NCBI GenBank assembly: GCA_016187335.1
Contig: JACPJW010000001.1
Location: forward strand, 4,547 to 68,546
Reading direction: 5' to 3'
DNA: 64,000 nucleotides
Source of the DNA: Candidatus Aenigmatarchaeota archaeon
GTDB taxonomy: Archaea > Aenigmatarchaeota > Aenigmatarchaeia > GW2011-AR5
Shown here: positions 1 to 64,000 of the stretch, piece by piece
Position numbering within the stretch: position 1 is the first letter of the stretch
How the letters are laid out: every line of letters begins with the position of its first letter
Notes under the pieces: generated by a model
Databases searched by the model: none
Seen by the model: the letters and a program-made list of their open reading frames with translations, nothing else
Told to the model about the DNA's origin: nothing
Translations under genes and position numbers: made by a program

Positions 1-453
1 AGTAACGTACAAATACAAATTTTCCTGAGCATGACCCCCATAAGGACCGAAAATTTTAGCAACAGCTTCGATAGTCCAATCTCCGGTTTTAACTGCCTTG
101 ATAGTCGCATTCAGTGTTATAACCTCGCCCCTTTCCATTTCACCACTCCATGACAAATTCCCTGCAACAAGTTCGAATCCTTCGGGCAGCAGAATCTTTA
201 CAGTCCCATTTACTGGTCTTTTAGGTGCTATTTCAGCTTGAACTGTAAAGGAGATTCCGACTGGTTTATTTAGAGAAGGCGACTCAAACAATACCAATTC
301 TTTTTGAAAAATTTGCTCTATGCCTGCGGGTGTTGACGCCACGTATGGGCCGGACCCACCTTTCCCTGCACACCCCAGCACCAAAACGACAAGAAGCAGC
401 AAGCTGAATATGAGAAATCCAATTCTGTATTTTTTCAATTTATGATTATTCAT
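1..453 (-). CDS. Secreted lipoprotein-like protein (paralog family 1), 3'-truncated by window edge
   Basis: Minus-strand ATG at 451-453 reads MNNHKLKKYRIGFLIFSLLLLVVLVLGCAG... (signal peptide plus lipobox-like Cys) with an ...LPEGFELVAGNLSWSGE... repeat shared with ORFs 597..1589 and 1591..2154. Not in the ORF track because it runs off the window. Confidence 0.5.
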   Translation of the reverse strand, partial: MNNHKLKKYRIGFLIFSLLLLVVLVLGCAGKGGSGPYVASTPAGIEQIFQKELVLFESPSLNKPVGISFTVQAEIAPKRPVNGTVKILLPEGFELVAGNLSWSGEMERGEVITLNATIKAVKTGDWTIEAVAKIFGPYGGHAQENLYLYVT

Positions 454-596
454 TTCCTTTCCTCTGTAATAATTATTTAGCCCAACAACCTTTTAAGTGC
501 TGTTTTGTGCCTTCTCGGATTCGGCATCCTTTCAGCCTCTTTCTGGGGAAAATCAAAAAATGTATAGTCAGTTTCGCTGCGTTCTAAGGTATTAGG

Positions 597-1589
597 TTAG
601 GCAGGAAACGGGATTTCGCTCACCGAAGCGGTGTCGCTGGAAACCCTGACATGCAAGCAGCCGCCTACAGTGTAGCCGTCCCGTGAACCGTTTTCCGTCA
701 TTCTGACAGTTGTGTCAAGACCGGGGCAGGTTACATCAAACGGGGGCTCATTTATCGGCAGCGCTACAATCTTCCACTCCCCGGTTTTCACGGCCTTTAT
801 TTTAATTTTGAATTCTGCCTGCTTGTCTTTCGGCAGGCGCTCGAATAGCACGACATCCATCGGGCTTCTTCCTTTGGATATAACTTCTCTGGATAATGTC
901 TCGTCGTCTGCTCGGATGAGTTCCCTCGGAACTGCCGGAAGATTTCCAGTCCATGACGTATTCCCTTCAACCAACTTGAACCCTTCCGGCAGGAAAATAT
1001 TCATATTGGCATCCGGTTGCTCTACAAGGGACGCTACACTTGCTGTTAGCTCCACTGTATTGTTCAGGTAAGGGGTTCCTGAAATGGCAAGCTTGATGAC
1101 ATAAGGACGGGACGGGACTTCAGGCTTTCGTGCTTTTGGGAAGGGATTCTTGCTCATCTGCGTGCCGCTCTCTGAAATTAAAAGGACAATCTGGTCGCTG
1201 TAGCCTCCGGCAGGCCTTCCGTATACAAACCATTCGCCTGTTTTCACGGCTTTGACTAAAGCCTTGAACTGCACTGTCTGGTTCGGCAGAAGGTCGCCTT
1301 CCCATGAGAGGTTTCCGCTCACGTATTCCAGCCCTTCAGGAAGGACTATTTCTCCAGAGAAGTTCGAGAAAGTGTATCTATATAGCGAGGTCATGGTGAA
1401 CGTTAACTCTGCTGTCTCGCCGAGGGCAGGAGCCCTGGAGATGTCAAGGCCGACTGAGATTGGCACTCTTGGAGCCCCTCCGCCTGTCGGTTTTTGCACG
1501 CACCCGGAGGCAAAAATTGAAATCAGTATTAAAACAGCAATCAAAATAGAAAATCCGGTTTTCCGGTTTTTCAACGTATTTTTCTTCAT
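597..1589 (-). CDS. Secreted lipoprotein-like protein with two internal beta-sandwich-like repeats (paralog family 1)
   Basis: N-terminal signal with SGC lipobox. Internal duplication carrying LPEGxxxVxGNxSWxG and KAVKTGEW motifs. Paralogous to the two neighbouring genes. Confidence 0.6.
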   Translation of the reverse strand: MKKNTLKNRKTGFSILIAVLILISIFASGCVQKPTGGGAPRVPISVGLDISRAPALGETAELTFTMTSLYRYTFSNFSGEIVLPEGLEYVSGNLSWEGDLLPNQTVQFKALVKAVKTGEWFVYGRPAGGYSDQIVLLISESGTQMSKNPFPKARKPEVPSRPYVIKLAISGTPYLNNTVELTASVASLVEQPDANMNIFLPEGFKLVEGNTSWTGNLPAVPRELIRADDETLSREVISKGRSPMDVVLFERLPKDKQAEFKIKIKAVKTGEWKIVALPINEPPFDVTCPGLDTTVRMTENGSRDGYTVGGCLHVRVSSDTASVSEIPFPA

Positions 1590-1590
1590 A

Positions 1591-2154
1591 TCATTGACCT
1601 AATTCGTATGTTAAGTTCGAATCCGGAGGAAGTTCCCCAACCATCGTTCTATTGCTGCGGGAATAATCCTGCAGTGGTGATTTGCTCACAGTTGCCGTTG
1701 TTTCCGATACATTTATGAAAAGCATGCTTCGTTTTCCAAAACCGAATCTCATACTTTTTGCATATGCTTCAATAGCCCAATACCCCGCCTCAACTGCTTT
1801 CACCGTGCTTCTGATCTGAATCGTTTCATTCTTTGCAATATCTCCGTTCCAAGACAGATTTCCGCTTATTAATGAAAATCCTTCAGGCAACATAACCTGA
1901 ATAAGGGTGTTTGGAGCGTCGGTAAGTGGTGTTACAGTAAAAGTGAGCTCAACAGGCTGATTTAATGAAGGCGTTCCTGTTAGAGACAAATTTACATACA
2001 TTGGAGCGGAGGGTTTCACTCCAAGTTGTGCTTCGAGTTCTTCACTTTCCTGGAGCTGTGTCTTCTCTAACCATCCCAACACCAAAACGACAAGAAGCAG
2101 CAAGCTGAATATCAAAATTATGCTCTTGCGATTCCACATTTTATGATTATTCAT
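1591..2154 (-). CDS. Secreted protein (paralog family 1)
   Basis: Signal peptide MNNHKMWNRKSIILIFSLLLLVVLVLG. Motif MLPEGFSLISGNLSWNGD...KAVEAGYW. The 5' coding ~70 nt are nearly identical to nt 390-455. Confidence 0.6.
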   Translation of the reverse strand: MNNHKMWNRKSIILIFSLLLLVVLVLGWLEKTQLQESEELEAQLGVKPSAPMYVNLSLTGTPSLNQPVELTFTVTPLTDAPNTLIQVMLPEGFSLISGNLSWNGDIAKNETIQIRSTVKAVEAGYWAIEAYAKSMRFGFGKRSMLFINVSETTATVSKSPLQDYSRSNRTMVGELPPDSNLTYELGQ

Positions 2155-2331
2155 TTCCTTCGTGCAAACTTATCCGGCAAATAACTAACCTGAAGGGTGC
2201 GGGCTGCCTGCAGAATTAACATAGACATAAGCGTTGGCTGAAACGCCAATATCATTCTTTTATCTCCTGTTTGGAAGTTTTCTTTAGTCAGGTTCAAACA
2301 AGAAGCTCCTCTTGGCTGTTCAGGATGCCGG

Positions 2332-3594
2332 TCAGCCGCATGTGCATGTTCCGTCCGATGCGACCCCGGAGGAGCATGTCCCGAAATTGCCGCCCGATTT
2401 GACGCATATTACCTTCCCGGTTCCGTCTCCCGAGACGCCGTCCGCTCTGATTTCGCCTGCAACGTCAAGCATGGCGTCGGGCGTCGTGTCGCCGATACCT
2501 ACATTACCGTTCTTGTCTATCCGCACGGCACTCACAGATCCAGCTCCGCCAGTAGTTCCATTATGCACGTTGATCTGGAGCTCGCCTTCATCCCCATCCG
2601 AACCCGGTTGGATTGCCAGTAATGAGACCGAGCGGAACAGAGTCGCGGCATCGCTATTCAGGTTGTTAAAAACGAGAAAGCCGAATGGATCTCCAGCCCC
2701 GCCCGGAGTTCCAGCAACGTTGAAGCTCGCCCTTGAAGAGCCGCCGTGCATCACGAAGACGTTCTTGTCATTGGTAATGGCTGTGGGGTCATTCGTCCCG
2801 ACAGCCAGTATGGAGTTGGCGTCGTCCCAATAGAACTTCGTGATGTTCTGCCTAAAAATCCCGTTTGCTCCTGAAAAAATGACTGAACCTGACGTGAATG
2901 TGGGATTCTGGATTGTTGATGCATTTAGGAATGTCGTAGCGTTGATACCCCCGCCGTGCACTATCACATTCGCGTTCTGGAAATCCACGTAAGTCCCGCT
3001 GCTCGCGTCCCCTATCCTGTTCACCTCGCCGCCCGTGCTGCGGAATTTCGTGGGGCCGCTTACAAGCTCGCTGTTAACGTAAATGCACATCCAGTAGTCG
3101 CGGTTGAAGTCCAGCCACAGTGTATCGCCTTCGCCAAGCGTGAGCGAGAACGTGCCGGAAGATATCGAGCTGCTGAACGTCTCGTCGTAGATGACGCCGG
3201 CGGTGCACGATGTCGCGTTGCTGACCTTGATCCTGACGGACCCGCTCGACAGCGCAGTGCCGTCCGTCTTGTTCGTCGCCTTGCCCTGCACGGACATAGT
3301 TGTCGGCTGGGAGTGATGCTCAAGCAGGTCTCCTTGCAGGGCAGAAGATATTCCCAACTGGGAGTTTTGAAGAGACTGGGCAAACCCGGCGTTTATCCGG
3401 CCTGGTGCAGAAGAATCCTTCGCCTCTGTCTGCAGCTGGTATTTAGTATCTTCATGTTCGGCATTGTCGTATTGCGAATCACTGAGAACGAGAGCAGCGG
3501 TAAAAACATAGACCGTAAGCATAAATACGGTTTTCAGAATAATTGAGCGCCCTTTGTTCATGCTTGCGCGCCCGGCCTTACGTCGCAGTCCCAT
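2332..3594 (-). CDS. Secreted surface protein with tail-fibre-like C-terminal motif
   Basis: N-terminal TM/signal. Gly/Ser/Thr/Asn-rich beta-helix-like repeats. C-terminal block IDKNGNVGIGDTTPDAMLDVAG resembles the NGNVGIGTTxPxxxLxV motif of tail-fibre domain proteins. C-terminal Cys cluster. Confidence 0.5.
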   Translation of the reverse strand: MGLRRKAGRASMNKGRSIILKTVFMLTVYVFTAALVLSDSQYDNAEHEDTKYQLQTEAKDSSAPGRINAGFAQSLQNSQLGISSALQGDLLEHHSQPTTMSVQGKATNKTDGTALSSGSVRIKVSNATSCTAGVIYDETFSSSISSGTFSLTLGEGDTLWLDFNRDYWMCIYVNSELVSGPTKFRSTGGEVNRIGDASSGTYVDFQNANVIVHGGGINATTFLNASTIQNPTFTSGSVIFSGANGIFRQNITKFYWDDANSILAVGTNDPTAITNDKNVFVMHGGSSRASFNVAGTPGGAGDPFGFLVFNNLNSDAATLFRSVSLLAIQPGSDGDEGELQINVHNGTTGGAGSVSAVRIDKNGNVGIGDTTPDAMLDVAGEIRADGVSGDGTGKVICVKSGGNFGTCSSGVASDGTCTCG

Positions 3595-3759
3595 TAGTTT
3601 TAACAGACGCTAATAAACTTCTTAAAGTAATTCATCTGGAAAATTTCTACTTTCATGTAGTCAAACGGGGCAGAGGAAGGTAAACCAAAACCGTTTTGAT
3701 GCTCAGAAAGCAAAGCTTTCCTTTCTGGCATTGCCAAAATCCCTTGGATTTTGCGCAAT

Positions 3760-3885
3760 GAAACTTTTCTGATTCCGTTTCCTTGAAGAACGAAGTTCTT
3801 CGAGGTCCCAAAGAATCTTCGATTCTTTGAGATGATGAAACTTTTCTGATTCCGTTTTGATGAAACTTTTCTGAAAAGTTTCTAC
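3760..3885. repeat. Cluster of short repeats and palindromes downstream of the P-type ATPase stop
   Basis: Two copies of gaaacttttctgattccgttt (3760-3780, 3837-3857). Third copy ends in the 19-bp palindrome AAACTTTTCTGAAAAGTTT (3863-3881). Additional palindromes lie at 3785-3801 and 3810-3828. Confidence 0.7.
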
Positions 3886-6536
3886 CACGCCATCATCCTG
3901 TAGAAATGGTGCGAATAGTACTTCTTTATCTCAACAACCACAAAAATCAGAGTCATGACAAATAAAATCTCCAGCCAGTTCTGCGCATCCAGCGGCACCG
4001 TGTCAAATATCGCGTTGAAGAAAGGCACGTAGACTATCATTAAATGCAGCAGCACGGATGACGCTATTGCCAGGAGCATTTTCTTGTTGCCGAACGGGTT
4101 TATTTTAAGCAGGCTTTTTTCCGTGCGCAGGTTGAGCGCCACGGCCATCTCGGCCATCACCAGCGTTGTGAATGCGACTGTGCGCGCCTTTGCTTCGCCG
4201 TTTCTGCCTAATTCAATGTAGAACATTGCTAAAGTGCCCAGAGCCATTATGAGCCCTACCGCTATGATGACAAACATGACTCTTTTGTTCAGCACCTTGT
4301 CTTTGGGATTTCTCGGCGGCCGGTTCATTACGTCAGCTTCCGGCGGCTCGAATCCCAGCGCAAGCGCGGGAAGGCCGTCAGTGACGAGGTTCAGCCACAA
4401 AAGCTGTATCGGGAAAAGCGGCAGCGGAAGATTGATGAGAATTGACGTGAATATCACGATGACTTCGCCGATGTTGCAGCTAAGCAGGTATAAAACAAAC
4501 TTGCGGATGTTGTCGTAAATCGTGCGCCCTTCTTCTATGGCTGTGACTATGGTCGCAAAATTGTCGTCGGTGAGGACCATGTCCGAAGCTTCCTTTGTTA
4601 CGTCGGTTCCTGTTATGCCCATGGCTATTCCGATATCAGAGCGCTTCAGCGCAGGCGCGTCGTTGACGCCGTCGCCGGTCATCGCCACAACATGGCCCTT
4701 CTTTTTCAGCGCATCAGTGATGCGGACTTTATGTTCCGGCGACACGCGGGCATAGACAGTTACCTCTTCAACAATATCCTCGAATTTTTTGTCGTCCAGG
4801 TCGTCCAGCTCTTCTCCCGTGAGCGCCAGCGAGCCGCTGCCGAGCATTCCCAGTTCTTTGGCAATGGCCACGGCCGTTTCCCTGTGGTCGCCTGTTATCA
4901 TGACAACCTTCATTCCTGCGCGCTTGCATTTGTCTATGGCATCAGCCACCTCCGGCCTTGGCGGGTCTATCATTGCCTGCAGCCCTATGAAAATCAGCTT
5001 GCTTTCTTCTGGTTTTTCTCCCGGCTTCAGCTTCTTTGTCGCAAAGCCGAGGACGCGCAGCGCGTTTTTCGCAAAAGAAGAGTTTGCAAGGAGTATTTCC
5101 TTCCTGTCCTTTTCCGTAAGCCTGTCAATCTTTCCGTCGCGCATTATCGCAACGCATTTTTTCAGGACTTCTTCGGGCGCGCCCTTTGTGTACATTGTCC
5201 TGCCGCTGATGTCGTAAACAACGCTCATCATCTTCCTTTCGGATTCAAAGGGTATTTCCCCGGTCCGCCTGTATTTGTCACGCAGGTCGTGCACGCCGGC
5301 CTTGGATGCCGATACGAGCAGCGCAGCTTCCGTAGGGTCGCCGATGACCCTGTCGCCGATGACAGCGTCGTTGCAGAGCTTTCCTGTTTCCAGAAGCATC
5401 CTTGCCGTTTCGCTTATTTTTATTTCCTTTCCGCTTCGCATGAACGCTCCTTTCGTGTCGTAGCCTTCGCCCGTAACGTCAATGACCTCGCCGTCAGCAT
5501 AGAGCTTTTTCACGGTCATCTGGCTCATCGTGAGCGTTCCAGTTTTGTCGCTGCATACAACTGTCGTTGATCCCAGCGTTTCCGCGGAAGGCAGTTTGCG
5601 GATTATTGCGTTCTTTTTCGCCATTTTCGTCAGCCCGATAGCCAGCGTTATCGTCACGATGGCCGGGAGCCCTTCCGGTATCGCTGCTACAGCCAGGGAA
5701 ACGGCGATAAGGAACATTTCCAGGGCGTCCCTTCCCTGAAGGAACCCGGCAAAGAAAACAACGGCGCATATTGCAAGTATGATTATTCCCAGGCCCTTCC
5801 CTAATTCTTCCAGCTTCTGCTGCAGCGGGGTTTTTATTTCCTGCTCCTGCTGCAGCAGCGAGGCAATCTTTCCGAATTCCGTTCTCATGCCTGTTTCAAC
5901 AACGAGAGCCTTGCAGCTGCCGTAAACTATGGTTGTACCTGAGAAAAGCATGTTCTTCCTGTCGGCTACGCTCTTGCCGTCTTTCATCGCGCTGGTGTTT
6001 TTTGGAACAGGGAGCGATTCTCCCGTCAGGACGGCCTCATCCGCCTTCAGGTTCAGTGCTTCCGTAATCCTGCAGTCCGCCGGAACCTTGTCGCCGACTT
6101 TAAGGATGATCAGATCGCCGGGAACAAGCTCCCTTGAGTTTATCTCTGAAACCTTTCCGTCGCGTATGACCTCGCTTTTCGGCGCGGCCATGCGCTTCAA
6201 TGCCTCCAGGGCCTTCTCGGCGCGCCTTTCCTGGATGAAGCCCAGGATTGCATTAAGAAAAACGATGGCCATGATAACCGAAGCGTCCAGAAGCTCGCCG
6301 AGATAAGCGGAAACCGCTGATGCTGCTATCAGGATAAGGACAAGGACGTTGTTGAACTGCCGCAAAAACTGGATCCACGAGGGCGTTCTTTTCTTCTCGC
6401 GTATCTCGTTATGCCCGTACCTTACGAGCCTTTTCGCAACTTCTTCATCGCTCAAGCCCTTTGGCGAGGATTCCAGGGCGCCGAAAGCTTCGTCTGCAGC
6501 AATCTTATGCCATTCTTTCGTCATCATCGCAAGCAC
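3882..6536 (-). CDS. Cation-transporting P-type ATPase, type II (Ca2+-ATPase-like)
   Basis: Motifs TGES, DKTGTLT, PEGLPA, TGDGVNDAPAL and a 10-TM topology. Confidence 0.93.
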   Translation of the reverse strand: MLAMMTKEWHKIAADEAFGALESSPKGLSDEEVAKRLVRYGHNEIREKKRTPSWIQFLRQFNNVLVLILIAASAVSAYLGELLDASVIMAIVFLNAILGFIQERRAEKALEALKRMAAPKSEVIRDGKVSEINSRELVPGDLIILKVGDKVPADCRITEALNLKADEAVLTGESLPVPKNTSAMKDGKSVADRKNMLFSGTTIVYGSCKALVVETGMRTEFGKIASLLQQEQEIKTPLQQKLEELGKGLGIIILAICAVVFFAGFLQGRDALEMFLIAVSLAVAAIPEGLPAIVTITLAIGLTKMAKKNAIIRKLPSAETLGSTTVVCSDKTGTLTMSQMTVKKLYADGEVIDVTGEGYDTKGAFMRSGKEIKISETARMLLETGKLCNDAVIGDRVIGDPTEAALLVSASKAGVHDLRDKYRRTGEIPFESERKMMSVVYDISGRTMYTKGAPEEVLKKCVAIMRDGKIDRLTEKDRKEILLANSSFAKNALRVLGFATKKLKPGEKPEESKLIFIGLQAMIDPPRPEVADAIDKCKRAGMKVVMITGDHRETAVAIAKELGMLGSGSLALTGEELDDLDDKKFEDIVEEVTVYARVSPEHKVRITDALKKKGHVVAMTGDGVNDAPALKRSDIGIAMGITGTDVTKEASDMVLTDDNFATIVTAIEEGRTIYDNIRKFVLYLLSCNIGEVIVIFTSILINLPLPLFPIQLLWLNLVTDGLPALALGFEPPEADVMNRPPRNPKDKVLNKRVMFVIIAVGLIMALGTLAMFYIELGRNGEAKARTVAFTTLVMAEMAVALNLRTEKSLLKINPFGNKKMLLAIASSVLLHLMIVYVPFFNAIFDTVPLDAQNWLEILFVMTLIFVVVEIKKYYSHHFYRMMAW

Positions 6537-6566
6537 ATCACTGACGGCTTAGTTTCCATCAACGGT

Positions 6567-6596
6567 CGTTTTGATTAAACTTTTATGAAAAGTTTA
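6567..6596. repeat. Copy of the cgttttgat-N-AAACTTTTnTGAAAAGTTT element upstream of the ATPase start
   Basis: cgttttgattaaacttttatgaaaagttta. The 19-bp palindrome spans 6577-6595 and is nearly identical to 3852-3882 and 52288-52317. Confidence 0.7.
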
Positions 6597-6797
6597 CTAG
6601 AAACAATTGTCGCTTCTGTTTTTAAAGAATTGCCGGCAGAAAAAGAAAATAGAGTTTAAATTCGCCATGCAAAGAGTGAATGGAAAATTTCCTCTCCGCA
6701 ATTCTCTTCACCACGAACCTCTTTTGAGCAATTAAACTTTGCAAAATAAAGTAATATTTTCTTTTCCGCAGACGCTTTTCTTTCCAAAGAAAAGGGC

Positions 6798-7721
6798 CTA
6801 CTTCACCACAATCCTCATGAGGTCATCGGCGATGCGCACGTTGCGGAAATCACTTATCTTGTCCTTGAGCAGCTGCTCGTTCTGGTAGCGCCGCGATATG
6901 TGCGTGAGCACCAGCTGCTTCACGCGTGCCTGCTTTGCCAGGCCTATCGCATCCTCAAAGCCGGCGTGCCTGTAGTTCTTCTCCTCTTCTTCTTCCTCGC
7001 CGAAAAATGTTGAGTCGTGTATGAGCATGTCCGCATTTTCCGCAAGGCGCAGCATGTTCTTGTTCACGGTCGTGTCGCCGGAATAGACGACTTTTTTGCC
7101 TTTTTCCATGAAAGAAATGTCCTCGAACGTTATCTCCTTTCCCTGGAAAACGGCGGAGCCCTTCTCCTTTATGTCGCGGTAAATCTTGTGCTTCTCGGGC
7201 AGCCCTAGTTTTTTCGCTTTCTCCCTGTCTATCTTGACGCGGTCTTTTTCCTCAAAGGCGTAAGCAACAGCCGGAATTGAATGCTTCATGGGCATGGCGG
7301 TGATTCTGAACTCGGCTTCGTCAAGCAGCGTTTGTTTCTCAATGCCTTCGTGCCAGACGTCCTTCGGGACAACATCAAAATCCTTTGTTGAATAGCCCAT
7401 GCTCAGCAAAATGTCCACGAATTTTTCCGCCTCAGGGGCGTAGATGTTCAATGCTTCTTTTCTGCCCTCGAGGTTCATGGTTTCCATGAGGCCCAGCAGG
7501 CCCGCGAAATGGTCCGCGTGCCAGTGCGTGATGAATATGTCGCTTATCCGCATGAAGTTGACGCCCGCGAAGAGCATCTGCCTCTGCGTGCCCTCGCCGC
7601 AGTCAAACAGGCAGTGATATTCCTGCTCGCTCTGGTATTTCAGAAAGACGGAAGCGTGATTCCGCTTCTTTGTCGGGACGCCCGCTGTCGTGCCCAAGAA
7701 CACTACTTCTATCTGGGTCAT
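6798..7721 (-). CDS. rnz: Ribonuclease Z (tRNA 3' endonuclease, metallo-beta-lactamase fold)
   Basis: HWHADH motif and a ~300 aa short-form RNase Z architecture. Confidence 0.85.
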   Translation of the reverse strand: MTQIEVVFLGTTAGVPTKKRNHASVFLKYQSEQEYHCLFDCGEGTQRQMLFAGVNFMRISDIFITHWHADHFAGLLGLMETMNLEGRKEALNIYAPEAEKFVDILLSMGYSTKDFDVVPKDVWHEGIEKQTLLDEAEFRITAMPMKHSIPAVAYAFEEKDRVKIDREKAKKLGLPEKHKIYRDIKEKGSAVFQGKEITFEDISFMEKGKKVVYSGDTTVNKNMLRLAENADMLIHDSTFFGEEEEEEKNYRHAGFEDAIGLAKQARVKQLVLTHISRRYQNEQLLKDKISDFRNVRIADDLMRIVVK

Positions 7722-7836
7722 AGTTTTACCTTGTTGCGATAATGATTAAAAATTAAGAAAAAGCAATCTCCGTTCCGGTTTGATTCCCGTAATTGGCATG
7801 TAAAGGTTTATAAACCGCCGCGGAGAATAAGTAAAC

Positions 7837-8064
7837 ATGGCCAGGAAGCAAAGGAAGCCGCTGCACAGGCACATATACGACAGGGTCGTGCAGCATGACA
7901 TCACCCTGGACAGGCATGACGAGGAAAAAGTGCTTCTGTTCGCCACGGGCATCCTGTTCGGCATAGGCATTTCCCTGTACTTCATGCGCGTCCTGTGGTT
8001 CACGGGCCTGTCGCTGCTCATCTTCGCGCTGATTCTCCTGTTCATCGAATCGAGGCAGAAATGA
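7837..8064 (+). CDS. Small membrane protein, hypothetical
   Basis: 75 aa with two predicted TM helices. No recognisable family. Confidence 0.3.
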   Translation: MARKQRKPLHRHIYDRVVQHDITLDRHDEEKVLLFATGILFGIGISLYFMRVLWFTGLSLLIFALILLFIESRQK

Positions 8065-8074
8065 AGGAACCCTT

Positions 8075-8884
8075 CTAAGATTTTTTTAGGGAGTTCAGAA
8101 ATGCTGCCGCAGCAATCCCTAATGAAATTCCAACGGGAGGAGTGAAAAGTAGAGAAAAAATGGAACTTAGAACTAAGGCCAGTATTATATACATTGGTCT
8201 TGGGTCTTTTTGCACACTACTTATTATTTTTTCTTTAAGAGTTTTTTCTCTCAGTTCCAAATCTGTAAATTTCTTTTCTCGAACTTTAATTTGATTTATA
8301 CTTTCTAGACTTCCAAGTGTGTTACGGTCAATGTATTTGTTGTTTAGAATTTCGATTGCAGTATCCTTTAAATTCGAAATTAGTGATTTATATATGATTA
8401 AAGAATCTTCTTTTAAAGCAATTTCAATTCTTTTCAAAAGTAATTCTATATTTCTTAGCGAATATAATATTGTAATGCTATTTTCATCCAATGTTTTTTC
8501 CATATCGATTTCATCAAAATAATCCTCCATAGTTTTTCTGAGTTGTCTAATGATATTCTCAATAGATTTTCGATTATTTTTACGAAGTTCTGATGATAAA
8601 CTGTAAAGATTGTAACTAATTTTTTTATATAAAGCAATTTTTTCTTGTGGAAATAATGAGTAAAGAAGTGCTCCGGTGAGTATAATGAAAAATATAAATG
8701 TAGAGGCAAAATTATTTTCGAATGTAGGGTTTGCAGTGTAAATAATCCTGTAAGGTGAAATAAAAGTTACTATCAAAGCAATTATAATTGTAAAAATAAG
8801 TATATTTCTTTTACGCTTTATGTTTTTGTCAATACGCTCTTTAATTTCATCTATTTTATCCTTTATTTCAGTTTCGTTTTCCAT
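8075..8884 (-). CDS. Hypothetical coiled-coil membrane protein (strongly AT-rich gene)
   Basis: 269 aa, Lys/Ile/Glu/Asn-rich. TM segments near residue 30-80 and at the C-terminus. Base composition is far more AT-rich than the flanking rnz and aspS. Confidence 0.45.
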   Translation of the reverse strand: MENETEIKDKIDEIKERIDKNIKRKRNILIFTIIIALIVTFISPYRIIYTANPTFENNFASTFIFFIILTGALLYSLFPQEKIALYKKISYNLYSLSSELRKNNRKSIENIIRQLRKTMEDYFDEIDMEKTLDENSITILYSLRNIELLLKRIEIALKEDSLIIYKSLISNLKDTAIEILNNKYIDRNTLGSLESINQIKVREKKFTDLELREKTLKEKIISSVQKDPRPMYIILALVLSSIFSLLFTPPVGISLGIAAAAFLNSLKKS

Positions 8885-10186
8885 TCAAGGCACCAGCCTG
8901 TTTACATCTCTTGGGAATAAGACAGCTTCTCTCACGTTCTTCAGGCCGAGCAGCTGCATTGTCAGTCGTTCAATTCCCAGGGCAAATCCTCCGTGGGGCG
9001 GGACGCCGTACTTGAAGAAGTCTGCGAACCACTTCACGCTCTCCGGCTTCATGCCTTTTTCTTTTGCTTGACCCATTATCTTCTCGTACCGATGCTCGCG
9101 CTGCCCTCCGCTGCTGAGCTCGACCCCGCGGTAAACCAAATCAGTGCTCCGCGCCCACGTCGGGTCGTCGTCGACGCGCATGACGTAGAACGGCTTTTCA
9201 GCAAAAGGAAACCTGTTGACAAAGAAGAAATCCGAGTTGTATTTTTTCTTCACCCACTCGCCCAAGAGCCTTTCACCTTCCGTGCCATAACTGCTTTTTC
9301 CCTTTTCATACTTCTCGCCCAGTTCATCAAGGATATCGTACAGCTTGGGAAATTCCAGCACCGGGAACTTGTCGGGAATGTCAATAGAAACATTCAATAA
9401 TTTCAGTTCGTCCCTTGCGTCTTTCACGAGCTTTTTCAGGGCGTATATTACCATTTCCTCTTCAAGCTTGATGATGTCGTGCTCGTCATCAATGAAAGCC
9501 ATCTCCGCCGCGCACACGCGGTGCTCCGTCAGGTGCCTTGTGGTGTGGCTCAGCTCGGCGCGCCATGCAGGGCCGATGTCGTAGATTTTTTCAAAGCCTC
9601 CGGCAATGGTAAGCTGGCGGTGCAGCTGCGGGTCCTGCCGTAGGAACGCTTCCTTGTCAAAGTAAACAACGGAAAAAACCTCCGAGCCCCCTTCTGAAGG
9701 CACTCCCAGAAGGCACGGCGTGAATATCTGCAGAAAGCCTTTTTCCTTGAGAAATAGTTGTATTTCCTGCATCAGTAATGACTGTATTTTGAATACCGCC
9801 TGGTTCTCGGGCCTGCGCAAATCAACGCTCCTGAAGTCCAGCCGCTTGTCGAGGTTCGTCTTTATCTGCGGCGACATGTCTATAGGCAGTTCCTCCGCTT
9901 CCGCAATTATTTTCATGTCCGCAGGAAGCACTTCTATGCCGCCGGGCGCGTTTTTATTGCTCACTGCTTCCCCTTCAACAGCAATTACCGTCTCTTTTTT
10001 CAGCCCTTCGAACAAGGAGAACATTGCCGCATCCGTCCTGTCTTTCTTCGCAGTGACCTGGATAAGCCCCGTATGGTCGCGCAGAACAAGAAATAAAATG
10101 CTGCCGAGCGCGCGCTTTTCAGAGACCCATCCGGCTATCTTGACTGGACCAGGTTTCAAGTCCTTCGAAAAATGCGTGCGCATCAT
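8885..10186 (-). CDS. aspS: Aspartyl-tRNA synthetase, archaeal type
   Basis: N-terminal OB anticodon-binding domain (FLVLRDHTGLIQV). Class II motifs FRAE...GGSE...GLGIERL. Confidence 0.9.
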   Translation of the reverse strand: MMRTHFSKDLKPGPVKIAGWVSEKRALGSILFLVLRDHTGLIQVTAKKDRTDAAMFSLFEGLKKETVIAVEGEAVSNKNAPGGIEVLPADMKIIAEAEELPIDMSPQIKTNLDKRLDFRSVDLRRPENQAVFKIQSLLMQEIQLFLKEKGFLQIFTPCLLGVPSEGGSEVFSVVYFDKEAFLRQDPQLHRQLTIAGGFEKIYDIGPAWRAELSHTTRHLTEHRVCAAEMAFIDDEHDIIKLEEEMVIYALKKLVKDARDELKLLNVSIDIPDKFPVLEFPKLYDILDELGEKYEKGKSSYGTEGERLLGEWVKKKYNSDFFFVNRFPFAEKPFYVMRVDDDPTWARSTDLVYRGVELSSGGQREHRYEKIMGQAKEKGMKPESVKWFADFFKYGVPPHGGFALGIERLTMQLLGLKNVREAVLFPRDVNRLVP

Positions 10187-10316
10187 GATGTAACACCGAT
10201 ATTTCTTTACTGCTTTCTTTTGACGAATAAATTTTAAATCTTCAAAAATTGCTCAGAATGAATTTTCTGGCTTGTCAATCGGGATGAAAAGGAATTCTTC
10301 TTTCCGCGCTGGCAGT

Positions 10317-11495
10317 TCATTTCCTGATTCTCGCAACGCCTGTTTCAGCAGCGGTTTTGGAAATATTCGCCGCTATTTTCCTGTGCACGTCCATGTCCGT
10401 CGTTTTCGGCAGAATGTAGTCTTCGGAAAGGTTTTTCTCCGCGATGCCGGCGAGCGTCAGCGCGGCGCCCAGCATCATCTTCTCGTTTATTTTTTTCGCC
10501 CTCACGTCAAGGACTCCGCGAAGCACCCCGGGGAAAACCAGGCTGTTGTTTATCTGGTTATGAAAATCTGACCTGCCGGTTGCGATTATCCTTGCGCCGC
10601 CTTTCTTCGCCTCTTCCGGACTTATCTCCGGGTCGGGATTGCTCAATGCGAACACGACAGCGTCCCTGCTCATTTTCCTTACCATTCCGCCTGTCAGTAT
10701 ATTGCTGCGACCGCTCACGCCGATGAAAACGTCCGCTCCGTTTATAGCTTCCTCGATGCCGCCTTTCATCTTTTCTTTGTTGGTTCTCCTTGCGAGTTCT
10801 TCCTTGTATTTATCCAGGCCGCTCCTGCCCTCGTATACAATGCCCTTGGAATCAAGAAGAAGCAGGTTTGTTGCGCCGAAGCTTAGCAGCATCTTGGCTG
10901 TGCCTATCCCGGCCGAGCCTGCGCCCATTATGACTATCCTCGCTTTCCTGATGTCCTTCTTCACGACCTTCATGGAATTTATCAGCGCTGCAAGGACGAC
11001 AATGCCCGTTCCCTGCTGGTCGTCGTGGAAAACCGGTATGTCCAGTTCTTCATTCAGTCTGTCAACTATCCCGAAGCATTTCGGGGAATCAATGTCCTCT
11101 ATGTTTATGGCGCCGAAGGTGGGCGAGATGTTTTTCACGATGTTTACTATTTCTTCAGCGTCCTTCGTTCCCAGGCATATCGGGAAAGAATCAACGTTGC
11201 CGAACAATTTGAAAATGACCGACTTTCCTTCCATCACGGGCATCGCGGCCTCCGGCCCGATGTCGCCGAGCCCGAGGACCCTTGTGCCGTCGGTCACGAT
11301 GGCTACGGAGTTCTGCTTTGACGTGTACTCGTAGACCTTTTCCCTGTCGTTGAAAATTTCCCTGGAGACTTCCGCCACGCCCGGCGTGTAAAGCAGGCTC
11401 AGGATCTTCATGTCCTTCACGGGCGTTTTGCTGTTGACCTCTAGCTTTCCCTTGAGTTTTCTGTGTATATCCAGGGCATCCTCTTTGAGTCCCAT
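10317..11495 (-). CDS. NAD(P)-dependent malic enzyme
   Basis: LSLLYTPGVAEVS, VTDGTRVLGLGDIG and GAGSAGIG Rossmann motif. Length ~390 aa. Confidence 0.85.
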   Translation of the reverse strand: MGLKEDALDIHRKLKGKLEVNSKTPVKDMKILSLLYTPGVAEVSREIFNDREKVYEYTSKQNSVAIVTDGTRVLGLGDIGPEAAMPVMEGKSVIFKLFGNVDSFPICLGTKDAEEIVNIVKNISPTFGAINIEDIDSPKCFGIVDRLNEELDIPVFHDDQQGTGIVVLAALINSMKVVKKDIRKARIVIMGAGSAGIGTAKMLLSFGATNLLLLDSKGIVYEGRSGLDKYKEELARRTNKEKMKGGIEEAINGADVFIGVSGRSNILTGGMVRKMSRDAVVFALSNPDPEISPEEAKKGGARIIATGRSDFHNQINNSLVFPGVLRGVLDVRAKKINEKMMLGAALTLAGIAEKNLSEDYILPKTTDMDVHRKIAANISKTAAETGVARIRK

Positions 11496-11498
11496 AGT

Positions 11499-11828
11499 TT
11501 ACCTCAGCGCGATGTTGTAGAAAAGAGTCCACGTGATGAGCCACGAAAGCAGCAGAACGAAAGCGGAGCCGTACCATTTGCCTGCTTCCATCTTGAGATA
11601 ATGCACCGAAAATGCGTAGCCCGCGCCCCCGGCGATCAAAGCAAAAAGCAGCCCCATGGTTGTGGTGTTGAGCACGAACGAAGCGTAGCCGGCTATGGTC
11701 CCCAGAATCATGTGGACAGCGGTCGCCTTCAGCTCGTCGTCAAAATATTCGTCGAATTTCACAATAATTACCTTTATCAAGGCGGATGAAAAGTTATAGT
11801 GAAGGACATAATATTTTGGACATATCAT
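11499..11828 (-). CDS. Small integral membrane protein, hypothetical
   Basis: 109 aa with three predicted TM helices. Confidence 0.35.
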   Translation of the reverse strand: MICPKYYVLHYNFSSALIKVIIVKFDEYFDDELKATAVHMILGTIAGYASFVLNTTTMGLLFALIAGGAGYAFSVHYLKMEAGKWYGSAFVLLLSWLITWTLFYNIALR

Positions 11829-11907
11829 ATGTCTTTCACATATAGTAAGGGCGTCATAATACGTTCAATTATTTACGTCCATTACTATAAAGTCAGGTGT
11901 TTTCCGC

Positions 11908-12588
11908 TTAATCTTCTGCTAACATTTCATCCCTGACGAATTTCCCGATTTTCGTCTGCTCCTTTTCTTCCATGATGAGCTGCGCGGTTATCCAGCTTTT
12001 TCGGACGAAGTCAGGAAATTCTTTATTTTCTTTAATCCAATTCTTTAAAAACCCGATTGTTGCTGAATCGGAAGGATAGCCCGAGCCGAAATAGCCGTAT
12101 TTTTTGTGCAGGGTTTCTATCTCCCTGTCCCTGCTCACCTTGGCTATCACGGAAGCGGCTGCGACCTCAATGTAATTCTTGTCGGCGAAGTTTTCCGCGG
12201 CAATCACTGACTTTGCTTTCAATCCGGAAGAAATTTTCTTTTTGAAATTGGCTACGTTGGCCTCGGGCGCGTCTATGATTACCTTGTCCGGCTCCAGCAG
12301 CTCTATCATCTGCCTCATCCTTTCTATTTCCAGCTTGTTTAAATTGCTGACCGTGCGCAGCCTGTCTATCTCGGCGGCAGGGATGTGGAAAACTATCATG
12401 TCGTCCGCGAGCTTTTTCACGTGACTGAACAAAAACTCCCTTTGCTTTTTGCTGAGCAGCTTTGAATCCGTAACGCCCAGTTTTTTCAGCTTTGTGACGC
12501 TCTTTTCCCTGATAAGATAGCCGCACATGACCATCGGGCCGATGACCGGCCCGCGCCCGGCTTCGTCGATGCCCAGGATTAATGACAA
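11908..12588 (-). CDS. rnhB: Ribonuclease HII
   Basis: N-terminal ILGIDEAGRGPVIGPMV motif. Length 226 aa. Confidence 0.9.
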   Translation of the reverse strand: MSLILGIDEAGRGPVIGPMVMCGYLIREKSVTKLKKLGVTDSKLLSKKQREFLFSHVKKLADDMIVFHIPAAEIDRLRTVSNLNKLEIERMRQMIELLEPDKVIIDAPEANVANFKKKISSGLKAKSVIAAENFADKNYIEVAAASVIAKVSRDREIETLHKKYGYFGSGYPSDSATIGFLKNWIKENKEFPDFVRKSWITAQLIMEEKEQTKIGKFVRDEMLAED

Positions 12589-12636
12589 TTATGACACCTC
12601 TAATTCATTTTTCAAATAGAATTAGGATTCAAGCAC

Positions 12637-13362
12637 TTAAATGGGGTGCAAACCTATCTGGAACGGGACAAAATGATCTGCAAAATCTGTAAAGTACTCC
12701 GGAGGAATCCTATTCCTTCCTCGCTTTATTTTTATTTTGCGTTTTCTTGCTAGGTCTGACATTCTAATCATGTATCCCATTCTGTCTGCCTCGTTTACTG
12801 GATAGAAATTCTCGTCGGCCTCGACCTCCATTCTAAGACTTTCAGCAGGAATGTTGAGCATAAATAATTCTTGCATTAAGGTTGCCATCCATGACTTTAC
12901 ATTATCAGGATTGGAAAATGCATCCATAATTATGTCTGCGTCTTCGCGCCCCAAGGCCTTTACGACATTACATACACCGATTATCCACGTAACGTCGTAG
13001 GGATTTGCATTAGCAAGAGAGTCTTGTTGGCTCGTTTGTTGTCTTTCGTACAGCCATTTCTGAACGCTTTGTAAATGTTGTGGTGTGACTACGGTATACC
13101 TGAAATTCAGGTGTGTTATGTAAATTCCGTTTGGATGCTGCCTTTCGTCTTGTTTGAAAAGTGTTGATCTTAGTTTGGGAAGGGGAGGTTGTGATCCGTT
13201 AAGCTCCGAATCAGCTTCGCAGCCGACTATATATGACTTTTCCTTAAGGAAGCATCCTGATTCATCGATACCGTATTTAGGTCGTAATATCGTTGAACCA
13301 GAAGAAGACTGGTATAGAACTGTGGATTGGGATACCCCGTCTAGCTGACAATTCTGCCCCAT
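12637..13362 (-). CDS. Hypothetical protein
   Basis: 241 aa ORF with no recognisable motif. Lies adjacent to a tRNA gene. Confidence 0.35.
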   Translation of the reverse strand: MGQNCQLDGVSQSTVLYQSSSGSTILRPKYGIDESGCFLKEKSYIVGCEADSELNGSQPPLPKLRSTLFKQDERQHPNGIYITHLNFRYTVVTPQHLQSVQKWLYERQQTSQQDSLANANPYDVTWIIGVCNVVKALGREDADIIMDAFSNPDNVKSWMATLMQELFMLNIPAESLRMEVEADENFYPVNEADRMGYMIRMSDLARKRKIKIKRGRNRIPPEYFTDFADHFVPFQIGLHPI

Positions 13363-13496
13363 TAAGCATTACTATATGGTTCGTACCTATATTTATCTTT
13401 TCGGAAATTTTCCGGCCGTCTGAATGTAATTTCCTCGTAATGCGCATGCATGCTGTCTTATTATTTAAGCATTTGCCGATAACTTGTTAGCGTCAT

Positions 13497-13619
13497 AGCG
13501 GAGTGGAGCAGCCTGGAGTGCTCGTCGAGCAACTGGCACGAATGGCCCATAGGCATGCTCTAGGATACCCGAAAGCAATTATGCCGGGAAGGTCGGCAGT
13601 TCAAATCTGCCCTCCGCTA
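13497..13619 (+). tRNA. Intron-containing tRNA (anticodon not resolved)
   Basis: 5' acceptor AGCGGAG pairs with 3' CTCCGCT. D-arm GAGC/GCTC. T-arm GGCAG-TTCAAAT-CTGCC plus discriminator A. About 48 extra nt between D-arm and T-arm indicate one or more introns. Confidence 0.6.
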
Positions 13620-13824
13620 TATTTTTTCATTAAGACGAAAAGATGAAATGCCCTATGCAACCATTTTGCAGGCAGCATGAAAATGCTTCGCATCTTCGGT
13701 TTGCTTTCTGCAAGTTGAGCATTTCTTTTGCAATCGCTTCGTTTATCGGAAAGCGGTTTTCGCGATGGCAAAATGAATCAGTTTTTGTTTCTTCTTTTTA
13801 AGCGCTTTCTTTCAAGGTATAATC

Positions 13825-15066
13825 ATGAACCTTGTAGACAAGGCGCAGAAAATCTTGCAGCAGCCTGTATGCGACCACTGCCTGGGCAGGCAGTTCGGCC
13901 AGCTGCTGAGCGGCTTCGGGAACGAGCAGCGCGGCTCGATCATGAGAACGCTCGCGGCGATGGCAGTTGACAAGGAAGACTACAAGGGCGATATTGATTT
14001 TTCCAATTTCGCCGGCTATTCGTTTCATAATTTGGAACTGAAACAAACTTTTCCGAAAAGTTTGACCAAAAGGGAAACCGAAAAATGCTCCGTGTGCTTC
14101 GGCTTGTTTGAGAAGCTGCCGCAGTGGCTGAAGAAAATAGAAGCGAAGGCGAAGAATCAGGAGTTCAGGACATTCCTCATAGGCACCAAGCTGTCTTCAG
14201 CGCTTATCGGCGCAGAGGAGGATCTGTGGGAAAGGGTGGGGATAGATTACTGCGAGCCCCTCAAGGCTGAGATAAACAGGGAAATAGGAAAAACTGTGGA
14301 AAGGAAGTTCGGGGTCCGCTTTAACCCGAAAAATCCCGACGTGAATTTCATTCTAGACTTTGATTCCGGCAGCGTTAGCATAGAAGTAAATCCGTTGTTC
14401 ATCTACGGCGAATACCAGAAGCTCATACGAGGGATTCCCCAGACGAGATGGCCTTCGAGGAAGTACAGGACGAGCGTCGAGCAGATTATAGCAAAGCCTT
14501 TCATGAAAGCGACGCACGGCGCTGCGCATGCTTTCCACGGCATGGGCAGGGAAGACATAGACGCCCGCTGCCTGGCATGGCGCCCTTTTGTTTTGGAAAT
14601 ATCAAGGCCGCGCATAAGGTCGGTTGATTTGAAAAAACTCCCAAGGCAGATCCCGAAAAAAGTAAGGGTCAGGAATCTGAAGTTTTCAGGCATAAACGAA
14701 GTCCGTGCAATCAAGGAAGCCAAGGCGGATAAGACATACCGCGCCGTCGTGGAGTGCAGCGATAAAATAAATAAGAACGACTTGAAAAGACTTTCCGCCC
14801 TTGTTGCAACAATATACCAGAAAACCCCCCGGCGCGTTTTGCACCGCAGGGCGGACAAGGGGCGGAAGCGGGCTGTGCGCTCGATAAAAGCAAAATACCT
14901 CGGCCCCAAGAAGTTCCTGTTTGTTGTCAGGGGCGAGGGGGGGCTCTATATTAAAGAGCTTGTGAGCGGCGACGAAGGCAGGACAAGACCGAGCGTAGCA
15001 GAGCTGTTGGGAACAGCGTGCAGCTGCAGGGACCTGGACGTGATCAAGATACATGTCAAGAAGTAG
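13825..15066 (+). CDS. pus10: tRNA pseudouridine synthase Pus10 (Psi54/55)
   Basis: N-terminal Zn-ribbon motif VCDHCLGRQFGQL typical of archaeal Pus10. Length ~410 aa. Confidence 0.7.
   Translation: MNLVDKAQKILQQPVCDHCLGRQFGQLLSGFGNEQRGSIMRTLAAMAVDKEDYKGDIDFSNFAGYSFHNLELKQTFPKSLTKRETEKCSVCFGLFEKLPQWLKKIEAKAKNQEFRTFLIGTKLSSALIGAEEDLWERVGIDYCEPLKAEINREIGKTVERKFGVRFNPKNPDVNFILDFDSGSVSIEVNPLFIYGEYQKLIRGIPQTRWPSRKYRTSVEQIIAKPFMKATHGAAHAFHGMGREDIDARCLAWRPFVLEISRPRIRSVDLKKLPRQIPKKVRVRNLKFSGINEVRAIKEAKADKTYRAVVECSDKINKNDLKRLSALVATIYQKTPRRVLHRRADKGRKRAVRSIKAKYLGPKKFLFVVRGEGGLYIKELVSGDEGRTRPSVAELLGTACSCRDLDVIKIHVKK
14045..14063. repeat. Intragenic 19-bp palindrome AAACTTTTCCGAAAAGTTT
   Basis: Perfect palindrome inside the pus10 CDS with the same arms as the intergenic elements at 3863, 6577 and 52298. 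Confidence 0.6.
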
Positions 15067-15616
15067 CCGGCACAAATATTTCTCTTTTCCTTTCAAATCT
15101 TCTTCTGAGATCCGCCTGTATTGCCTTCATGTCTTCAGGCGTATTGTTCTGGTAAATTATTACCTCGCATCCCAATTCTTCCGAGCAATCCGGGCTGATA
15201 CGCTCCCATTGTGACAGCTGTTCGGATAAAAGCTCTAAGGATTTTCCTTCATCGCGCACTCTTCTTTCCAGAATACCTCTGTCTACATTTATCACCAGGA
15301 GGTATTTCTCATCAGAAAATCCTGTGATCAAGGCATTTGCGCGATCCTGCTGCCGGCGGTACGCTCCTTCCATTGCCAAATCGCGGCCGCCTATGAGCCT
15401 GATATTTCTTAAAATGTAGCTTGCTTTTCTGACCGCTGGGAATATTTCTTCATAGTCAGGCCATAAACGGAATTTTGCATAAGGAACTCCATATGCCTGC
15501 TCGATCATTTCATCATGGGATACACCGGCAAATGCCAATTCCTCCTGCAGAAATCTTCGCACAGTAGTCTTCCCTGAGCCGATAACACCTGTAACGAGCA
15601 CGAGCCTGGGGTACAT
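15056..15616 (-). CDS. P-loop NTPase / putative nucleotide kinase
   Basis: Walker A LVLVTGVIGSGKTT at the N-terminus when started at the internal Met (MYPRLV...). The longer ORF to 15832 would overlap rpl21e. Confidence 0.5.
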   Translation of the reverse strand: MYPRLVLVTGVIGSGKTTVRRFLQEELAFAGVSHDEMIEQAYGVPYAKFRLWPDYEEIFPAVRKASYILRNIRLIGGRDLAMEGAYRRQQDRANALITGFSDEKYLLVINVDRGILERRVRDEGKSLELLSEQLSQWERISPDCSEELGCEVIIYQNNTPEDMKAIQADLRRRFERKREIFVPATS

Positions 15617-15789
15617 AATTTCTAACCTGCGAATTACAAATTTCAACGCTTTTAAGGTTTTGTTTCGGATTAGTAAGTTGAATGGTGGTTCTCGGAGGTA
15701 TCGGAACTGCCTATCTTGACATAATAATTTGGGGTTCTGATTATCTTCAAAAACCAAAAGTTTTTGAGATGTCAAAATCATAGGAGATT

Positions 15790-16074
15790 TTGAACATGGT
15801 CCGGAAATCATACGGGAAGATGCGCGGCACAAGAAAGAAGCTGCGGATGCGCAGGAAGCCCACTTTGACAGGCTATCTGCGCGGATTTGATGAGGGGCAG
15901 AAAGTCCATATTAAGATTGTTTCCTCGGGCAGTTTTCCTCAGCCGAAATTCCACGGAATGACGGGAATGGTCGTTGAAAGGCGGGGAAAATCTTATGCAA
16001 TCCAGGTCCGCGACGGCAACAAATCAAAAACAGTTTACCTTAGGCCCGAGCATCTGGAGCCTGTGAAAAAGTAA
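15790..16074 (+). CDS. rpl21e: 50S ribosomal protein L21e
   Basis: MVRKSYGKMRGTRKKL...GMTGMVVERRG, the characteristic L21e sequence. Confidence 0.9.
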   Translation: MNMVRKSYGKMRGTRKKLRMRRKPTLTGYLRGFDEGQKVHIKIVSSGSFPQPKFHGMTGMVVERRGKSYAIQVRDGNKSKTVYLRPEHLEPVKK

Positions 16075-16150
16075 GTGAAACGGAAAGGAAATGGCAAGTT
16101 TGTAAGAATCTGGAAATTGCACTAATAAATCATTTCCATCTTGACAAAAG

Positions 16151-16489
16151 GTGAATGTTATCGAAATCCTCAGCGAAGAAGACGTGAACATTGTTGAAGC
16201 AAAGAGAATTCTGGAAGAGCGCAAAAAAGAAAGGGATCTGGTTTACGAGCAGAAAATCTGCCTGGAGTACCTGGAAAGGATACCCAAGCTCACGCAGAGG
16301 CAGGCCGAGGACCTGGCGCAAGAGCTGGCAAAGATACCGGTCATGAAGCCCAGGTACATAAACATCGTAATCAGCGTGCTGCCGGAAACGGAGGAAGAAG
16401 TGGATGCCTTGTTCAGCAAAGAAAGGACCAACCTCAAGAAAGAGGAAATAAAGCAGATTGCGGAAATCGTCAGCAAGGCGAGAAGGTAA
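16151..16489 (+). CDS. rpoF: DNA-directed RNA polymerase subunit Rpo4/F
   Basis: ~110 aa acidic protein matching the Rpo4 pattern (VEAKRILEER...LEYLERIPKL...). Conserved position downstream of rpl21e. Confidence 0.65.
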   Translation: MNVIEILSEEDVNIVEAKRILEERKKERDLVYEQKICLEYLERIPKLTQRQAEDLAQELAKIPVMKPRYINIVISVLPETEEEVDALFSKERTNLKKEEIKQIAEIVSKARR

Positions 16490-16618
16490 TTAACGGAATG
16501 GGGCGGCTTCGTTAATAATTCATGTTCATTCTCAGAATGACAGAATCAAGTCAAACTGAAACTTGGATCGTTAAGAAATCATATCATGCTTGATCAATTT
16601 CTTTGCCTTTTCCTGGAT

Positions 16619-19294
16619 TTACGGGCAGTATTGCCCCCATTCGTCCTCGGTAGGCTCCGCTCCCGAGCAGCAGGCCTGTCCTTCGCTTATTGAATAATAT
16701 TGATCCACACAGCTTACTTGAGTGAATTTGTCTTCGCCGCCGGTTCCGCTACCTCCGCCTGATGAGGGGCAGTAATAATATCCGTAATAATCCTGGACAG
16801 GCTGCTCGCCGGAACAGCACTGCTGCGTATACGGGTCAACATCCATGTAGTCTTCAACGCAGCCCGCAGGAACAAAGTCGTCCCAATAACCACCGCCTCC
16901 TGACGACGAGCTGCTTGTTTGCGCCAGGAGGTTGCTGGTCGCATCGTCCGCCCACACCCAGCATTGCGTTTCCGCGTCTTCGCCTTCAAATGTCTCGTAG
17001 CTCCCTATGCAATCGCCAGTGCTTTCTGAATCCACGCACCAGTAAGAGTATCCCGTATCACTGCCAACATCCGTAACAGCGCAACCGTAGAATGCATTTT
17101 CGCCTGCTGTCGCTCCGGCTGGTTCAAATCCCGGACCTGCTGCGAGCGTGTCGGAAGGGAGTTCCCTTTCTATCTCTGCTATAGTCCTGGTTCGTGTCGC
17201 TGCTGGTGTGCATGTTTCAAGGGTTCTGCTGCATCCCAATCCTCTGTAAACATACGCATCAGCGCCCATATCGTATTCGCATGAACATGCTCCGGCTGTT
17301 GTTCCTGTTTTGCTCTGCGCTGCTGCAACCGTGCACTCTCTGTCAGCATATAAAGTGGAAAGACAGTCGCTTCTTGCTCCGCTGGGATAGCACTGGTATC
17401 TTCCGGAATTATCTTTGCATAACTGGCTCGTTTCCTGCGCGGAAGTGGTTTTCTGCGCCGCTGGTGTTCCTTCCTCTACAACGCAATAGCTGTTCTTTGA
17501 AACAAGCTTCTTTCCTGCATCATTTGCATCACAGCATTTCGCACCTGAATCAAGGAACCCTCTTTCCTTCACGCAAGCCTGCCGGCCGTAAGGGAAGGAA
17601 GTAACGGACTCCGCTGTCTTGGGTTCTTCTGGTTTTGCTGACGTTCCTTTGTCTCCCAGCGATTCGCGTTTCGCTCCCCATGTCAGGCAGCACGTGTCGC
17701 CTTCGCCGGCTGTAGTGCATGACTGGGATTCCCTTGAAGACGAGGAGCTTCGCAGCCATCCCTTGCTTATTACGCAGTTCTTGTATGCTTCGCTGCTGCT
17801 GCTTATGCATTCGCCCTTGAGCTGGGCGCAGTATGTCCTCTTTGCTGCCGCCGTCGTTGCCGCGCCGCTTTTCTTGGCTTCGCATTCTTCTTTTGTTGAA
17901 TAAGATGACAAAGTCCTGCTGGGGTCGCATTCTGTAACGCACACTTCTGCGTATTCTCCCGAATCCGGCTCGTCAAGGGCGCAAAGCTTGTATTTCTGTT
18001 CTGCTGCGGCCTCGCCGTATTTGACAATAACAGCAAACCTGTCGTAAGTCTTGCCGTCAGCAACAAGCTGGACAGTACCGGTGTCAATGCTTGCTATCGG
18101 CCTGCTTCTCGCTGATGCCCTTGTCCTTTCCCGCAGGACTTCTTCCGTTGGCACGCTTCCCAGCACGTCGCCCGGTTTCAATGTATCTTTATACTTATTC
18201 AAAGCCGCCTGGCATTGAGAAAGCGCTGTGGAGCCTGCATAGCCTTCTGCTTTCAACACATCAAAGCCTGTATCGTACGGCAGTTCGCCGGAGCTGTCCC
18301 CGCATTTCTGCCTGCAGTATATCTTTTCCGTCAATGATGCTTCGTCGTACGCGGAGCACGCAAAAACGTTCTGCGACACTGCTACGGGTTTCGTTACTGT
18401 GGTGACAGGTCGCGCTGGCGCTTTTGTTGCTGGGGGTTTTGCAGTAGTTATCGTGGGTTTTTTAGCAGCTGCCTCGCTCTCACGTTGTTTTGTCCTTGCC
18501 TCGGCTTCCGCTTTCTGGCGGGCGTTAAGAACTGACGGTTCCGCAGGCTCTTTCTTTCCGCCTATGTTTATGCAGCATTCCTCTTCAAGTTTGCACTCCG
18601 AGACAGTTCCCTGAAACACTGTCCCGCCCAACTGGTCGCACCCGCTGGCTCCAAGTACAGTGTTCTTTATTCTTGTGCATCTCCCGTTAAGAGGCTGGCC
18701 GCTGCATTTTGGCGCAGAGCCTACGCGAATACAGCTTTCCCACCATGAACATCCCTCGCGGTCCAATCCTTCTCTTCCAAAGCCTAAGAATCTGCATTCG
18801 CCTTTCCTTCCGTACTGGTCTGTATCCGTGCACTTCAGTTTTTGAGAAGTCGGCGCGGCGGCGGGCGGCGGAGCAGGAGATGACGCCTTTGAAGCATCGG
18901 TCTTTGCCTTTTCACATTCAGCTTTTGCATAAGGTCCGCCTTTCGCGTACTGGGATTCGTCATTACAGCTTTCAAGGCAGTCAAATCTTTTGCTGTCCCT
19001 TACATATCCGCACAGGTAAAATTTCCCTGCAGTCTGCATCCCCGTTATCGGAATAGCCGCCTCTTCCTGCAGCGCCGCTTTTTCCTCCTGCGGCTGCAGC
19101 GCAAAGTATGTTCCTTTGTCCGTGTCTACCTTCACAACAGAATACGAAGCGAAGCCCGTCGCAGCAGAAAGATTTATCTGGGAATAAAAAATTGCCATCG
19201 CAACCAGCAGGGAAGCTGCAAGAATGTAGCGCGACGAGGGCACATTATGGCTCTTTTCGCCTTTGGAATGCTTTCTGTATTTCCGTGGCATCAA
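16619..19294 (-). CDS. Very large secreted Cys-rich surface protein (paralog family 2)
   Basis: N-terminal signal/TM. About 60 Cys. Thr/Ala/Pro-rich linkers. Shares blocks with 19419..21632 (LNARQKAEAEARTKQ, KLKCTDTDQYGRKGEC..GFGREGLDREGC, KIYCRQKCG, SQSCTTAGEGDTCCL). Confidence 0.6.
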   Translation of the reverse strand: MMPRKYRKHSKGEKSHNVPSSRYILAASLLVAMAIFYSQINLSAATGFASYSVVKVDTDKGTYFALQPQEEKAALQEEAAIPITGMQTAGKFYLCGYVRDSKRFDCLESCNDESQYAKGGPYAKAECEKAKTDASKASSPAPPPAAAPTSQKLKCTDTDQYGRKGECRFLGFGREGLDREGCSWWESCIRVGSAPKCSGQPLNGRCTRIKNTVLGASGCDQLGGTVFQGTVSECKLEEECCINIGGKKEPAEPSVLNARQKAEAEARTKQRESEAAAKKPTITTAKPPATKAPARPVTTVTKPVAVSQNVFACSAYDEASLTEKIYCRQKCGDSSGELPYDTGFDVLKAEGYAGSTALSQCQAALNKYKDTLKPGDVLGSVPTEEVLRERTRASARSRPIASIDTGTVQLVADGKTYDRFAVIVKYGEAAAEQKYKLCALDEPDSGEYAEVCVTECDPSRTLSSYSTKEECEAKKSGAATTAAAKRTYCAQLKGECISSSSEAYKNCVISKGWLRSSSSSRESQSCTTAGEGDTCCLTWGAKRESLGDKGTSAKPEEPKTAESVTSFPYGRQACVKERGFLDSGAKCCDANDAGKKLVSKNSYCVVEEGTPAAQKTTSAQETSQLCKDNSGRYQCYPSGARSDCLSTLYADRECTVAAAQSKTGTTAGACSCEYDMGADAYVYRGLGCSRTLETCTPAATRTRTIAEIERELPSDTLAAGPGFEPAGATAGENAFYGCAVTDVGSDTGYSYWCVDSESTGDCIGSYETFEGEDAETQCWVWADDATSNLLAQTSSSSSGGGGYWDDFVPAGCVEDYMDVDPYTQQCCSGEQPVQDYYGYYYCPSSGGGSGTGGEDKFTQVSCVDQYYSISEGQACCSGAEPTEDEWGQYCP

Positions 19295-19418
19295 ATATCA
19301 ATTGTTATTTGTGATAAGTGAAATAAATAGATTTTCGCCAAGACGGGAAGATGAAATACTGCAGCTTCGTTCCATGAATTTCCGTTTGACAATATCATAA
19401 GGAATAGAATTATGCCCT

Positions 19419-21632
19419 CTACGCGCCGCAGTAAAAGCTGTCCCACCCTTCGCCGCATCCCTGATAGACGGAGTAGTCGAGGTCATAATCGTAAACGCAT
19501 TCGCATGTATCCGTCTGGTCAGACGTCGGCACGAATTCGTCTCCGCCTTCAAATCCGCCGCCTTCGGCCGGAGTTCCCTGCCATTCTGCAGCAGGCGCCT
19601 TCAGTTCCCTGCCTGTTTTTTGCTCGCATTCTTCTTTAGGCATGTCTGATTCAACAACAGTATCCCAGCCGCAATCAGATGCTTCAGAGCAGTATTTAAC
19701 ATTATAGACATCGCCGTAGTAATCCGTCTCCTCGTATGAGCACAGCACCCTCGGCTCAAACTTCAGGCAGCACGTGTCGCCCTTGCCTGCTGTAACGCAC
19801 GACTGCGAAGCTGATGAATATGAAGGGCTTGTCAGTTCCAATCCTGTATAACATGAATCAACGCTTGAATCCACGCACCTGCCTATGAGGTCCTCGCAAT
19901 AAGTCCTTTCTGCAGCAGGCTTCGCAGGCTCGGCCGGTTTCGCGGGCTCTGCAGGTTCAGCAGCTTCGGCAAATCTGATGATTACTGCTGTCCTGTCGTA
20001 AGTATTTCCTTCAACAGTCAGCGTCTGGTAGCCCAGGTCAACGCTTTTTATCAAGTCGCCGTGAAACAGCGACCCAGGACTCAATTCATCTTTGTATTTC
20101 TTCAAAGCGACCTGGCAGTCAGAAAGGTAATCAAATCCATTTGACCTCATGATGCCTGTATCGTAAGGGTCGTTGAATATTCCTTCCAGGGCGTCCCCTC
20201 CGTTCTCCGGCCCGCACTTCTGCCTGCAGTATATTTTCTGCAGCAGCTTATCAGGTAGCAGACTCCCCGGCGGTTCCCCTTCATATCTAGTGCACCCGTA
20301 AAACGTCGTGGCGCGCAGGACTTCGGACGTGGTCGTCGTTGCGCCGCGCGTAGGGGTTGGCGCGGGCGCTGAAGGTTTTGTAGCCGCTCTTGAAGGCACT
20401 GACGATTCAGTACATAAAACATTTCCCTGTTCATCATTAACAGGATTGAGTCCTCCGCAGCATGACTCCCCTGCTTTTGTTATGTAATCACCTTTCTTCA
20501 CGCAGGAAGGTCCTGGTGCTTCAGGCACGCCCGTTTCTCTTTCCAGCCTTTTCTTGACAACTTCGCATTGAGCAAGGGTGCTGAATCCGCTCTCAAATCC
20601 TTTCACACTTACTTGGTAATCCGTAGCTGTCTTGTCACACTCAAAACCGCAGTAATACGGAACGTTTGTCACTAAAAACGTGGTTCTGCATAATTTATAA
20701 TAGCGGGAAACAGAAGGCGCCGCAGGCACTGCAGAAGATTTTACGCACTGCCTGTTTTTGGAAACCAATCCTTCGCAACAGCTGTCTCCAGACCTTTCAA
20801 TAAACTGTCCTTCCTTGACACAAAACGTTCTTGCAGCAGGCTGCGCTGCTGCAGGCTTCACGCATTGTTTATTTTTGGAAACAAGACCTTCGCAGCATGC
20901 ATCCTTGGCTCTTTCAATATATTGTCCTTCCTTGACGCAGAATTGTGCCGGTGGCTGCGCTGATGGTGTGGTAACTTTGTAGCATGCACTCCAGAAATCA
21001 CATCCCTCGCGATCTTTTAGTTGTTCCCTGCCAAAGAAGCCTTGCCAAGTACATTCTCCTACAACACCTTTGGAATCCTCTTGCCAGCATTTGAGTTTAG
21101 CAGAAACCGAAGACTGTGCAGCTGCTGACGGCTGTGCTTGTGATAGCCCCGCGGATGCTGCAGCTCCCTGGGTGCTCTCGCTCTGCCTTGTTCTCGCCTC
21201 GGCTTCTGCCCTTTGGCGGGCGTTAAGTCCCGATGCTGCGGATGGAGTTGATGGCTGCACTGATGGAAGCGCTCCTCTAAGACAGCATGCACCTGTATAT
21301 CCGCATGAGCCAGCTACCTCGCTGTCAGGACATGGCGAACCAAGAAGAAAGTAGGGTTTTCCTTTGCACTCAGCGCTGATTCTTGGATTATTCGCGCATG
21401 TTTTTTGCTGAGGCCGTGTTCCGGCTTCTTCCGTCGCAAATCCCGTCACCGGCACCGCAGCCTTTTCTTCCTGCACGTCAACGTAAAAAGAGCCCTGGGC
21501 AAGCTCGGGGTGCGCTTCGGTAAAATCTGTCACAAGCCCCGTCACGGAGCCTTTCACGTCTAAAGCCGAATAGGCAAACGCGAGGGAAACAAATAAGAAA
21601 AGCACCCCTAACTCTTTCAGAATGCGGGACAT
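19419..21632 (-). CDS. Very large secreted Cys-rich surface protein (paralog family 2)
   Basis: Signal peptide. Shares conserved Cys-containing blocks with 16619..19294. The upstream ~25 nt (21633-21660) are similar to 19295-19320. Confidence 0.6.
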   Translation of the reverse strand: MSRILKELGVLFLFVSLAFAYSALDVKGSVTGLVTDFTEAHPELAQGSFYVDVQEEKAAVPVTGFATEEAGTRPQQKTCANNPRISAECKGKPYFLLGSPCPDSEVAGSCGYTGACCLRGALPSVQPSTPSAASGLNARQRAEAEARTRQSESTQGAAASAGLSQAQPSAAAQSSVSAKLKCWQEDSKGVVGECTWQGFFGREQLKDREGCDFWSACYKVTTPSAQPPAQFCVKEGQYIERAKDACCEGLVSKNKQCVKPAAAQPAARTFCVKEGQFIERSGDSCCEGLVSKNRQCVKSSAVPAAPSVSRYYKLCRTTFLVTNVPYYCGFECDKTATDYQVSVKGFESGFSTLAQCEVVKKRLERETGVPEAPGPSCVKKGDYITKAGESCCGGLNPVNDEQGNVLCTESSVPSRAATKPSAPAPTPTRGATTTTSEVLRATTFYGCTRYEGEPPGSLLPDKLLQKIYCRQKCGPENGGDALEGIFNDPYDTGIMRSNGFDYLSDCQVALKKYKDELSPGSLFHGDLIKSVDLGYQTLTVEGNTYDRTAVIIRFAEAAEPAEPAKPAEPAKPAAERTYCEDLIGRCVDSSVDSCYTGLELTSPSYSSASQSCVTAGKGDTCCLKFEPRVLCSYEETDYYGDVYNVKYCSEASDCGWDTVVESDMPKEECEQKTGRELKAPAAEWQGTPAEGGGFEGGDEFVPTSDQTDTCECVYDYDLDYSVYQGCGEGWDSFYCGA

Positions 21633-21859
21633 CAGATATCAGATGTTATTTGTGAGACCCAGAACTTAAAGTTTTTTTGCAGAATTGCCGGAATCTCTTC
21701 GCATCTAGGACAGGATTTAGACCTCAAGCAGCTTGAAGCACAAAGTGCTTCGGTTTGTTTGCCTTGATTAACAACCTTTTAAAAAGACTATTATCTAATA
21801 ACATGAAAACGGTAAAATCACAAAAATGATAGACATGAAAAAGAGGGCGATGGTTTGCT

Positions 21860-22414
21860 ATGAAAGAGGAGCATTGCGTAATCCTGGATTTCCTGCCGAA
21901 CGGATACCCGGATCGGCGTCACGCAGAACCGGTAGCCCAGGCTTTAGGCACCTCGTTCTTTTCCTTGCTTGAGCTTGTCCCGAGGGAAGGCATCAATTTA
22001 TCGCAGGAGGAAGAAGTCTACATCGGCGAAGGCAAGCGCGACAAGATAAGGTTCATCAAGGGGCAGCTGCAATACAACGAACTGACAAACATGGCGCAGA
22101 ACACGCTGGAAGACGTCATGAACAAGATAGTGAGCGGCAGCGAGGCCCAGTTCGTGGATTTTTTCAACAAGGCGAAAATGATCACCCCAAGGATGCACCA
22201 GCTGCAGTTATTGCCGGGCGTTGGAAAAAAGCACCTCAGCGACTTGCTGGACGAGCGGAGGAAAAAACCTTTCGAGAGCTTTGCTGACATAAACCAGCGC
22301 GTCAAGTTCTTCCCCGACCCGAAAAAAACAATCATAGCGCGGGTATTAGAGGAATTGCGCAACGACGAGAAGTACTGCTTATTTGTCAACAAGCCGAAGA
22401 AGAGGGAGTACTGA
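21860..22414 (+). CDS. DUF655-family protein (HhH-containing, conserved partner of rpl21e/rpoF)
   Basis: VILDFLPNGYPD...LLPGVGKKHLSDLLDERRKKPFESFADI matches the archaeal DUF655 family. Confidence 0.65.
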   Translation: MKEEHCVILDFLPNGYPDRRHAEPVAQALGTSFFSLLELVPREGINLSQEEEVYIGEGKRDKIRFIKGQLQYNELTNMAQNTLEDVMNKIVSGSEAQFVDFFNKAKMITPRMHQLQLLPGVGKKHLSDLLDERRKKPFESFADINQRVKFFPDPKKTIIARVLEELRNDEKYCLFVNKPKKREY

Positions 22415-22415
22415 A

Positions 22416-22645
22416 TCACAAAGATTCGTTAAATTCTTCAACTGTCAATCCTGCTTCCTTTATAATAGCATAAAGTGTCCCTTTCTTCATGTCCTTGTTA
22501 TGCATAGGAACAACAATTCTTTTCATTTTGTTTCTTTATGGCGCATAATAACATGACTGCCGCTCTGATGATGGATAAAGAATCCATGTTTTGCAAGAAT
22601 TCTTATAACTTCTTTCGGCTTAACAGAAGGTAGTTTAGAAGTCAT
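22416..22645 (-). pseudogene. hicA: hicA-like toxin gene disrupted by a +1/-1 frameshift
   Basis: Minus-strand translation gives MTSKLPSVKPKEVIRILAKHGFFIHHQSGSHVIMRHKETK then a stop in an A-run (~22535-22545). The next frame continues RIVVPMHNKDMKKGTLYAIIKEAGLTVEEF, the HicA signature. Confidence 0.55.
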
Positions 22646-22646
22646 C

Positions 22647-22901
22647 TCAATCTTCTATAGCGAATCTTATTTTTTCTCTTATGGGTATTTTCCTTATATC
22701 CGTTGGAAGTTCTTCCCCGTCTTTTACAAGGCTCTCGCAATAAAGCCTTATGGCTTCCCTTACGTTTTTCTTTGCTTCAGCCAGCGTGTCGCCTTCCGTT
22801 ATGCAACCCGGCAGAGAAGGAACCAAAACAGTATAGCCGCCTTCCGGTTGAGGCTCAAATATAACAGTGTATTCCAGATACTTCATTTTTTTCTTTCCCA
22901 C
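22647..22901 (-). CDS. hicB: HicB-family antitoxin
   Basis: YTVIFEPQPEGGYTVLVPSLPGCITEGDTLAEAKKNVREAIRLY, the HicB/UPF0150 signature. Confidence 0.75.
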   Translation of the reverse strand: MGKKKMKYLEYTVIFEPQPEGGYTVLVPSLPGCITEGDTLAEAKKNVREAIRLYCESLVKDGEELPTDIRKIPIREKIRFAIED

Positions 22902-22951
22902 AATTTCACCTGTAACTACATGCAGTCAGAAACTTATAAGCATATTTTCCT

Positions 22952-23221
22952 TCACGCGCAGCTGCACGCGCAGTAGTACACCGTATCGTTTGCTCCGGTC
23001 ACGTTCGCATTGTAGAAGGTGAGGTTGTTCCCGGTGCATGTGGTGTTGCACCAGCTGCTGCACATCTTGTTGGGAGTGAACGTGTCGTCTATGAGGGCAG
23101 CGGCGTAGAAGTCGCTTTTCAATAATTCAAGAGAGAATTCGCGCAAATTTGCAGATGATACGCACCCGGAAACAAGGAGAACCGCAGCAAGCGCGATTAA
23201 ATATTTCACAAAGACTTTCAT
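22952..23221 (-). CDS. Small secreted Cys-rich lipoprotein
   Basis: Internal Met start gives MKVFVKYLIALAAVLLVSGC lipobox. Mature part carries eight Cys (CSSWCNTTCTG...CACSCA). Confidence 0.4.
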   Translation of the reverse strand: MKVFVKYLIALAAVLLVSGCVSSANLREFSLELLKSDFYAAALIDDTFTPNKMCSSWCNTTCTGNNLTFYNANVTGANDTVYYCACSCA

Positions 23222-23256
23222 AAAGACTATCTTAAGGTGCAAAAATTTTAAAGACT

Positions 23257-24063
23257 TTAGAAACCGCTCTCCATCAGAATTTTCTCCGGGTTTTCCAAGA
23301 ACATTTTTTTCCAGATAACTTTTCCTTTCCTCCTGGTGTAATTTTTTACAATATAATATCCTATAGAATAGCCTGTCCACATTGGATATCTTACGCTGCC
23401 GTAAAGCACTTCCTGACGAAGATTGGGATTCTTGGAATTCAGCTTGTTTTTCATTCTTCTGAAAAAAGTTCTTGCTTCCTTTTCAGTAAGTGCTTTCGAC
23501 CAAGGGCTTGGCTTTCCGCTTAGAACAGATTCGCAAAAATCCTCTGCGATACCTTCATCTATCATCGCTTCTAATAGCGTTTTATTTTTGTGATAACCAG
23601 ACGTTGCGGCATGCGCATATTCGTGGCATATAGTGTTTGCAAGGGATTTTTGCCATTTGGATTTCGGATGGACAAAAATTGTAATTACATTTTTCCACAC
23701 GCAGAATCCGGAAGAACCTGACAAATTTTCCTTTACAAATCTGCTGTTCGTCGGAAAAATGAAAATCTTAATGTCAGAAAGCGGAACAGCTTTCTGGCAT
23801 TTTTTCAGCGCAGCAGTGATTATCCTTACTATTCTTTTTTCATCATTTTTTCCGAATGGTGGAATTCTGCCTCTGCCAATGCCCCACAAAAGATGCTTTC
23901 TCAACGCGGATTTTTGCCTGAACCCTGCATAGCCGGTATCAGAAAAGAAAAGAATTTCTTTTAGAACATCTTCAATAAAATCTTCTGTTCCGTCTTCATG
24001 ACTATTGATGAAAGTATATAGATGACTGTCGTAGATTCCTGCATTTATTTTGTAGTGCTTCAT
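23257..24063 (-). CDS. Putative Zn-dependent protease (DUF2268-like)
   Basis: HExxH-like ICHEYAHAAT motif at ~residue 135 of a ~270 aa protein. Confidence 0.45.
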   Translation of the reverse strand: MKHYKINAGIYDSHLYTFINSHEDGTEDFIEDVLKEILFFSDTGYAGFRQKSALRKHLLWGIGRGRIPPFGKNDEKRIVRIITAALKKCQKAVPLSDIKIFIFPTNSRFVKENLSGSSGFCVWKNVITIFVHPKSKWQKSLANTICHEYAHAATSGYHKNKTLLEAMIDEGIAEDFCESVLSGKPSPWSKALTEKEARTFFRRMKNKLNSKNPNLRQEVLYGSVRYPMWTGYSIGYYIVKNYTRRKGKVIWKKMFLENPEKILMESGF

Positions 24064-24073
24064 GAAATTATGT

Positions 24074-26464
24074 TTATTTCTTCCTTCTTATTTTTATTTT
24101 CCTTTTTCCGCCGGCTGTTTTCTTCTGCATGTAGAGCCAGTAGCCGAACGCCGCGATAAACAGCAGGCCGATCAGCTGCACAGAGCTGAATTCCGCAAGC
24201 CCTTCTGCGAATATGAGAACGGACCCCACAGCCTCGTACTTCTTCCCGCTGCTCCTGCTCGTCGCCGTGTATTTTATTCCGTACGAGCCGGAGCGGGCGG
24301 CCGTATCCATAAAAACTGAAACGCCCTTGCTGCCCAGTGCCGGAACATCAAGCACGGCTGCGTCGTTGTTGCCCTGGACAATTGAGCAGCCAGAAGGATT
24401 AGGGCATTCCGCGTGCATCCACTGCAGCGGCGTCACGGGGTCGTCCGACGGCTTTGAAGCTAAATCGAACGTTGCAGCTTCCAGGGGATTCCACACAGTG
24501 ACGTCGTAAGCCTTCTTATCCAGCTCGCCCGCGCTGAACCGCTTCTCAACAGGCACAACAGTGACGCGCGGCGTGCACGTGACAAAAAAGCGGAACTGGT
24601 TCACGGCGCTTAATCCCTTGTCAGGGTCCCTTGTCTTGTTCGAAAGTATGTACAAAGTATGGTAAGCGTCGCAGCTTAACGCTGCTGTAGGCGGGCTTCC
24701 GACAAATGCGTTGTCAAAATCATTCCAGCTCAGCTTTTTCCACTCAAACCTGTCTATGTCGTAAGACGCCTCGCAGTCGGCATCGTTGCATTCCTTCAGC
24801 GATGACGGATTCCCCAGAATGCCCTGCGTGACGCGCGCCAGAAAGTTGACGTTGGTGCCTCTGGTCAGGTTCGGCTCGCCTGTTGGCGTATAAGGAAACA
24901 ATTGGTTGACAACGTCAGGATATTCAACTGTGGTGCGCAAATAGCGGTTTGTCACATTCAGGTTCTTGCATCCAGGCGGAACGCACGGTGATGGCTGACC
25001 CGGCGGTATGGGTCCCGGAGGCTTCGGCTCGTTGGCAGCTGAGTATGTCACGCCGAATGTTCCGGGCTTCGTGGAGTTCCACGCCCCGGTATTGTCAACA
25101 GCAACTACGTAGGCGGTGTAGCTGCCTACGGCGAGCGATGATGTATCATAATAAGTGCACCTGTAGATGTTCCCGGAAAACAGCAGCATTTCACAGAACT
25201 TCGCCTCGCATCCGGTCGCCGTCACGTTGTTGCACGCCTTAACAGCGGAAACGGCAACATCGTCTGTCACGTCCGCGGAAAATATCACCTCGTTGCCTTG
25301 CATCACCATGCCGGGCACTATCGTGAAATTGCTTATCTGCGGCAGCAGGTTCACGCCGAAGGTGTCAGAGCCGCACCCCTCCAGCCCCTCGCTCTCAACG
25401 CATCCTGTTATTTCAGATTTGTACCTGCTCGTGTCAATCTCAACAACCCATCTCTTGTTGCTGTCGTCATAATTGCTGTTCTGGTTCCAGTTTTCCGCAA
25501 GCAGATAGTTCCTTTCCTTCGGCGTGCCTTTGTCTATGGTTATGCTTCTTATCGTAGTATCTGTCCTCGTGCAGTCCCTGCGGGCGCCCTGCGCATCGAC
25601 AAGGTAGCACGATATGTACGCGTAGACCTTCTCGCCCTCGCGCGGGTATTTGTTGGAAACAGCTGTTGTCACGTAGAGCCGCGCGGTTCCCTGCTCGAAG
25701 CGCTGCACAGTGAAGGTCGCTGTCTTTGTCGGCGAGAGCAGCGTCCCGTCGAAGGCCCTGCAATATACCGTCTTCGCCCCGGCTGAATTGCCCCACGGGT
25801 TCGTGTCAAACGTGCACGAAGGGTTCTGCGGCACGTAGCTGCTCGTGCACGCGTTGTTGCTTCCTTCAGCCGTTCCGCACTCCAGCCGGATGTTCTGGCC
25901 GTCCGGATCCGAGGCGCTGCTCGATATCGTTCCCCTTTCGTTATTGTCGGCGTTGATGACCGAAGGCGACACGCTTATCCAGTCAAGTGCCGGCGCCCTG
26001 TTCGGCTGCGATATGCACTGGCCATTTACGCACTGGTATTCGCACGCCTGGCAGTTCGATGACTGCGCTCTTGTTTGTGTCACGCTGTAGGTGCACTGGC
26101 CCTGGGTCGAGCTGCATGAATAATCCCTGTATTCCTGGTTCTGGAAAGTGCACTTCTGGTTGCCGGAGCATCCCTGGTAAGTTCCGCCGGTGTCGAACCA
26201 TCCGTTCTCGCGGCATTGCCACGTAACAATTAACGTGCACGAGCCGCAGTCGGCAGCGCATCTGCCGCAGTCTTCGTTGAACGTGAACCACATGCCGCTT
26301 TCGCATATGCCGTTGCCGCATAGAGGGTCCTCCGTGCCGCCGCGTCCCCCGTCATGGTCGGCGTAAACGATGCTTACTGAAAACATGACGGCAACAAAAA
26401 TGATTATTGTTGCTAAAAAAGCTGGCTTAGGGACCGCAATAACTTCATCCTTTTCGCGTGTCAT
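24074..26464 (-). CDS. Large Cys-rich cell-surface protein with C-terminal membrane anchor
   Basis: N-terminal signal. CGNGICE..CGRCAADCGSC module. Many Cys pairs and Ig/beta-sandwich-like regions. C-terminal TM followed by a basic tail (KKTAGGKRKIKIRRKK). Confidence 0.6.
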   Translation of the reverse strand: MTREKDEVIAVPKPAFLATIIIFVAVMFSVSIVYADHDGGRGGTEDPLCGNGICESGMWFTFNEDCGRCAADCGSCTLIVTWQCRENGWFDTGGTYQGCSGNQKCTFQNQEYRDYSCSSTQGQCTYSVTQTRAQSSNCQACEYQCVNGQCISQPNRAPALDWISVSPSVINADNNERGTISSSASDPDGQNIRLECGTAEGSNNACTSSYVPQNPSCTFDTNPWGNSAGAKTVYCRAFDGTLLSPTKTATFTVQRFEQGTARLYVTTAVSNKYPREGEKVYAYISCYLVDAQGARRDCTRTDTTIRSITIDKGTPKERNYLLAENWNQNSNYDDSNKRWVVEIDTSRYKSEITGCVESEGLEGCGSDTFGVNLLPQISNFTIVPGMVMQGNEVIFSADVTDDVAVSAVKACNNVTATGCEAKFCEMLLFSGNIYRCTYYDTSSLAVGSYTAYVVAVDNTGAWNSTKPGTFGVTYSAANEPKPPGPIPPGQPSPCVPPGCKNLNVTNRYLRTTVEYPDVVNQLFPYTPTGEPNLTRGTNVNFLARVTQGILGNPSSLKECNDADCEASYDIDRFEWKKLSWNDFDNAFVGSPPTAALSCDAYHTLYILSNKTRDPDKGLSAVNQFRFFVTCTPRVTVVPVEKRFSAGELDKKAYDVTVWNPLEAATFDLASKPSDDPVTPLQWMHAECPNPSGCSIVQGNNDAAVLDVPALGSKGVSVFMDTAARSGSYGIKYTATSRSSGKKYEAVGSVLIFAEGLAEFSSVQLIGLLFIAAFGYWLYMQKKTAGGKRKIKIRRKK

Positions 26465-27048
26465 AGCACTTCCCCCTCGAACCTCAGCACTTCCGTATCG
26501 GGCCCTATCTTGTCGAGGAAATCATCAACTGACCTGTAAACTCCGTCAGGAAAGATGTGCACGGCCATGAAAAGGTATCTTCCCTTTTCCTTTGGCGCAA
26601 AGCCCGCCACGTTGGCCGTGTGGAAGTCCTCGCCAAGCAGGGATTCAGTGCCGCATGAAATCCTGTTCACTAAATAAGTTCCCTCGAAATGCTCGTGCTG
26701 CGCAAATCTCTGCGGATAATTCACTTTCTCGACAGGCCCCCTGACAACGCAGACGTAATAAGTGTCATAATTAGCAAGGCGCTTCAGGTTCGCCTGAACC
26801 GAAAACAGCTCGCCCGGCTTGAAGCTGCTGCCCTTAAGCTGAACGAAATTGCCGTCCAGACCGCAAACAACGTAATCGCGGCCGCTGGTCAGCAGTTCGC
26901 TGGTGCACTGGTCGATGAAGGCGAGGATTTTCGCTTCCGTCAGCGGCGCTGCAGCAACAGGAGCGGATGCAGCGGGCTGTTTGATAGAAAATACAGCCAC
27001 GGCGGCAACGGCGGCGAGCACAAGAACCAATGCAGCGCCTTGTTTCAT
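26461..27048 (-). CDS. Secreted hypothetical protein
   Basis: Signal peptide MKQGAALVLVLAAVAAVAV. Stop overlaps the start of 24074..26464 by 4 nt, so likely co-transcribed. Confidence 0.45.
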   Translation of the reverse strand: MKQGAALVLVLAAVAAVAVFSIKQPAASAPVAAAPLTEAKILAFIDQCTSELLTSGRDYVVCGLDGNFVQLKGSSFKPGELFSVQANLKRLANYDTYYVCVVRGPVEKVNYPQRFAQHEHFEGTYLVNRISCGTESLLGEDFHTANVAGFAPKEKGRYLFMAVHIFPDGVYRSVDDFLDKIGPDTEVLRFEGEVL

Positions 27049-27267
27049 AAAACAACAAACCTCTTTTAATCAAACTTTGAAAATCGAATGACGCATAAAG
27101 TGCGTCTGTCTGCCTCAAAGTTTGGTTTCATGCTTTATTATTACACAGGGCGGTATAAAAATTTGTTTTGCGCTGCCTGACAGCGAAGAAAGTGCGTAAT
27201 TCCCCTGTAAAGCGCTGCCAAAAACAGAAAATGCAACTTATTTTAATCCCGTTCGGGAATAGTTAAT

Positions 27268-27927
27268 ATGCCCTACGAAGTCGAAGGCATGAGCGAGCAT
27301 CCTACCAAAAGGGCGATAGAATTTGTGCTTTTCCTGATAATCGTTTCCGCCGCGCTGACGCTCTGGTTCAACGCCGAGGCGCAGAAGCAGGAAAACGCGC
27401 CGGTATTTCCTGCCACAGGCAACGATGAGATAAACAGGATCCTGGCCACGAAGAACAACAACCTCGGCAAGAACATGAACGAGATATGGATGAGCAACTG
27501 CCGCGTTCCGAAAGAGCGCTCGCTCGTCAACCTTGTGCACATCAGCAAAAAAAGCGGCGGTTATGAAATCAGCTGCGAGTTCGGGCCTTCCTATGATTAC
27601 GTGTCGTACAATGTCGGCGGTTCGACCCCTTCCGTTTACGCCGGCTGGATCGCGGACAGGAAATGCGACGGGGAAATCGCGGCGGAAATCGACAAGGCCG
27701 TGAGGGAAGTGAACAGCTGCCCCGTGCTGCTGAGGGAAAAAATACCCGACGACCTGGCGGATTACTACGTGGTCTCGCTTTACTGCAGGAGCAATTTCAA
27801 GAAGGAATACGTGATATCCACCCGGGATATTCCAAAATGCGTGGAGCCGCTTTTGTCAGGTAATGTCGTGATACCGATTTCATACGACAGCGTCGTTGAC
27901 GTCAGGACGGGGAGGGCTTGGATTTAG
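27268..27927 (+). CDS. Membrane-anchored hypothetical protein
   Basis: Single N-terminal TM then an extracytoplasmic domain. C-terminal ~50 aa are duplicated at 28620-28784. Confidence 0.45.
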   Translation: MPYEVEGMSEHPTKRAIEFVLFLIIVSAALTLWFNAEAQKQENAPVFPATGNDEINRILATKNNNLGKNMNEIWMSNCRVPKERSLVNLVHISKKSGGYEISCEFGPSYDYVSYNVGGSTPSVYAGWIADRKCDGEIAAEIDKAVREVNSCPVLLREKIPDDLADYYVVSLYCRSNFKKEYVISTRDIPKCVEPLLSGNVVIPISYDSVVDVRTGRAWI

Positions 27928-27965
27928 AGATTAAAGCATATAATACTGGAAATTGAAATAAAATT

Positions 27966-28418
27966 ATGCCAGTTTCAGGACAATTTCCAAAACACCATAT
28001 AGACACATCTGTAATTATAGAGCCTGAAAATACCGAAGACGGAAGGTTCTGTAAACGTTATCTACAAAAACTCAATTATAATTATACCGGTATTTTATCA
28101 TTTCCAGTATTAAGCGAGATTTTTGTTATTCTCAATTCTTTGGAGGATTTCAATGAAAGATACGATTTTATAGAACCTCTGCTGGCTATGGTTAAATCAA
28201 GAAATATAGAGTTCTACGCTCCGAAAGATATAGGAAATCTTCTTAACAGCATTAAATCAACTGAGAAAAGAATTGGTTTTGTAGACAGCGAAATAGTTGC
28301 CTGCGCAGCTGAAGATAAAGCTGATGCCTTGATAACCCTTGATAGAGATTTGATAAACAACAAGAACCTGGAAAAGTTATTGAGAATAAGGATACTTCAT
28401 CCTAAAGATTTGCTGTAA
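27966..28418 (+). CDS. PIN-domain ribonuclease (VapC-like), no adjacent antitoxin
   Basis: Acidic PIN residues (IDTSVII...AAEDKADALITLDRDL). AT-rich relative to flanks. Confidence 0.65.
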   Translation: MPVSGQFPKHHIDTSVIIEPENTEDGRFCKRYLQKLNYNYTGILSFPVLSEIFVILNSLEDFNERYDFIEPLLAMVKSRNIEFYAPKDIGNLLNSIKSTEKRIGFVDSEIVACAAEDKADALITLDRDLINNKNLEKLLRIRILHPKDLL

Positions 28419-28577
28419 TTTATTTGTTATACTTTTTGTGCAATGACTTGTGTATGGCTTTGGCTTTTTCAAATACGCCCTTCGCTTCCGCCTTTCTGCG
28501 CAACATTTCGGCTCTCTTTTCTTCGTCTGTCATAATAGCACTAACCATATATCAGGCCAGAGAATATTTAAGGCTTC

Positions 28578-28784
28578 TTGCAAAAACATCAGAACCCTCC
28601 GCCCGCATCCAGCGAGCGGTCGGACTACCAAGTTTTCACGCTTTACTGCAGAGATTTCAAGAAAGAGTACTTGTCCTTGCGCAGCGACATACCTCAGTGC
28701 GTCTCGAAGATATTTGACAACGTCATTGTGGATGTGACAGTTACGGACGTCGTTGACGTCAGGACGGGAAGGTTCTGGGTGTAG
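28578..28784 (+). pseudogene. Duplicated 3' fragment of gene 27268..27927
   Basis: Translation ...YCRDFKKEYLSLRSDIPQCV...VDVRTGRFWV parallels the C-terminus ...YCRSNFKKEYVISTRDIPKCV...VDVRTGRAWI of the upstream gene. Nucleotide similarity is visible from 27770-27927 versus 28620-28784. Confidence 0.55.
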
Positions 28785-28793
28785 ATAAAGACA

Positions 28794-29906
28794 CTAAGCC
28801 GCTCTGTAAAGATTAATGTATTTTCCTTCTTCGATTCCGGTGACAACAATGCTTCTTTCTGGAACAAGCAAGCCGTCGCTTCTTTCCGAAAAGCCAAAAA
28901 GCTGCTCTAAAAATCTTCCTGCCTCTTCTAGAAATTCTCTTCGGCCCTCCTGCCTGTACAAGTCGGGCCTGCAAGGGTTTTTGAAAGGCGGAAAATATCT
29001 TGGCTCTGCTCTGAATGTTTTCTGTTCAAGGAAATTCTTTAAATCTCGTTTTTTCGGATCTAAATCTATTTTTCCTTTTTTACCAGACAGATAGGCATGA
29101 GCCCATTCTACTGCCCTGACTACTCGCGGCGTATATACAGATTCAGAATCAAAGTCTTCTCCTTTCTTGAATGAGGGATCCGTTCCCAATTCAAGTTCAT
29201 TAACTCTTTCTTCCGTTTCTTTCGCAACATTCTCAAAATCTACGTTAGGATTACTGCCATCATAGATAACAATGTTCCCTTTATCATCCCTAACAAAAAG
29301 CAGGAAGGGATTTACAGTCCTGACGACGTTGTATCTTTTGTTAGGATAACCTTTGTCTGTCCATTTTTGGTATCTTCCTCCCCGAAACCACGTTGGTACG
29401 ATACAGCCGAAATGAAGAACGTAATCTCCTTTTCTTGTACCTGTATTGCCGCCTTCACCTAGTTGAGTTGTTGGGGAAACATTTTGACCTAAAAATACGT
29501 TCCATGAATTCAAGTGCTGGTAATCTGTAAGATGTCCTAAACCGTGGCCAACTGTTACACTTTTGATTGAACCAAAACGGGTTTTGTAAGATGGTGGATC
29601 ATCTCCCCGATAAACCACAATCCCATTTCCTGCCGCCATAACTGGCGTGTAAGGCGGGCGCTCCCTTACTTTAAAATCTACTCCTCCCGGATCTATACCT
29701 AAATGGTTTTCATAACCCCCGCCTTCTATTATTACCGGTTGTCCTGGAACACATGCAGCAGGAGAAGAATAAGCGGATGGATTTCCAATAGCCTTTATAT
29801 CGGCATAAGACGGTCTAACCCCAAGTAAAGTTATACCATCGCCGATACTGCCTGCGACCAAGATTTTGACAACTTCTCTGCGCGTATACGAAGGACCTGA
29901 ACTCAT
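28794..29906 (-). CDS. M23-family metallopeptidase (LytM-like), Tat/Sec-exported
   Basis: RREVVKILVAG twin-Arg-like signal. HLGIDPGG (HxxxD) ... GHGLGHLTDYQHL ... GNTGTRKGDYVLHFG M23 motifs. Confidence 0.7.
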   Translation of the reverse strand: MSSGPSYTRREVVKILVAGSIGDGITLLGVRPSYADIKAIGNPSAYSSPAACVPGQPVIIEGGGYENHLGIDPGGVDFKVRERPPYTPVMAAGNGIVVYRGDDPPSYKTRFGSIKSVTVGHGLGHLTDYQHLNSWNVFLGQNVSPTTQLGEGGNTGTRKGDYVLHFGCIVPTWFRGGRYQKWTDKGYPNKRYNVVRTVNPFLLFVRDDKGNIVIYDGSNPNVDFENVAKETEERVNELELGTDPSFKKGEDFDSESVYTPRVVRAVEWAHAYLSGKKGKIDLDPKKRDLKNFLEQKTFRAEPRYFPPFKNPCRPDLYRQEGRREFLEEAGRFLEQLFGFSERSDGLLVPERSIVVTGIEEGKYINLYRAA

Positions 29907-29976
29907 AGATAATATTTATTTTTCATTACATTTAAAGGTTTCGTTTTTAATTACTTAAAAGAAGTAACGTTTTAAA

Positions 29977-30627
29977 TTATGGTTCACCACCACTGGTAAG
30001 TTGCTCACCTGTGCCACCGCCGGTTCCGCCAGAATTAGTGCCCTTTCCTCCTCCGCCAGCTGGCCCGCTCCCGGTCTGTATTTGAGGATCTACATTCCCT
30101 CCTCCGCTTGGCCCCCCTTGCTCGCTCCCGCCCCCCGGGCACCCCGTAAACGTCACCGTGCATGACCTGCCGCGCTGCACCACTGGGCCTGTGTCCGTGC
30201 AGCCGGTGGAGTAGCCCCTAATGTCGGCTTCAGAACCTGATCTTACTAGCTGAGCACCCCACCCATTGTCCGTCTCGAATGCTTGGCAGTCGCCGCTGCC
30301 GCATTGCTGCATAGCATAAGCAGCGCTTGCGCACGTTCCTGCCCTGTCGCAGCCGCCTTGGTCTTTGAACGATTCATATCCTGTTTCTGTTATTTGTGAA
30401 CCTCCACCAAACGAGCTGACAACAGCATTAGCAACCGCGCTTATTGCATCAACAATAGCATCAAAAAAATCTCTTACTGCGTCCCAAAACCCGAATTTAA
30501 CAAATTTTTTCCCGGATAGGTCTTCCGTATTTGTATTAAAAAGGAAAGATGAAACTGCACCTATTGCGTATATGAAAGAAGTCATGACAAGCAATGCCAC
30601 GAGAGAGGCAAGAAACTCGTTTCTCAT
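29977..30627 (-). CDS. Secreted Gly-rich Cys-containing protein
   Basis: Signal/TM at the N-terminus. Eight Cys in the middle. C-terminal GGxGG low-complexity tail. Confidence 0.4.
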   Translation of the reverse strand: MRNEFLASLVALLVMTSFIYAIGAVSSFLFNTNTEDLSGKKFVKFGFWDAVRDFFDAIVDAISAVANAVVSSFGGGSQITETGYESFKDQGGCDRAGTCASAAYAMQQCGSGDCQAFETDNGWGAQLVRSGSEADIRGYSTGCTDTGPVVQRGRSCTVTFTGCPGGGSEQGGPSGGGNVDPQIQTGSGPAGGGGKGTNSGGTGGGTGEQLTSGGEP

Positions 30628-30690
30628 GGTAATAGTATGAATAAAGCCGCAATAAATAGTTTTTGAACTAACCTTTGAAAACTTTGGATT

Positions 30691-31827
30691 TTAATTTCTT
30701 CTGAAATCACTTTCATAAATTTGGTAATATTTACCTCTTTCAAGGGCATCCATAATTTCCCATATTGTTTTACCTAACCTTTCTGTTCTAAGCGACTCAA
30801 TAAAATTCCTGCCTGCTGGTGTATGAGCTTTACGACCTTGTGGCGGTATTCCTTTCCTTTCGGGTGCAAGAAAATACCATATGCTAAGATCGTAATTATT
30901 ACGGGTCCTAGGACTTAACCATATGTCTGTAGCATATCCAGCCACATCGTATCTTATTCCTTCTATTGTCACCCTCCATCTTCCTTTAGGTGGTGGATCA
31001 AATTTTATAATTTGTAAATTAGCTCTGTTTTCATCTATTGGCAGTCTAACTCCTTCTAATCCCTTGATTCTACTCACATCAATTGTAGCGTAAATATTCA
31101 AATTTGGTGGATCGGCAGGGTCGTATTTGTTTTTAATCACTCTTATCAATAATTCGCCTTGGCCTATTGCCCTCAAAGAAAGCGGTTTCAGTTTCCCTGA
31201 ACCTGGAAAATAAACATCGTATCCTTTGCATGTGGCTGCAATTTCGCCCTTTCTTACGCCTTCTAAATAAGGTTCAGCAAAACCAGAAAATTTCAATGCT
31301 TGCGGGTTTCTGCGCAAAAGTTCACTAAGTTTAGAAAAGTCCCATCTTTCCGGTGTTGTTGAGCAAGGGAAAATAGGTGCCTCTTCCTGCGGTGTCGGTT
31401 GAGTCGTTACAGGCTGCTGCCCGTCTGCCGGCTGCTGGTCCTGTGCCGCTCCGGGCGGCGCTGGAGGAGGCGCATCCGTGCTCTGGCTTGCGCTAATATT
31501 CGGTGCGTAAGAAAGCGCTCCAAGCAATGCGATCGCTGTAAGTTCTGTTGCAAGCCGGGTTCTTTGGTTATATCCTCTTTTCATTACGCTTGCTTCCACA
31601 TTTTCCGGGTCCACAACATTCTGCTGCACATACCTTAAAGCGACATCACGCTGCTTTAACAGGTATTGTCCTGTCGCACTGGCACGATTCATTGCGGCAC
31701 TAAATTGGTCTCGTGCATAGCCTCGTGCGGCATTCCAGTAGCTTGCCAATGAACGACTTCCAGAAGTAACCCTGCCCATTATTTCTGTCCTTTGCTGCTG
31801 CTCCGTCGGCCTTAATACTATTCCCAT
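30691..31827 (-). CDS. Membrane-anchored protein with Pro-rich linker (paralog family 3)
   Basis: Cytoplasmic N-terminal domain, TM (LATELTAIALLGALSYAPNI), linker DAPPPAPPGAAQDQQPADGQQPVTTQPTPQEE, then a ~220 aa C-terminal domain. ~120 nt are near-identical to the paralog 31863..32987. Confidence 0.55.
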   Translation of the reverse strand: MGIVLRPTEQQQRTEIMGRVTSGSRSLASYWNAARGYARDQFSAAMNRASATGQYLLKQRDVALRYVQQNVVDPENVEASVMKRGYNQRTRLATELTAIALLGALSYAPNISASQSTDAPPPAPPGAAQDQQPADGQQPVTTQPTPQEEAPIFPCSTTPERWDFSKLSELLRRNPQALKFSGFAEPYLEGVRKGEIAATCKGYDVYFPGSGKLKPLSLRAIGQGELLIRVIKNKYDPADPPNLNIYATIDVSRIKGLEGVRLPIDENRANLQIIKFDPPPKGRWRVTIEGIRYDVAGYATDIWLSPRTRNNYDLSIWYFLAPERKGIPPQGRKAHTPAGRNFIESLRTERLGKTIWEIMDALERGKYYQIYESDFRRN

Positions 31828-31862
31828 CTTTTCAATGTTCATCTTATTTAGTTTTTTGTTAA

Positions 31863-32987
31863 TTAATGTTTAAATTCGTCAGAATGACGACCATAGTAAT
31901 TGCCTTTATTCATTTTATCTATAACTTCCCACATAATATCTCCAAATATTCTTGATTTATCAATATTTTTAAAATTCCTGCCAGCCGGTGTGTAGCCCTT
32001 GAACCCTTGCACGGGTGGTATCATTCCGGATTTAAAATACAATATACCAAAATCAAATTTGTTGGATGTTTTGGGGTTGAGCCACACATCTATTCCAAAT
32101 TCGGTTATATCGTATCTTATTCCTCCGAATGTTATTGGCCACCTTCCTTGAACAGATGGATCATATTTGTATACTCTTAAGTTAGGTCTATTTTCATTTA
32201 TTGGAAAGTTTATTTGCTCTAAGCCTCTAATTCCTTTTACAGTTATTACGAAATCAGTATTCAAATTCGTAGGGGCATCTGGGTAGTACTTATTTCCAAT
32301 GACATTCATCAACAATTCCCCATCGGGCCCAATAGCTCTGAGTGGGAAAGGCTTTTGCCCTCTTCTCAGGAAAGAAATATCATAACCTATGCACGTTGCT
32401 GTAGTTTCTCCTGATTCAACAGCTTTTACATAAGGCGCGGCATGACTGGAAAATTTCAGTACTCTCTGTCTTCTTGGACCTAAAAATAATTCTTTGAATT
32501 TAGGGTTGCTCGCATTCCATGTTTCTCCTGATTTGGCGCAAGGGAAAATAGTTCCTTCTTCCTGCGGTGCCGGTTGAGTCGTTACAGGCTGCTGCCCGTC
32601 TGCCGGAGGCTGGTCCTGCCCCGCTCCCGGTGGTGCAGGCGGCGGCGCATCCGTGCCCTGGCTTGCGCTAATATTCGGTGCGTAAAGCATTAGACCGGCT
32701 AAACCTGTGGCAAGCGCTCCGGCGCGTCTTTTTTGTGATGGTCTGTTCCGCAGTACGTCTCCTTCAACTTGAGCTGCCAGCTTCAATCCCGATAAATAAT
32801 CAGAAACAGCTTTGCTTTGCCTTCCGGCGTATTTTGAAAAAGTGTCCGCTTTATCTAAGGCATAAGTTCCAGCAGTTCTGGCTTGGCTTGACAAGTAACC
32901 TCTCACTGCGCCTAAGTAACCTCTTGGATTTCCGCTGACGATTTCTGCCCTGACCTGCTCTTCTGGCATTCGTATACTTATTCCCAT
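31863..32987 (-). CDS. Membrane-anchored protein with Pro-rich linker (paralog family 3)
   Basis: Same architecture and same linker sequence as 30691..31827. Confidence 0.55.
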   Translation of the reverse strand: MGISIRMPEEQVRAEIVSGNPRGYLGAVRGYLSSQARTAGTYALDKADTFSKYAGRQSKAVSDYLSGLKLAAQVEGDVLRNRPSQKRRAGALATGLAGLMLYAPNISASQGTDAPPPAPPGAGQDQPPADGQQPVTTQPAPQEEGTIFPCAKSGETWNASNPKFKELFLGPRRQRVLKFSSHAAPYVKAVESGETTATCIGYDISFLRRGQKPFPLRAIGPDGELLMNVIGNKYYPDAPTNLNTDFVITVKGIRGLEQINFPINENRPNLRVYKYDPSVQGRWPITFGGIRYDITEFGIDVWLNPKTSNKFDFGILYFKSGMIPPVQGFKGYTPAGRNFKNIDKSRIFGDIMWEVIDKMNKGNYYGRHSDEFKH

Positions 32988-33097
32988 CTCTACCCTCTCT
33001 TAACCACTCTTAAGTGACAAGTATAAATATATCCGCGGCGGTATATAAAGTTTCCGCCTGGACCCTGTTTATATAGGGCTTGAAAGGATTAAAGGGT

Positions 33098-33469
33098 TTA
33101 GACCTTCAGCGGAATTACTGGGATGCCCAGTTTCCCGTATTTCCTGTCAGAGCTTATTATGGGCTGGCCTTCTGCCAGGACGGCGTTGAAGGCGTCAAAA
33201 ACGCCCAGATTGTTATTCTTTATGTGATTTACAATTTCCATGCCCTGCTTTATCGTCATTCCTTTTATGTCAGCTATCTGGAAAATGGAAGCGACGATAT
33301 TTTCCATGTCCAAATTCTCCCTTTTCGCGACAAGTAGGAGTCCGGCCAGCGTAAGGACAGAAGTTTCTATACTGCCTTTGTATTCCTCGTAAATCTTCTT
33401 GGCGCCCGTCTTCAGCCAGTCTTCCTTTTTTATCATGGCGAGAAAAAAATCCGTGTCCGCGTAAACCAT
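33098..33469 (-). CDS. vapC: PIN-domain toxin VapC
   Basis: MVYADTDFFLA N-terminal PIN signature. 123 aa. Confidence 0.7.
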   Translation of the reverse strand: MVYADTDFFLAMIKKEDWLKTGAKKIYEEYKGSIETSVLTLAGLLLVAKRENLDMENIVASIFQIADIKGMTIKQGMEIVNHIKNNNLGVFDAFNAVLAEGQPIISSDRKYGKLGIPVIPLKV

Positions 33470-33470
33470 G

Positions 33471-33719
33471 CTATCTTCCTGCCTCTTTCAGCGCTTCCTC
33501 GTACGCCTCCTTTCGGAGCTGCTTTATCGTCTTGCCCTTTAGCTTTTCCCCTTCCTTCTGCAGTGTTTTTACCGGGTCCTTTGGCAGCGGCTTCAGCAGT
33601 ATCCCTTCTTTTTTGATTGGGATTACAACAAATTCGTCGGTTCCGAATTCTTCAACAACATCCCTGCTTAATGTAATTCTCCTTCTTTCGTCCATTCTTG
33701 TTTTTGTCATGCTTTTCAC
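33471..33719 (-). CDS. vapB: AbrB/SpoVT-type antitoxin VapB
   Basis: RRITLSRDVVEEFG swapped-hairpin motif. Stop abuts the vapC start. Confidence 0.65.
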   Translation of the reverse strand: MKSMTKTRMDERRRITLSRDVVEEFGTDEFVVIPIKKEGILLKPLPKDPVKTLQKEGEKLKGKTIKQLRKEAYEEALKEAGR

Positions 33720-33869
33720 CCACGTATATTCAATATGTGGGTAAATATTTAAATTTATGGGTAATTTAAACTATAACCCATTATTGAACTTTTCTCAGAA
33801 ATCACATCACAATCACACAAGCTCACGCTTATATACCGCCCACGACAAAAATTTATCTGAGGTGGATAC

Positions 33870-34154
33870 ATGCCGTTATTGAGCGTACATAACATGGATT
33901 TGCTCCTTGTGCTGTTCGCGGTCCTCTATTTGGGAAGGGCAGCGCTGTTCAGGGATAAGGTGCCGAACGGGTTCAAGTGGCTCGCGGCCGGAGGCCTGGT
34001 TATACTCGTGCCTGTGGGCCTGTCAGCTGTGAACTGGACACTGCTGGGAATGCTCGAGGTGTTCCGCACGGTCGACACGTGGCTGAGCCTGCTTGGAGGA
34101 CTTCTTATCCTGGCCGGTTCCGTCAAGACCCTGATGGAGCTCTTCAGCAAGTGA
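33870..34154 (+). CDS. Small membrane protein, hypothetical
   Basis: 94 aa with three predicted TM helices. Confidence 0.35.
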   Translation: MPLLSVHNMDLLLVLFAVLYLGRAALFRDKVPNGFKWLAAGGLVILVPVGLSAVNWTLLGMLEVFRTVDTWLSLLGGLLILAGSVKTLMELFSK

Positions 34155-34249
34155 CCCTTTTCACGAGTAAACGCGAAAAAGCGTCAACGGAAAAGTATAT
34201 GGCCCGGACAGAATTGAGAACGCTGACAGTTTTTTGCTTTTCTTTTTTC

Positions 34250-34272
34250 AATAAATATCTGCGGGCTAAAGC
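34250..34272 (+). promoter_or_regulatory. Conserved upstream motif AATAAATATCTGCGGG(C/A)TAAAGC
   Basis: Same 23-nt motif recurs at 40347-40369. Both copies sit ~20-45 nt upstream of +-strand start codons (34317 and 40390). Confidence 0.35.
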
Positions 34273-34316
34273 CCGAATGAGACAGGAAGCTGAGCATTCG
34301 CTTCCGCTTGTAGATA

Positions 34317-34958
34317 ATGATTTTTATGCCTAAAAGAAAACCGAAGCGGGCAGTGAAAAAGAAAAGCCCCCTTTACGTTATCCTTGTTCTAGGCGTCATC
34401 GCGCTGTTCGCTGTTGTGTATTCGTACCGCGGCGCTGCGCTGGTGAATGCCAGCGCGGACGACGATCCTTCGCTGGGCAGTGAAAACGCCCCTGTCACGA
34501 TGATAATGTTCAGCAATTACGCCTGTTCGTTCAGCAGGGACTTCTGGCAGGACACCTTCCCGCTTCTGAAGCAGCAGTATATAGACACGGGCAAAATCAG
34601 GTTCGTTTTCAGGGATTTCCCCGTTCAGACGCCAGGCGTCATTGATTCCTCGCTCGCTGCGGAGTGCGCCGACGACCAGGGGAAATTCTGGGAATACAAC
34701 AATGCGCTTGTCAATTCCGTCCGCATCGACAAGGACAGCCTGAAAGAATACGCTTCTGATCTTGGCCTGGATACGGAACAATTCAACAGCTGCCTCGATT
34801 CGCAGCAGCGTCTGGCAGAAGTCAGGAAGGACTTCAGCAACGGCGTTTCCTACGGCGTCCGCGGCACGCCCACGTTCTTCATCAACGGCCTGCGCGTCGA
34901 GGGCGGCGAGAGCTTTTCGTTCTTCGCGCAGCTGATTGAGAAGGAATTGGCGAAGTAA
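34317..34958 (+). CDS. DsbA-family thioredoxin-fold protein with CxxS active-site variant
   Basis: N-terminal TM. MIMFSNYACSFSRDF (C-S-F-S in place of CxxC). C-terminal RGTPTFFINGLRVEGG. Confidence 0.65.
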   Translation: MIFMPKRKPKRAVKKKSPLYVILVLGVIALFAVVYSYRGAALVNASADDDPSLGSENAPVTMIMFSNYACSFSRDFWQDTFPLLKQQYIDTGKIRFVFRDFPVQTPGVIDSSLAAECADDQGKFWEYNNALVNSVRIDKDSLKEYASDLGLDTEQFNSCLDSQQRLAEVRKDFSNGVSYGVRGTPTFFINGLRVEGGESFSFFAQLIEKELAK

Positions 34959-34998
34959 ATGGCTGATTTTCTCTAGACGGCCCTCATCGTTAATGCAG

Positions 34999-35625
34999 TT
35001 ACCTGATTTCTCTCAGTATTTTTTCCTTGAGCATCTTTATTTTCCTGGCGTCTTCTATTCCCAGGTAGCTGAACTCGCTTCTTGCGCCCCGGACTATTTC
35101 TTTCAGCCTTCTGGGATAATTTTCCATGCCGTATTTTTCCGCGGTGGCAATATAATTTTTCAGGCTTATTCCGGAATTCAGCAGCAGGTTAAGTATATCA
35201 ACCCTGTCCTTCTGCCCTTTTATGGAGTCTTTTCTTGCAAGCTCGGCCTGCTGTTTCAGGATCAGCAGTATTTCAGGCTTCGGCACCTTGAATCCTTCTA
35301 TTCTTATTGTATTCTTTTTCACCGCTTCTGCGGGAATAATAAACTTCGAATAAAACGGCACGTATATGTCCACGGATATTTCGTTTATTTTCGTTTCGTA
35401 TTTTTTCAGGAAATCCGTTTTCTTAATCCCGTGCGCCAGCTTAAGCTTTTCCAATCCTTCAAAGTCGACTATTATGTCGATGTCCTTGGACTTTATTGCC
35501 TTTGTGTGCAGGTAAACTGCCCAGCCTCCTATCAGGATGAAATCTATCTCCTTTGCCAGCGATATCAGAACGTCCCAGCTCCTGTCAACTATAAGGTCAT
35601 CCCAGAACTCGCTTGATGTGCTCAT
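34999..35625 (-). CDS. Nucleotidyltransferase (AbiEii/minimal NTase-like)
   Basis: LIGGWAVYLH...SKDIDIIVD nucleotidyltransferase motif. Confidence 0.5.
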   Translation of the reverse strand: MSTSSEFWDDLIVDRSWDVLISLAKEIDFILIGGWAVYLHTKAIKSKDIDIIVDFEGLEKLKLAHGIKKTDFLKKYETKINEISVDIYVPFYSKFIIPAEAVKKNTIRIEGFKVPKPEILLILKQQAELARKDSIKGQKDRVDILNLLLNSGISLKNYIATAEKYGMENYPRRLKEIVRGARSEFSYLGIEDARKIKMLKEKILREIR

Positions 35626-36184
35626 CTATCTTCGCCTCCAATGCCTTCAGGAATTCCTGCGCGTACCATGTGTTTATGTTCCAGAGATCAGCGAAAAGCT
35701 GGGCCATCGGCACGGATTTGAATTTCCTCAGGTGCTCATCCATTCTAAGGACGATGACATTCGGCTTCCCTTTTTTCAACGGGAACCTTTCAGCAATGTG
35801 CTCGTCGCCGTAGACGTAAACCTCGCCGTAATCAGACGGCACTGAACGGAAAAGCATCTTGTAGCCGGAATACGCTGTAAATACCACCTCAGGCATGCTT
35901 TTCTCTATCTCTTCAACAGGCGCATCAGAATGCGTTTGGTAAACAACATCCCTTTGCAGCTTCCTGACCGAGGCCCAGTAAAGCAGCATCTTCTTTGCAT
36001 CCAGTACCCTGAAGCCCATGTGCTTTTTTTCTATGGCGCCCATGCTTTCCAGCGGCTTCAGTGCGTGGTTAACGCTGCCTATTGATATGCCGCATTCCTC
36101 AGCAAGCTTTTTCTGGCTGAAGAAATTCTTCTTCTTTTCCAGCAACTGGAATAAAATCTCGCGATAAACCCGCTCAATTTTCAT
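35597..36184 (-). CDS. Winged-HTH transcriptional regulator (AbiEi-like partner)
   Basis: N-terminal HTH (LAEECGISIGSVNHALKPL). Overlaps the start of the downstream NTase gene. Confidence 0.5.
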   Translation of the reverse strand: MKIERVYREILFQLLEKKKNFFSQKKLAEECGISIGSVNHALKPLESMGAIEKKHMGFRVLDAKKMLLYWASVRKLQRDVVYQTHSDAPVEEIEKSMPEVVFTAYSGYKMLFRSVPSDYGEVYVYGDEHIAERFPLKKGKPNVIVLRMDEHLRKFKSVPMAQLFADLWNINTWYAQEFLKALEAKIDEHIKRVLG

Positions 36185-36221
36185 TTATTTCACTATTTCA
36201 TTTTTATAATAGATAATTATT

Positions 36222-36249
36222 TAAAGGTTTCAAATTTTATTGAAACCTT
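36222..36249. promoter_or_regulatory. Inverted repeat AAAGGTTTCAA-N6-TTGAAACCTTT upstream of the HTH gene
   Basis: Perfect 11-bp arms ~40 nt upstream of the 36184 start codon. Confidence 0.35.
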
Positions 36250-36302
36250 TATATTTTAATCAAAAAACAAATTGAAAGCAACAACCGATGCCATGCCATA
36301 AA

Positions 36303-36347
36303 GTTACTAATACAAATATTTCAATCTAGCTAAATTGTATTAGTAAC
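36303..36347 (-). terminator. Strong hairpin immediately 3' of the M50 protease gene
   Basis: GTTACTAATACAA-N19-TTGTATTAGTAAC, perfect 13-bp arms beginning 3 nt after the stop at 36350. Confidence 0.4.
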
Positions 36348-36349
36348 TT

Positions 36350-37606
36350 CTACCCGCCCACAATCGCCGGCCCTATGAAGTTGAAAATAAGCAGGAAAAC
36401 CATGAACATAGTTACTAACTTTACAATGAAAGCGTTGTTCTTTGTCAGGGCGCCGGTGAGCTCCTCGAAAAGCAGGCCTCCGTCCAGGGGTTTTATGGGA
36501 AGCAGGTTCACGATGCCGATGGCCACGCTGAACAGGAACGCCCAGAAGAGGATCAGGTAGAGCCATAAAGGCCCGGTAAAGCTGCCGGCAGGCACGGGGT
36601 TGGCAATCCCGAGCATCGCCTTGCCCTCCTGCTGCGGATGCTCTGCCAGCGTTATTGTATAGATTTTTTCTTTGTCGCCCTGGACAACAAACCCTCCGCC
36701 GCCGAAAACGCTGCTTAAGCTGGGGCTGAGTTTTGCCGCAGGCGCGAAATCCTTGTTGCTGAGCGTTTTCACAGAAATGACATCGCCCGGCTTCTTTTCG
36801 CCGAGCAGTCCGGCTATGTCCTCGTGCGTTACAATCTTTTTGCCGTCTATTTCAACTATATTGCCGCTCATGTTCGCATTGTAAGCAGGCGTATTGTTCA
36901 GGACGAAAAATGCGACGCCGTTCTGCGTGAACGCGAAAGACAGCCATGCGCTGAGCAGCACCAGAATGATAAAGCCTACAACGAAATTTGCAAATGAGCC
37001 CGCGGCGTACACCTTCAGCTTTGTGCTTCGCTTCGCCCGCTGCAGCTGCTTCTCGTCCGGCTCAACAAAAGCGCCCGGCAGGAACAAAAGGAACAGCCAG
37101 CCGACGGATTTTATCCTTATCTTATCAAGCCTGCACACGATGCCATGGGCTGTCTCGTGCGGAAACATGACAACAGCGACGCCGATAACCCATATCCACC
37201 ACGGGATGATGAACAAACCCGGCAGCGTGACAGGTGTAGAAGCGGGCCCGGGCAGAAGCAGTCCTACGCCGGGTGTTTTTGTCGCGCCCGTGTATATCCT
37301 GAACGCCTGCTCCATAAGCATTAACGAGCCCAGGATCATCGCGGCTGTTGCGACAAAAACGCCAAGCAAAGCAAGCCTGTTCCAGAATCTAGGGTGCTTC
37401 CTTGCTATGCCGTCAATAACGCCGATGCCTTTTCTTGTCCTGTGTATGATCACAATGCCTTCCCTTTTCACGGAGCCGCGCTTCATGTAGATGAACAAGG
37501 CTATGCTGATCAGGAAGAGGAAGAATAATAGTATGTCCATTGAAATGAAACCAAGAAAGTTCGCTCCCAGCAGCGCAGCAACGACAAGCGCAAAAACGTA
37601 GAACAT
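36350..37606 (-). CDS. Site-2 protease (M50 family) with PDZ domain
   Basis: HETAHGIV (HExxH in TM), NLLPIKPLDGG motif and a PDZ-like middle region. Confidence 0.8.
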   Translation of the reverse strand: MFYVFALVVAALLGANFLGFISMDILLFFLFLISIALFIYMKRGSVKREGIVIIHRTRKGIGVIDGIARKHPRFWNRLALLGVFVATAAMILGSLMLMEQAFRIYTGATKTPGVGLLLPGPASTPVTLPGLFIIPWWIWVIGVAVVMFPHETAHGIVCRLDKIRIKSVGWLFLLFLPGAFVEPDEKQLQRAKRSTKLKVYAAGSFANFVVGFIILVLLSAWLSFAFTQNGVAFFVLNNTPAYNANMSGNIVEIDGKKIVTHEDIAGLLGEKKPGDVISVKTLSNKDFAPAAKLSPSLSSVFGGGGFVVQGDKEKIYTITLAEHPQQEGKAMLGIANPVPAGSFTGPLWLYLILFWAFLFSVAIGIVNLLPIKPLDGGLLFEELTGALTKNNAFIVKLVTMFMVFLLIFNFIGPAIVGG

Positions 37607-37659
37607 GACTTTAACATAGAGGCAGAATGCTAATAAAGATATAAAATAAGTTCGGTAAA

Positions 37660-38553
37660 TTGATAGCTATGAGCTGGTTTTTGTTCGTGCTTCTTGCCGT
37701 CAATTTGTGGTCATTTTCCAATATAATTGACAAGCACGTCGTGAGCAATCACGTAAAGAATCCCATGATACCTATAAGTGTGCAGGCTCTCGGCATAGCG
37801 GTTTATATTGTCTTTATAGCGCTCATATGGGGAATTTCTGTTCCATCACCACTGTACATAGTACTGTCTCTTTTCAGCGGATTTCTACTGTTTTCCGGAA
37901 TTGTTCTATACTTCGAGGCTCTGAAGCATGATGAAGTTTCAAGGGTAATGCCTCTTTTTGCCACTGCCCCGATATTTACGCTGATATTTGCAACATTCTT
38001 CCTCGGAGAACTCTTTACGGCAGACAAATATATAGGAATAGCCTTGCTGGTTCTGGGCTCCGTTATTATCTCATACAGACGCAATCAACAATACAAATTC
38101 AGCAAAGGGGTTATTTTCATGCTTGCCTCCTCTCTCATTTTCAGCATTAGCTACATTATAACCAAATATCTTAGCGGTTCAATGGACGTTCTCAATATAT
38201 TTCTTCTGACGGAACTAGGCCTTGCTTTTTTTGGCGGTATCGTTTTCCTGAAGTATAGGTCCGAGATCTCGAGTATTTATAGAAAAAATAGCAAGGTCAT
38301 CTACTTTATAATTCTGTCTGGAGCGTTCGGTTTCTTTGGCTTCCTGCTATATTTCAGCGCCATTTCCCAGGGGTCTGTATCTCTTGTAGTCGCTCTGGAC
38401 AACACCCAATGGGTCTTTGTCCTATTTTATGCAACGCTGATAAGCATCTTCCTGCCCGGTGTGCTTAAGGAAGATCTGAAAGGCTCTGTTGTGGCTTTAA
38501 AATTGCTCGCGATAGCAATCATATTTGCCGGAGCGTATTTGGTATCGGTGTAA
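37660..38553 (+). CDS. EamA/DMT-family transporter
   Basis: ~10 TM helices in two repeated halves. Confidence 0.55.
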   Translation: MIAMSWFLFVLLAVNLWSFSNIIDKHVVSNHVKNPMIPISVQALGIAVYIVFIALIWGISVPSPLYIVLSLFSGFLLFSGIVLYFEALKHDEVSRVMPLFATAPIFTLIFATFFLGELFTADKYIGIALLVLGSVIISYRRNQQYKFSKGVIFMLASSLIFSISYIITKYLSGSMDVLNIFLLTELGLAFFGGIVFLKYRSEISSIYRKNSKVIYFIILSGAFGFFGFLLYFSAISQGSVSLVVALDNTQWVFVLFYATLISIFLPGVLKEDLKGSVVALKLLAIAIIFAGAYLVSV

Positions 38554-38556
38554 TTT

Positions 38557-40164
38557 ATGGCTGTTGAACATTTCACATGGGCTGACAAGATCGCTGGCGA
38601 ACTGCTGAAAAGAGGCAGGAAGCATATAGTTCACGGCATGTGGACGCCTTCCGGCTACTTTCACATAGGCAACGCGCGCGGCGAGCTGCTTGTTCCTGCG
38701 ATGGTGGCGCGCGCGGTGAAGGATGCAGGAGGCTCCGCAAGGCAGAATTTCCTGGCTGACGACTTCGACGACATGGACAAGGTCCCGGCCGGGATTGCTG
38801 TAAACGCAGAGAAATACAATGAGTTTTTAGGAAAGCCGCTGAGAGAATGTCCTTCGCCCGTGAAAGGCTACGACAACTGGGCTTCCTATTTCACGGAACT
38901 CGCGCTGGAAGACATGGAAAAGTTTACAGAGAAGCCGAAGTTCCATTCCGTTTACGACGAATACAGGAAAGGGAAATACGACAAGGTGATAAGGATTGTT
39001 CTGGATAATGCCGGCAAGGTCCGCGACCTGTGGGAAATAATCGCAGGGACGCACAAGCCGGAAAACTGGCTGCCCGTGATGGTTGTGTGCGAAAACTGCG
39101 GCAGAAGCGCCACGACAAAAGCGGTGTCATGGGACGGAAAAAAACTGGGCTATGTTTGCAGCGAGGCCCGCGAATACGCAAAGCCATGCCGTCATGAAGG
39201 AGAAATTATACCGCGCAAAGGCAACGTCAAACTGCCTTGGCGCGTCCACTGGCCTGCCACGTGGTTTGTTTTCGGAACCACGTTTGAATCGGCGGGAAAG
39301 GACCACTTCACGAAAGGCGGCTCTGTTGATACGGGCCACGCTTTCATGCGCGAAGTGTTCGGCAAGGAGCCGCCGTATCAGGTCGGCACGGAATTCATCC
39401 AGTTAGCCGGCCAGAAAATCTCCGGGTCGCGCGGCAACGTAATCACGCTTAAGGACTGGCTGGAAGTGGCTGAGCCTGAGCTTCTCCGCTTCATGATGAT
39501 TTCCTACCAGCCTTCGACAGCTATAGATTTCGACATGCATTCCGGAAAATTATTCCTGCTCGAGCAGAGGCACCACGAATCCGAGGCGGTTTATTACGGC
39601 CAGAAGTCGCTGGGCGAGAAAAGGGACAGTCAGCTGAAAAGGGAATACATGCTTTCGCAGGTAAAGAAGCCCGCAAAACAGATGCCTGTCCAGCTGGATT
39701 ATTCCCTGCTCACGATGGTCGTCCAGATGTATCCGCACAAGAGCATGGGAAAAATCATTGAGCTGCTGCATTCCCTGAAAGCCCTGAAGAAAGACAAACT
39801 GGCAAAAGGTGATGAGCAGAGAATTTCTGTCATGATAAATCGCGCGCGGGTCTGGGTGGAAAAATACGCGCCTGATGACTTGAAATTGAAGCTGAACGAA
39901 ACAGCCCCGCTGCTCAACCTGACTGAAGACGAGATTGACGCCGTGTTCACTTTGAGCAAAGAGCTGAGCAAGGACTGGACCGAGCAGGACTTGCAGTCAA
40001 GGATTTACGAGATAGCGCGCGAGGAAGACGTGGAGCCGAGGAGGTTCTTCCAGATTTTGTATAAAATTCTTCTCAACCGCGAATCCGGCCCGCGCCTTGG
40101 TCCGTTCATCATCGTGGTCGGGAAAGAAAAAATCAGGGAAATCCTTGATACCCTGAAGAAGTAA
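38557..40164 (+). CDS. lysK: Lysyl-tRNA synthetase, class I
   Basis: PSGYFHIGNARGE (HIGH-type) and KISGSRG (KMSKS-type). ~535 aa. Confidence 0.85.
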   Translation: MAVEHFTWADKIAGELLKRGRKHIVHGMWTPSGYFHIGNARGELLVPAMVARAVKDAGGSARQNFLADDFDDMDKVPAGIAVNAEKYNEFLGKPLRECPSPVKGYDNWASYFTELALEDMEKFTEKPKFHSVYDEYRKGKYDKVIRIVLDNAGKVRDLWEIIAGTHKPENWLPVMVVCENCGRSATTKAVSWDGKKLGYVCSEAREYAKPCRHEGEIIPRKGNVKLPWRVHWPATWFVFGTTFESAGKDHFTKGGSVDTGHAFMREVFGKEPPYQVGTEFIQLAGQKISGSRGNVITLKDWLEVAEPELLRFMMISYQPSTAIDFDMHSGKLFLLEQRHHESEAVYYGQKSLGEKRDSQLKREYMLSQVKKPAKQMPVQLDYSLLTMVVQMYPHKSMGKIIELLHSLKALKKDKLAKGDEQRISVMINRARVWVEKYAPDDLKLKLNETAPLLNLTEDEIDAVFTLSKELSKDWTEQDLQSRIYEIAREEDVEPRRFFQILYKILLNRESGPRLGPFIIVVGKEKIREILDTLKK

Positions 40165-40285
40165 ATTATTCAGCTGATGCAATTCTTTTTATAATTTTTG
40201 GTTCTTTCTATAAATAATCTTGGTCCATCTCGCAACGGTTTATTTCTGCTGCAAAAATTTTGACTTAGCGGGCGCGGTGATCGAT

Positions 40286-40351
40286 ATGAGCAGGGACATT
40301 ATGGAATTTGATGACGACGACTATCCTGAAGGGTTCGACGACGACGAATAA
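40286..40351 (+). CDS. Possible 21-aa highly acidic micro-ORF (MSRDIMEFDDDDYPEGFDDDE)
   Basis: ATG..TAA reading frame. The stop is embedded in the conserved upstream motif at 40347-40369. Speculative. Confidence 0.2.
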   Translation: MSRDIMEFDDDDYPEGFDDDE

Positions 40352-40389
40352 ATATCTGCGGGATAAAGCTCTGGCAAAAAGTATACTGG

Positions 40390-40593
40390 ATGGTGGTACG
40401 GATGCCTAGGTACGGCAAACTGGCGCAGAAATACGTTAAGAGCGCGTTAAAGCGCATGAAAAAAGGCACCCTGAAAAGCGGCAGGAGCGGGAAAATTGTA
40501 AGGAGCAGGAAGCAGGCAATAGCCATAGGGCTTTCGGAAGCGAGGGAAAAAGGCGGGAAAGTACCTAGACCGCCAAAAAGGAAAGGGAGATAG
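40390..40593 (+). CDS. Small basic protein, hypothetical
   Basis: 67 aa, Lys/Arg-rich. Preceded by the conserved motif at 40347-40369. Confidence 0.4.
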   Translation: MVVRMPRYGKLAQKYVKSALKRMKKGTLKSGRSGKIVRSRKQAIAIGLSEAREKGGKVPRPPKRKGR

Positions 40594-41143
40594 AGGACTG
40601 TTTCTATTGCGAAAAGATATGACCGTAATTACTTCGGCTGGTACTCGGCGTGCTTGCTCAGTGCTTCCTTCACCGGCACAGGCGGCCTGTCGCCGGCGTA
40701 AATGAAATATCCCATTGAGCAGAGAACAGGATAAGCTCTTTCATCAGGTTTTCTGTCTGAATTCGCTTCGTTCAGCCTGATGTCCGTCTGAAGCATTGTA
40801 TCATCTTTGATGCAAATCTTAAGAAACAATCTTATGGATCCGAGACCCTCAATGCAAATGCCTCTAATTCTTTTTGGAACAGCGTATAAGCAGCTCTTTC
40901 AAAAATGCGCCTGTGAGTTGCATCGTCGGACTTCGCCGCGGCTCTCGCAAAGAAATCCGAAGCCTCGTAAAAAACTGCCGCTCCGTCGTCTTCATCTATA
41001 CGGCCTTCCATTAATGTACGATATAATTTTCATTTTTATCTTCTCAATATAGCATGCGCAGATTTCCGGCGGCACATTTCCTGTTACTGTTTCTATCATT
41101 AGAGATGGTAAAATAACAAAGCTTAAATGTGCATCGTAATAGT

Positions 41144-42199
41144 CTATTGAACAAATTCGTTTAGTCGTCTTAATGCCCTCGTTTTGTCAACGTTGCCGAG
41201 CTTCGCTTCTTCCACCGCGGACTTCAGCATGCTTATCGTATTGTCGTAAGTTTTTTTGTCAACAGGCATCGGGATTCCGTCCTTCCCGCCGTGGCTGAAG
41301 GAAAACTTCGCCGGGTCCTGCCATGACAATTCCGTGCCGTAAACCAGATTCGCCGTCAAAGCAAGAGCCCGCACTGCAGCAGGCCCCAAGCCGCGTATCG
41401 CTATTAATTCCTCATAGTTCGCGGGATTTATTTCCCTCGCCTGGTTGAGCGCTTTCACAACCTGCTTGCTTAATTCAATGTGATGGTGTTCAGGCATGCT
41501 CAGCGTCTTCATTTCCTCTTTTCTTTTCAGCTTCGCATAGTCGCCTTCGTTCAATGCATCTACTGACGCAAAGCGCGCGACAGTACTCTGCTTCGCCGTC
41601 ATGTCAAGAGCATGCGCGGAGCGCGCGTCACAGCATATCGCGGCATGCGGCTCGTCAACAAAGCTCCTTGCAATCCTTGAAGACCAGTGATACCTGCGCG
41701 CGTATTTGTTTTCATCATTCATGCCCTGCTGCACCACCGTCCAGTCGTCTTTTGAAAAGAAAAACGAATGTTGGTAAAGCGAATAACCGTCCTGGACGCA
41801 GGCGTTGTCAACCTTAGCCGAAAGCTTGCTTGCCCTGACAAGCGAGGCGCTGTTGCTAAAACCGAGCCTGTCGCTCAATTCTATAATCTGCTCCGGAGCT
41901 TGCAGTGATTTTTTTCCCTTCCCTCCAGCAACGCCTATTCCTATTTCTTCCAGCCCGCATTCTTTCAGCGCGCCGCACACGGTTGTTGTGACGCCCGACG
42001 AGTGCCAGTCAAACCCGAGGACACAGCCGAATGCCTGGAACCAGTATGGGTCAGCAAGCCGGCGCAAAAATTCCTCTTCGCTGTATTCATTTACAACAGC
42101 TTCTGCTACGGGCCTTGCCAGCTGCTTCATCTTGCTGAAAAGCCAAGGCGGGCAGTGGCCTGAATGCAGCGGAAGATTTGCTGTCCCAGTGCGGCGCAT
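41144..42199 (-). CDS. Conserved hypothetical protein (DUF763-like)
   Basis: LPLHSGHCPPWLFSKMKQLA N-terminal region reminiscent of the archaeal DUF763 family. Assignment from memory only. Confidence 0.4.
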   Translation of the reverse strand: MRRTGTANLPLHSGHCPPWLFSKMKQLARPVAEAVVNEYSEEEFLRRLADPYWFQAFGCVLGFDWHSSGVTTTVCGALKECGLEEIGIGVAGGKGKKSLQAPEQIIELSDRLGFSNSASLVRASKLSAKVDNACVQDGYSLYQHSFFFSKDDWTVVQQGMNDENKYARRYHWSSRIARSFVDEPHAAICCDARSAHALDMTAKQSTVARFASVDALNEGDYAKLKRKEEMKTLSMPEHHHIELSKQVVKALNQAREINPANYEELIAIRGLGPAAVRALALTANLVYGTELSWQDPAKFSFSHGGKDGIPMPVDKKTYDNTISMLKSAVEEAKLGNVDKTRALRRLNEFVQ

Positions 42200-42248
42200 G
42201 GTTAACTAAGAACAAAAGGGGAATATATTTTTTTCGGTCAGGAAACGG

Positions 42249-42470
42249 CTATTTCTTCGCCTTCACGAGAAAATAATACAGAATCGCCCCGATGACGTTA
42301 AGGAAAAGCAGGACAAGGACCCATATCAGGCGCTCGTTGCCGCCCTTGTTCGGGAAATTCCTGTCTTTTCTTGTCAGGCAGTCAACAAGCATCCACAGCC
42401 AGAAAACTACGGCTAAAACTATCAGGATCATGAATACCGCCATCGCGCCGAACATCCAGGCAAAGACCAT
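42249..42470 (-). CDS. Small membrane protein
   Basis: 73 aa with two TM helices. Confidence 0.35.
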   Translation of the reverse strand: MVFAWMFGAMAVFMILIVLAVVFWLWMLVDCLTRKDRNFPNKGGNERLIWVLVLLFLNVIGAILYYFLVKAKK

Positions 42471-42601
42471 TCAAATCTAAACTCATTTGATGCAGCAGGA
42501 ATATAAAAAGATTCGAACAGGCGAAACTGATAGAAAAAATCAACAAAAAATGTCATTATAGATTATTGGTTCCTCAAATGACAGAATTTTTAAAATAGAC
42601 A

Positions 42602-44005
42602 CTAAATGAATATTGAATATGTCGTCAAAGCTACATTATCATTTCCGTTTTTTGCCCAAAGTACAACAGTATAGACTCCACTCCCCTTAGAAAGAAGCGG
42701 TTGAATATTCGCTGTAATTGCAAAGCTTCCTCCGTTTACGTGCCATCTTGATGCCTCAACGTATTTGTAATTCATACTTGAAGTGTCATAATAAGAGCCT
42801 AGAGGTGGTGGTGCCAAAATATATCCTGCTTCATCTCCAAGACTATAAGCACCTCTATAAAAATAACTTAGCAAATCGCTCTGAGTAAGCCGCACAGGAG
42901 TCAGGTCATAATAGAGTGCAACATTCTGTATTGTTCCTAAAGACGATGTGCCTTCCATACTAAGAATTCCAGAACTGTAACTTATTGGTTCTGACCACAA
43001 AATGTAATCATCCTCGAAATCCTGCACATATGCAAGATGCGTGCTGTCATAAGCGATTCCTATGTTGACTTTATTATGATTTTTATCAAGAATGTTATCT
43101 CTATGTCCCCAATTTGAGTCCGCATCATCATTTACCATTTGATATTCATGAGTTTCGATACTTTCTTTCGGATCTATTGTTACGGCATTAGGTTCATAAT
43201 AAAAGAAACCAGAAAACGCAGCATTTTCGGCTATAGACCCTTTGCCTCCTGCCTTTGTATATCGCATATATGGTTTAGACCCGTCGCTCCCCCAATGAGA
43301 AAGAAATCGGTTTTCAATCATATCTTCTGCATGTTGTTGGGCTGCGTTATTATTGCCTAATGCTACGGGCTTAAGCCCATTTTGTGTTCTATCCTCGTTA
43401 ATCAATTGTAATGCATAATTGCGCAATTCCTGAAGTGTATACTGCTTTGGTTGTGCAAACCTTGTTTCTACCGTCGGTCTATAAACTTGTCTACTAAAAT
43501 TAAGTGTTATTTTGTTAGTGTCGTTAAAAGAAATGTTGGGCAAATAACTCGATACTTTGCTCCAATTAGTGTAAATCAGAAACCCAGCTACTATCAGAAC
43601 GATAATAAAAACCACAGTTCTTGACACTTTTATTTCGTCTTTTTTTGCACGTTCATATGGTATCGGAATACCATCTTTGAAAACAACAGACGGCTCTTCG
43701 TGATGCTTGATTGGCTTCGACTTTACAAACTTATCTAAGGCCTCTTTATATTGTTGCAGTTTTCGTTTGTTTTCTTCTTCCCAATGCTCCAAATAAGGTG
43801 GACAAGGATGTCCTCCAGGCTTATGCCATTCTTCCATAAAAAGTCTGTCTTTCTGAGTAGAACCTTCAAATCTAGGAAGGCCAGCCGGCTTTGGCCTGAT
43901 ATGCACATTGCAGAAATACTTTTGGCAATACCGACATTTTTTGAAGAATTTGTTACCCATGTCGCATAAATGGTAATTGCATTCTATCCTCCGATTTTTA
44001 ACCAT
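42602..44005 (-). CDS. Membrane protein: N-terminal AN1-like zinc finger, TM, extracellular CAP/SCP-like domain
   Basis: Cys/His cluster CNYHLC..CRYCQKYFCNVH..H..HPC. One TM. LSHWGSDGSKPYMRY...GENAA CAP-domain-like block. AT-rich gene. Confidence 0.5.
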   Translation of the reverse strand: MVKNRRIECNYHLCDMGNKFFKKCRYCQKYFCNVHIRPKPAGLPRFEGSTQKDRLFMEEWHKPGGHPCPPYLEHWEEENKRKLQQYKEALDKFVKSKPIKHHEEPSVVFKDGIPIPYERAKKDEIKVSRTVVFIIVLIVAGFLIYTNWSKVSSYLPNISFNDTNKITLNFSRQVYRPTVETRFAQPKQYTLQELRNYALQLINEDRTQNGLKPVALGNNNAAQQHAEDMIENRFLSHWGSDGSKPYMRYTKAGGKGSIAENAAFSGFFYYEPNAVTIDPKESIETHEYQMVNDDADSNWGHRDNILDKNHNKVNIGIAYDSTHLAYVQDFEDDYILWSEPISYSSGILSMEGTSSLGTIQNVALYYDLTPVRLTQSDLLSYFYRGAYSLGDEAGYILAPPPLGSYYDTSSMNYKYVEASRWHVNGGSFAITANIQPLLSKGSGVYTVVLWAKNGNDNVALTTYSIFI

Positions 44006-44063
44006 CTAGTCACTAAAAAACTTTAGTTTGGTTCTTTAAAAAATCTCCTTTTTTATATAATTT

Positions 44064-44297
44064 ATGAAAAAGAACGGACTAAGGAATAGACACAAAATTA
44101 AAATAAAGTCAAAAGTTAGAAAAACAAAACCTAAATTTAGCTACGATATTCTTGTCGATAAGTTCATTTATTCTGATTTTAACAGTAGTGAAATGCCGCT
44201 TGAGTTGGAAATTATGAAATTTATGGAAGTGAATAGAATTCCAGAGAAACATTTTGAGATATTATTTTCAAAGGTAAATAGAAAATTTTATGGATGA
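44064..44297 (+). CDS. Hypothetical small protein (AT-rich)
   Basis: ORF only. Confidence 0.2.
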   Translation: MKKNGLRNRHKIKIKSKVRKTKPKFSYDILVDKFIYSDFNSSEMPLELEIMKFMEVNRIPEKHFEILFSKVNRKFYG

Positions 44298-44345
44298 CAG
44301 TTTATTGTAATAAAAAATAGTCTTTATTCCTTTAAAGATAATTAA

Positions 44346-44582
44346 TTACTCATACGGTTCTCCGGATGGTGTTACCCAAGTTTTTAGTTTTCCACATCTT
44401 CGACATCTTGAATGGTGATCAACAACATGGGAAGCACCGTGAAAAATTGATGTTGATGGTCCATAATCATGAAGTCCTAATTTACATTTTAAGGATCTTC
44501 CAAAATCAATTTTATAATATCCACGTATTAAAGCATAGGGGAAAGTAATAATTCTAAGTATCCATTTTATTATCCGATTCAT
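44346..44582 (-). CDS. Hypothetical small protein
   Basis: 78 aa ORF with C-terminal C..C/H..H pattern. Confidence 0.3.
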   Translation of the reverse strand: MNRIIKWILRIITFPYALIRGYYKIDFGRSLKCKLGLHDYGPSTSIFHGASHVVDHHSRCRRCGKLKTWVTPSGEPYE

Positions 44583-44637
44583 TTGATCATCTTAATATTC
44601 TCAGATTTCAAGTGTTTGCACCTACCCTTTTTATATG

Positions 44638-44793
44638 CGAGGGGCCGGATTCGAACCGACGAAGGCACTAAGCCACTAGGTATCTCACATGAGACCAGAT
44701 GGCTCCATGGCCTGAACATAGCCTCAGGACCTAAGCTTGGCTTACAGCTGTTACCTGATCTAGCCCCTTTGTCCACTCGGGAACCCTCGCTTA
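44638..44793 (-). tRNA. Long intron-containing tRNA, class II-like (probably Leu)
   Basis: Minus strand: 5' GCGAGGG...T-arm GTCGG-TTCGAAT-CCGGC-CCCTCGC-A. D-arm TTCCCGAGTGGACAAAGGG is class II-like. A variable-arm hairpin is present. CTTAGG/CTGAGG candidate anticodon loops both read Leu. ~65 extra nt imply one or more introns. Confidence 0.55.
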
Positions 44794-45414
44794 AGGCTTT
44801 TGAATTATTGCAACAATATCCATCGGGAACAATTTAAACGCTTTATGGCTGCTGTCAAAGACTCTTAGAACTTTAAAGCCGCTTTCTTCCAGAAGCTTTC
44901 TTAGCTCCTTTCTTGAGAAGAAGTAATAGTAACGATGATACTCATTATCTCCTATTTTCCACCGCACGAAATCCTCCTTCCTTTTGAAATTAAGCCTTGG
45001 CTGGTTCTTGTTCCAGACGCTTATTATTGCTGACGATCCGGGCTTCATTACCCTCCACATTTCCATTACGGATTTCTTTCTTGGTTCTTCTCCCTCAATC
45101 TGGTGGATAACATTTGCCGCGACAACAGCGTCGAAAACATTATCCTTGAACGGCATCGCATCTGCACGCGCGACGGCAAAAAAGGCTTTTATTTTTTCCT
45201 TAGAGGCTTTTTCCTTAGCAAGTTTGATCATTTTCTCTGCAAAATCAAAACCCACATATTTTTTCCCTTTGATCATGTGTCTGCCAGATCCACATCCTAA
45301 ATCAAGAATCAAGCCTTCTGAATTAGAGATGAAATCCACTATATCTTTATGGGGCTTTGTCCTCAAGCGATGCCATTCCGGAGCAATAGAATTCCATACT
45401 TCCCTTTGTTTCAT
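44791..45414 (-). CDS. Class I SAM-dependent methyltransferase
   Basis: LDLGCGSGRH motif I and DAVVAANVIHQ motif. Confidence 0.75.
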   Translation of the reverse strand: MKQREVWNSIAPEWHRLRTKPHKDIVDFISNSEGLILDLGCGSGRHMIKGKKYVGFDFAEKMIKLAKEKASKEKIKAFFAVARADAMPFKDNVFDAVVAANVIHQIEGEEPRKKSVMEMWRVMKPGSSAIISVWNKNQPRLNFKRKEDFVRWKIGDNEYHRYYYFFSRKELRKLLEESGFKVLRVFDSSHKAFKLFPMDIVAIIQKP

Positions 45415-45476
45415 GGTAATAATCAGAAAAAAGCCCTTTTAAAATATAGTTTGTAATTTGTTACAGTCTTCAAATT

Positions 45477-45723
45477 GCTCCCGTAGTCTAGCCCGGCAAA
45501 GGAGAAACTGCGTTTCTCCCTTTACCCTCTTCCTTTCTGAAAAAGAAGGGAATGAGGTTACAAGGAGAGAACCGTAGGTTCTTCTCCTGTTAGGATATCG
45601 GCCTCTCAGCACCCTTTCTTTTGAAAAAGAAAGTGTGCACGGAAAGAAAACTTCAGAAAAGCGTGAACGGAAAGAATGGGTGGAAGTTCGCCGAAGACGC
45701 GGGTTCAAATCCCGCCGGGAGCA
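45477..45723 (+). tRNA. Very long tRNA-like gene with probable multiple introns (anticodon unresolved)
   Basis: 5' GCTCCCG-TA-GTCTAGCCCGG... and 3' ...GCGGG-TTCAAAT-CCCGC-CGGGAGC-A give a perfectly paired acceptor and T-arm ~247 nt apart. Interior contains palindromic hairpins (CTTTCTTTTGAAAAAGAAAG). Confidence 0.5.
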
Positions 45724-45791
45724 TAGAATTATCGGGATATATATAGCAACGGAAAAATTGAACGCTGACGTATATCCTGAAGAATATAGAA

Positions 45792-47252
45792 TTATGGTGA
45801 CTGACAGTCAAATGTAATATTCATAAAAACTTGTGAGTTTATAGGCATAGACAATTGTGTAAAGGTGAATCCATTGTTGTCGTTATTTGAAAATGAGTTC
45901 CTCGTAGAAGCCCAGAATATTCTCCTACTTGTTTCTATATCACAATAATTTGAATTTGTGCAAGTTGAAAGTCTAACATCTTCAATAATCGTTGCGTTAC
46001 TAAATTTACCAGTCACATTAGTAATTGAGCATAACCTTCCTATGTTCTGGAAAGCTTGAAGAAAGACTTCTTGAATTACAAGATCTTTTGGAAGGTTGTT
46101 TGTAATATTAACTTCAAAATAAGATACGTTGTAGATTTTTCTAACGTCTGTTTTTGGGATTTTGATTTTATCAATATTTCCTTGATCCAATACAAATCCA
46201 GTGAGATTTATCGACCTAAAAGAGAAGTTTGACCCAGTCAAAACAATTACGTTAGAATTATTGTAGTATATTACTTCCTTAAGTCCAATCTTATTGAATT
46301 CGTCATACTTTTGTTTTAAAGAAATTGGGTATGTTCTATATGTTTCATTAACATTCAATATTACTCCAAAATAATTTTGATATGCATAATTGAAATCCAG
46401 ATCATTAACAGTATAGTTTCCAATTTCAAACGGTACCCATCCATAAAACCCTTCATTTTCTATTTCAAATTGTTGAGATTTGTGTTTGTAAAGAACTGCA
46501 TTATTGAAACTTTCAAAACTACTAACAGAAGTACCATTACCGTCCAAGTAATAGAAATCAGTACTTTCTGAAATGAAATGTGTCTGTGGCATAGAGGAAT
46601 AACTTATTAAAGTAAAAATTATCAAAGACGCGATAAGAAAACTAATCAAAAATTTCCTTTCGAATGGCTTTAGAGTTACAACGGGTAGTTCATATTTGAT
46701 CTTATTGTTCTTATACAAAGTCAAACATACCAACGATAAAATTACTAATGAAAATGATGTTTGAAGAAGAATAATAGAAAATATTCCATATGCCGAAAAT
46801 ATTGCTGTTGCGCTATTCAGAAGAATTACGCAGGACAAAATGAAGAAAGCAATAATACCCATTTCTAAAGCTAGAAATGAATTTTCACGCTCTTTTTTTG
46901 AAAATACTCCACCCCATACAAAAACAATACTTAGAAGTAAGATAAAACTTATTATGTAATTCAAACTATCAATAATATTTTTATTATATAGGAAAATATT
47001 GTTCGAATAAACTAAAAATCCACCTATAACAATGTAAAGTGTAATGTATACAATTAGCCCAAGTCCTCCTGAAAGAATTAACTTATCAACATCGCTCAAT
47101 CCAAATCTAAATTTTTTTGATTTGAAATCGTAAGTTGATGCAAAAATTAACGAATATCCAAGAAATAAGACCAATACTTTAACGAGCGTATTAGCACCGA
47201 AATAATCAAAGGCTGCATTTACAGCGTCTGCAATTCCAAGTGGGTCTGCCAT
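45792..47252 (-). CDS. Polytopic membrane protein with large C-terminal extracytoplasmic domain (AT-rich)
   Basis: ~8 N-terminal TM helices then a ~250 aa Asn/Ile-rich domain. No family recognised. Confidence 0.45.
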   Translation of the reverse strand: MADPLGIADAVNAAFDYFGANTLVKVLVLFLGYSLIFASTYDFKSKKFRFGLSDVDKLILSGGLGLIVYITLYIVIGGFLVYSNNIFLYNKNIIDSLNYIISFILLLSIVFVWGGVFSKKERENSFLALEMGIIAFFILSCVILLNSATAIFSAYGIFSIILLQTSFSLVILSLVCLTLYKNNKIKYELPVVTLKPFERKFLISFLIASLIIFTLISYSSMPQTHFISESTDFYYLDGNGTSVSSFESFNNAVLYKHKSQQFEIENEGFYGWVPFEIGNYTVNDLDFNYAYQNYFGVILNVNETYRTYPISLKQKYDEFNKIGLKEVIYYNNSNVIVLTGSNFSFRSINLTGFVLDQGNIDKIKIPKTDVRKIYNVSYFEVNITNNLPKDLVIQEVFLQAFQNIGRLCSITNVTGKFSNATIIEDVRLSTCTNSNYCDIETSRRIFWASTRNSFSNNDNNGFTFTQLSMPINSQVFMNITFDCQSP

Positions 47253-47398
47253 AATTCACATACTTCAGTGAATTATTAAACAGTCTAATTACGGACTTTT
47301 TCGGACCCTTCAACTTCTCCACTTTTCCCTGCCTTTCGCGGGAGCATTTTTCACGCCCTTCTGAACGCTATTAATTCGTTCCTGTCCTATTCTTCATG

Positions 47399-47992
47399 AT
47401 GAGGGAGTTCATAATGCGCGCGAGGAAGGCGCACACGAAGCCTGACGTGAACCTTAACGAGCTGCCGCAGCAGGGGAAGATGGACTCGGTCTGCGCGGCG
47501 ATAGCAGGCGCGCTGTGGATATCAGGCGACGTGAGGAGGGACACGGCCATCCATGTCGTGCTGGAGGGTCCCGGCAACGCGCCGAAGACCATAAGCTTCT
47601 ACGGCTCCGAGATAAGGGGCCTGCGCCACGATGAAAGATCTATGGCTTCGTACATTGCCGACGCGCTGAAGAAGGGCGCGTGGCTGGAACTGAACGAAGA
47701 GGCAAAGGTCAGGACGGGGATAAGGGTCGCCAAGAAAAGTTTTGAAAGGCTGGTTTGGGAAAAGAAAGGAAAGAAGATGTTCGTCCTCGACAAGGACGGC
47801 AGGGACATAAGGGACGCCGAGATTCCCGCGGATTGCGTCATAATCTTCGGCTCCGCGGAGGGCCTGCCGGCAAAAACAGAAAAGCTCTTTCGCGACCTCA
47901 GGGCGGAAAAAATAAGCCTCGGGCCGACGATGCTCTTTGCCGCCCACTGCCCGGTGATCGTTAACAACGAGATGGACAGGAGAAAGCCCTGA
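47399..47992 (+). CDS. trmY: tRNA (pseudouridine54-N1)-methyltransferase TrmY (SPOUT, DUF358)
   Basis: MREFI..., RRD, ISLGP..LFAAHC match archaeal TrmY almost residue-for-residue at conserved positions. Confidence 0.85.
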   Translation: MREFIMRARKAHTKPDVNLNELPQQGKMDSVCAAIAGALWISGDVRRDTAIHVVLEGPGNAPKTISFYGSEIRGLRHDERSMASYIADALKKGAWLELNEEAKVRTGIRVAKKSFERLVWEKKGKKMFVLDKDGRDIRDAEIPADCVIIFGSAEGLPAKTEKLFRDLRAEKISLGPTMLFAAHCPVIVNNEMDRRKP

Positions 47993-48299
47993 AAGCGAGC
48001 CAAAAAGTCCGCTTGCCGTGCATAATCAGTCCTAACTCAGAAGAATTATTTTTAGTAAAAAGTTTTAATAAAAAAGGAAAAAAATTGAGAACTAAGTTTT
48101 CATTATGTGCTTGCCGGCGCGCCTGTATTTTACCCTTCCTCTTCCGCCAGGCCTCTTGGCCGCCCTTTTAATTGCCATTTTCATCCTTATTCCTCTTGTT
48201 TTCTTGGCCATTCTTATCCACCCCATTGAATGAAGGTGCAGGCAATAGAAATTTATACAGGTAAATCATCTCAACGGGCGCCTGTTTTCATTCTGTGAG

Positions 48300-49046
48300 T
48301 CACTCGATGAAAACAAGCAGGTACATCGTGGCTATGCCGAGGGTTATCGACAAGAATTGTATTATGGAATTTCTTATATCGTTTTTCTTGTGCAGCTCCG
48401 GTATGAGGTCTGCCCCTGCTATGTAAACGAAGCCGCCGGCGGCAAAGGCTACCATGACCGGGAGCGAGCTTTCTATGTAAGTGCTGATGAATATTGACAC
48501 GACTGCGCCGAAGACTGCAAAGAGCGCCGAGATAAAATTCCAGAACAGCGCCTTCTTTCTGGAAAAGCCTCCGTGCAGCAGGACCCCGAAATCGCCTATT
48601 TCCTGGGGTATTTCATGGAAAACAACGGCAATAGTGGTTGCTATGCCTATGGGCACGCTGACCAGATAGGAAGCTGCCACGACAGCGCCGTCGATGAAAT
48701 TATGGATGGCGTCGCCGAACAGGTTCATGTAGGCGAAAGGCTGCGGGCGCGAAGCGGGAGCCAGTGTATGCTTGTGCTTCCAGTGCACGATCTTCTCGAC
48801 GATGAACGAAACCACGATGCCCAGCAGTATGTACAGTGATATGGAAGCGCTGAATCCGCCTTCAGCTGCCTCCGGGATCAGGTGTATGAACGCGTCCCCC
48901 AGGAGCGCGCCCGCCGAGAATCCCACGAGCAGGGGCAGTATGTTCCGTATCATTCTGTCGTTGACTACAAGCGTAATCACGCCTATGAAAGACACGAGGC
49001 TGACGACGGCCACGCTGGCCAGCGACATCAGGACCGGATCGACCAT
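48300..49046 (-). CDS. zupT: ZIP-family zinc transporter
   Basis: HEIPQEIGDFGVLLHGG motif and 8 TM helices. Confidence 0.85.
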   Translation of the reverse strand: MVDPVLMSLASVAVVSLVSFIGVITLVVNDRMIRNILPLLVGFSAGALLGDAFIHLIPEAAEGGFSASISLYILLGIVVSFIVEKIVHWKHKHTLAPASRPQPFAYMNLFGDAIHNFIDGAVVAASYLVSVPIGIATTIAVVFHEIPQEIGDFGVLLHGGFSRKKALFWNFISALFAVFGAVVSIFISTYIESSLPVMVAFAAGGFVYIAGADLIPELHKKNDIRNSIIQFLSITLGIATMYLLVFIE

Positions 49047-49058
49047 GAAAATATCTAT

Positions 49059-49091
49059 TGTTATTAAATTTAAGCTTTGTTGTTAATAACA
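49059..49091. promoter_or_regulatory. Candidate NikR operator: TGTTATTAA-N15-TTAATAACA
   Basis: Perfect 9-bp inverted arms with a 15-nt spacer in the 84-nt divergent zupT/nikR intergenic region. The architecture resembles known two-half-site NikR operators. Confidence 0.4.
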
Positions 49092-49130
49092 TACATGGGC
49101 TCTAGGATGAAAATTTAATAAGGCGGTTTC

Positions 49131-49517
49131 ATGGCGAAGATAATCAGCGTGTCTTTGGGCGAAGAGCTGCTCAGTGAAATAGACAGCGTGCAGAAAGACG
49201 TGGGGTTTTCAGGCCGCTCTGAAGCCATAAGGTCCGGAATGAAGCTTCTGCTTGACGACCTGAAGGAAAAGGAAAAACTGAAGGGCCACGCCGAGTGCGT
49301 TCTTGTCCTTGCTCACGACAGGAAGTTCGAAGACGCGTTCACGCAGGCGAAGCACGACCATGAGGACATCATAAGCACCCAGATTCACAGCAATTTCTGC
49401 AATAACAAGTGCCTCGAGGTGTTCGTGCTGCACGGCTCTGCTGACAAGATAAGGGATTTCTTTTCGGAAATAAGGAAAAACAAGCGCTCGGAATACGTGA
49501 AGCTGATAGTGCCTTGA
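49131..49517 (+). CDS. nikR: Nickel-responsive regulator NikR (RHH + metal-binding domain)
   Basis: N-terminal ribbon-helix-helix (SVSLGEELLSEIDSV...GRSEAIRSGM). C-terminal His/Cys ligands (HAECVLVLAHDRK...H..H...C). Confidence 0.7.
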   Translation: MAKIISVSLGEELLSEIDSVQKDVGFSGRSEAIRSGMKLLLDDLKEKEKLKGHAECVLVLAHDRKFEDAFTQAKHDHEDIISTQIHSNFCNNKCLEVFVLHGSADKIRDFFSEIRKNKRSEYVKLIVP

Positions 49518-49554
49518 TTCGGGTTTTTATAATTATCCCTTCCCCACTTTATTT

Positions 49555-49701
49555 ATGGCGCTATTGGAACTGGTATTCAGCATAATTGTCCTAGCCGCGG
49601 CGTTCTACCTGGGCATCAAGATAATCGGGAACATCATTTACACTGTCCTGCTGATCGCAGCCCTGTTCCTGCTCCTGTGGTTCGCCGGATTCCTGGCATG
49701 A
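49555..49701 (+). CDS. Possible 48-aa membrane peptide
   Basis: MALLELVFSIIVLAAAFYLGIKIIGNIIYTVLLIAALFLLLWFAGFLA. Overlaps the 3' end of the convergent glycosylase gene. Speculative. Confidence 0.2.
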   Translation: MALLELVFSIIVLAAAFYLGIKIIGNIIYTVLLIAALFLLLWFAGFLA

Positions 49702-50279
49702 GCCTTCCCGTCTTCGACAATCAGGGCGTGGAATTCCCTGAACATGTTAACATCTTTGGGCAGGGCTTTCTCAAAAAGCTGCCTTATTTCCTCGTAGCCT
49801 TCGCCGCCGCCGATCAGGCCCAGCCGTGACAGCATGCGCCGCGTATAGGCATCAACGACAAAGCAGGGCCTGCCGCAGGCGTAAAGCAGGATGCTGTCCG
49901 CGGTCTCGCGGCCGATGCCGTTTAATGCAAGCAGTTGTTCGCGTGTCACTTCTTTGTAGAAATTCCCGTTGAAATTTTTCACGAAAACGCAGAAATTCTT
50001 CAGGCGCTTTGATTTCTGGCGGTAAAATCCTGAGGGCTTTATGAGTTTCTGCAATTTCGGCAAGGGCATTTCTGCTATTTTATCCGCCGATGTGATTTTT
50101 GCGTCGCTGAGGTTTTGCAGCGCCTTCTCGGCGTTCCGCCAGCTGGTGTTCTGCGTCAGGATTGCCCCGACGCATATTTCAAATTCCTGCGGAGCAAAGC
50201 TGTGCTTGACAGGCCACCATTTCTGCGGGCCGTGCTTGGCGAGCAGCGATTCGTAGAGTTGTTTGTAAAGGGCTTTCAT
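49638..50279 (-). CDS. HhH-GPD DNA glycosylase (EndoIII-like, no Fe-S cluster motif)
   Basis: LLALNGIGRETADSILLYA helix-hairpin-helix/GPD motif. No C-terminal Cys4 cluster. Confidence 0.65.
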   Translation of the reverse strand: MKALYKQLYESLLAKHGPQKWWPVKHSFAPQEFEICVGAILTQNTSWRNAEKALQNLSDAKITSADKIAEMPLPKLQKLIKPSGFYRQKSKRLKNFCVFVKNFNGNFYKEVTREQLLALNGIGRETADSILLYACGRPCFVVDAYTRRMLSRLGLIGGGEGYEEIRQLFEKALPKDVNMFREFHALIVEDGKAHARNPANHRSRNRAAISRTV

Positions 50280-50295
50280 GAGAAAAACTGTCCGC

Positions 50296-52092
50296 TCAAT
50301 TTTTAATTGTTTGCTTCCGGGCTTTCCTGTATTTCCTCCACATTCTGCCGAATTCCTTGGTCTTCATGATTTCGCCGAAGCTGCCGCTTGCCACGAGCCT
50401 GCCCCCCCTGAAGACGTAAATCCTGTCGAACATAGGAAGCAGGTGAAGCCTATGGACCGAGGAAAGTATAGTCCTGTCCTTGAACTCGCGGAATATATTC
50501 GTGTATATCGCCATTTCATTGACCGTGTCCACGCTGCTGGTCGGTTCGTCAAGAAGTATTATCGGCGAGTCTTCCGCCGCAAGCAGCCCGCGGGCCAGAG
50601 CCAGCCTTTGCTTCTCGCCCGTGCTCAGGTTCACGCCCCTCTCCTTGATGTGGGAATTGTATTTCTTCGGAAGCCTTGCCGCCACTTTGGCGAATCGCGC
50701 GATCCCCGCATATTTCTGGATTTTCTTCATGCTTGCGCGCCTCAGCATCGTTATGTTATCCTTCACGGTCGCGTCAAACAATTCCGGGTCCTGCGGAAGC
50801 AGCGTCATGTTCCCGGCCAGTGGCTCGAAGTCCTTGAATTTCCTGCCGTTTATCTCGATAAGGACATGCTTGGGCTTGTAGAGTGCTCTTATCAGCTTGA
50901 GGAACGTGGTTTTCCCGCCGCCGCTCTCGCCTACAAGAGCTATTTTCTCGCCGTTGCGTATTTCCAGCGAAACGTTATTGAGGTGAAGATTGCTTTCCGC
51001 ATCATGATAGTGGAAAGAAAGGCCTGTAATTTTCATTTTTTCCCATGGCATACTAAGATCAAAAGATCTGGTCATATCCTTTTTCCCGAATTCCTTGCTT
51101 ATCTCGTTGGCATTCTGCATCGCTGTCTTCTGCCTTACCAGATCGCTGTAGCTGGCTGCGAACTGGAAGAAGCTCTCGCGTATTTTACCGACATAACCGT
51201 AGAATATGTACACCGTCCCTATCAGCACCGCGCTTCCTGCCGCGTAGCTGCCCAGAATATATGATATGAGCACTGCGGCGAACATCACCGCGCCCAGGAT
51301 GGACACGAGAAACCATTTTGTTTCGTTGGTCTTCGACGCACTGCTGTGCATGGAGAATGGTGCGATTATTTTCCTGTACATCATGTTCGATGAAAGCCTT
51401 TCAAGCCTGAGTATTACGACGGTCGCTATATTGCTTATTATGTCAAATACCTTCGCGGATATCTCGTTCTCGGCCCTGAAAATCTTCCTGTACATGATTA
51501 TCAGGGTCCTGTCAAGCCGCAATACAATCAGAAAGCTGAGCAGTGTTATTATCCCCACGATGTACGCGGAATTTATGTCAAACAATGCGAGCACGATGTA
51601 CGCGGTAATGAAGCCCACGATTATTCTTATTATCTGCCAGGAGTTCTGCGAGAAATTGTAGATGCTGCTGGCCCCTTTCTCTATCCTGTCTATTGTTTCG
51701 CCTGAATGGTGCTCGGCATGCCACTTCATTGGCAGGCTCATCGTGCCCTCAAGCATCCGCTTCCTGTATCTCGCCCTTGCGTAGAAAGCGTTGTTCGTTT
51801 CGATCACCCTCGAAGGACCGTGAAAAACCCAGAATCCCACCTCTATTGTTACCAGCGCCGCGATAAGCCAGAATATCGCATTGGTGCTGGAAGCGGTGAT
51901 GCCCTGCGTCTGTATCGTGTTGAGCATCATCGCGAAAATCACGGGCTCAAGCAGGGATATCAGATTGGCTATCGTCGACAGGGCGAGGTAAAGCACGACC
52001 ATGCGCCTGTTGCCTTCGGAGTACTTCCACATCTCCCGCGCCATGTAAATTAGAGGGTTTTCGCCTGTTTTCATGCGGCTCACTGTAATCAT
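50296..52092 (-). CDS. ABC exporter, fused permease/ATPase
   Basis: 6-TM N-terminal domain. Walker A GESGGGKTT, signature LSTGEKQRLALARGLL, Walker B ILLDEPTSSVD. Confidence 0.85.
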   Translation of the reverse strand: MITVSRMKTGENPLIYMAREMWKYSEGNRRMVVLYLALSTIANLISLLEPVIFAMMLNTIQTQGITASSTNAIFWLIAALVTIEVGFWVFHGPSRVIETNNAFYARARYRKRMLEGTMSLPMKWHAEHHSGETIDRIEKGASSIYNFSQNSWQIIRIIVGFITAYIVLALFDINSAYIVGIITLLSFLIVLRLDRTLIIMYRKIFRAENEISAKVFDIISNIATVVILRLERLSSNMMYRKIIAPFSMHSSASKTNETKWFLVSILGAVMFAAVLISYILGSYAAGSAVLIGTVYIFYGYVGKIRESFFQFAASYSDLVRQKTAMQNANEISKEFGKKDMTRSFDLSMPWEKMKITGLSFHYHDAESNLHLNNVSLEIRNGEKIALVGESGGGKTTFLKLIRALYKPKHVLIEINGRKFKDFEPLAGNMTLLPQDPELFDATVKDNITMLRRASMKKIQKYAGIARFAKVAARLPKKYNSHIKERGVNLSTGEKQRLALARGLLAAEDSPIILLDEPTSSVDTVNEMAIYTNIFREFKDRTILSSVHRLHLLPMFDRIYVFRGGRLVASGSFGEIMKTKEFGRMWRKYRKARKQTIKN

Positions 52093-52153
52093 TCGGAGGA
52101 CTAGGCTTTAATGAGTTCAAATGGGCACGACAGGATATTCGCCACTGACCTCT

Positions 52154-52184
52154 TTTGATGAAACTTTGGAGCAGCAAAGTTTCT
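52154..52184. repeat. Variant copy of the ttttgatgAAACTTT palindromic element
   Basis: ttttgatgaaactttg-gagcag-caaagtttc with 9-bp inverted arms, immediately 5' (plus coordinates) of the tRNA-like fragment. Confidence 0.55.
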
Positions 52185-52185
52185 A

Positions 52186-52230
52186 TGAGCCCGATGGGAT
52201 TCGAACCCACGACCTTCTTGGACCTATTCT
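52186..52230 (-). other. Orphan tRNA 3' fragment (T-arm + acceptor 3' strand) or highly non-canonical tRNA
   Basis: Minus strand GGTCGTGGG-TTCGAAT-CCCAT-CGGGCTC-A is a clean T-arm and 3' acceptor. No matching 5' acceptor strand could be found within 100 nt. Confidence 0.4.
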
Positions 52231-52287
52231 TACATCACTGCAAAAACAGTCGGTCCGAAGCCGGACGCTCTATTTGCCACAACTTTT

Positions 52288-52317
52288 CGTTTTGATGCAA
52301 CTTTTCTGAAAAGTTGC
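52288..52317. repeat. Copy of the cgttttgatgcAACTTTTCTGAAAAGTTg element
   Basis: Near-identical over ~30 nt to 3852-3882 and 6567-6596. Palindrome spans 52298-52316. Confidence 0.7.
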
Positions 52318-52382
52318 CCTGGCTAAGCTACGGGCCCAGCAGCATAATGATGTATGTTAGAACAAGCGCTTATAAATTATAT

Positions 52383-53747
52383 TCATCCGAGGTATTTCAT
52401 CATAACCTTGCGGATTGTCGCGGGGTCGCCTCTTCCTTCTGTCTTCCGCATGACCTGGCCTACAAGGAAATTGAATGCTTCCTGCTTGCCAGATTTGTAA
52501 TCAACGACAGCAGAAGCGTTCTCCGCAATCGTCTGCTTCACTGACTGCTCCAGAACTGTTTCATCATAAATGCGCTTTCTCGTGCCGACTGCTTTTTCAG
52601 GATCCGTCGGCCGCAGGACCATCTCGCGCAGCAGCATCTCCGCGCTGCGCTCCGTGATTGCTTTCTCTTGTACCATTTTCAGCAGTTTCACCAGCCCTTC
52701 CTCTGTCAGCTCGCTTTCAGATATCCGCAGAGTGTTGTAGTTCAGCGTCTTTTTGATTTCCCCGGCGAACCATTTCGCGGCCAATTGAACGTCTGTTTTC
52801 TTTATTACTTTTTCGAACATGTCGGCAAGATCAGGCTCTGATGCTATGGCTTCGGCTATTTCCTGCTGCAGCTTCGTTTCCTTCACGTAACGCCGCACTT
52901 TCTGCTCCGCGAATTCGGGCATCAGCTTTTTCAGCTCATCCGTTTTCTTCGCGTCAATGGTTATTTTCACTAGGTCCGGTTCCATGATGTATCCGTAGTC
53001 CTCTTCCTCTTCCTTCGTGCGCAGCGTTTTCGTCGTTCCCGAGACAGGATCCCATCCGCGCGTTTCTCTTACAATTTTCCTGCCGTGCCTCAGCATGTAG
53101 TTCTGCCTGACAATTTCATAGTTCAATGCTTTTTCCACGTCTTTAAAACCGGAAATGTTCTTCACTTCCACCCTTTCCTTCTTGACGGAAATGTTTGCGT
53201 CAACCCTCATCGAGCCTTCTATGTTAGGGTCAAAAACTCCCAGGTATTGCAGGATGCTTGAAAGCTTCTGCAAAAAGATGCGCGCTTCCTTGACGTCAAC
53301 AAAGCTGGGTTCAGTTACAATCTCGCAGAGCGGCGTTCCGCTGCGGTTGTAATCAACAAGAACGTAGTCGCCTGCGTGAACGAGCCGCGCAGGGTCTTCC
53401 TCAAGGTTGATTCTTCTGATTTCAATCCTTTTCTCCCCGATGCTCAGCCATCCGTTCTGCGCCAGCGGGATTTCATACTGCGTTATCTGGTAGTTCTTGG
53501 AAAGGTCCGGATAGAAATACGATTTTCTTGAAAAGAATGTTTCCTTCGGGAACTTGCAGTTCAATGCCAAAGCTACCTTCATCCCGTATTCTATTGCTTT
53601 TTTATTGACCCTCGGCTTGCTTCCGGGAAATCCCAAACAGGTTTCACAGGTTAAAGTATTCGGCTCTTTCACAAATTCGTTCCTGCAGCCGCAGAACATC
53701 TTTGTCTGCGTGAGCAGCTGTGTGTGGATTTCCAGGCCGATTTTCAT
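52383..53747 (-). CDS. gatB: Asp-tRNA(Asn)/Glu-tRNA(Gln) amidotransferase subunit B
   Basis: MKIGLEIHTQL...CGC...CETCLGFPG GatB N-terminus. Start set at the internal Met whose ATG overlaps the upstream stop (ATGA). Confidence 0.85.
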   Translation of the reverse strand: MKIGLEIHTQLLTQTKMFCGCRNEFVKEPNTLTCETCLGFPGSKPRVNKKAIEYGMKVALALNCKFPKETFFSRKSYFYPDLSKNYQITQYEIPLAQNGWLSIGEKRIEIRRINLEEDPARLVHAGDYVLVDYNRSGTPLCEIVTEPSFVDVKEARIFLQKLSSILQYLGVFDPNIEGSMRVDANISVKKERVEVKNISGFKDVEKALNYEIVRQNYMLRHGRKIVRETRGWDPVSGTTKTLRTKEEEEDYGYIMEPDLVKITIDAKKTDELKKLMPEFAEQKVRRYVKETKLQQEIAEAIASEPDLADMFEKVIKKTDVQLAAKWFAGEIKKTLNYNTLRISESELTEEGLVKLLKMVQEKAITERSAEMLLREMVLRPTDPEKAVGTRKRIYDETVLEQSVKQTIAENASAVVDYKSGKQEAFNFLVGQVMRKTEGRGDPATIRKVMMKYLG

Positions 53748-54358
53748 GCGTGAACACCATAATTGCGCAAAGCCCTTTCCAGCTGCTTCGCATTTTTGAA
53801 CATGATAGTTTTCGCGCCCGTTTTTTTCACGGCTTCCAGAAATTCTTTTGAATCGTCCACGACGATGCATTCCGCAGGGCGAAGCCGCATTTTCCTTGCG
53901 GCGCTTTTGAAAAGCCTGACATCAGGCTTGGCAAAGCCATGGTCAAAAGAAAAGTGGTGCCCGTGAAATTCCTTCAGAACTCTGTATTTCCTGTCAAGAT
54001 AGCGCACCCTTTCCCGTATGTTTCCGGAAAGGACTACAACCCGGTATTTTTTCCTTAATTTCCTGACAAGCTGTTTCATTTCTCGCAGCGGAACATACGA
54101 AGAAAACCATATCTTTTCCATTTCTCTTGCCTGTTTTCTGGAAATTTTGAGCTTTCCTGATACCCCTTTCCAGAATTCCGCGGGCCCTGCCTTGCCTTCA
54201 TGGTATTTCTTATAATAGTTTCCGCTGAACGAGCCTGCAACGGTCTTTTCAGGCATCATGAATTTTCTTGCTATCCTTTTCATGCCGATGCTTCTGCCGT
54301 GGGTGAAATAAACGCCGCCGAAATCCAGCATGATGACGGGTTTGTCGTTGGTTTTCAT
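53744..54358 (-). CDS. HAD-superfamily hydrolase
   Basis: IMLDFGGV (DxDG-type motif I) and VVDDS motif IV. Start at internal Met; the longer ORF to 54418 would overlap the NUDIX gene. Confidence 0.6.
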   Translation of the reverse strand: MKTNDKPVIMLDFGGVYFTHGRSIGMKRIARKFMMPEKTVAGSFSGNYYKKYHEGKAGPAEFWKGVSGKLKISRKQAREMEKIWFSSYVPLREMKQLVRKLRKKYRVVVLSGNIRERVRYLDRKYRVLKEFHGHHFSFDHGFAKPDVRLFKSAARKMRLRPAECIVVDDSKEFLEAVKKTGAKTIMFKNAKQLERALRNYGVHA

Positions 54359-54362
54359 TTGT

Positions 54363-54902
54363 TCACCTTTTTTTCTTATGAGTTTGTAAATATCTTCTTG
54401 CAAGGTACAATGACGCAATTACCCTTGCTTCAGTAAGTTGTTTTTTATCAATGAATTTTTCAAAATGTTCAAAAGGGATTTTTGTTAATTCCATTTCTTC
54501 ATCTTCGTCGCCCGGCAGTTTGTTTTTGGCCAGTTTCCTTGCCAGATACACATGGGTCTTGTGTCTTGTATTTCCTGGAGAAACAATCAGAGTGCCTAAT
54601 GAAATAAGCTCGCCTGCTTTGTAGCCGATCTCTTCCTGCAGTTCCCTGTTTGCAGCTTCCAGAGGATTTCCAGAATCAACCCTGCCTTTAGGCAGGCTAA
54701 GTTGGTAATCATCGATAGCAGCAAAATACTCCTTTATCAATATCAACTTTCCGTCATCAGTTATAGGCACAATCAAAGATGAGTCCTTTTTCTCTACTAA
54801 ATTGAACGTAATTTTTTTATCGTTTTTCAGCTTCAGGTCTATTTCCTTTATGGTGAAAATGCTAGTCTTGAAAACTTCTCTTTCCGCTATTACTTTTTTC
54901 AT
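54363..54902 (-). CDS. NUDIX hydrolase
   Basis: Nudix box GRVDSGNPLEAANRELQEEIGY. Confidence 0.75.
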   Translation of the reverse strand: MKKVIAEREVFKTSIFTIKEIDLKLKNDKKITFNLVEKKDSSLIVPITDDGKLILIKEYFAAIDDYQLSLPKGRVDSGNPLEAANRELQEEIGYKAGELISLGTLIVSPGNTRHKTHVYLARKLAKNKLPGDEDEEMELTKIPFEHFEKFIDKKQLTEARVIASLYLARRYLQTHKKKR

Positions 54903-56299
54903 TTTTGCTCACGCTCGAAAGCCGCGGCTGTTTCTATCAGTTTCGCTTCAGCGAGATGGTCCCCCAGTAAATGCAAGCCTACCGGCATGTTGTTGGTGAA
55001 TCCGCAATTGATTGATAAATGCGGAATGCCTGCGAGGTTAGCAGGCACGGTCAAAACGTCCATCTGGTAGTTCTGCAGCGGCGTTAATTTTGCAATGTCA
55101 GCAAATTTGGGCGGCGCCACGGGCATCGTCGGTGCCGCGATGACGTCGTACTTGCCGAATGCTTTCTTGAAGTCCCTGATTATCAGCGTGCGCACCTGCA
55201 TTGCCTTGAGGTAATAAGCGTCCCTGTAGCCGGACATGCGCGCGAAAGTTCCCAGCATCACGCGGCGCTTCGCTTCCGTGCCCAAGCCGGCGGCGCGCAC
55301 CTTTGAGAAATATTCGTTGTATGTTCCTTCCAGGGGCATGTGCAGCCCGTACCTCATGCCGCAGTATTTCGCAAGGTTCGTTGATGCCTCGGCAGTTGCG
55401 ATAATGTAGTAAGCGGCTAAAGCATACTTCGTCGTCGGAAGCGAGAACTCGCTGTAGGATGCGCCCAGGCTTTCCAGGCGCTCTATGGCTGACCAAACAT
55501 TCCTGCTCACGGCTTCGTCGACGTTTTCAAAGTATTCCTTCGGCACTCCAATGCGCAATCCCGACAAATCTTTTTTCGCGGCATGCTTCGTGTAATCCTT
55601 TTTCTTTTCCTGCAGCGAGGTGCTATCCCTTGCATCATGTCCTGCGATGCACGAAAGCAGCAGTGCAACATCGTAAACCTGCCTTCCTATTAAGCCTATC
55701 TTGTCCAGGGAATTCGCGTAATCGATAAGCCCGTAGCGCGAAACCAGGCCGTAAGTGGGCGTCAGGCCGACAACGCCGCAGAAAGAAGCAGGGCATGAAA
55801 TGCTCCCTCCTGTTGATTCTGCTAACGCCACGTGCGGCATGTTCAATGCGGCAGCAAGCCCTGCAGCGCCGCCTGACGAGCCGCCTGTGCTTCTTTGCGG
55901 GTCGTAAGGGTTTTTCGGCACGCCGTAAGCGCTGTTGGTGCTGAATGTGCCGAAGCCGAACTCGTCCTGCTGCGTCTTTCCTAAAATCCTGCAGCCTTCA
56001 GCGCGCAGCCTTTCAACAGCCGTGGCGTCGAAGTGCGGGACATAGCCTTCCAGAATCCTAGACCCTGCCGTGCTTTGTATCCTTGCAGTGCATATGTTGT
56101 CCTTCACGCTTATCGGCAATCCGAAGAAGGAAGGCTCTATCGAAACAAACTTTGTCAGGTCTTCTATCGTTATGAGGAAATTATACTGCTCGTCCAGGGC
56201 GCGCGTTTTTTCCATCAGCTTCGCGACGAAATCAAGATAATCTATATTGCCGGCTTTCGACTGCTCAAGGAACTCGCGGACGGTGATGCTGTATTTCAT
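54899..56299 (-). CDS. gatA: Glu-tRNA(Gln)/Asp-tRNA(Asn) amidotransferase subunit A
   Basis: Amidase signature GGSSGGAAGLAA...GGSISCPASFCGVVGLTPTYG. Confidence 0.9.
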   Translation of the reverse strand: MKYSITVREFLEQSKAGNIDYLDFVAKLMEKTRALDEQYNFLITIEDLTKFVSIEPSFFGLPISVKDNICTARIQSTAGSRILEGYVPHFDATAVERLRAEGCRILGKTQQDEFGFGTFSTNSAYGVPKNPYDPQRSTGGSSGGAAGLAAALNMPHVALAESTGGSISCPASFCGVVGLTPTYGLVSRYGLIDYANSLDKIGLIGRQVYDVALLLSCIAGHDARDSTSLQEKKKDYTKHAAKKDLSGLRIGVPKEYFENVDEAVSRNVWSAIERLESLGASYSEFSLPTTKYALAAYYIIATAEASTNLAKYCGMRYGLHMPLEGTYNEYFSKVRAAGLGTEAKRRVMLGTFARMSGYRDAYYLKAMQVRTLIIRDFKKAFGKYDVIAAPTMPVAPPKFADIAKLTPLQNYQMDVLTVPANLAGIPHLSINCGFTNNMPVGLHLLGDHLAEAKLIETAAAFEREQK

Positions 56300-57033
56300 G
56301 CCAGGGATTCGCCTCCGTCAACATTGTAGGCAGAACCTGTAACAAAGCTTGCGTCGTCCGAAGCCAGAAACAGGGCGACGTTCGCCACTTCTTCGGGTTT
56401 TCCCAGTCTCTTGAAAAGCGTGTGGTGGTCTATGTAATCTTTCAGGCCTTTTTTATCGAACGATTTTCTCAGCAATGGCGTGTCTATAGGCCCGGGACAG
56501 ATGCAATTAACCCTTATGTTCTGCTTTGCATAGGTCAGCGCCATTACCTTTGTCAGGTGTATAACCGCAGCCTTGGAAGCGCAATAAGCAGGCGATCCGG
56601 TTTCAGGAATTATTCCAAGCTCGGATGCAGTGTTAATAATAACTCCGGATTTTTTTCTTATCATTCCGGGGATGACGTATTTCGAGCACAGAAAAACTCC
56701 TTTCAGATTCACGTCGATGATTCTGTCCAATGTTTCCTCGGGAACCTCATGCAGAGGCATGTCTTCCCCGTAGATTCCTGCATTGTTGAACATAATATCA
56801 GTTTTGCCGTATTTTCTGAGCGTAGCTGAAACCAGGTTTTTTACGTCCTCGGGGTTGGAAACGTCGCATTTTACGAACAATCCTTTAATTTTATCCGCGA
56901 CCCGTTTCCCTTCCATCTCGTTTACATCAGCTACAACAACCTTTGCGCCTTCCTTGGCAAACAGCAGCGCGGTGGCTTTCCCTATTCCTGATGCGCCGCC
57001 TGTAACAATGGCAACCCTGTCTCTGAGTTTCAT
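56296..57033 (-). CDS. Short-chain dehydrogenase/reductase (SDR)
   Basis: VAIVTGGASGIGKA and YCASKAAV catalytic motif. Start at the internal MKLRDR. Confidence 0.8.
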   Translation of the reverse strand: MKLRDRVAIVTGGASGIGKATALLFAKEGAKVVVADVNEMEGKRVADKIKGLFVKCDVSNPEDVKNLVSATLRKYGKTDIMFNNAGIYGEDMPLHEVPEETLDRIIDVNLKGVFLCSKYVIPGMIRKKSGVIINTASELGIIPETGSPAYCASKAAVIHLTKVMALTYAKQNIRVNCICPGPIDTPLLRKSFDKKGLKDYIDHHTLFKRLGKPEEVANVALFLASDDASFVTGSAYNVDGGESLA

Positions 57034-57035
57034 AT

Positions 57036-57347
57036 TCAAACAACCTTCGGTCCCTTGAAAAATCCCTTCTCCTTGTGGTCGGTATTGAACAAGGCGCGCT
57101 CCTGCGTTATGCATTTTTCCGCGCTGTCTTCCCTCAAAACGTCGGCGAGCGGCAGCGGCTGGAACGACGGCTCCACATTCTTTGTATCAACACTATCGAG
57201 AACACGAAAAGCTGCAAGGATTTCGTTGAGGTCCTTCAGGAAGCGTTTTTTCTCGTCTTCTGTCAGGTCCAGGCGTGCCAGAGAAGCGACATGCTCGATG
57301 ACAGCTGGGGTTATCCCGCCTGTTTTTTTCTTGGTCTTCGGAAGCAT
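57036..57347 (-). CDS. gatC: Amidotransferase subunit C
   Basis: ITPAVIEHVASLARLDLTEDEKKRFLKDLNEIL, the GatC pattern. ~100 aa. Confidence 0.7.
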   Translation of the reverse strand: MLPKTKKKTGGITPAVIEHVASLARLDLTEDEKKRFLKDLNEILAAFRVLDSVDTKNVEPSFQPLPLADVLREDSAEKCITQERALFNTDHKEKGFFKGPKVV

Positions 57348-57382
57348 ACATTTTAATTGGAAATAAACTATAAAAATTAGAA

Positions 57383-57934
57383 ATGTCAAAACAAAAAGCT
57401 CTCTCGGAACTGAAAGCTTTTATGCTTCGCGCCTTTCCGGGCAGGAAGCTCGTTTTTGGTCATGACAGGCTGAACGCAAAGACAGCGCTTATAGGCGAGG
57501 CGCCTGGCAAAGAAGAAGAAAGGACAGGAAAGCCCTTCGTCGGCAGGGCGGGAAAGCTGCTTGATAAAGCTCTGGAAAATGCAGGAATCAGCCGCAGCGG
57601 TGCTTACATAACAAACGTCGTGAAATTCCGCCCAACCAAGGGCAAGGCGAACAGGAAGCCAAATAAAAATGAAGTCCAGGCGTTCGCTCCTTTTTTGATA
57701 AAAGAACTGAAAATAATAAAGCCGCGTGTCGTCTGCACTTTAGGCGCAACTGCACTTGAGGCTCTTACAGGCAGGAAGGAAATAACAAAACTTCGGGGAA
57801 AGATAATAAAAATAAAATCCGGCGGCCCGGTTTTGATTATTCTGCCGACTTATCATCCTGCTGCTGTCCTGCGCTTCCGCAGGCTGCAGGGAAAATTTTT
57901 CAGCGACATCAGAAAACTGAAGAAGCTTGCGTGA
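57383..57934 (+). CDS. udg: Uracil-DNA glycosylase, family 4
   Basis: GEAPGKEEERTGKPFVGRAGKLL motif. Confidence 0.8.
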   Translation: MSKQKALSELKAFMLRAFPGRKLVFGHDRLNAKTALIGEAPGKEEERTGKPFVGRAGKLLDKALENAGISRSGAYITNVVKFRPTKGKANRKPNKNEVQAFAPFLIKELKIIKPRVVCTLGATALEALTGRKEITKLRGKIIKIKSGGPVLIILPTYHPAAVLRFRRLQGKFFSDIRKLKKLA

Positions 57935-59335
57935 TTACTCCTTGTAGCCCATGAATCTCTGCTCCGCTTCTCTTCCCCAGTCAATGCTGCCCGCGGCGCG
58001 CTGCACGACCTCTGACGCCGCAGGATGTATATGCACGGTGCCGGCAAGCTGGTCTGCCGTCAGGCCGCATTTCATCGCGATGATTGCTTCATGTATCAGC
58101 GTGGGGGCTTCAGGACCCATAATGTGGCAGCCGAGGATTTTCCTGCTGCGCCTGTCGGCAAGGATTTTCGCAAATCCGTTTTCCTCCGCTATTGCCAGAC
58201 CCATTCCCGTGTCCTTGTAATGGTAAACCCCTTTTGCGTAATCCTTTTTCATCTCCTGCAATTCCTGCTCTGTATAGCCGGCAGCAGCAATCTGGGGCGA
58301 AGTGAATATGGCGTGCCCCATGGGCCAGTAATCAACGGGGTGCTTGTGCTTTGTAAAGGCATTGTGCCAGACGTATTCCGCCTCGAGGTTCGCGCTGTGC
58401 TTCAATAAGTATTTCCCTACAATGTCGCCGAGCGCCCACGTGCCCGGCGCTGTCGTTTCCAAGAATTTGTTGACCTTGACAAAGCCCTTCTCATTCACAG
58501 CGATGCCGCCTTTTTTAACGTCAAGCAGGTCCGTGTTCGGCACGCGCCCTGTCGCGACAAGCAGCGATTCCGCGCTGAGCTTTATCTGCCTTTTCTTCTG
58601 GTTTTCTGCAATAATGTAAATGCCGCCGGATTTTTTCTTCGCTTCCTTTGGCGTGTAGCCTAAAACTACTTTATGCTTTTTTGAAAACGCGTGCGTGAAT
58701 GCTTCAGCAATCTCCCTGTCCTCCTCGCGCAGCATCACGCTTCTCTGCAATATTGTAACCTTTGTTCCGAGAGCGCCGAAGAAGTGTCCCAGCTCAGCGG
58801 CGATGTACCCGCCGCCGAGAATTATCATTGATTTTGGCTGCTTCGTGATGCGCATTGCATTGTCGCTTGTCAGGTACTCTATGTCCTGCAGTCCTTCGAT
58901 TAGCGGCACCGAAGGCCTTGTGCCCGCGGCCACGACGACTTTCCTGCCGCGTATTTTCTTGCTGCCCACGGCGATCGTCCTTTCGCCGACGAAGCGCCCC
59001 CGCTTCTTGAAAAGCTCCATATTCTTGGCATGCCGGATGCTCTCCTCGATTTCCCTTGCTTCTTTATCAACAGCAGCGGACGCGCGCCTTGTTACTCTGG
59101 CAAAATCTATTTTCTGTATTTTAGAAATCACGCCGAACAGATGCGAAGTGCTTATGGTCTCCGCCACGTCCGCGGAATGTATTATCATCTTGCTTGGTAT
59201 GCACCCGCGGTTCAGGCACGTCCCGCCCATGGGACCTTCCTCGACTATTGCAACCGAGAGCCCTTGCTCCGCAGCGGCCGAGGAAATATGCAGCCCCGAG
59301 CCCGCGCCGATGACGATGACGTCGAATTCCTTCAT
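57935..59335 (-). CDS. FAD-dependent pyridine nucleotide-disulfide oxidoreductase (dihydrolipoamide dehydrogenase family)
   Basis: VIVIGAGSGL FAD motif, redox-active GGTCLNRGCIPSK, C-terminal dimerisation domain HPAASE. Confidence 0.75.
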   Translation of the reverse strand: MKEFDVIVIGAGSGLHISSAAAEQGLSVAIVEEGPMGGTCLNRGCIPSKMIIHSADVAETISTSHLFGVISKIQKIDFARVTRRASAAVDKEAREIEESIRHAKNMELFKKRGRFVGERTIAVGSKKIRGRKVVVAAGTRPSVPLIEGLQDIEYLTSDNAMRITKQPKSMIILGGGYIAAELGHFFGALGTKVTILQRSVMLREEDREIAEAFTHAFSKKHKVVLGYTPKEAKKKSGGIYIIAENQKKRQIKLSAESLLVATGRVPNTDLLDVKKGGIAVNEKGFVKVNKFLETTAPGTWALGDIVGKYLLKHSANLEAEYVWHNAFTKHKHPVDYWPMGHAIFTSPQIAAAGYTEQELQEMKKDYAKGVYHYKDTGMGLAIAEENGFAKILADRRSRKILGCHIMGPEAPTLIHEAIIAMKCGLTADQLAGTVHIHPAASEVVQRAAGSIDWGREAEQRFMGYKE

Positions 59336-59712
59336 TAGAAATAATTATGCAGAACTGCAAATAAAAGCGATGTTTAACACAAGCTTTTCCGTTTTGATAA
59401 ATTTTTGATGCAAATTTTTCCGTCACAAGCAGAACACCGTTCTGCTGTGCAACAGAAACGAAGTTTCTGTTTGCAACGATTTTTGCGAAGCAAAAAGGGT
59501 TGAAAGAAAGAGGGGCGGCCGGCAAGGGGACTTGAATTTTAGGTTCTTGTCCTCAAACCAGCCGCCGTCTTTCGTGGGGTGTGGTCAGTATCAGGGTGAA
59601 AATCCAACAGGCGTTTCTGCGCTGTCTGGACCTATCATCGCTGTTTTCTGGACAGCGAAGGAATCTCAGAAAATTTTATTTCCCGAGATGGATGATGACA
59701 TTTCCGTCTTTG

Positions 59713-61026
59713 CTATTTCTTCAATATTTTGATTCCGAGCTCTTTTTCCAGTGATTCCTGCTTCCTCGGCAGGGAGCCCATGATGTACGGCGATTTGACG
59801 CCCGTGATGATGGTGATGACCTGGACCTTGTGCGCAAATTCCGGCAGTATGCGCGCGCCCCAGATTACCTGCGCGCTCGGGTCCAGCTGCGACTGCACGT
59901 AGTTGCCTATCCTGTTCACTTCCTCCAGGCGCAAATCAGGCCCGCCCGTAACGTGAACCATTGCTCCCTTTGCGCCGTTGTAGTCGACGTTGAGCAGCGG
60001 GTGGTTCATGGCTCGCTGCACCGCAAGCTCAGCGCGGTCCTCGTCCTCGGCATTCCCTACGCCGATAGCGGCAACGCCTCCGTAGCGCATTATGGCCTTC
60101 ACGTCGGCGTAATCCAGGTTGATGAGGGACGGCTCGTAGATGGTCTCTGTTATCCCTTTTATCATTGAAGCAATCAGCCCGTCAGCAATGCCGAAAGCAG
60201 TCTTGAGCGGCAGGCTCTTGCCTAATTCAAGCAGTCGCTGGTTTTCTATGGCGATTACGGTGTCGCAGCTCTGGCGCAGCGCAACCAGGCCCTCTTCGGC
60301 TTTGACGGCGCGGGCGCCTTCCAGCTTGAGCGGCAACGTCACTGCAGCAATAACTATGGCGCCGGCATCCTTGGCAAATTTTGAGATAACAGGCGCGGCT
60401 CCCGTTCCTGTTCCGCCGCCGAGTCCGCATGTCACAAAAACCAGGTCTGTGTCCGCGAGCAGCTCCTTCAGTTCTCTTTTATTTTCCATGGCGGCGTTCT
60501 TGCCGACATCCGGATATCCGCCGGCTCCCAGGCCCTTTGTCAGGTTTTTTCCGATAAGCACCTTCTGCTGCGCCTTCGTTATGTGAAGGTGTTTTGCGTC
60601 AGTATTGACAGCCACGGTCATCGCCCCGCTCACGCCCTTTTCGGTCAGCGCGGTTATGGTGTTGTTCCCTGCGCCGCCGACGCCGATGACCAGGATGCGC
60701 GCCTTGAACGCTTGGAATTCTTGCACATTATCAAAAGTAAGCCCGCTGTTCTTCTTCGGCTCTGGTGGAACCTGCTCTACCACGGGTTCTGCTATGGGTT
60801 CTGCTGCAGGCTCTATAGAAATAGGCTCATTTTGTACAGCCGGTTGTGCTTCTTGCATATCAGGAACTACAACTTCTTGTATTTCTGCAGCAGGAAGTGT
60901 TTCCTGGCTTTCAGCAGAAAAAACCTCTTGAACAGGTTCAGCTGGCCCTGCTGCCGGCACTGACGCTTCCGCATTTTCAGCAGCCGCAGCCTCGGTATTT
61001 TCTGTTATTTTTTCTTCCTCGGACAT
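59713..61026 (-). CDS. ftsZ: Cell division GTPase FtsZ with ~110-aa acidic/Pro-rich N-terminal extension
   Basis: VIGVGGAGNN and GGGTGTGAAPV tubulin motifs. Start chosen at MSEEEK (ATG 61024-61026); the ORF continues upstream to 61203 without an obvious alternative. Confidence 0.85.
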   Translation of the reverse strand: MSEEEKITENTEAAAAENAEASVPAAGPAEPVQEVFSAESQETLPAAEIQEVVVPDMQEAQPAVQNEPISIEPAAEPIAEPVVEQVPPEPKKNSGLTFDNVQEFQAFKARILVIGVGGAGNNTITALTEKGVSGAMTVAVNTDAKHLHITKAQQKVLIGKNLTKGLGAGGYPDVGKNAAMENKRELKELLADTDLVFVTCGLGGGTGTGAAPVISKFAKDAGAIVIAAVTLPLKLEGARAVKAEEGLVALRQSCDTVIAIENQRLLELGKSLPLKTAFGIADGLIASMIKGITETIYEPSLINLDYADVKAIMRYGGVAAIGVGNAEDEDRAELAVQRAMNHPLLNVDYNGAKGAMVHVTGGPDLRLEEVNRIGNYVQSQLDPSAQVIWGARILPEFAHKVQVITIITGVKSPYIMGSLPRKQESLEKELGIKILKK

Positions 61027-61041
61027 GGTTCTCCCACGGTT

Positions 61042-61049
61042 GTATATAA
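61042..61049 (-). promoter_or_regulatory. TATA-box-like element for ftsZ
   Basis: TTATATA on the minus strand ~20-25 nt upstream of the chosen ATG. Confidence 0.3.
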
Positions 61050-61380
61050 CCGAAAATATACTTTCAGGCATCAAAAACTTCTTTTTAACCCCGTGATATA
61101 TTCCCATGTCCAAAGAATTAGTCCAAACGGTAAATATTTCCAAATTCGCTAGAAAATGTCCCAATTGTCCAACCGATTGTCCAGATCGGAAGTGCAATAA
61201 CATTACGTCCCTGTCCAGGGGATGTAACTGATTCTTTTTTCTTTACCCAAGTTAAAAAGGATTTGTTTACTGGAGCATATATGTTAAATTGGCGGGTGGT
61301 TTCCTGTTTTATTCTGAATGTTAACCTACGCGAGTTGTAAGGGAAGAGTAGCTTAACGGAACAGAAAGATGTAAATATAA

Positions 61381-61740
61381 TTAATCCTCTTTCTCTAACC
61401 ATGCTGTCTTGTTTTTTCCGTCGATTATCAGCTTGAAGCCGTGTTCAACAAGAAAGTTGATACCTATGAGATTAGGGGATTCAATACTTCCGTCCGTGTT
61501 TTCAATTGTGTCTCGTGTTGCCTTAAGCTCTTTAAAGCGCATCACATGAACACCTTCTTTACCATCATCATTTATTTTCTTGACCCAAAGAGTAACGTTT
61601 CGGACATAACCCATTTTGAACGGAGTTTCACCCCAGTAAATCAAATCCTTTTTTGTTCGGTATCTTATCGGTAAATTAAGTCTTTGGGAATCAGCGCCAC
61701 CAATAAATGTCGTTGGGCTTCCGGTATAAACATAATCCAC
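61381..61740 (-). CDS. Hypothetical protein
   Basis: 119 aa ORF in an AT-rich stretch. Confidence 0.3.
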   Translation of the reverse strand: MDYVYTGSPTTFIGGADSQRLNLPIRYRTKKDLIYWGETPFKMGYVRNVTLWVKKINDDGKEGVHVMRFKELKATRDTIENTDGSIESPNLIGINFLVEHGFKLIIDGKNKTAWLEKED

Positions 61741-61962
61741 CGACTAAAGTCGGTGGTATTTTGGAGAAATACCACATATCTTATTTGTGGATTATGTTAT
61801 ACAGAACATACCACTCATAATACCACCATCTGAAGATAGGTGGTATGTTCTTGTATCAATGGCAAAAAACAATCTACCCATTTTACCCATTCTTTCACAA
61901 AGCATTACACAGGAAAAGCCGATTTCATCTGTAAAAATCAGGGGGATCTTCATACTATATGT

Positions 61963-62211
61963 TTACCAGATAACAACAAAATCCTTTTCGGGTATGAATT
62001 TTATAACAAGCTCTGCCGGATTTTCTCCTCTTTTCTTAAGTTTTTTAATTAATTTATCTAGTTTCTTATCAGTTTCAATAACTTTCCCATCTTTAACTGC
62101 AACATATTCGTTCTTGTATTCTTTTCTTACGGCCTCTTTATTTTCTGTAAGCCAAAGAAAATCCTTTTCGAACGCTTTTAGTGATTCTAGAATTTGTGCC
62201 TCCTCTTCCAT
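61963..62211 (-). CDS. Small DUF5678-like protein
   Basis: EYKNEYVAVKDGKVIETDKKLDKLIKKLKKRGENPAELVIKFIP pattern seen in a family of small archaeal proteins. Assignment from memory. Confidence 0.4.
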   Translation of the reverse strand: MEEEAQILESLKAFEKDFLWLTENKEAVRKEYKNEYVAVKDGKVIETDKKLDKLIKKLKKRGENPAELVIKFIPEKDFVVIW

Positions 62212-62435
62212 TGGCGTTCCCTCTCGACCACTTTATTTTATTTGATTTTCCGTGATATATAAGCGTAGTTTTATATTTTTCTTATTAAACCACAAGATAC
62301 TTAAGCCGCTACCGCTCGCCAAGCTTACCGCTCCAAAAACCCTTTATCATCACTCGTTTCTTGAACGATAATGCTGGAGAATATATGTTAATCAGCCTCA
62401 TAAGGGTGCTTTGCACAAAAATTTTGCCTTAGAAT

Positions 62436-63575
62436 CTAAACCCTGCTTTCCAGGCTGAACAGCACAGGCGCCAGAACTACCGTCAGCACGATGAACGATA
62501 TCAGGATGGTGTAAATCTCACTGCTTATCAGGCCTTTCGTCAGCGCCACCTGCGAAATGACTATGCCGTACTCGCCGCGCGGTATCATGCCGACGGCGAA
62601 AATCCTCTGCGCCCTTCCGTCAAAGCCCGCGTAGCGCGACAAATAGCCGGAGCCGACAGCCTTTGCAGCGACGCCTGCGAAAAGTATGAGAAGTATGGTG
62701 TCGTAGTGCCTGAACATCGTAGGTATGTCAATGAAGACGGCGCTGTAGGCGAAGAACACGGGGATTATGAAATATCCCAGCGTGTTTATTTTAGGGGTGA
62801 TCAGCGAATCCTTCAGCTCGCTCCTGCTCAAAGCCATGCCGGCAAGGAACGCCCCGCTTATCGCCGCCAGGTGGATTGATTCGCTGACAAAGGCGACGAT
62901 GAAGACTATAGCCATCGGTATGGCAAGAAAAACCCCCTCGTCGTGCATCACTGTGAACATGTTGACGAAGCGGTTGATTATCTTGTCGCCCACTGCGTAT
63001 ATCAGGAATATGAATCCCAGAATAGCAAAGAAAAGCTTTGCCACGCCGTACAGGGAAATGCCCGCTCCTGAAAAGAATGCCACAAGCAGCGACAATGCAA
63101 GGATGGCTATTATGTCGTCAGCTATTGCCATTATGGCAAACACTTTGCCCATGCGCGTGTGATACTGCCCCCTGTCAATGAGTATTTTCAGCGGTATTGC
63201 CGTGCTCGTTGAAATCATCGCGACGCCGACCACGATGCCGGTTTTCCAGTCAGCGAAAATCAGGTCGCCCATCAGAAAGCCTGCCATGAACGTGAGCAAA
63301 GCCCCGCTGAAGGCAAGAGCGGAGCCGGTGTAAATGTCCCTCTGCAGATCCTCGAATTTCGTTTCCATGCCTATGAGGAACGCAAGAATCATGATGCCCA
63401 GAAGAGAAAATATCTCCAGAGCCCCGCTGGGATGAACCAGGCCGAGGACAGGCCCGGCAATAAGTCCTGCAGAAATCTGTCCCACAAGCGGGCTCATTCT
63501 CATCCTGCGGGTTATTTCCCCGAGGACGGTCGCGAGAAGTATTATCGTGCCCAGGTCCAGCAGCAGCTCGGACAT
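62436..63575 (-). CDS. Cation:proton antiporter (CPA/Kef-type Na+/H+ exchanger family)
   Basis: ~12 TM helices in a 379 aa protein with a typical CPA hydrophobic pattern. Confidence 0.65.
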   Translation of the reverse strand: MSELLLDLGTIILLATVLGEITRRMRMSPLVGQISAGLIAGPVLGLVHPSGALEIFSLLGIMILAFLIGMETKFEDLQRDIYTGSALAFSGALLTFMAGFLMGDLIFADWKTGIVVGVAMISTSTAIPLKILIDRGQYHTRMGKVFAIMAIADDIIAILALSLLVAFFSGAGISLYGVAKLFFAILGFIFLIYAVGDKIINRFVNMFTVMHDEGVFLAIPMAIVFIVAFVSESIHLAAISGAFLAGMALSRSELKDSLITPKINTLGYFIIPVFFAYSAVFIDIPTMFRHYDTILLILFAGVAAKAVGSGYLSRYAGFDGRAQRIFAVGMIPRGEYGIVISQVALTKGLISSEIYTILISFIVLTVVLAPVLFSLESRV

Positions 63576-63694
63576 GAAAGTAATTACGCCGCTTCAATAT
63601 TAAAAGAAAGGGCTCGGGACGGCAGTAAAACAGGAATTTTTGACAAATTCACCACTTAATCATAGTTTAAATTTCTAACGGTTAATGACAAAAC

Positions 63695-64000
63695 ATGGCA
63701 GACCTTGCATACAGGCTTGCAGAGCATGAAAGAATACTAAGAAGGCACGAACAACTTCTGCAAGTAATTGCCACTATGCGTGGATACGAAGAATATTTGG
63801 AAGATCATTCTCATTACAGGGATGAAGTTGACATTTTAACAGACGGTGCTACGGTCAAGAAGAGACGCAAAGTCGCGCAGAAAATCCTTCCAATAGTTTT
63901 TAGAAGTCCGGAACCATTGCGAATATACAGGCGCGAACCCATTTCGCATCCGAAATTCGGAAATCCTCTCAGATGGTTAGAAAATAATTTGCAAGAAATG
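63695..64000 (+). CDS. Hypothetical protein, 3'-truncated by window edge
   Basis: ATG at 63695; 102 codons open to the end of the window (MADLAYRLAEHERILRRHEQLL...). Confidence 0.3.
   Translation, partial: MADLAYRLAEHERILRRHEQLLQVIATMRGYEEYLEDHSHYRDEVDILTDGATVKKRRKVAQKILPIVFRSPEPLRIYRREPISHPKFGNPLRWLENNLQEM

Follow-up and report, generated by a model that had tools for sequence, protein, structure and literature searches.

Multiply interrupted tRNA genes with predicted BHB introns in an Aenigmarchaeota contig, and a candidate second anticodon cassette in a tRNA-Leu gene

Archaeal tRNA genes with multiple introns have been described in Thermoproteales, Korarchaeum and ARMAN (Sugahara et al. 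2008, as reviewed in PMC4033280). Like the genes reported here, they contain two to three introns of BHB or relaxed-BHB type, at position 37/38 and in the D-loop, anticodon stem and T-loop, they are missed by standard tRNA finders, and they need a splicing endonuclease of broad specificity. The genes reported here differ in their Aenigmarchaeota host, in two long introns (80 and 92 nt), in a 7-nt micro-exon that bears the tRNA-Leu anticodon, and in that all four tRNA genes of the analysed stretch are multiply interrupted. Transposition of tRNA introns has been described in Thermoproteales (Fujishima et al. 2010, as cited in PMC4033280 and PMC10714607), and there, as here, closely similar introns occupy differing positions of different tRNAs. 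Unidentified disrupted tRNA genes have been predicted in DPANN archaea, whose predicted tRNA sets are incomplete (PMC5829648), and tri-split and split tRNAs are known from Caldivirga maquilingensis (tRNA-Gly) and Nanoarchaeum equitans (tRNA-Glu) (PMC4033280).

What might explain why standard annotation reported no tRNA over 64 kb of DNA from the lineage Candidatus Aenigmarchaeota (DPANN), the whole stretch that was analysed and that we call the window? The explanation lies in the multi-intron structure of its tRNA genes, which are genes of a known type, found here in a new lineage. The lineage is indicated by a DUF763 protein with a 100% identical counterpart on a 918-kb Aenigmarchaeota MAG contig. 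Two of these tRNA genes flank a methyltransferase gene:

44636 (A73) to 44790 (G1), minus strand: tRNA-Leu(UAG) gene, 155 nt, of which 71 nt are additional internal sequence; CCA not encoded
44791 to 45414, minus strand: methyltransferase ORF of 207 aa, class I SAM-dependent, matching Pfam Methyltransf_11/25/31
45437 to 45448, plus strand: TATA-like box TTTTAAAATATA, 28 nt upstream of G1 of tRNA-Glu; putative promoter, read from the sequence
45477 to 45723, plus strand: tRNA-Glu(CUC) gene, 247 nt with A73 counted, of which 172 nt are additional internal sequence; CCA not encoded

The TATA-like box would serve as the promoter of the Glu gene. An earlier note on this DNA had recognised two very long tRNA genes with complementary acceptor strands and canonical T-arms, and both are real: intron-aware detection flags them, their spliced products are canonical, their orthologs are syntenic, and each has a 7-bp acceptor stem and a canonical T-arm. 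Its length for the second gene stands, whereas the first has the bounds listed above and not 44638-44793; extra internal sequence, which it put at 65-170 nt, is present in the measured amounts given; and leucine, suggested for one gene, is the isotype of the minus-strand gene. The 3-nt overlap that it reported between methyltransferase and tRNA does not exist, since the methyltransferase stop codon TAA (44793-44791), which directly adjoins G1 of tRNA-Leu, had been counted into the tRNA. No curated NCBIfam model matched the methyltransferase at cutoff, and its assignment stays that of a generic class I SAM enzyme. It serves as a synteny anchor, its homologs in relatives being bordered by the same, orthologous tRNAs in every fetched related contig (designated here by L numbers) that reaches far enough on that side. 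A search of genome contigs with the methyltransferase as query gave no relatives, and the L002 methyltransferase, used as query to enlarge the ingroup, gave no close homolog; scans for the Leu block recovered only the L005 contig again and random bacterial matches, and nothing among viral contigs.

Neither the Leu nor the Glu gene was detected by default ARAGORN or by Rfam at gathering thresholds, which is a limitation of these methods and not evidence of absence. ARAGORN in intron-aware mode flagged both loci; the isotypes that it then assigned, Met to the Leu gene and His to the Glu gene, are artefacts of one forced intron, as are the Pro and Leu(AAG) calls on the two remaining tRNA genes of the window. 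After explicit splicing, the Leu gene yields an 84-nt canonical class II tRNA-Leu(UAG) cloverleaf and the Glu gene a 75-nt canonical tRNA-Glu(CUC) cloverleaf, while the other two, an iMet gene with three introns and an Arg(UCG) gene with two, are each spliced to 75 nt, and ARAGORN identifies all four products with its intron mode switched off. Because it passes a large number of alternative splice models, ARAGORN does not by itself discriminate among them; brute-force enumeration of BHB-like introns with ARAGORN scoring gave hundreds of "valid" products and was too permissive to pick a model. The splice model was chosen by comparative junctions in orthologs, not by enumeration scores. Plain thermodynamic ensemble calculations give the 4-bp BHB helices a probability of at most 1.5% on every splicing route, so that folding alone neither predicts them nor separates the routes.

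The Leu and Glu loci are very probably functional archaeal tRNA genes with two BHB-type introns each, in agreement with the multiple or very long introns proposed in the earlier note. All four junction pairs fit BHB geometry, with 3-nt bulges in the 2|1 register, which supports the note's view of the transcripts as predicted substrates of the tRNA-splicing endonuclease; the central helices pair 4/4 at both Leu introns and 3/4 (relaxed) at both Glu introns, and the outer h/h' helices vary. Across relatives the exons stay invariant and the intron interiors change in length and sequence, and orthologs without introns are contiguous at the predicted junctions (L006 for Leu; L005 and L007/8 for Glu, where the 37/38 intron is missing at exactly the predicted place). 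Each gene would be transcribed as a single precursor, with its ends trimmed by RNase P and RNase Z; EndA, the archaeal splicing endonuclease, would cleave within the 3-nt bulges, an RtcB-type ligase would join the exons and circularise the introns, and CCA would be added after splicing because neither gene encodes it. We infer this enzymology from established archaeal tRNA splicing, the structure, junctions and conservation being observations made here; neither an EndA nor an RtcB gene was found within the 64-kb window.

Could these loci instead be tRNA pseudogenes, integration-site remnants or non-tRNA structured RNAs? The silence of the standard tools would fit such a reading, as would the occurrence of intron repeat-family sequence in intergenic DNA, but the invariant exons reassemble to perfect cloverleafs, BHB pairing is kept despite sequence changes, and the introns match no Rfam family even at E<=10. 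The earlier note had named such tRNAs as common integration sites, and the flanks as annotated showed neither an integrase nor an att-like duplication. The iMet and Arg(UCG) genes are built in the same way, their introns having BHB helices of 4/4 and h' of 9-11 bp, and because all four tRNA genes of the window are interrupted, by two to three introns each, the Leu and Glu loci would be the working copies of the organism. We regard the pseudogene or non-tRNA reading as very improbable.

The Leu gene is divided into the following predicted parts, of which the linker, candidate cassette 2 and the variable rest are subdivisions of intron 2:

44760 to 44790, minus strand: exon 1, gene positions 1-31, through G30; unchanged in five ingroup orthologs
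44737 to 44759, minus strand: intron 1, 23 nt, tRNA position 30/31; BHB 4/4, bulges AG|A and AA|G
44730 to 44736, minus strand: cassette 1, anticodon micro-exon GCTTAGG (G31 C32 U33 U34 A35 G36 G37), anticodon UAG
44682 to 44729, minus strand: intron 2, 48 nt, position 37/38; ends in H' TGAG, bulge AT|A
44718 to 44729, minus strand: linker, 5' part of intron 2, T-CCTGA-GGCT-AT; 100% identical in five orthologs
44711 to 44717, minus strand: candidate cassette 2, GTTCAGG (G31 U32 U33 C34 A35 G36 G37), anticodon CAG
44682 to 44710, minus strand: variable rest of intron 2, 29 nt; length and sequence differ among orthologs
44636 to 44681, minus strand: exon 3, A38 to A73, with the T-arm and the long variable arm

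The boundary of exon 1 is set by the BHB helix GGCT:AGCC (4/4 pairs) with bulge AG|A, and the predicted exon joints of the Leu(UAG) product read GGGGCTAG|GCTTAGG|ACCTAG. At 30/31 the ingroup and most outgroups (L007, L013, L018, L019) have introns of 21-52 nt; L006, in which cassette 1 is continuous with the exon on either side, has none. This intron-less Leu(UAG) ortholog (L006, 3615-3698) has an identical anticodon arm, CTAGG-CTTAGGA-CCTAG. The outgroup Leu genes are without a 37/38 intron. In the window, the central helix at intron 2 can be formed from either cassette, as CTTA:TGAG (4/4) from cassette 1 or as TTCA:TGAG (4/4) from cassette 2. A LAGLIDADG ORF in L018, considered as an intron-encoded homing endonuclease, was rejected; it sits outside the intron, upstream of an intact Leu gene.

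The predicted parts of the Glu gene are:

45477 to 45499, plus strand: exon 1, through the D-loop, to about position 20b
45500 to 45591, plus strand: intron 1 of 92 nt with several hairpins, D-loop (about 20b/21); ends uncertain by 1-2 nt
45592 to 45608, plus strand: exon 2, A21 to A37, containing anticodon CTC
45609 to 45688, plus strand: intron 2, 80 nt, canonical position 37/38; repeat family 2 (CCCTTT...ACGGAAA)
45689 to 45723, plus strand: exon 3, C38 to A73

The predicted exon joints of the Glu(CUC) product read GGCAA|AGGAT and CTCTCA|CGCCGA. The palindromic hairpins that the earlier note placed inside this gene are real and lie within its introns. Intron 1 has a relaxed BHB (H CGGC:CCTG 3/4, h' of 4 bp). 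Among the tRNA-Glu(CUC) orthologs, of which eight were found, the intron at this D-loop site measures 12-13 nt in L005, L002 and L004 and is longer in L003, L006 and L007/8, so that intron length at this one site spans 12 to 92 nt. An alternative D-loop register, GGCA:TGTT, yields a 74-nt product that also folds but does not match the orthologs, and was rejected. The BHB of intron 2 has H CTCT:GAAG (3/4, with a C34.A mismatch) and h' CACCC:GGGTG (5 bp); the H' variants of orthologs, GGAG in L002 and L006 and AGGG in L004, pair 4/4 in all cases on hand reading. No UUC cassette was found in the Glu introns when read by eye, TTTC there being followed by T37 and not by a purine, and the same reading of the Arg gene found no alternative anticodon cassette.

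Where might such introns have come from? They are 23-92 nt long and without an Rfam match, and are not group I, group II or homing-endonuclease introns. Pairwise alignments place one repeat family at Arg D-loop, Leu D-loop, Glu 37/38 and Glu T-loop sites, and a second at Glu 37/38, Leu T-loop and Leu(CAG) D-loop sites; Glu intron 2 is about 75% alignable to the T-loop intron of the L002 tRNA-Leu. The family-1 motif occurs at four sites in the window, which count as eight strand matches because the motif is palindromic, compared with 0.5 matches expected. Unlike what is described for intron transposition in Thermoproteales, both families also turn up elsewhere than in tRNAs, namely in gene flanks, tRNA 3' trailers and a Pus10 ORF, and one site can hold different families in close relatives, as Glu 37/38 does in the window and L003. 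The presence of two dispersed families at other tRNA positions and in intergenic DNA indicates that the introns were probably acquired through intron or element mobility. The Pus10 copy of the hairpin element was considered as an mRNA BHB intron and showed no convincing motif. The repeat-family nature of the introns, like the candidate second anticodon cassette, is absent from the earlier note.

The euryarchaeal tRNA-Trp intron encodes a C/D box sRNA. It resembles the present case in being a long (about 100 nt), structured intron at 37/38; unlike it, the introns here have no C/D boxes, the RUGAUGA motif not being seen on reading the sequence, and no Rfam match, and a cmscan at E<=10 over 44500-45800 returned only chance miRNA-like hairpins and a T-arm fragment.

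Does the Leu gene encode one tRNA or two? Candidate cassette 2 is formally the 5' portion of the 37/38 intron. It is possible, although we put this somewhat short of probable, that it acts as a second 7-nt anticodon micro-exon, mutually exclusive with the first, so that GCTTAGG (UAG) or GTTCAGG (CAG) would be chosen by alternative BHB splicing of one transcript and a single gene would give two isoacceptors. The predicted exon joints of the alternative product read GGGGCTAG|GTTCAGG|ACCTAG, and that product folds as a canonical tRNA-Leu(CAG); splicing on this route would release introns of 42 and 29 nt in place of the 23 and 48 nt of the UAG route. The linker would supply a candidate switch strand, CCTGA, together with an alternative H' (GGCT) and bulge: pairing of CCTGA with TCAGG at the start of intron 1 would complete a full hBHBh' in which cassette 1 is skipped, giving CAG, and pairing with the TCAGG of cassette 2 would form a hairpin that masks cassette 2, giving UAG. 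In the ensemble CCTGA pairs with TCAGG at 44754-44758 with a probability of ~0.60 and with TCAGG at 44711-44715 with ~0.39, and the constrained minimum free energies of the two conformers are 0.8-5.7 kcal/mol apart. Gene positions 48-80 are invariant in 5/5 ingroup orthologs, conserved like exons; the invariant 19 nt end in GTTCAGG, and ortholog identity stops exactly at its last base, the neighbouring intron interiors varying among these orthologs (23-52 and 29-55 nt). At its upstream intron the CAG route has H GGCT:GGCT, which pairs exon 1 with the linker (4/4), and h' TCAGG:CCTGA (3-6 bp). At its downstream intron three orthologs pair H 4/4 and the other two 3/4; h', which begins 1 nt past cassette 2, measures 5, 3, 6, 1 and 4 bp and differs in sequence among them (CATGG:TCATG in the window, CACTAG:TTAGTG in L005, CACT:AGTG in L002, CTT:AGG in L001). 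These motifs are better than those of the UAG route, in which h' mostly amounts to 1 bp. A complete, separate tRNA-Leu(CAG) gene lies downstream of Leu(UAG) in six outgroup contigs (L006, L007, L008, L012, L014, L019), and in L013 at least the anticodon loop of such a gene is present; cassette 2 is found in none of these, whereas the ingroup has cassette 2 and no separate Leu(CAG) nearby, including the whole 64-kb window. The dual cassette would in the ingroup clade have replaced the separate tandem gene that the outgroups kept. CUG makes up 43% of the Leu codons in the window and CUA 3%, and the anticodon is not known to be an identity element for LeuRS. Shuffled sequences yield a second Leu-type cassette that satisfies both BHB conditions at a rate of 1e-3, which falls to 1.7e-5 when h' is required as well; this test was devised after the pattern had been seen. 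Against two products it must be said that a separate Leu(CAG) gene may exist elsewhere in the ingroup genomes, that the alternative central helix GGCT:GGCT includes two G.U pairs, and that the ortholog set numbers only five.

It is also quite conceivable, if again not probable, that only tRNA-Leu(UAG) is made and that the invariant CCTGA-GGCTATGT-TCAGG hairpin is a structural or protein-binding element, which could, for example, order the removal of two closely spaced introns; its likeness to a CAG anticodon loop would then be a by-product of past duplication. The host gene shares its anticodon stem and variable arm with the outgroup Leu(UAG) genes, of which it is an ortholog, the central helices of the UAG route pair 4/4 at both introns, and the flank of cassette 2 resembles the 3' end of the ancestral 30/31 intron with its cassette (GGCCAT|GCTTAGG versus GGCTAT|GTTCAGG), which is consistent with a duplication relic. 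However, a purely structural hairpin would be expected to show compensatory changes and a free loop, and here stem and loop alike are 100% conserved among orthologs that have diverged enough to scramble the adjoining intron sequence; the conservation boundary and a covarying helix start exactly at the cassette-2 splice position, and this locus would provide no dedicated decoder for the heavily used CUG codon. The converse, that only tRNA-Leu(CAG) is made and cassette 1 is an ancestral UAG relic inside one 42-nt upstream intron, would suit the more canonical hBHBh' motifs of the CAG route and the dominance of CUG among Leu codons; we consider it improbable, since no variation is seen in cassette 1 and its own H'/bulge (AAGCCAA-GCTTAGG-T), which would lie in an unconstrained loop, and another decoder would be required for CUA codons.

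Heavily disrupted tRNA genes are now extended to Aenigmarchaeota, which matters for estimates of tRNA complement and completeness of DPANN MAGs, and the orthologs form a compact dataset on intron gain, loss and replacement among close relatives that ties tRNA introns to dispersed repeat modules. If the dual cassette is true, isoacceptor supply could be set post-transcriptionally by RNA structure, which would be a new route to gene economy in reduced genomes. We found no precedent in the literature for alternative splicing that changes a tRNA anticodon, and this would apparently be the first. The dual-cassette gene would also be a testable intermediate in the debate over how split, tri-split and intron-containing tRNAs are related. 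It is reminiscent of the tri-split tRNAs, in which one tRNA body and alternative anticodon pieces likewise give synonymous isoacceptors via BHB-type motifs. The Leu and Glu genes are themselves neither split nor tri-split, since the pieces of each lie side by side on a single strand, within 155 nt for Leu and 247 nt for Glu. Unlike the split and tri-split tRNAs, where separate genes are joined in trans, the Leu gene holds its cassettes in tandem and the choice between them would be made by cis-splicing, as a cis counterpart of the tri-split tRNAs.

What are the long, tRNA-like loci on either side of the methyltransferase gene? tRNA-like ends can be recognized by eye on both strands of the region; default ARAGORN reports no tRNA in the whole 64-kb window, and Rfam gives no match at gathering thresholds. 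Intron-aware ARAGORN predicts four long genes, at 13496-13620 (+), 44636-44790 (-), 45476-45724 (+) and 52185-52338 (-). Its isotype calls (Pro, Met, His and Leu-AAG) were rejected as artefacts, because the tool models one intron only. All four tRNA genes in the 64 kb are multiply interrupted. The two loci beside the methyltransferase are almost certainly archaeal tRNA genes with several introns each, of a kind already known but here found in a new lineage. A DUF763 protein encoded in the window matches one from a Candidatus Aenigmarchaeota MAG (918-kb contig) at 100% identity. The earlier note's reading of long tRNA genes with multiple or very long introns was essentially right. The main interest of the loci lies in a proposed dual anticodon cassette in tRNA-Leu; this hypothesis is specific and open to test, the sequence gives it substantial support, and we put it at somewhat under an even chance. 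The features discussed are as follows.

44791-45414 (-), generic class I SAM methyltransferase, ORF between the tRNA-Leu and tRNA-Glu genes
44737-44759 (-), tRNA-Leu intron 1, gene positions 32-54, 23 nt, tRNA position 30/31
44682-44729 (-), tRNA-Leu intron 2, gene positions 62-109, 48 nt, position 37/38
45500-45591 (+), tRNA-Glu D-loop intron, 92 nt in the window
45609-45688 (+), tRNA-Glu 37/38 intron, 80 nt, junction set by L005 and L007/8
13497-13619 (+), initiator-type tRNA-Met, A1-U72, three G-C pairs in the anticodon stem
52186-52337 (-), tRNA-Arg(UCG), identity supported by the L002 ortholog

Relatives (L numbers) are contigs fetched because they encode methyltransferase homologs. The outgroup L006 has an intron-less tRNA-Leu(UAG) of 84 nt with the anticodon arm CTAGG-CTTAGGA-CCTAG, and removal of two segments from the window gene yields an identical arm, leaving the 7-nt micro-exon GCTTAGG between the two introns. 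The explicit spliced product is a canonical 84-nt cloverleaf; at both introns the central bulge-helix-bulge (BHB) helix forms 4/4 pairs, and its 3-nt bulges are in the 2|1 register, as expected. For tRNA-Glu, CTCTCA runs straight into CGCCGA or CGGCGA in L005 and L007/8, which fixes the window's 37/38 junction and the anticodon CUC; the explicit product is a canonical cloverleaf of 75 nt, and both introns have a 3/4 central helix with 3-nt bulges in the same 2|1 register. One strand of this helix in the 37/38 intron, H', varies among orthologs (GAAG, GGAG, AGGG; read by hand) with pairing kept. All eight Glu orthologs have a D-loop intron at this same site, with a length of 12-13 nt in L005, L002 and L004. 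Its boundary can be placed only to within 1-2 nt, since a product that folds also results from a second register; the register that fits the orthologs is preferred.

Three short introns interrupt tRNA-Met: 16 nt at about 29/30, 15 nt at about 37/38 and 17 nt at about 43/44. U33 is near-universal in tRNA anticodon loops; the loop here, CCCAUAA, has an unusual C33 in its place. The D-loop of tRNA-Arg(UCG) holds a 44-nt intron (BHB GCCA:TGGC, 4/4, with a 9-bp outer helix h'), and a second intron, of 33 nt, splits the 3' strand of the anticodon stem at 41/42 (BHB GGAC:GTCC, 4/4, 11-bp h'); the L002 ortholog instead carries an intron of 18 nt at 30/31. L002 (GCA_053529875.1) also has additional T-loop introns in tRNA-Glu and tRNA-Leu (3500-3720 and 2560-2827), giving three introns per gene, that of tRNA-Glu lying at 59/60 with a clean BHB, TTCA:TGAA. 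When L003 and L001 are joined, their tRNA-Leu has a third intron, in the D-loop. Genes for TrmY, Pus10, RNase Z, class I LysRS and GatB/GatE-family proteins lie nearby; neither EndA nor RtcB is encoded within the 64-kb window. Three large ORFs, at 16619-19294, 19419-21632 and 24074-26464 (all -; 891, 737 and 796 aa), have zero Pfam matches.

The order tRNA-Glu, methyltransferase, tRNA-Leu is kept in relatives wherever the contig is long enough, and for the methyltransferase ORF all curated NCBIfam models score below cutoff. The 3-nt overlap with the tRNA claimed in the earlier note is not borne out, because the stop codon (44793-44791) adjoins G1 of tRNA-Leu at 44790. In outgroups ~55 nt appear to be shared between the 5' part of tRNA-Leu(UAG) and the 3' end of the methyltransferase ORF (L013 687-791; also L014, L015 and L017), a value resting on ARAGORN's mis-typed coordinates, whereas the window pair merely abuts. 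In L018 a LAGLIDADG_3 homing-endonuclease-like ORF (2165-2869) lies between the two genes, outside the tRNA intron, its 3' end overlapping the 5' end of tRNA-Leu(UAG). A TATA-like box, TTTAAAT (44832-44838, -), within the 3' end of the window's methyltransferase ORF and 41 nt upstream of G1, may be an internal promoter of tRNA-Leu.

Introns of these genes belong in part to two dispersed repeat families. In family 1 the palindrome AACTTTTCnnAAAAGTT precedes CATCAAAA(C), and a second GAAAAGTT copy is often present; family 2 consists of CCCTTTTC (CCCTTT), a hairpin and CGGAAAAG (ACGGAAA).

3640-3880, 6569-6596, 14040-14085, 52153-52166, family-1 elements (AACTTTTCnnAAAAGTT + CATCAAAA); also in L001, L002, L003 and L005
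6730-6796 (-) and ~34150-34200 (+), family-2 copies directly after the stop codons of RNase Z and another ORF

Family 1 is found in the D-loop introns of window tRNA-Arg and L003+L001 tRNA-Leu, in the L003 Glu 37/38 and L002 Glu T-loop introns, immediately 3' of L005 tRNA-Leu and window tRNA-Arg, on either side of a P-type ATPase gene and within Pus10, in frame. A tRNA-Glu intron of a relative aligns with the copy at 3640-3880 at ~80% over 72 nt. In AT-rich IMG/VR contigs, motifs like that of family 1 sit directly upstream of ORFs; the tail may therefore be BRE/TATA-like and promoter-like, which is a lead only. Family 2 includes the window Glu 37/38 intron and the L002 tRNA-Leu T-loop intron, to which the copy at 6730-6796 is nearly identical. 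The Glu 37/38 site holds different families in the window and in its closest relative, L003, a 991-nt contig broken at family-1 repeats on both ends. L003 and L001 are short contigs of a single sample; the repeat, at the start of L001, forms their overlap, and such breaks imply many copies per genome. A permissive Rfam scan of the introns found no known RNA. The presence of different families at one Glu site resembles the tRNA intron transposition described in Thermoproteales (PMC4033280, PMC10714607).

What points to a second anticodon in tRNA-Leu? In all five ingroup orthologs in the collections scanned (window, L003+L001, L002, L004 and L005), gene positions 48-80 are invariant, AAGCCAA-GCTTAGG-T-CCTGA-GGCT-AT-GTTCAGG, and identity ends exactly at position 80; the flanking intron interiors vary (23-52 and 29-55 nt). 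The final seven bases are a well-formed second anticodon cassette, G31 U32 U33 C34 A35 G36 G37. Splicing of exon 1 to this cassette would use a central helix GGCT:GGCT (4/4, two G.U), bulges AG|A and AT|G, and an h' helix TCAGG:CCTGA of 3-6 bp. On its 3' side, TTCA pairs with H' of cassette 1 (4/4 with TGAG, 3/4 with TAAG), and a further h' helix begins one base past the cassette, with sequences that differ among orthologs. By these splice-geometry criteria the putative CAG route is no less canonical than the UAG route, and the tRNA-Leu(CAG) predicted from it is canonical too. CCTGA can pair with either of two partners, each excluding the other (ensemble probabilities 0.60 and 0.39; constrained minimum free energies 0.8-5.7 kcal/mol apart), and could possibly switch between the two modeled conformers. 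In thermodynamic folding the short BHB helices reach a probability of at most 1.5% on every route.

Cassette 2 is absent from the outgroups L006, L007, L008, L012, L013, L014 and L019, in which tRNA-Leu(CAG) has a full gene of its own downstream of Leu(UAG) or, in L013, at least its anticodon loop is present. The ingroup loci with cassette 2 show no separate tRNA-Leu(CAG) in available contig sequence, the whole 64-kb window included. Among the Leu codons of 25 supported genes in the window, 43% are CUG and 3% are CUA. In shuffled sequences a second Leu-type BHB-compatible cassette arises at 1e-3, or 1.7e-5 when h' is also required, in what was a post hoc test. The flank of cassette 2, GGCTAT|G, resembles the 3' end of the outgroup 30/31 intron, GGCCAT|G, which suggests that the cassette arose by duplication of an intron-end-plus-anticodon module. 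A literature search found no report of a tRNA anticodon being changed by alternative splicing in cis; the nearest analogue of the dual cassette is the tri-split tRNA, where the arrangement acts in trans (PMC4033280).

Follow-up and report, generated by a model that had tools for sequence, protein, structure and literature searches.

A predicted three-exon tRNA-Arg(TCG) gene beside gatB in Candidatus Aenigmatarchaeota has an intron built on a hairpin repeat found elsewhere in the genome

A tRNA T-arm and 3' acceptor strand lie between two palindromic elements on the minus strand of a 64-kb stretch of archaeal DNA (64,000 nucleotides, here called the window), which raises the question of whether they are the remains of something else or part of an intact gene. 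The original prediction spoke of an orphan 3' fragment lacking a matching 5' acceptor, and offered a relic att site, the 3' half of a split tRNA or a tRNA with an unconventional intron as explanations. The fragment itself is confirmed: GTGGG-TTCGAAT-CCCAT-CGGGCTC-A reads from 52210 to 52186 and occurs once in the window. The interval assigned to it, 52186-52230, also takes in 13 nt of what proves to be an intron. ARAGORN found 0 tRNA genes in the raw window, and Rfam gave no match there at its gathering threshold; at E <= 10 on 52000-52500, Rfam returned only a T-arm fragment plus chance matches (istR, mascRNA), the tRNA model scoring 14.1 bits at the locus over model positions 43-63 only.

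The 5' acceptor strand that was thought to be absent lies 14-20 nt past the end of that interval. GGGCCCG at 52337-52331 pairs over 7 bp (one G-U) with CGGGCTC, and is followed by TA-GCTT-AGCCAGG, a normal start for positions 8-9 and the D-arm. This end of the tRNA was hidden by two introns at unusual positions. Excision of 52317-52274 and 52250-52218 from the 152-nt pre-tRNA body leaves a product of 75 nt, with CCA not encoded, that ARAGORN calls tRNA-Arg(tcg). Instead of an orphan 3' fragment, a full three-exon gene is present on the minus strand at 52337-52186, with the following parts:

52370..52376, minus strand: TTTATAA, resembling a TATA box, 7 nt past the gatB stop codon and 33-39 nt ahead of the mature 5' end
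52186..52337, minus strand: complete tRNA-Arg(TCG) gene, from in-silico splicing and orthologue comparison
52318..52337, minus strand: exon 1, tRNA positions 1-19 (acceptor 5' strand GGGCCCG, U8 A9, D-stem GCTT, D-loop AGCCAGG)
52274..52317, minus strand: intron 1, 44 nt, in the D-loop after G19, from bulge-helix-bulge (BHB) scan and minimum free energy (MFE) fold
52251..52273, minus strand: exon 2, positions 20-41 (D part A20 U20a A21, D-stem 3' strand GAGC, G26; anticodon part with stem and loop UCCGG-CUUCGGA, then C39 C40 G41)
52218..52250, minus strand: intron 2, 33 nt, inserted at 41/42 on the 3' side of the anticodon stem, from BHB scan and MFE fold
52186..52217, minus strand: exon 3, positions 42-73 (G42 A43, variable loop AGGUC, T-arm GUGGG-UUCGAAU-CCCAU, acceptor 3' strand CGGGCUC, discriminator A)

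We conclude, with a probability of about 0.92, that this member of Candidatus Aenigmatarchaeota (DPANN) has here an intact tRNA-Arg(TCG) gene, present as a single copy, directly 3' of gatB and with two non-canonical introns. The gene structure is supported by the collinear alignment of its exons with intronless orthologues, by the geometry of the BHB motifs and by covariation in the cloverleaf. As a class I cloverleaf, the spliced sequence (GGGCCCGTAGCTTAGCCAGGATAGAGCG...GTGGGTTCGAATCCCAT) has stems of 7 bp (acceptor), 4 bp (D), 5 bp (anticodon) and 5 bp (T); the anticodon loop is 7 nt long and includes U33, and the T loop is of the GTTCGAAT type. All 21 of 21 stem pairs form, with one G-U each in the acceptor, D stem and T stem, and every universal nucleotide is present (U8, A14, G18 G19, A21, U33, G53 T54 T55 C56, A58, C61).

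Both introns sit in hBHBh' motifs. That of intron 1 is strict, with a central helix GCCA/UGGC, bulges GG^G and AA^A, an inner helix of 9 bp and an outer helix of 3 bp. Intron 2 has a central helix GGAC/GUCC, a 5' bulge CG^A and flanking helices of 11 bp (inner) and 4 bp (outer, CUUC/GAAG), and its motif is slightly relaxed because the 3' bulge, AA(^G), is 2-3 nt. These are by far the best motifs in a BHB scan of the 152-nt precursor, and the same architecture appears in the unconstrained MFE fold (z = -3.9; 0/200 shuffles were as stable). Cuts predicted after the second bulge nucleotide yield a product that lines up with intronless homologues: GG^ATAGAGC and GGACCG^GAAGGTC, the two junctions, match the orthologue L006 (GGATAGAGC and GGACCAGAAGGTC) without gaps. 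The suggestion of a tRNA with an unconventional intron was therefore correct in kind and wrong in number, there being two introns rather than one. A complete tRNA with a BHB intron had been named as the finding that would overturn the orphan reading; it is obtained by removing two BHB introns, although no automatic predictor folded it from the raw DNA.

Maturation can be pictured as follows. Transcription would start from the TATA box at 52376-52370, the predicted promoter of the gene; a conserved block TTATAA[A/G]CGCTT is shared with the region 5' of the L001 orthologue. In the pre-tRNA, exon-exon pairing would form the acceptor, D and T stems, while each intron would be extruded as a helix with the bulge-helix-bulge at its base. 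EndA would cleave each bulge 3' of its second nucleotide (at G19^G, A^A20, G41^A and A^G42), an RtcB-type ligase would join the three exons, and the ends would be trimmed by RNase P and RNase Z and CCA added. We infer transcription, cleavage and ligation of this predicted tRNA-Arg from its sequence; Pfam scans of roughly 50 window ORFs found neither EndA nor RtcB.

A decaying tRNA pseudogene, with insertions that are never removed, would also contain two long insertions and escape standard tools. There is no T-run terminator 3' of the gene, and the in-silico MFE structure of the spliced RNA differs from the cloverleaf (-34.0 versus -27.5 kcal/mol), which fits decay as well. We nevertheless consider this very unlikely, given the intact stem pairs and universal positions, the well-formed BHB motifs around both insertions and the promoter block shared with L001. 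Moreover, no other tRNA-Arg(TCG) lies beside gatB, several relatives have theirs here or close by, and three other tRNAs in the window are built in the same intron-rich style.

The other two explanations of the original prediction fall with the discovery of the 5' part. That tRNA 3' ends are classic integration targets (PMC3293823) speaks for a relic attachment site with the palindromes as the ends of a mobile element, as does an unrelated metagenome contig (L135) in which a copy of the palindromic element separates a tRNA from a 21-nt duplicate of the tRNA's own 3' end. At the present locus, this reading is already refuted by the complete cloverleaf, and we give it hardly any credence: nothing is missing from the 5' two-thirds of the tRNA, which adjoin the 3' part and are collinear with orthologues; its 3' 25 nt and 5' 20 nt occur once each in the 64-kb window with up to 3 mismatches allowed, leaving no direct repeat of the 3' part; no integrase, recombinase or transposase domain was found by Pfam in about 50 ORFs; and the neighbours are housekeeping genes (gatB, gatA and an ABC transporter). 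The palindromic element is neither an att site nor the boundary of anything. A trans-spliced 3' half in the style of Nanoarchaeum equitans has essentially no probability left. DPANN does include the organism in which split tRNAs were discovered (PMC4090602), but here the 5' part is contiguous and on the same strand, a single TATA box precedes all the exons, which fit within 152 nt, and the exons are joined in cis by BHB motifs; neither a separate promoter nor a complementary leader/trailer pair was seen at the locus. Contiguity has already refuted the split-tRNA reading.

The organism was assigned to Aenigmatarchaeota by its gatB relatives (best identity 78%), several of which have a tRNA-Arg(TCG) at or near the gatB 3' end (within approximately 1 kb), on either strand. 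The genes of L006 and L008 are intronless, with Rfam tRNA scores of 66-67 bits, and the spliced window tRNA is identical to the Aenigmatarchaeota orthologue L006 at 66/75 positions (88%), gapless across both junctions. In an alignment of 8 orthologues, only 2 of them natively intronless and the splice junctions of the intron-bearing ones picked by hand, 168/168 cloverleaf cells are paired and 9 pairs are compensatory, values reached by 0/500 shuffles. Introns vary across this series: tRNA-Arg(TCG) orthologues have zero, one, two or more, located in the D-loop or at 23/24, 30/31, 37/38 or 41/42. L003 and L005 have one at 41/42, the position of intron 2, and L015 has one at the same D-loop position as intron 1, its 3' end covarying with the exon in the central helix (GCUU/GGGC). 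A tRNA-Arg with two introns is ordinary for the lineage; the exception is that one of the introns is built on a hairpin repeat found elsewhere in the genome. Orthologous tRNA-Arg(TCG) genes at one syntenic site with varied introns form a natural series for the study of intron gain and loss.

The failure of tRNA finders and covariance models on the genomic sequence is explained by the two long insertions; 6 of 7 scanned relatives, with fewer or shorter introns, pass tRNA recognition. A tRNA-Arg covariance model built from 7 orthologues (R2) does give the locus the top score of the window (24.3 bits, E 3e-4), but only with an alignment that takes a shortcut from 52268 through a truncated pseudo-acceptor, since spanning two long insertions is too costly. 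With its intron option, ARAGORN proposed a tRNA-Leu(aag) with one 76-nt intron, which we rejected because it ignores the BHB motifs and disagrees with all orthologues. Permissive enumeration of BHB introns followed by ARAGORN produced very many spurious spliced 'tRNAs', so that acceptance by ARAGORN alone is weak evidence, and it left the intron structures of the other three window tRNAs ambiguous. The window holds at least 3 further intron-rich tRNAs that ARAGORN and Rfam overlooked. The tRNA set of this genome is thus largely invisible to standard tools, which recovered 0 of at least 4 tRNAs in 64 kb, and this calls for caution with estimates of MAG completeness and claims of 'missing tRNAs' in Aenigmatarchaeota.

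The palindromes that flank the fragment do belong to one repeat family, as originally proposed, both being recognised by a covariance model that was trained on other copies of the element (R1). The element consists of a hairpin plus a ATCAAAACG tail and has six significant copies in the window (E <= 1e-3); its core palindrome has 4 matches there versus 0.07 expected. The copies, and an additional arm within intron 1, are:

3850..3882, minus strand: element copy directly past the stop codon of a P-type ATPase, 55.5 bits
6564..6596, minus strand: element copy approximately 28 nt upstream of the P-type ATPase start codon, 50.4 bits
14044..14076, plus strand: element copy within the Pus10 ORF, on the sense strand, 47.7 bits
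52148..52183, minus strand: variant element in the 3' trailer of the tRNA, 26.4 bits, E 4e-4, excluded from model building
52280..52288, minus strand: second (distal) copy of the 3' arm, GAAAAGUUG, from the MFE pair table
52285..52317, minus strand: element copy in intron 1, 52.6 bits, E 3.5e-10
59387..59417, minus strand: AT-rich variant element between ftsZ and an oxidoreductase gene, 24.7 bits, E 1e-3

The copy in intron 1 has the hairpin CAACUUUU-CAG-AAAAGUUG and the tail CAUCAAAACG, and its 5' arm provides the 5' strand of the inner helix (h') beside the 5' splice site. In the MFE fold, this arm pairs with the distal 3' arm, which brings the inner helix directly up to the central helix and makes the BHB strict; the centroid fold of the intron pairs the proximal 3' arm instead. 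The trailer copy begins 3 nt past the discriminator (GAAACUUUG-CUGCUC-CAAAGUUUC followed by AUCAAAAGAGG), and behind the copy at 3850..3882 the 3' arm and tail are partly repeated in tandem. Across the family, 117/117 stem cells are Watson-Crick; the outermost position has each of the four pair types, there is covariation in the outer stem pairs, and the ATCAAAAC tail is invariant. The copy in Pus10 coincides with a 21-nt (7-aa) in-frame insertion, a gap in the 11 closest homologues and in 3 homologous DNAs. This copy has no flanking BHB and its insert is in-frame, and we rejected the reading of the ORF copies as BHB introns.

Beyond the window, we searched metagenomes with a pattern of 15 specified bases, which is unspecific (the full hairpin is present in approximately 18/120 among the matches listed) and therefore gives no estimate of copy numbers or taxonomic range. 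Individual matches are informative. In L001, the orthologous tRNA-Arg has the hairpin-plus-tail module in its canonical 37/38 intron, compared to the D-loop intron in the window; the module is also present in introns of three unrelated tRNAs in metagenome contigs, at 37/38 in L043 and at other positions in L095 and L132. In L138, an ABC ATPase has an in-frame element insert of approximately 20 aa, its segment being 31 aa long against 12 aa in MJ0796. Contigs of virophages and giant viruses carry the core motif too, in another orientation relative to genes; in the virophage-like L142 its density is high, with at least 8 copies at fixed positions by TATA boxes and start codons. Metagenome matches are single per locus, and the one tandem array, in L149, has no spacers, which led us to reject a CRISPR-repeat-like reading (hairpin plus 8-nt handle). 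GC skew had no consistent link with element strand, in the window or the viral contigs.

What, then, is the element? It combines a short palindrome and a conserved tag in many, mainly extragenic copies (4/6 in the window), as REP sequences do, with in-frame ORF insertions that have no counterpart in close homologues (Pus10 and the L138 ABC ATPase), as in Rickettsia palindromic elements (RPEs). Most likely, the family is a REP- or RPE-like repeat that is tolerated in dispensable sequence, i.e., introns, intergenic DNA and the loop-coding parts of ORFs.

All six window copies are oriented with the local transcription unit, several begin right past a stop codon or tRNA 3' end, L142 has its copies at fixed positions, and stem sequence and tail are conserved over contigs of 24-56% GC. 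These features would suit a regulatory or structural motif rather than selfish DNA (an operator, a promoter-proximal signal or a 3'-end RNA hairpin), the intronic copy then being functional or incidental. We regard this as possible, if doubtful. The orientation relative to genes in L142, L146 and L148 is opposite to that in the window, and some copies are located within ORFs or introns, where neither an operator nor a terminator would have much purpose. In addition, a sequence-specific operator would have no need of the perfect covariation seen in the outer stem pairs, and no U-run follows the hairpin.

It is also conceivable, though rather unlikely, that the element is a mobile module whose hairpin gives rise to BHB introns or shifts them to new positions; intron 1 would then owe its existence or form to such an insertion, the hairpin providing the helix beside the 5' splice site. 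The module occupies different intron positions in the window and L001 tRNA-Arg, recurs in the introns of unrelated tRNAs, and begins 1 nt past the 5' splice site in the window, L001 and L043 (sequences read by eye); the Pus10 insertion is lineage-specific, the L138 insert is in-frame, and intron transposition by an unknown mechanism has already been inferred in Thermoproteales (PMC4090602). However, the D-loop intron of L015 has a different hairpin at the same position, so that the intron may predate the element, which may have landed in it or converted it. Only 1/6 window copies is intronic, about what random placement in non-coding DNA would give, and we found no target-site duplications around the window copies, no empty/filled intron pair, and no transposase, RAYT or Y1 HUH gene among approximately 50 window ORFs (Pfam). 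The different gene-relative orientation in viral contigs means that the copies may not share one origin. A broader version, in which the module is promiscuous in DPANN and some viral contigs, seeding, reshaping or relocating BHB introns and entering proteins in-frame, seems to us improbable to a similar degree. If true, the module would be the missing DNA-level vehicle of archaeal 'tRNA intron transposition', and its in-frame entry into proteins would parallel that of Rickettsia palindromic elements. A hairpin repeat of approximately 33 nt is in any case common to introns at different positions, intergenic DNA and ORFs, and if this pattern extends across the genome, the mechanism by which archaeal introns spread becomes testable.

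How does the locus compare with known systems? The split tRNAs of Nanoarchaeum equitans and integrase att sites likewise leave orphan-looking tRNA pieces in raw sequence, whereas the pieces here are contiguous and in order, with no duplicated tRNA end and no recombinase in the window. A functional module inside a tRNA intron is familiar from Euryarchaeota, where the tRNA-Trp intron encodes a C/D-box sRNA. Read antisense to the tRNA, our element gives UGAUG(A/C)...CUGA, resembling the C (RUGAUGA) and D (CUGA) boxes. We rejected this reading because the boxes are on the wrong strand, their spacer is 7 nt rather than approximately 12 nt, and they are not conserved, most family members having GATC instead of GATG and variable loops.

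The closest parallel for the gene is provided by the archaeal multi-intron tRNAs of Thermoproteales, Nanoarchaeota, ARMAN and other DPANN, in which introns are also bounded by BHB motifs, cut after the second bulge nucleotide, located at sites other than 37/38 (here the D-loop and anticodon stem, two per gene) and missed by standard predictors. DPANN lineages are reported to have many non-canonical introns and disrupted tRNA genes that go unpredicted (PMC5829648), and D-loop positions such as 20/21 are documented along with many others (PMC4090602). Position 41/42, that of intron 2, is absent from the intron positions quoted from PMC4090602, and Aenigmatarchaeota are outside the genomes analysed in PMC4090602 and PMC5829648; splicing is predicted in the present case. 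For the element in intron 1, the precedent is intron transposition in Thermoproteales (Fujishima et al. 2010, via PMC4090602), where, as here, related sequence occupies differing intron positions. In our case, the similarity covers approximately 33 nt and not whole introns, and the module is also intergenic, in-frame in ORFs and in viral contigs, which the texts consulted do not report for Thermoproteales introns.

Bacterial REP/BIME sequences are short palindromes (~20-40 nt) with a conserved single-stranded tag at one end, present in many copies that are mostly extragenic, often just 3' of genes and sometimes in tandem or inverted pairs (PMC3733652). Our element shares the short palindrome, the tag at one end and the multiple, mainly extragenic copies. 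It differs in its tag, which is ATCAAAACG and not GTAG or CGTC, in its AT-rich stems and archaeal host, in its copies within introns and ORFs, and in having no RAYT or Y1-transposase gene among the window ORFs. RPEs are bacterial and measure approximately 100-150 bp; reportedly (Ogata et al. 2000), they insert in-frame into protein genes and are tolerated in surface or loop regions. The element is smaller, at approximately 21-33 nt, and translation of its inserts is predicted from the reading frame, but its inserts in Pus10 (7 aa) and the L138 ABC ATPase (~20 aa) behave alike.

The minus strand of 52100-52400 carries a T-arm plus 3' acceptor (GTGGG-TTCGAAT-CCCAT-CGGGCTC-A, ending at 52186) and two palindromes, CAACTTTTCAGAAAAGTTG at 52316-52298 and GAAACTTTG...CAAAGTTTC at 52183-52160, all as originally predicted. 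The original prediction read this as an orphan tRNA 3' fragment lacking a 5' acceptor, which is wrong: GGGCCCG at 52337-52331 on the same strand, 14-20 nt past the edge of the interval then considered, pairs with CGGGCTC at all seven positions (sole wobble, G2-U71) and is followed by TA-GCTT-AGCCAGG, a textbook beginning of positions 8-9, D stem and D loop. The gene looks like a fragment because neither ARAGORN nor Rfam (gathering thresholds) finds a tRNA anywhere in the window, and a sensitive Rfam scan recognises the T-arm alone (14.1 bits).

Two insertions separate the recognisable tRNA pieces. With 52317-52274 (44 nt) and 52250-52218 (33 nt) taken out, GGGCCCGTAGCTTAGCCAGGATAGAGCGTCCGGCTTCGGACCGGAAGGTCGTGGGTTCGAATCCCATCGGGCTCA remains, which ARAGORN folds as tRNA-Arg(tcg). 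Judged from sequence and modelled folds, the locus is very probably (roughly 0.9) an intact tRNA-Arg(TCG) gene with two non-canonical bulge-helix-bulge (BHB) introns. In a BHB geometry scan of the 152-nt precursor both introns are clearly the strongest motifs; shuffled sequences gave a mean of 2.6 weak ones.

52317-52274, minus strand: intron 1, strict hBHBh' (BHB with inner and outer helices); central helix GCCA/UGGC, bulges GG^G and AA^A, 9-bp inner helix, 3-bp outer helix
52250-52218, minus strand: intron 2, slightly relaxed BHB; central helix GGAC/GUCC, 5' bulge CG^A, 3' bulge AA(^G), 11-bp inner helix, 4-bp outer helix CUUC/GAAG

The predicted cuts follow G19 (D loop) and G41 (3' strand of the anticodon stem). 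In the MFE structure of the precursor folded without constraints (-55.8 kcal/mol, z = -3.9; 0/200 shuffles equally stable), the exons form acceptor, D and T stems and both introns are extruded as in the BHB scan. Weaker sides of this reading are that the thermodynamic MFE of the spliced RNA differs from the cloverleaf and that the locus has no oligo-T terminator. A split tRNA is excluded, since the tRNA pieces are contiguous. So is a relic att site: each end of the tRNA is single-copy in the window, and about 50 window ORFs scanned with Pfam yielded no integrase or transposase, housekeeping genes only (including P-type ATPase, RNase Z, an Asp/Asn-type synthetase, RNase HII, Pus10, class I LysRS, FtsZ and UDG). 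Decay to a pseudogene is unlikely, with all stems, universal nucleotides, both BHBs and a promoter block common to L001, TTATAA[A/G]CGCTT, intact.

Upstream of the tRNA lies the GatB ORF, itself preceded by NUDIX, HAD, GatA and an SDR; an ABC transporter lies downstream. GatB relatives in reference genomes are nearly all Candidatus Aenigmatarchaeota (best, L001, 78% identity), and several carry a tRNA-Arg(TCG), on either strand, at the 3' end of gatB or up to about 1 kb from it, with differing interruptions.

L006 (GW2011_AR5) and L008: no introns
L001: one intron, 37/38
L010: one intron, 30/31
L004: one intron, 23/24
L003 and L005: two introns, 30/31 and about 41/42
L015: two introns, D loop and 30/31
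L007: at least two introns

Rfam recognises the orthologues in L008, L006, L001, L010, L003, L015 and L005 (39-67 bits); those in L004 and L007 fall below threshold. The spliced window tRNA is identical to intronless L006 at 66/75 positions, gapless and across both junctions, which align as GGATAGAGC and GGACC[G/A]GAAGGTC. Among eight orthologues, aligned with the junctions of intron-bearing members set by hand and only two natively intronless sequences, 168/168 stem cells are standard pairs, with both-side changes in nine pairs; 0/500 shuffles and no slid register approached this pairing. The D-loop intron of L015 occupies the position of intron 1. Its 3' end, GGGC-AA with exon GCUU, corresponds to UGGC-AA with GCCA in the window; exon and intron end have changed together, so that covariation keeps the central BHB helix intact. 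L015 also has, at 5519-5375 (minus strand), a 16-nt exact tandem duplication of the tRNA-Arg 5' end ahead of the gene (GGGCTCGTAGCTTAGC twice).

The palindromic element consists of a hairpin of 9 bp, as a rule nAAACTTTT-loop-AAAAGTTTn, and ATCAAAACG(G) after it. A covariance model built from 13 copies (R1) finds six in the window at E <= 1e-3, all 6/6 oriented with local genes on the ORF map.

3850-3882, minus strand: immediately 3' of a stop codon
6564-6596, minus strand: some 28 nt ahead of the start codon of the P-type ATPase
14044-14076, plus strand: within the Pus10 ORF
52148-52183, minus strand: begins 3 nt past the tRNA
52285-52317, minus strand: within intron 1 of tRNA-Arg(TCG)
59387-59417, minus strand: between ftsZ and an oxidoreductase gene

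In the 13-sequence alignment 117/117 stem cells are Watson-Crick, the loop is free, and the outermost pair occurs as CG, GC, UA and AU. Partial tandem copies lie at 3758-3787 and 3835-3864, and intergenic 3740-3882 and 59420-59500 are dense in further short perfect hairpins whose loops are 3 nt (for example GAAGAAC-gaa-GTTCTTC, AAAGAATC-ttc-GATTCTTT, CAGAAC-acc-GTTCTG, CAGAAAC-gaa-GTTTCTG).

In the fold of intron 1, the 5' arm of the element starts 1 nt past the 5' splice site and makes the inner BHB helix. A second 3'-arm copy (52288-52280) brings this helix against the central one, hence the strict BHB; the centroid structure pairs the proximal 3' arm instead. One intronic copy in six is about the expectation for random placement in non-coding DNA, and the D-loop intron may be older than its element, as the same-site intron of L015 has none. 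We treat the element-intron link as a lead rather than a finding.

The same module (GGAACTTTTCAAAAAAGTTCC-ATCAAAACGG) lies within the 37/38 intron of L001, where the window gene has no intron. In a metagenome scan with an unspecific pattern and at least 120 loci listed, the full hairpin occurs in about 18/120 loci among the matches listed, at least three of them (L043, L095, L132) within an intron of an otherwise unrelated tRNA-like gene. In the window Pus10 (ORF 13825-15066) the element matches a 21-nt, 7-aa in-frame insertion between the two CxxC zinc motifs. None of the 11 closest homologues (80-64% identity) has this insertion, nor do the three nearest homologous DNAs; it is presumably translated, there being no flanking BHB. 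The ABC ATPase of L138 has 31 residues at the element versus 12 in MJ0796. Together, the L001 and metagenome tRNA introns, Pus10 and this ATPase suggest a small repeat spreading or arising at the DNA level and tolerated in dispensable sequence; neither target-site duplications nor a candidate transposase were seen in the window.

Two metagenome contigs show 15-21-nt tRNA-end duplicates flanking hairpin insertions. L135 (about 1165-1434) has an R1-type element beside a tRNA, bracketed by a duplicated tRNA 3' end; in L068 (1-250) a duplicated tRNA 5' end brackets another hairpin (GAACCTTTT...AAAAGGTTC), with an R1-type element separately past the 3' end. These look like miniature att-type or target duplications.

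Viral contigs scanned with the 22-base element core gave nine loci. L142, an IMG/VR contig, is virophage-like, encoding two Sputnik-type major capsid proteins, a DUF5906 primase-helicase-like protein and collagen and ankyrin proteins. Its 5093-12877 holds at least eight copies of the hairpin-plus-tail core on one strand only, which at most genes adjoin TATA-like runs and start codons: where the gene is on the minus strand, the hairpin directly borders the start codon and the tail borders the TATA-like run, and one plus-strand gene has the element after its stop codon. Other core matches are giant-virus bins, and L149 (8-98, minus strand) is a spacer-less head-to-tail array with a 29-nt period at a viral contig end. 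The core thus extends beyond DPANN archaea, and how it is oriented with respect to genes varies; it may instead be a regulatory DNA motif, or AT-rich hairpins may have converged.

Further tRNA-like genes occur in the window. That at 13497-13619 (plus strand, 123 nt; acceptor AGCGGAG/CTCCGCT, D-arm GAGC-AGCCTGGAGT-GCTC, T-arm GGCAG-TTCAAAT-CTGCC), missed by ARAGORN and Rfam, is probably an intron-containing tRNA and may be an initiator-type tRNA-Met. A 247-nt gene at 45477-45723 (plus strand; acceptor GCTCCCG/CGGGAGC), overlapped by a spurious ORF (45439-45708), is probably tRNA-Glu CTC; its D loop and the region near its anticodon hold very long insertions rich in hairpins, and its orthologue at L015 9072-9270 has different ones. 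Standard tools did not detect a 155-nt class II (long variable arm) gene with insertions at 44636-44790 (minus strand; acceptor GCGAGGG/CCCTCGC). Elsewhere, a 169-nt direct repeat (31342-31510 and 32517-32685, 86% identity) lies within adjacent ORFs without Pfam matches (30691-31842, 31863-32987), probably tandem paralogues; several more internal repeats link large unannotated ORFs at 16619-21632. In the FtsZ homologue (59713-61203, minus strand) the Tubulin domain begins only at residue 169, so either the N terminus is extended by a long stretch or the start is mis-set.

There is ample precedent in Thermoproteales, Nanoarchaeota and ARMAN-type DPANN for multiple and non-canonical BHB introns, at positions including 20/21, 22/23, 25/26, 29/30 and 30/31 (PMC4090602), so the window gene belongs to a known kind. 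For DPANN, Kaneta et al. described a rise in tRNA disruption as well as tRNA genes that had gone unpredicted (PMC5829648). Neither genome set included Aenigmatarchaeota, and what is new here is another, predicted, multi-intron non-canonical BHB tRNA gene, from that lineage. In Thermoproteales, resemblance among intron sequences at differing positions has been taken as intron transposition of unknown mechanism (PMC4090602), and Sugahara et al. proposed intron gain by mobile-element integration (PMC3293823). The extreme intron-position polymorphism of orthologous tRNA-Arg(TCG) across Aenigmatarchaeota is worth following, as is the hairpin family. Rickettsia palindromic elements are in-frame ORF insertions, and the small repeat described here resembles them in this respect. 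In its palindrome plus tag it is like bacterial REP elements (PMC3733652).
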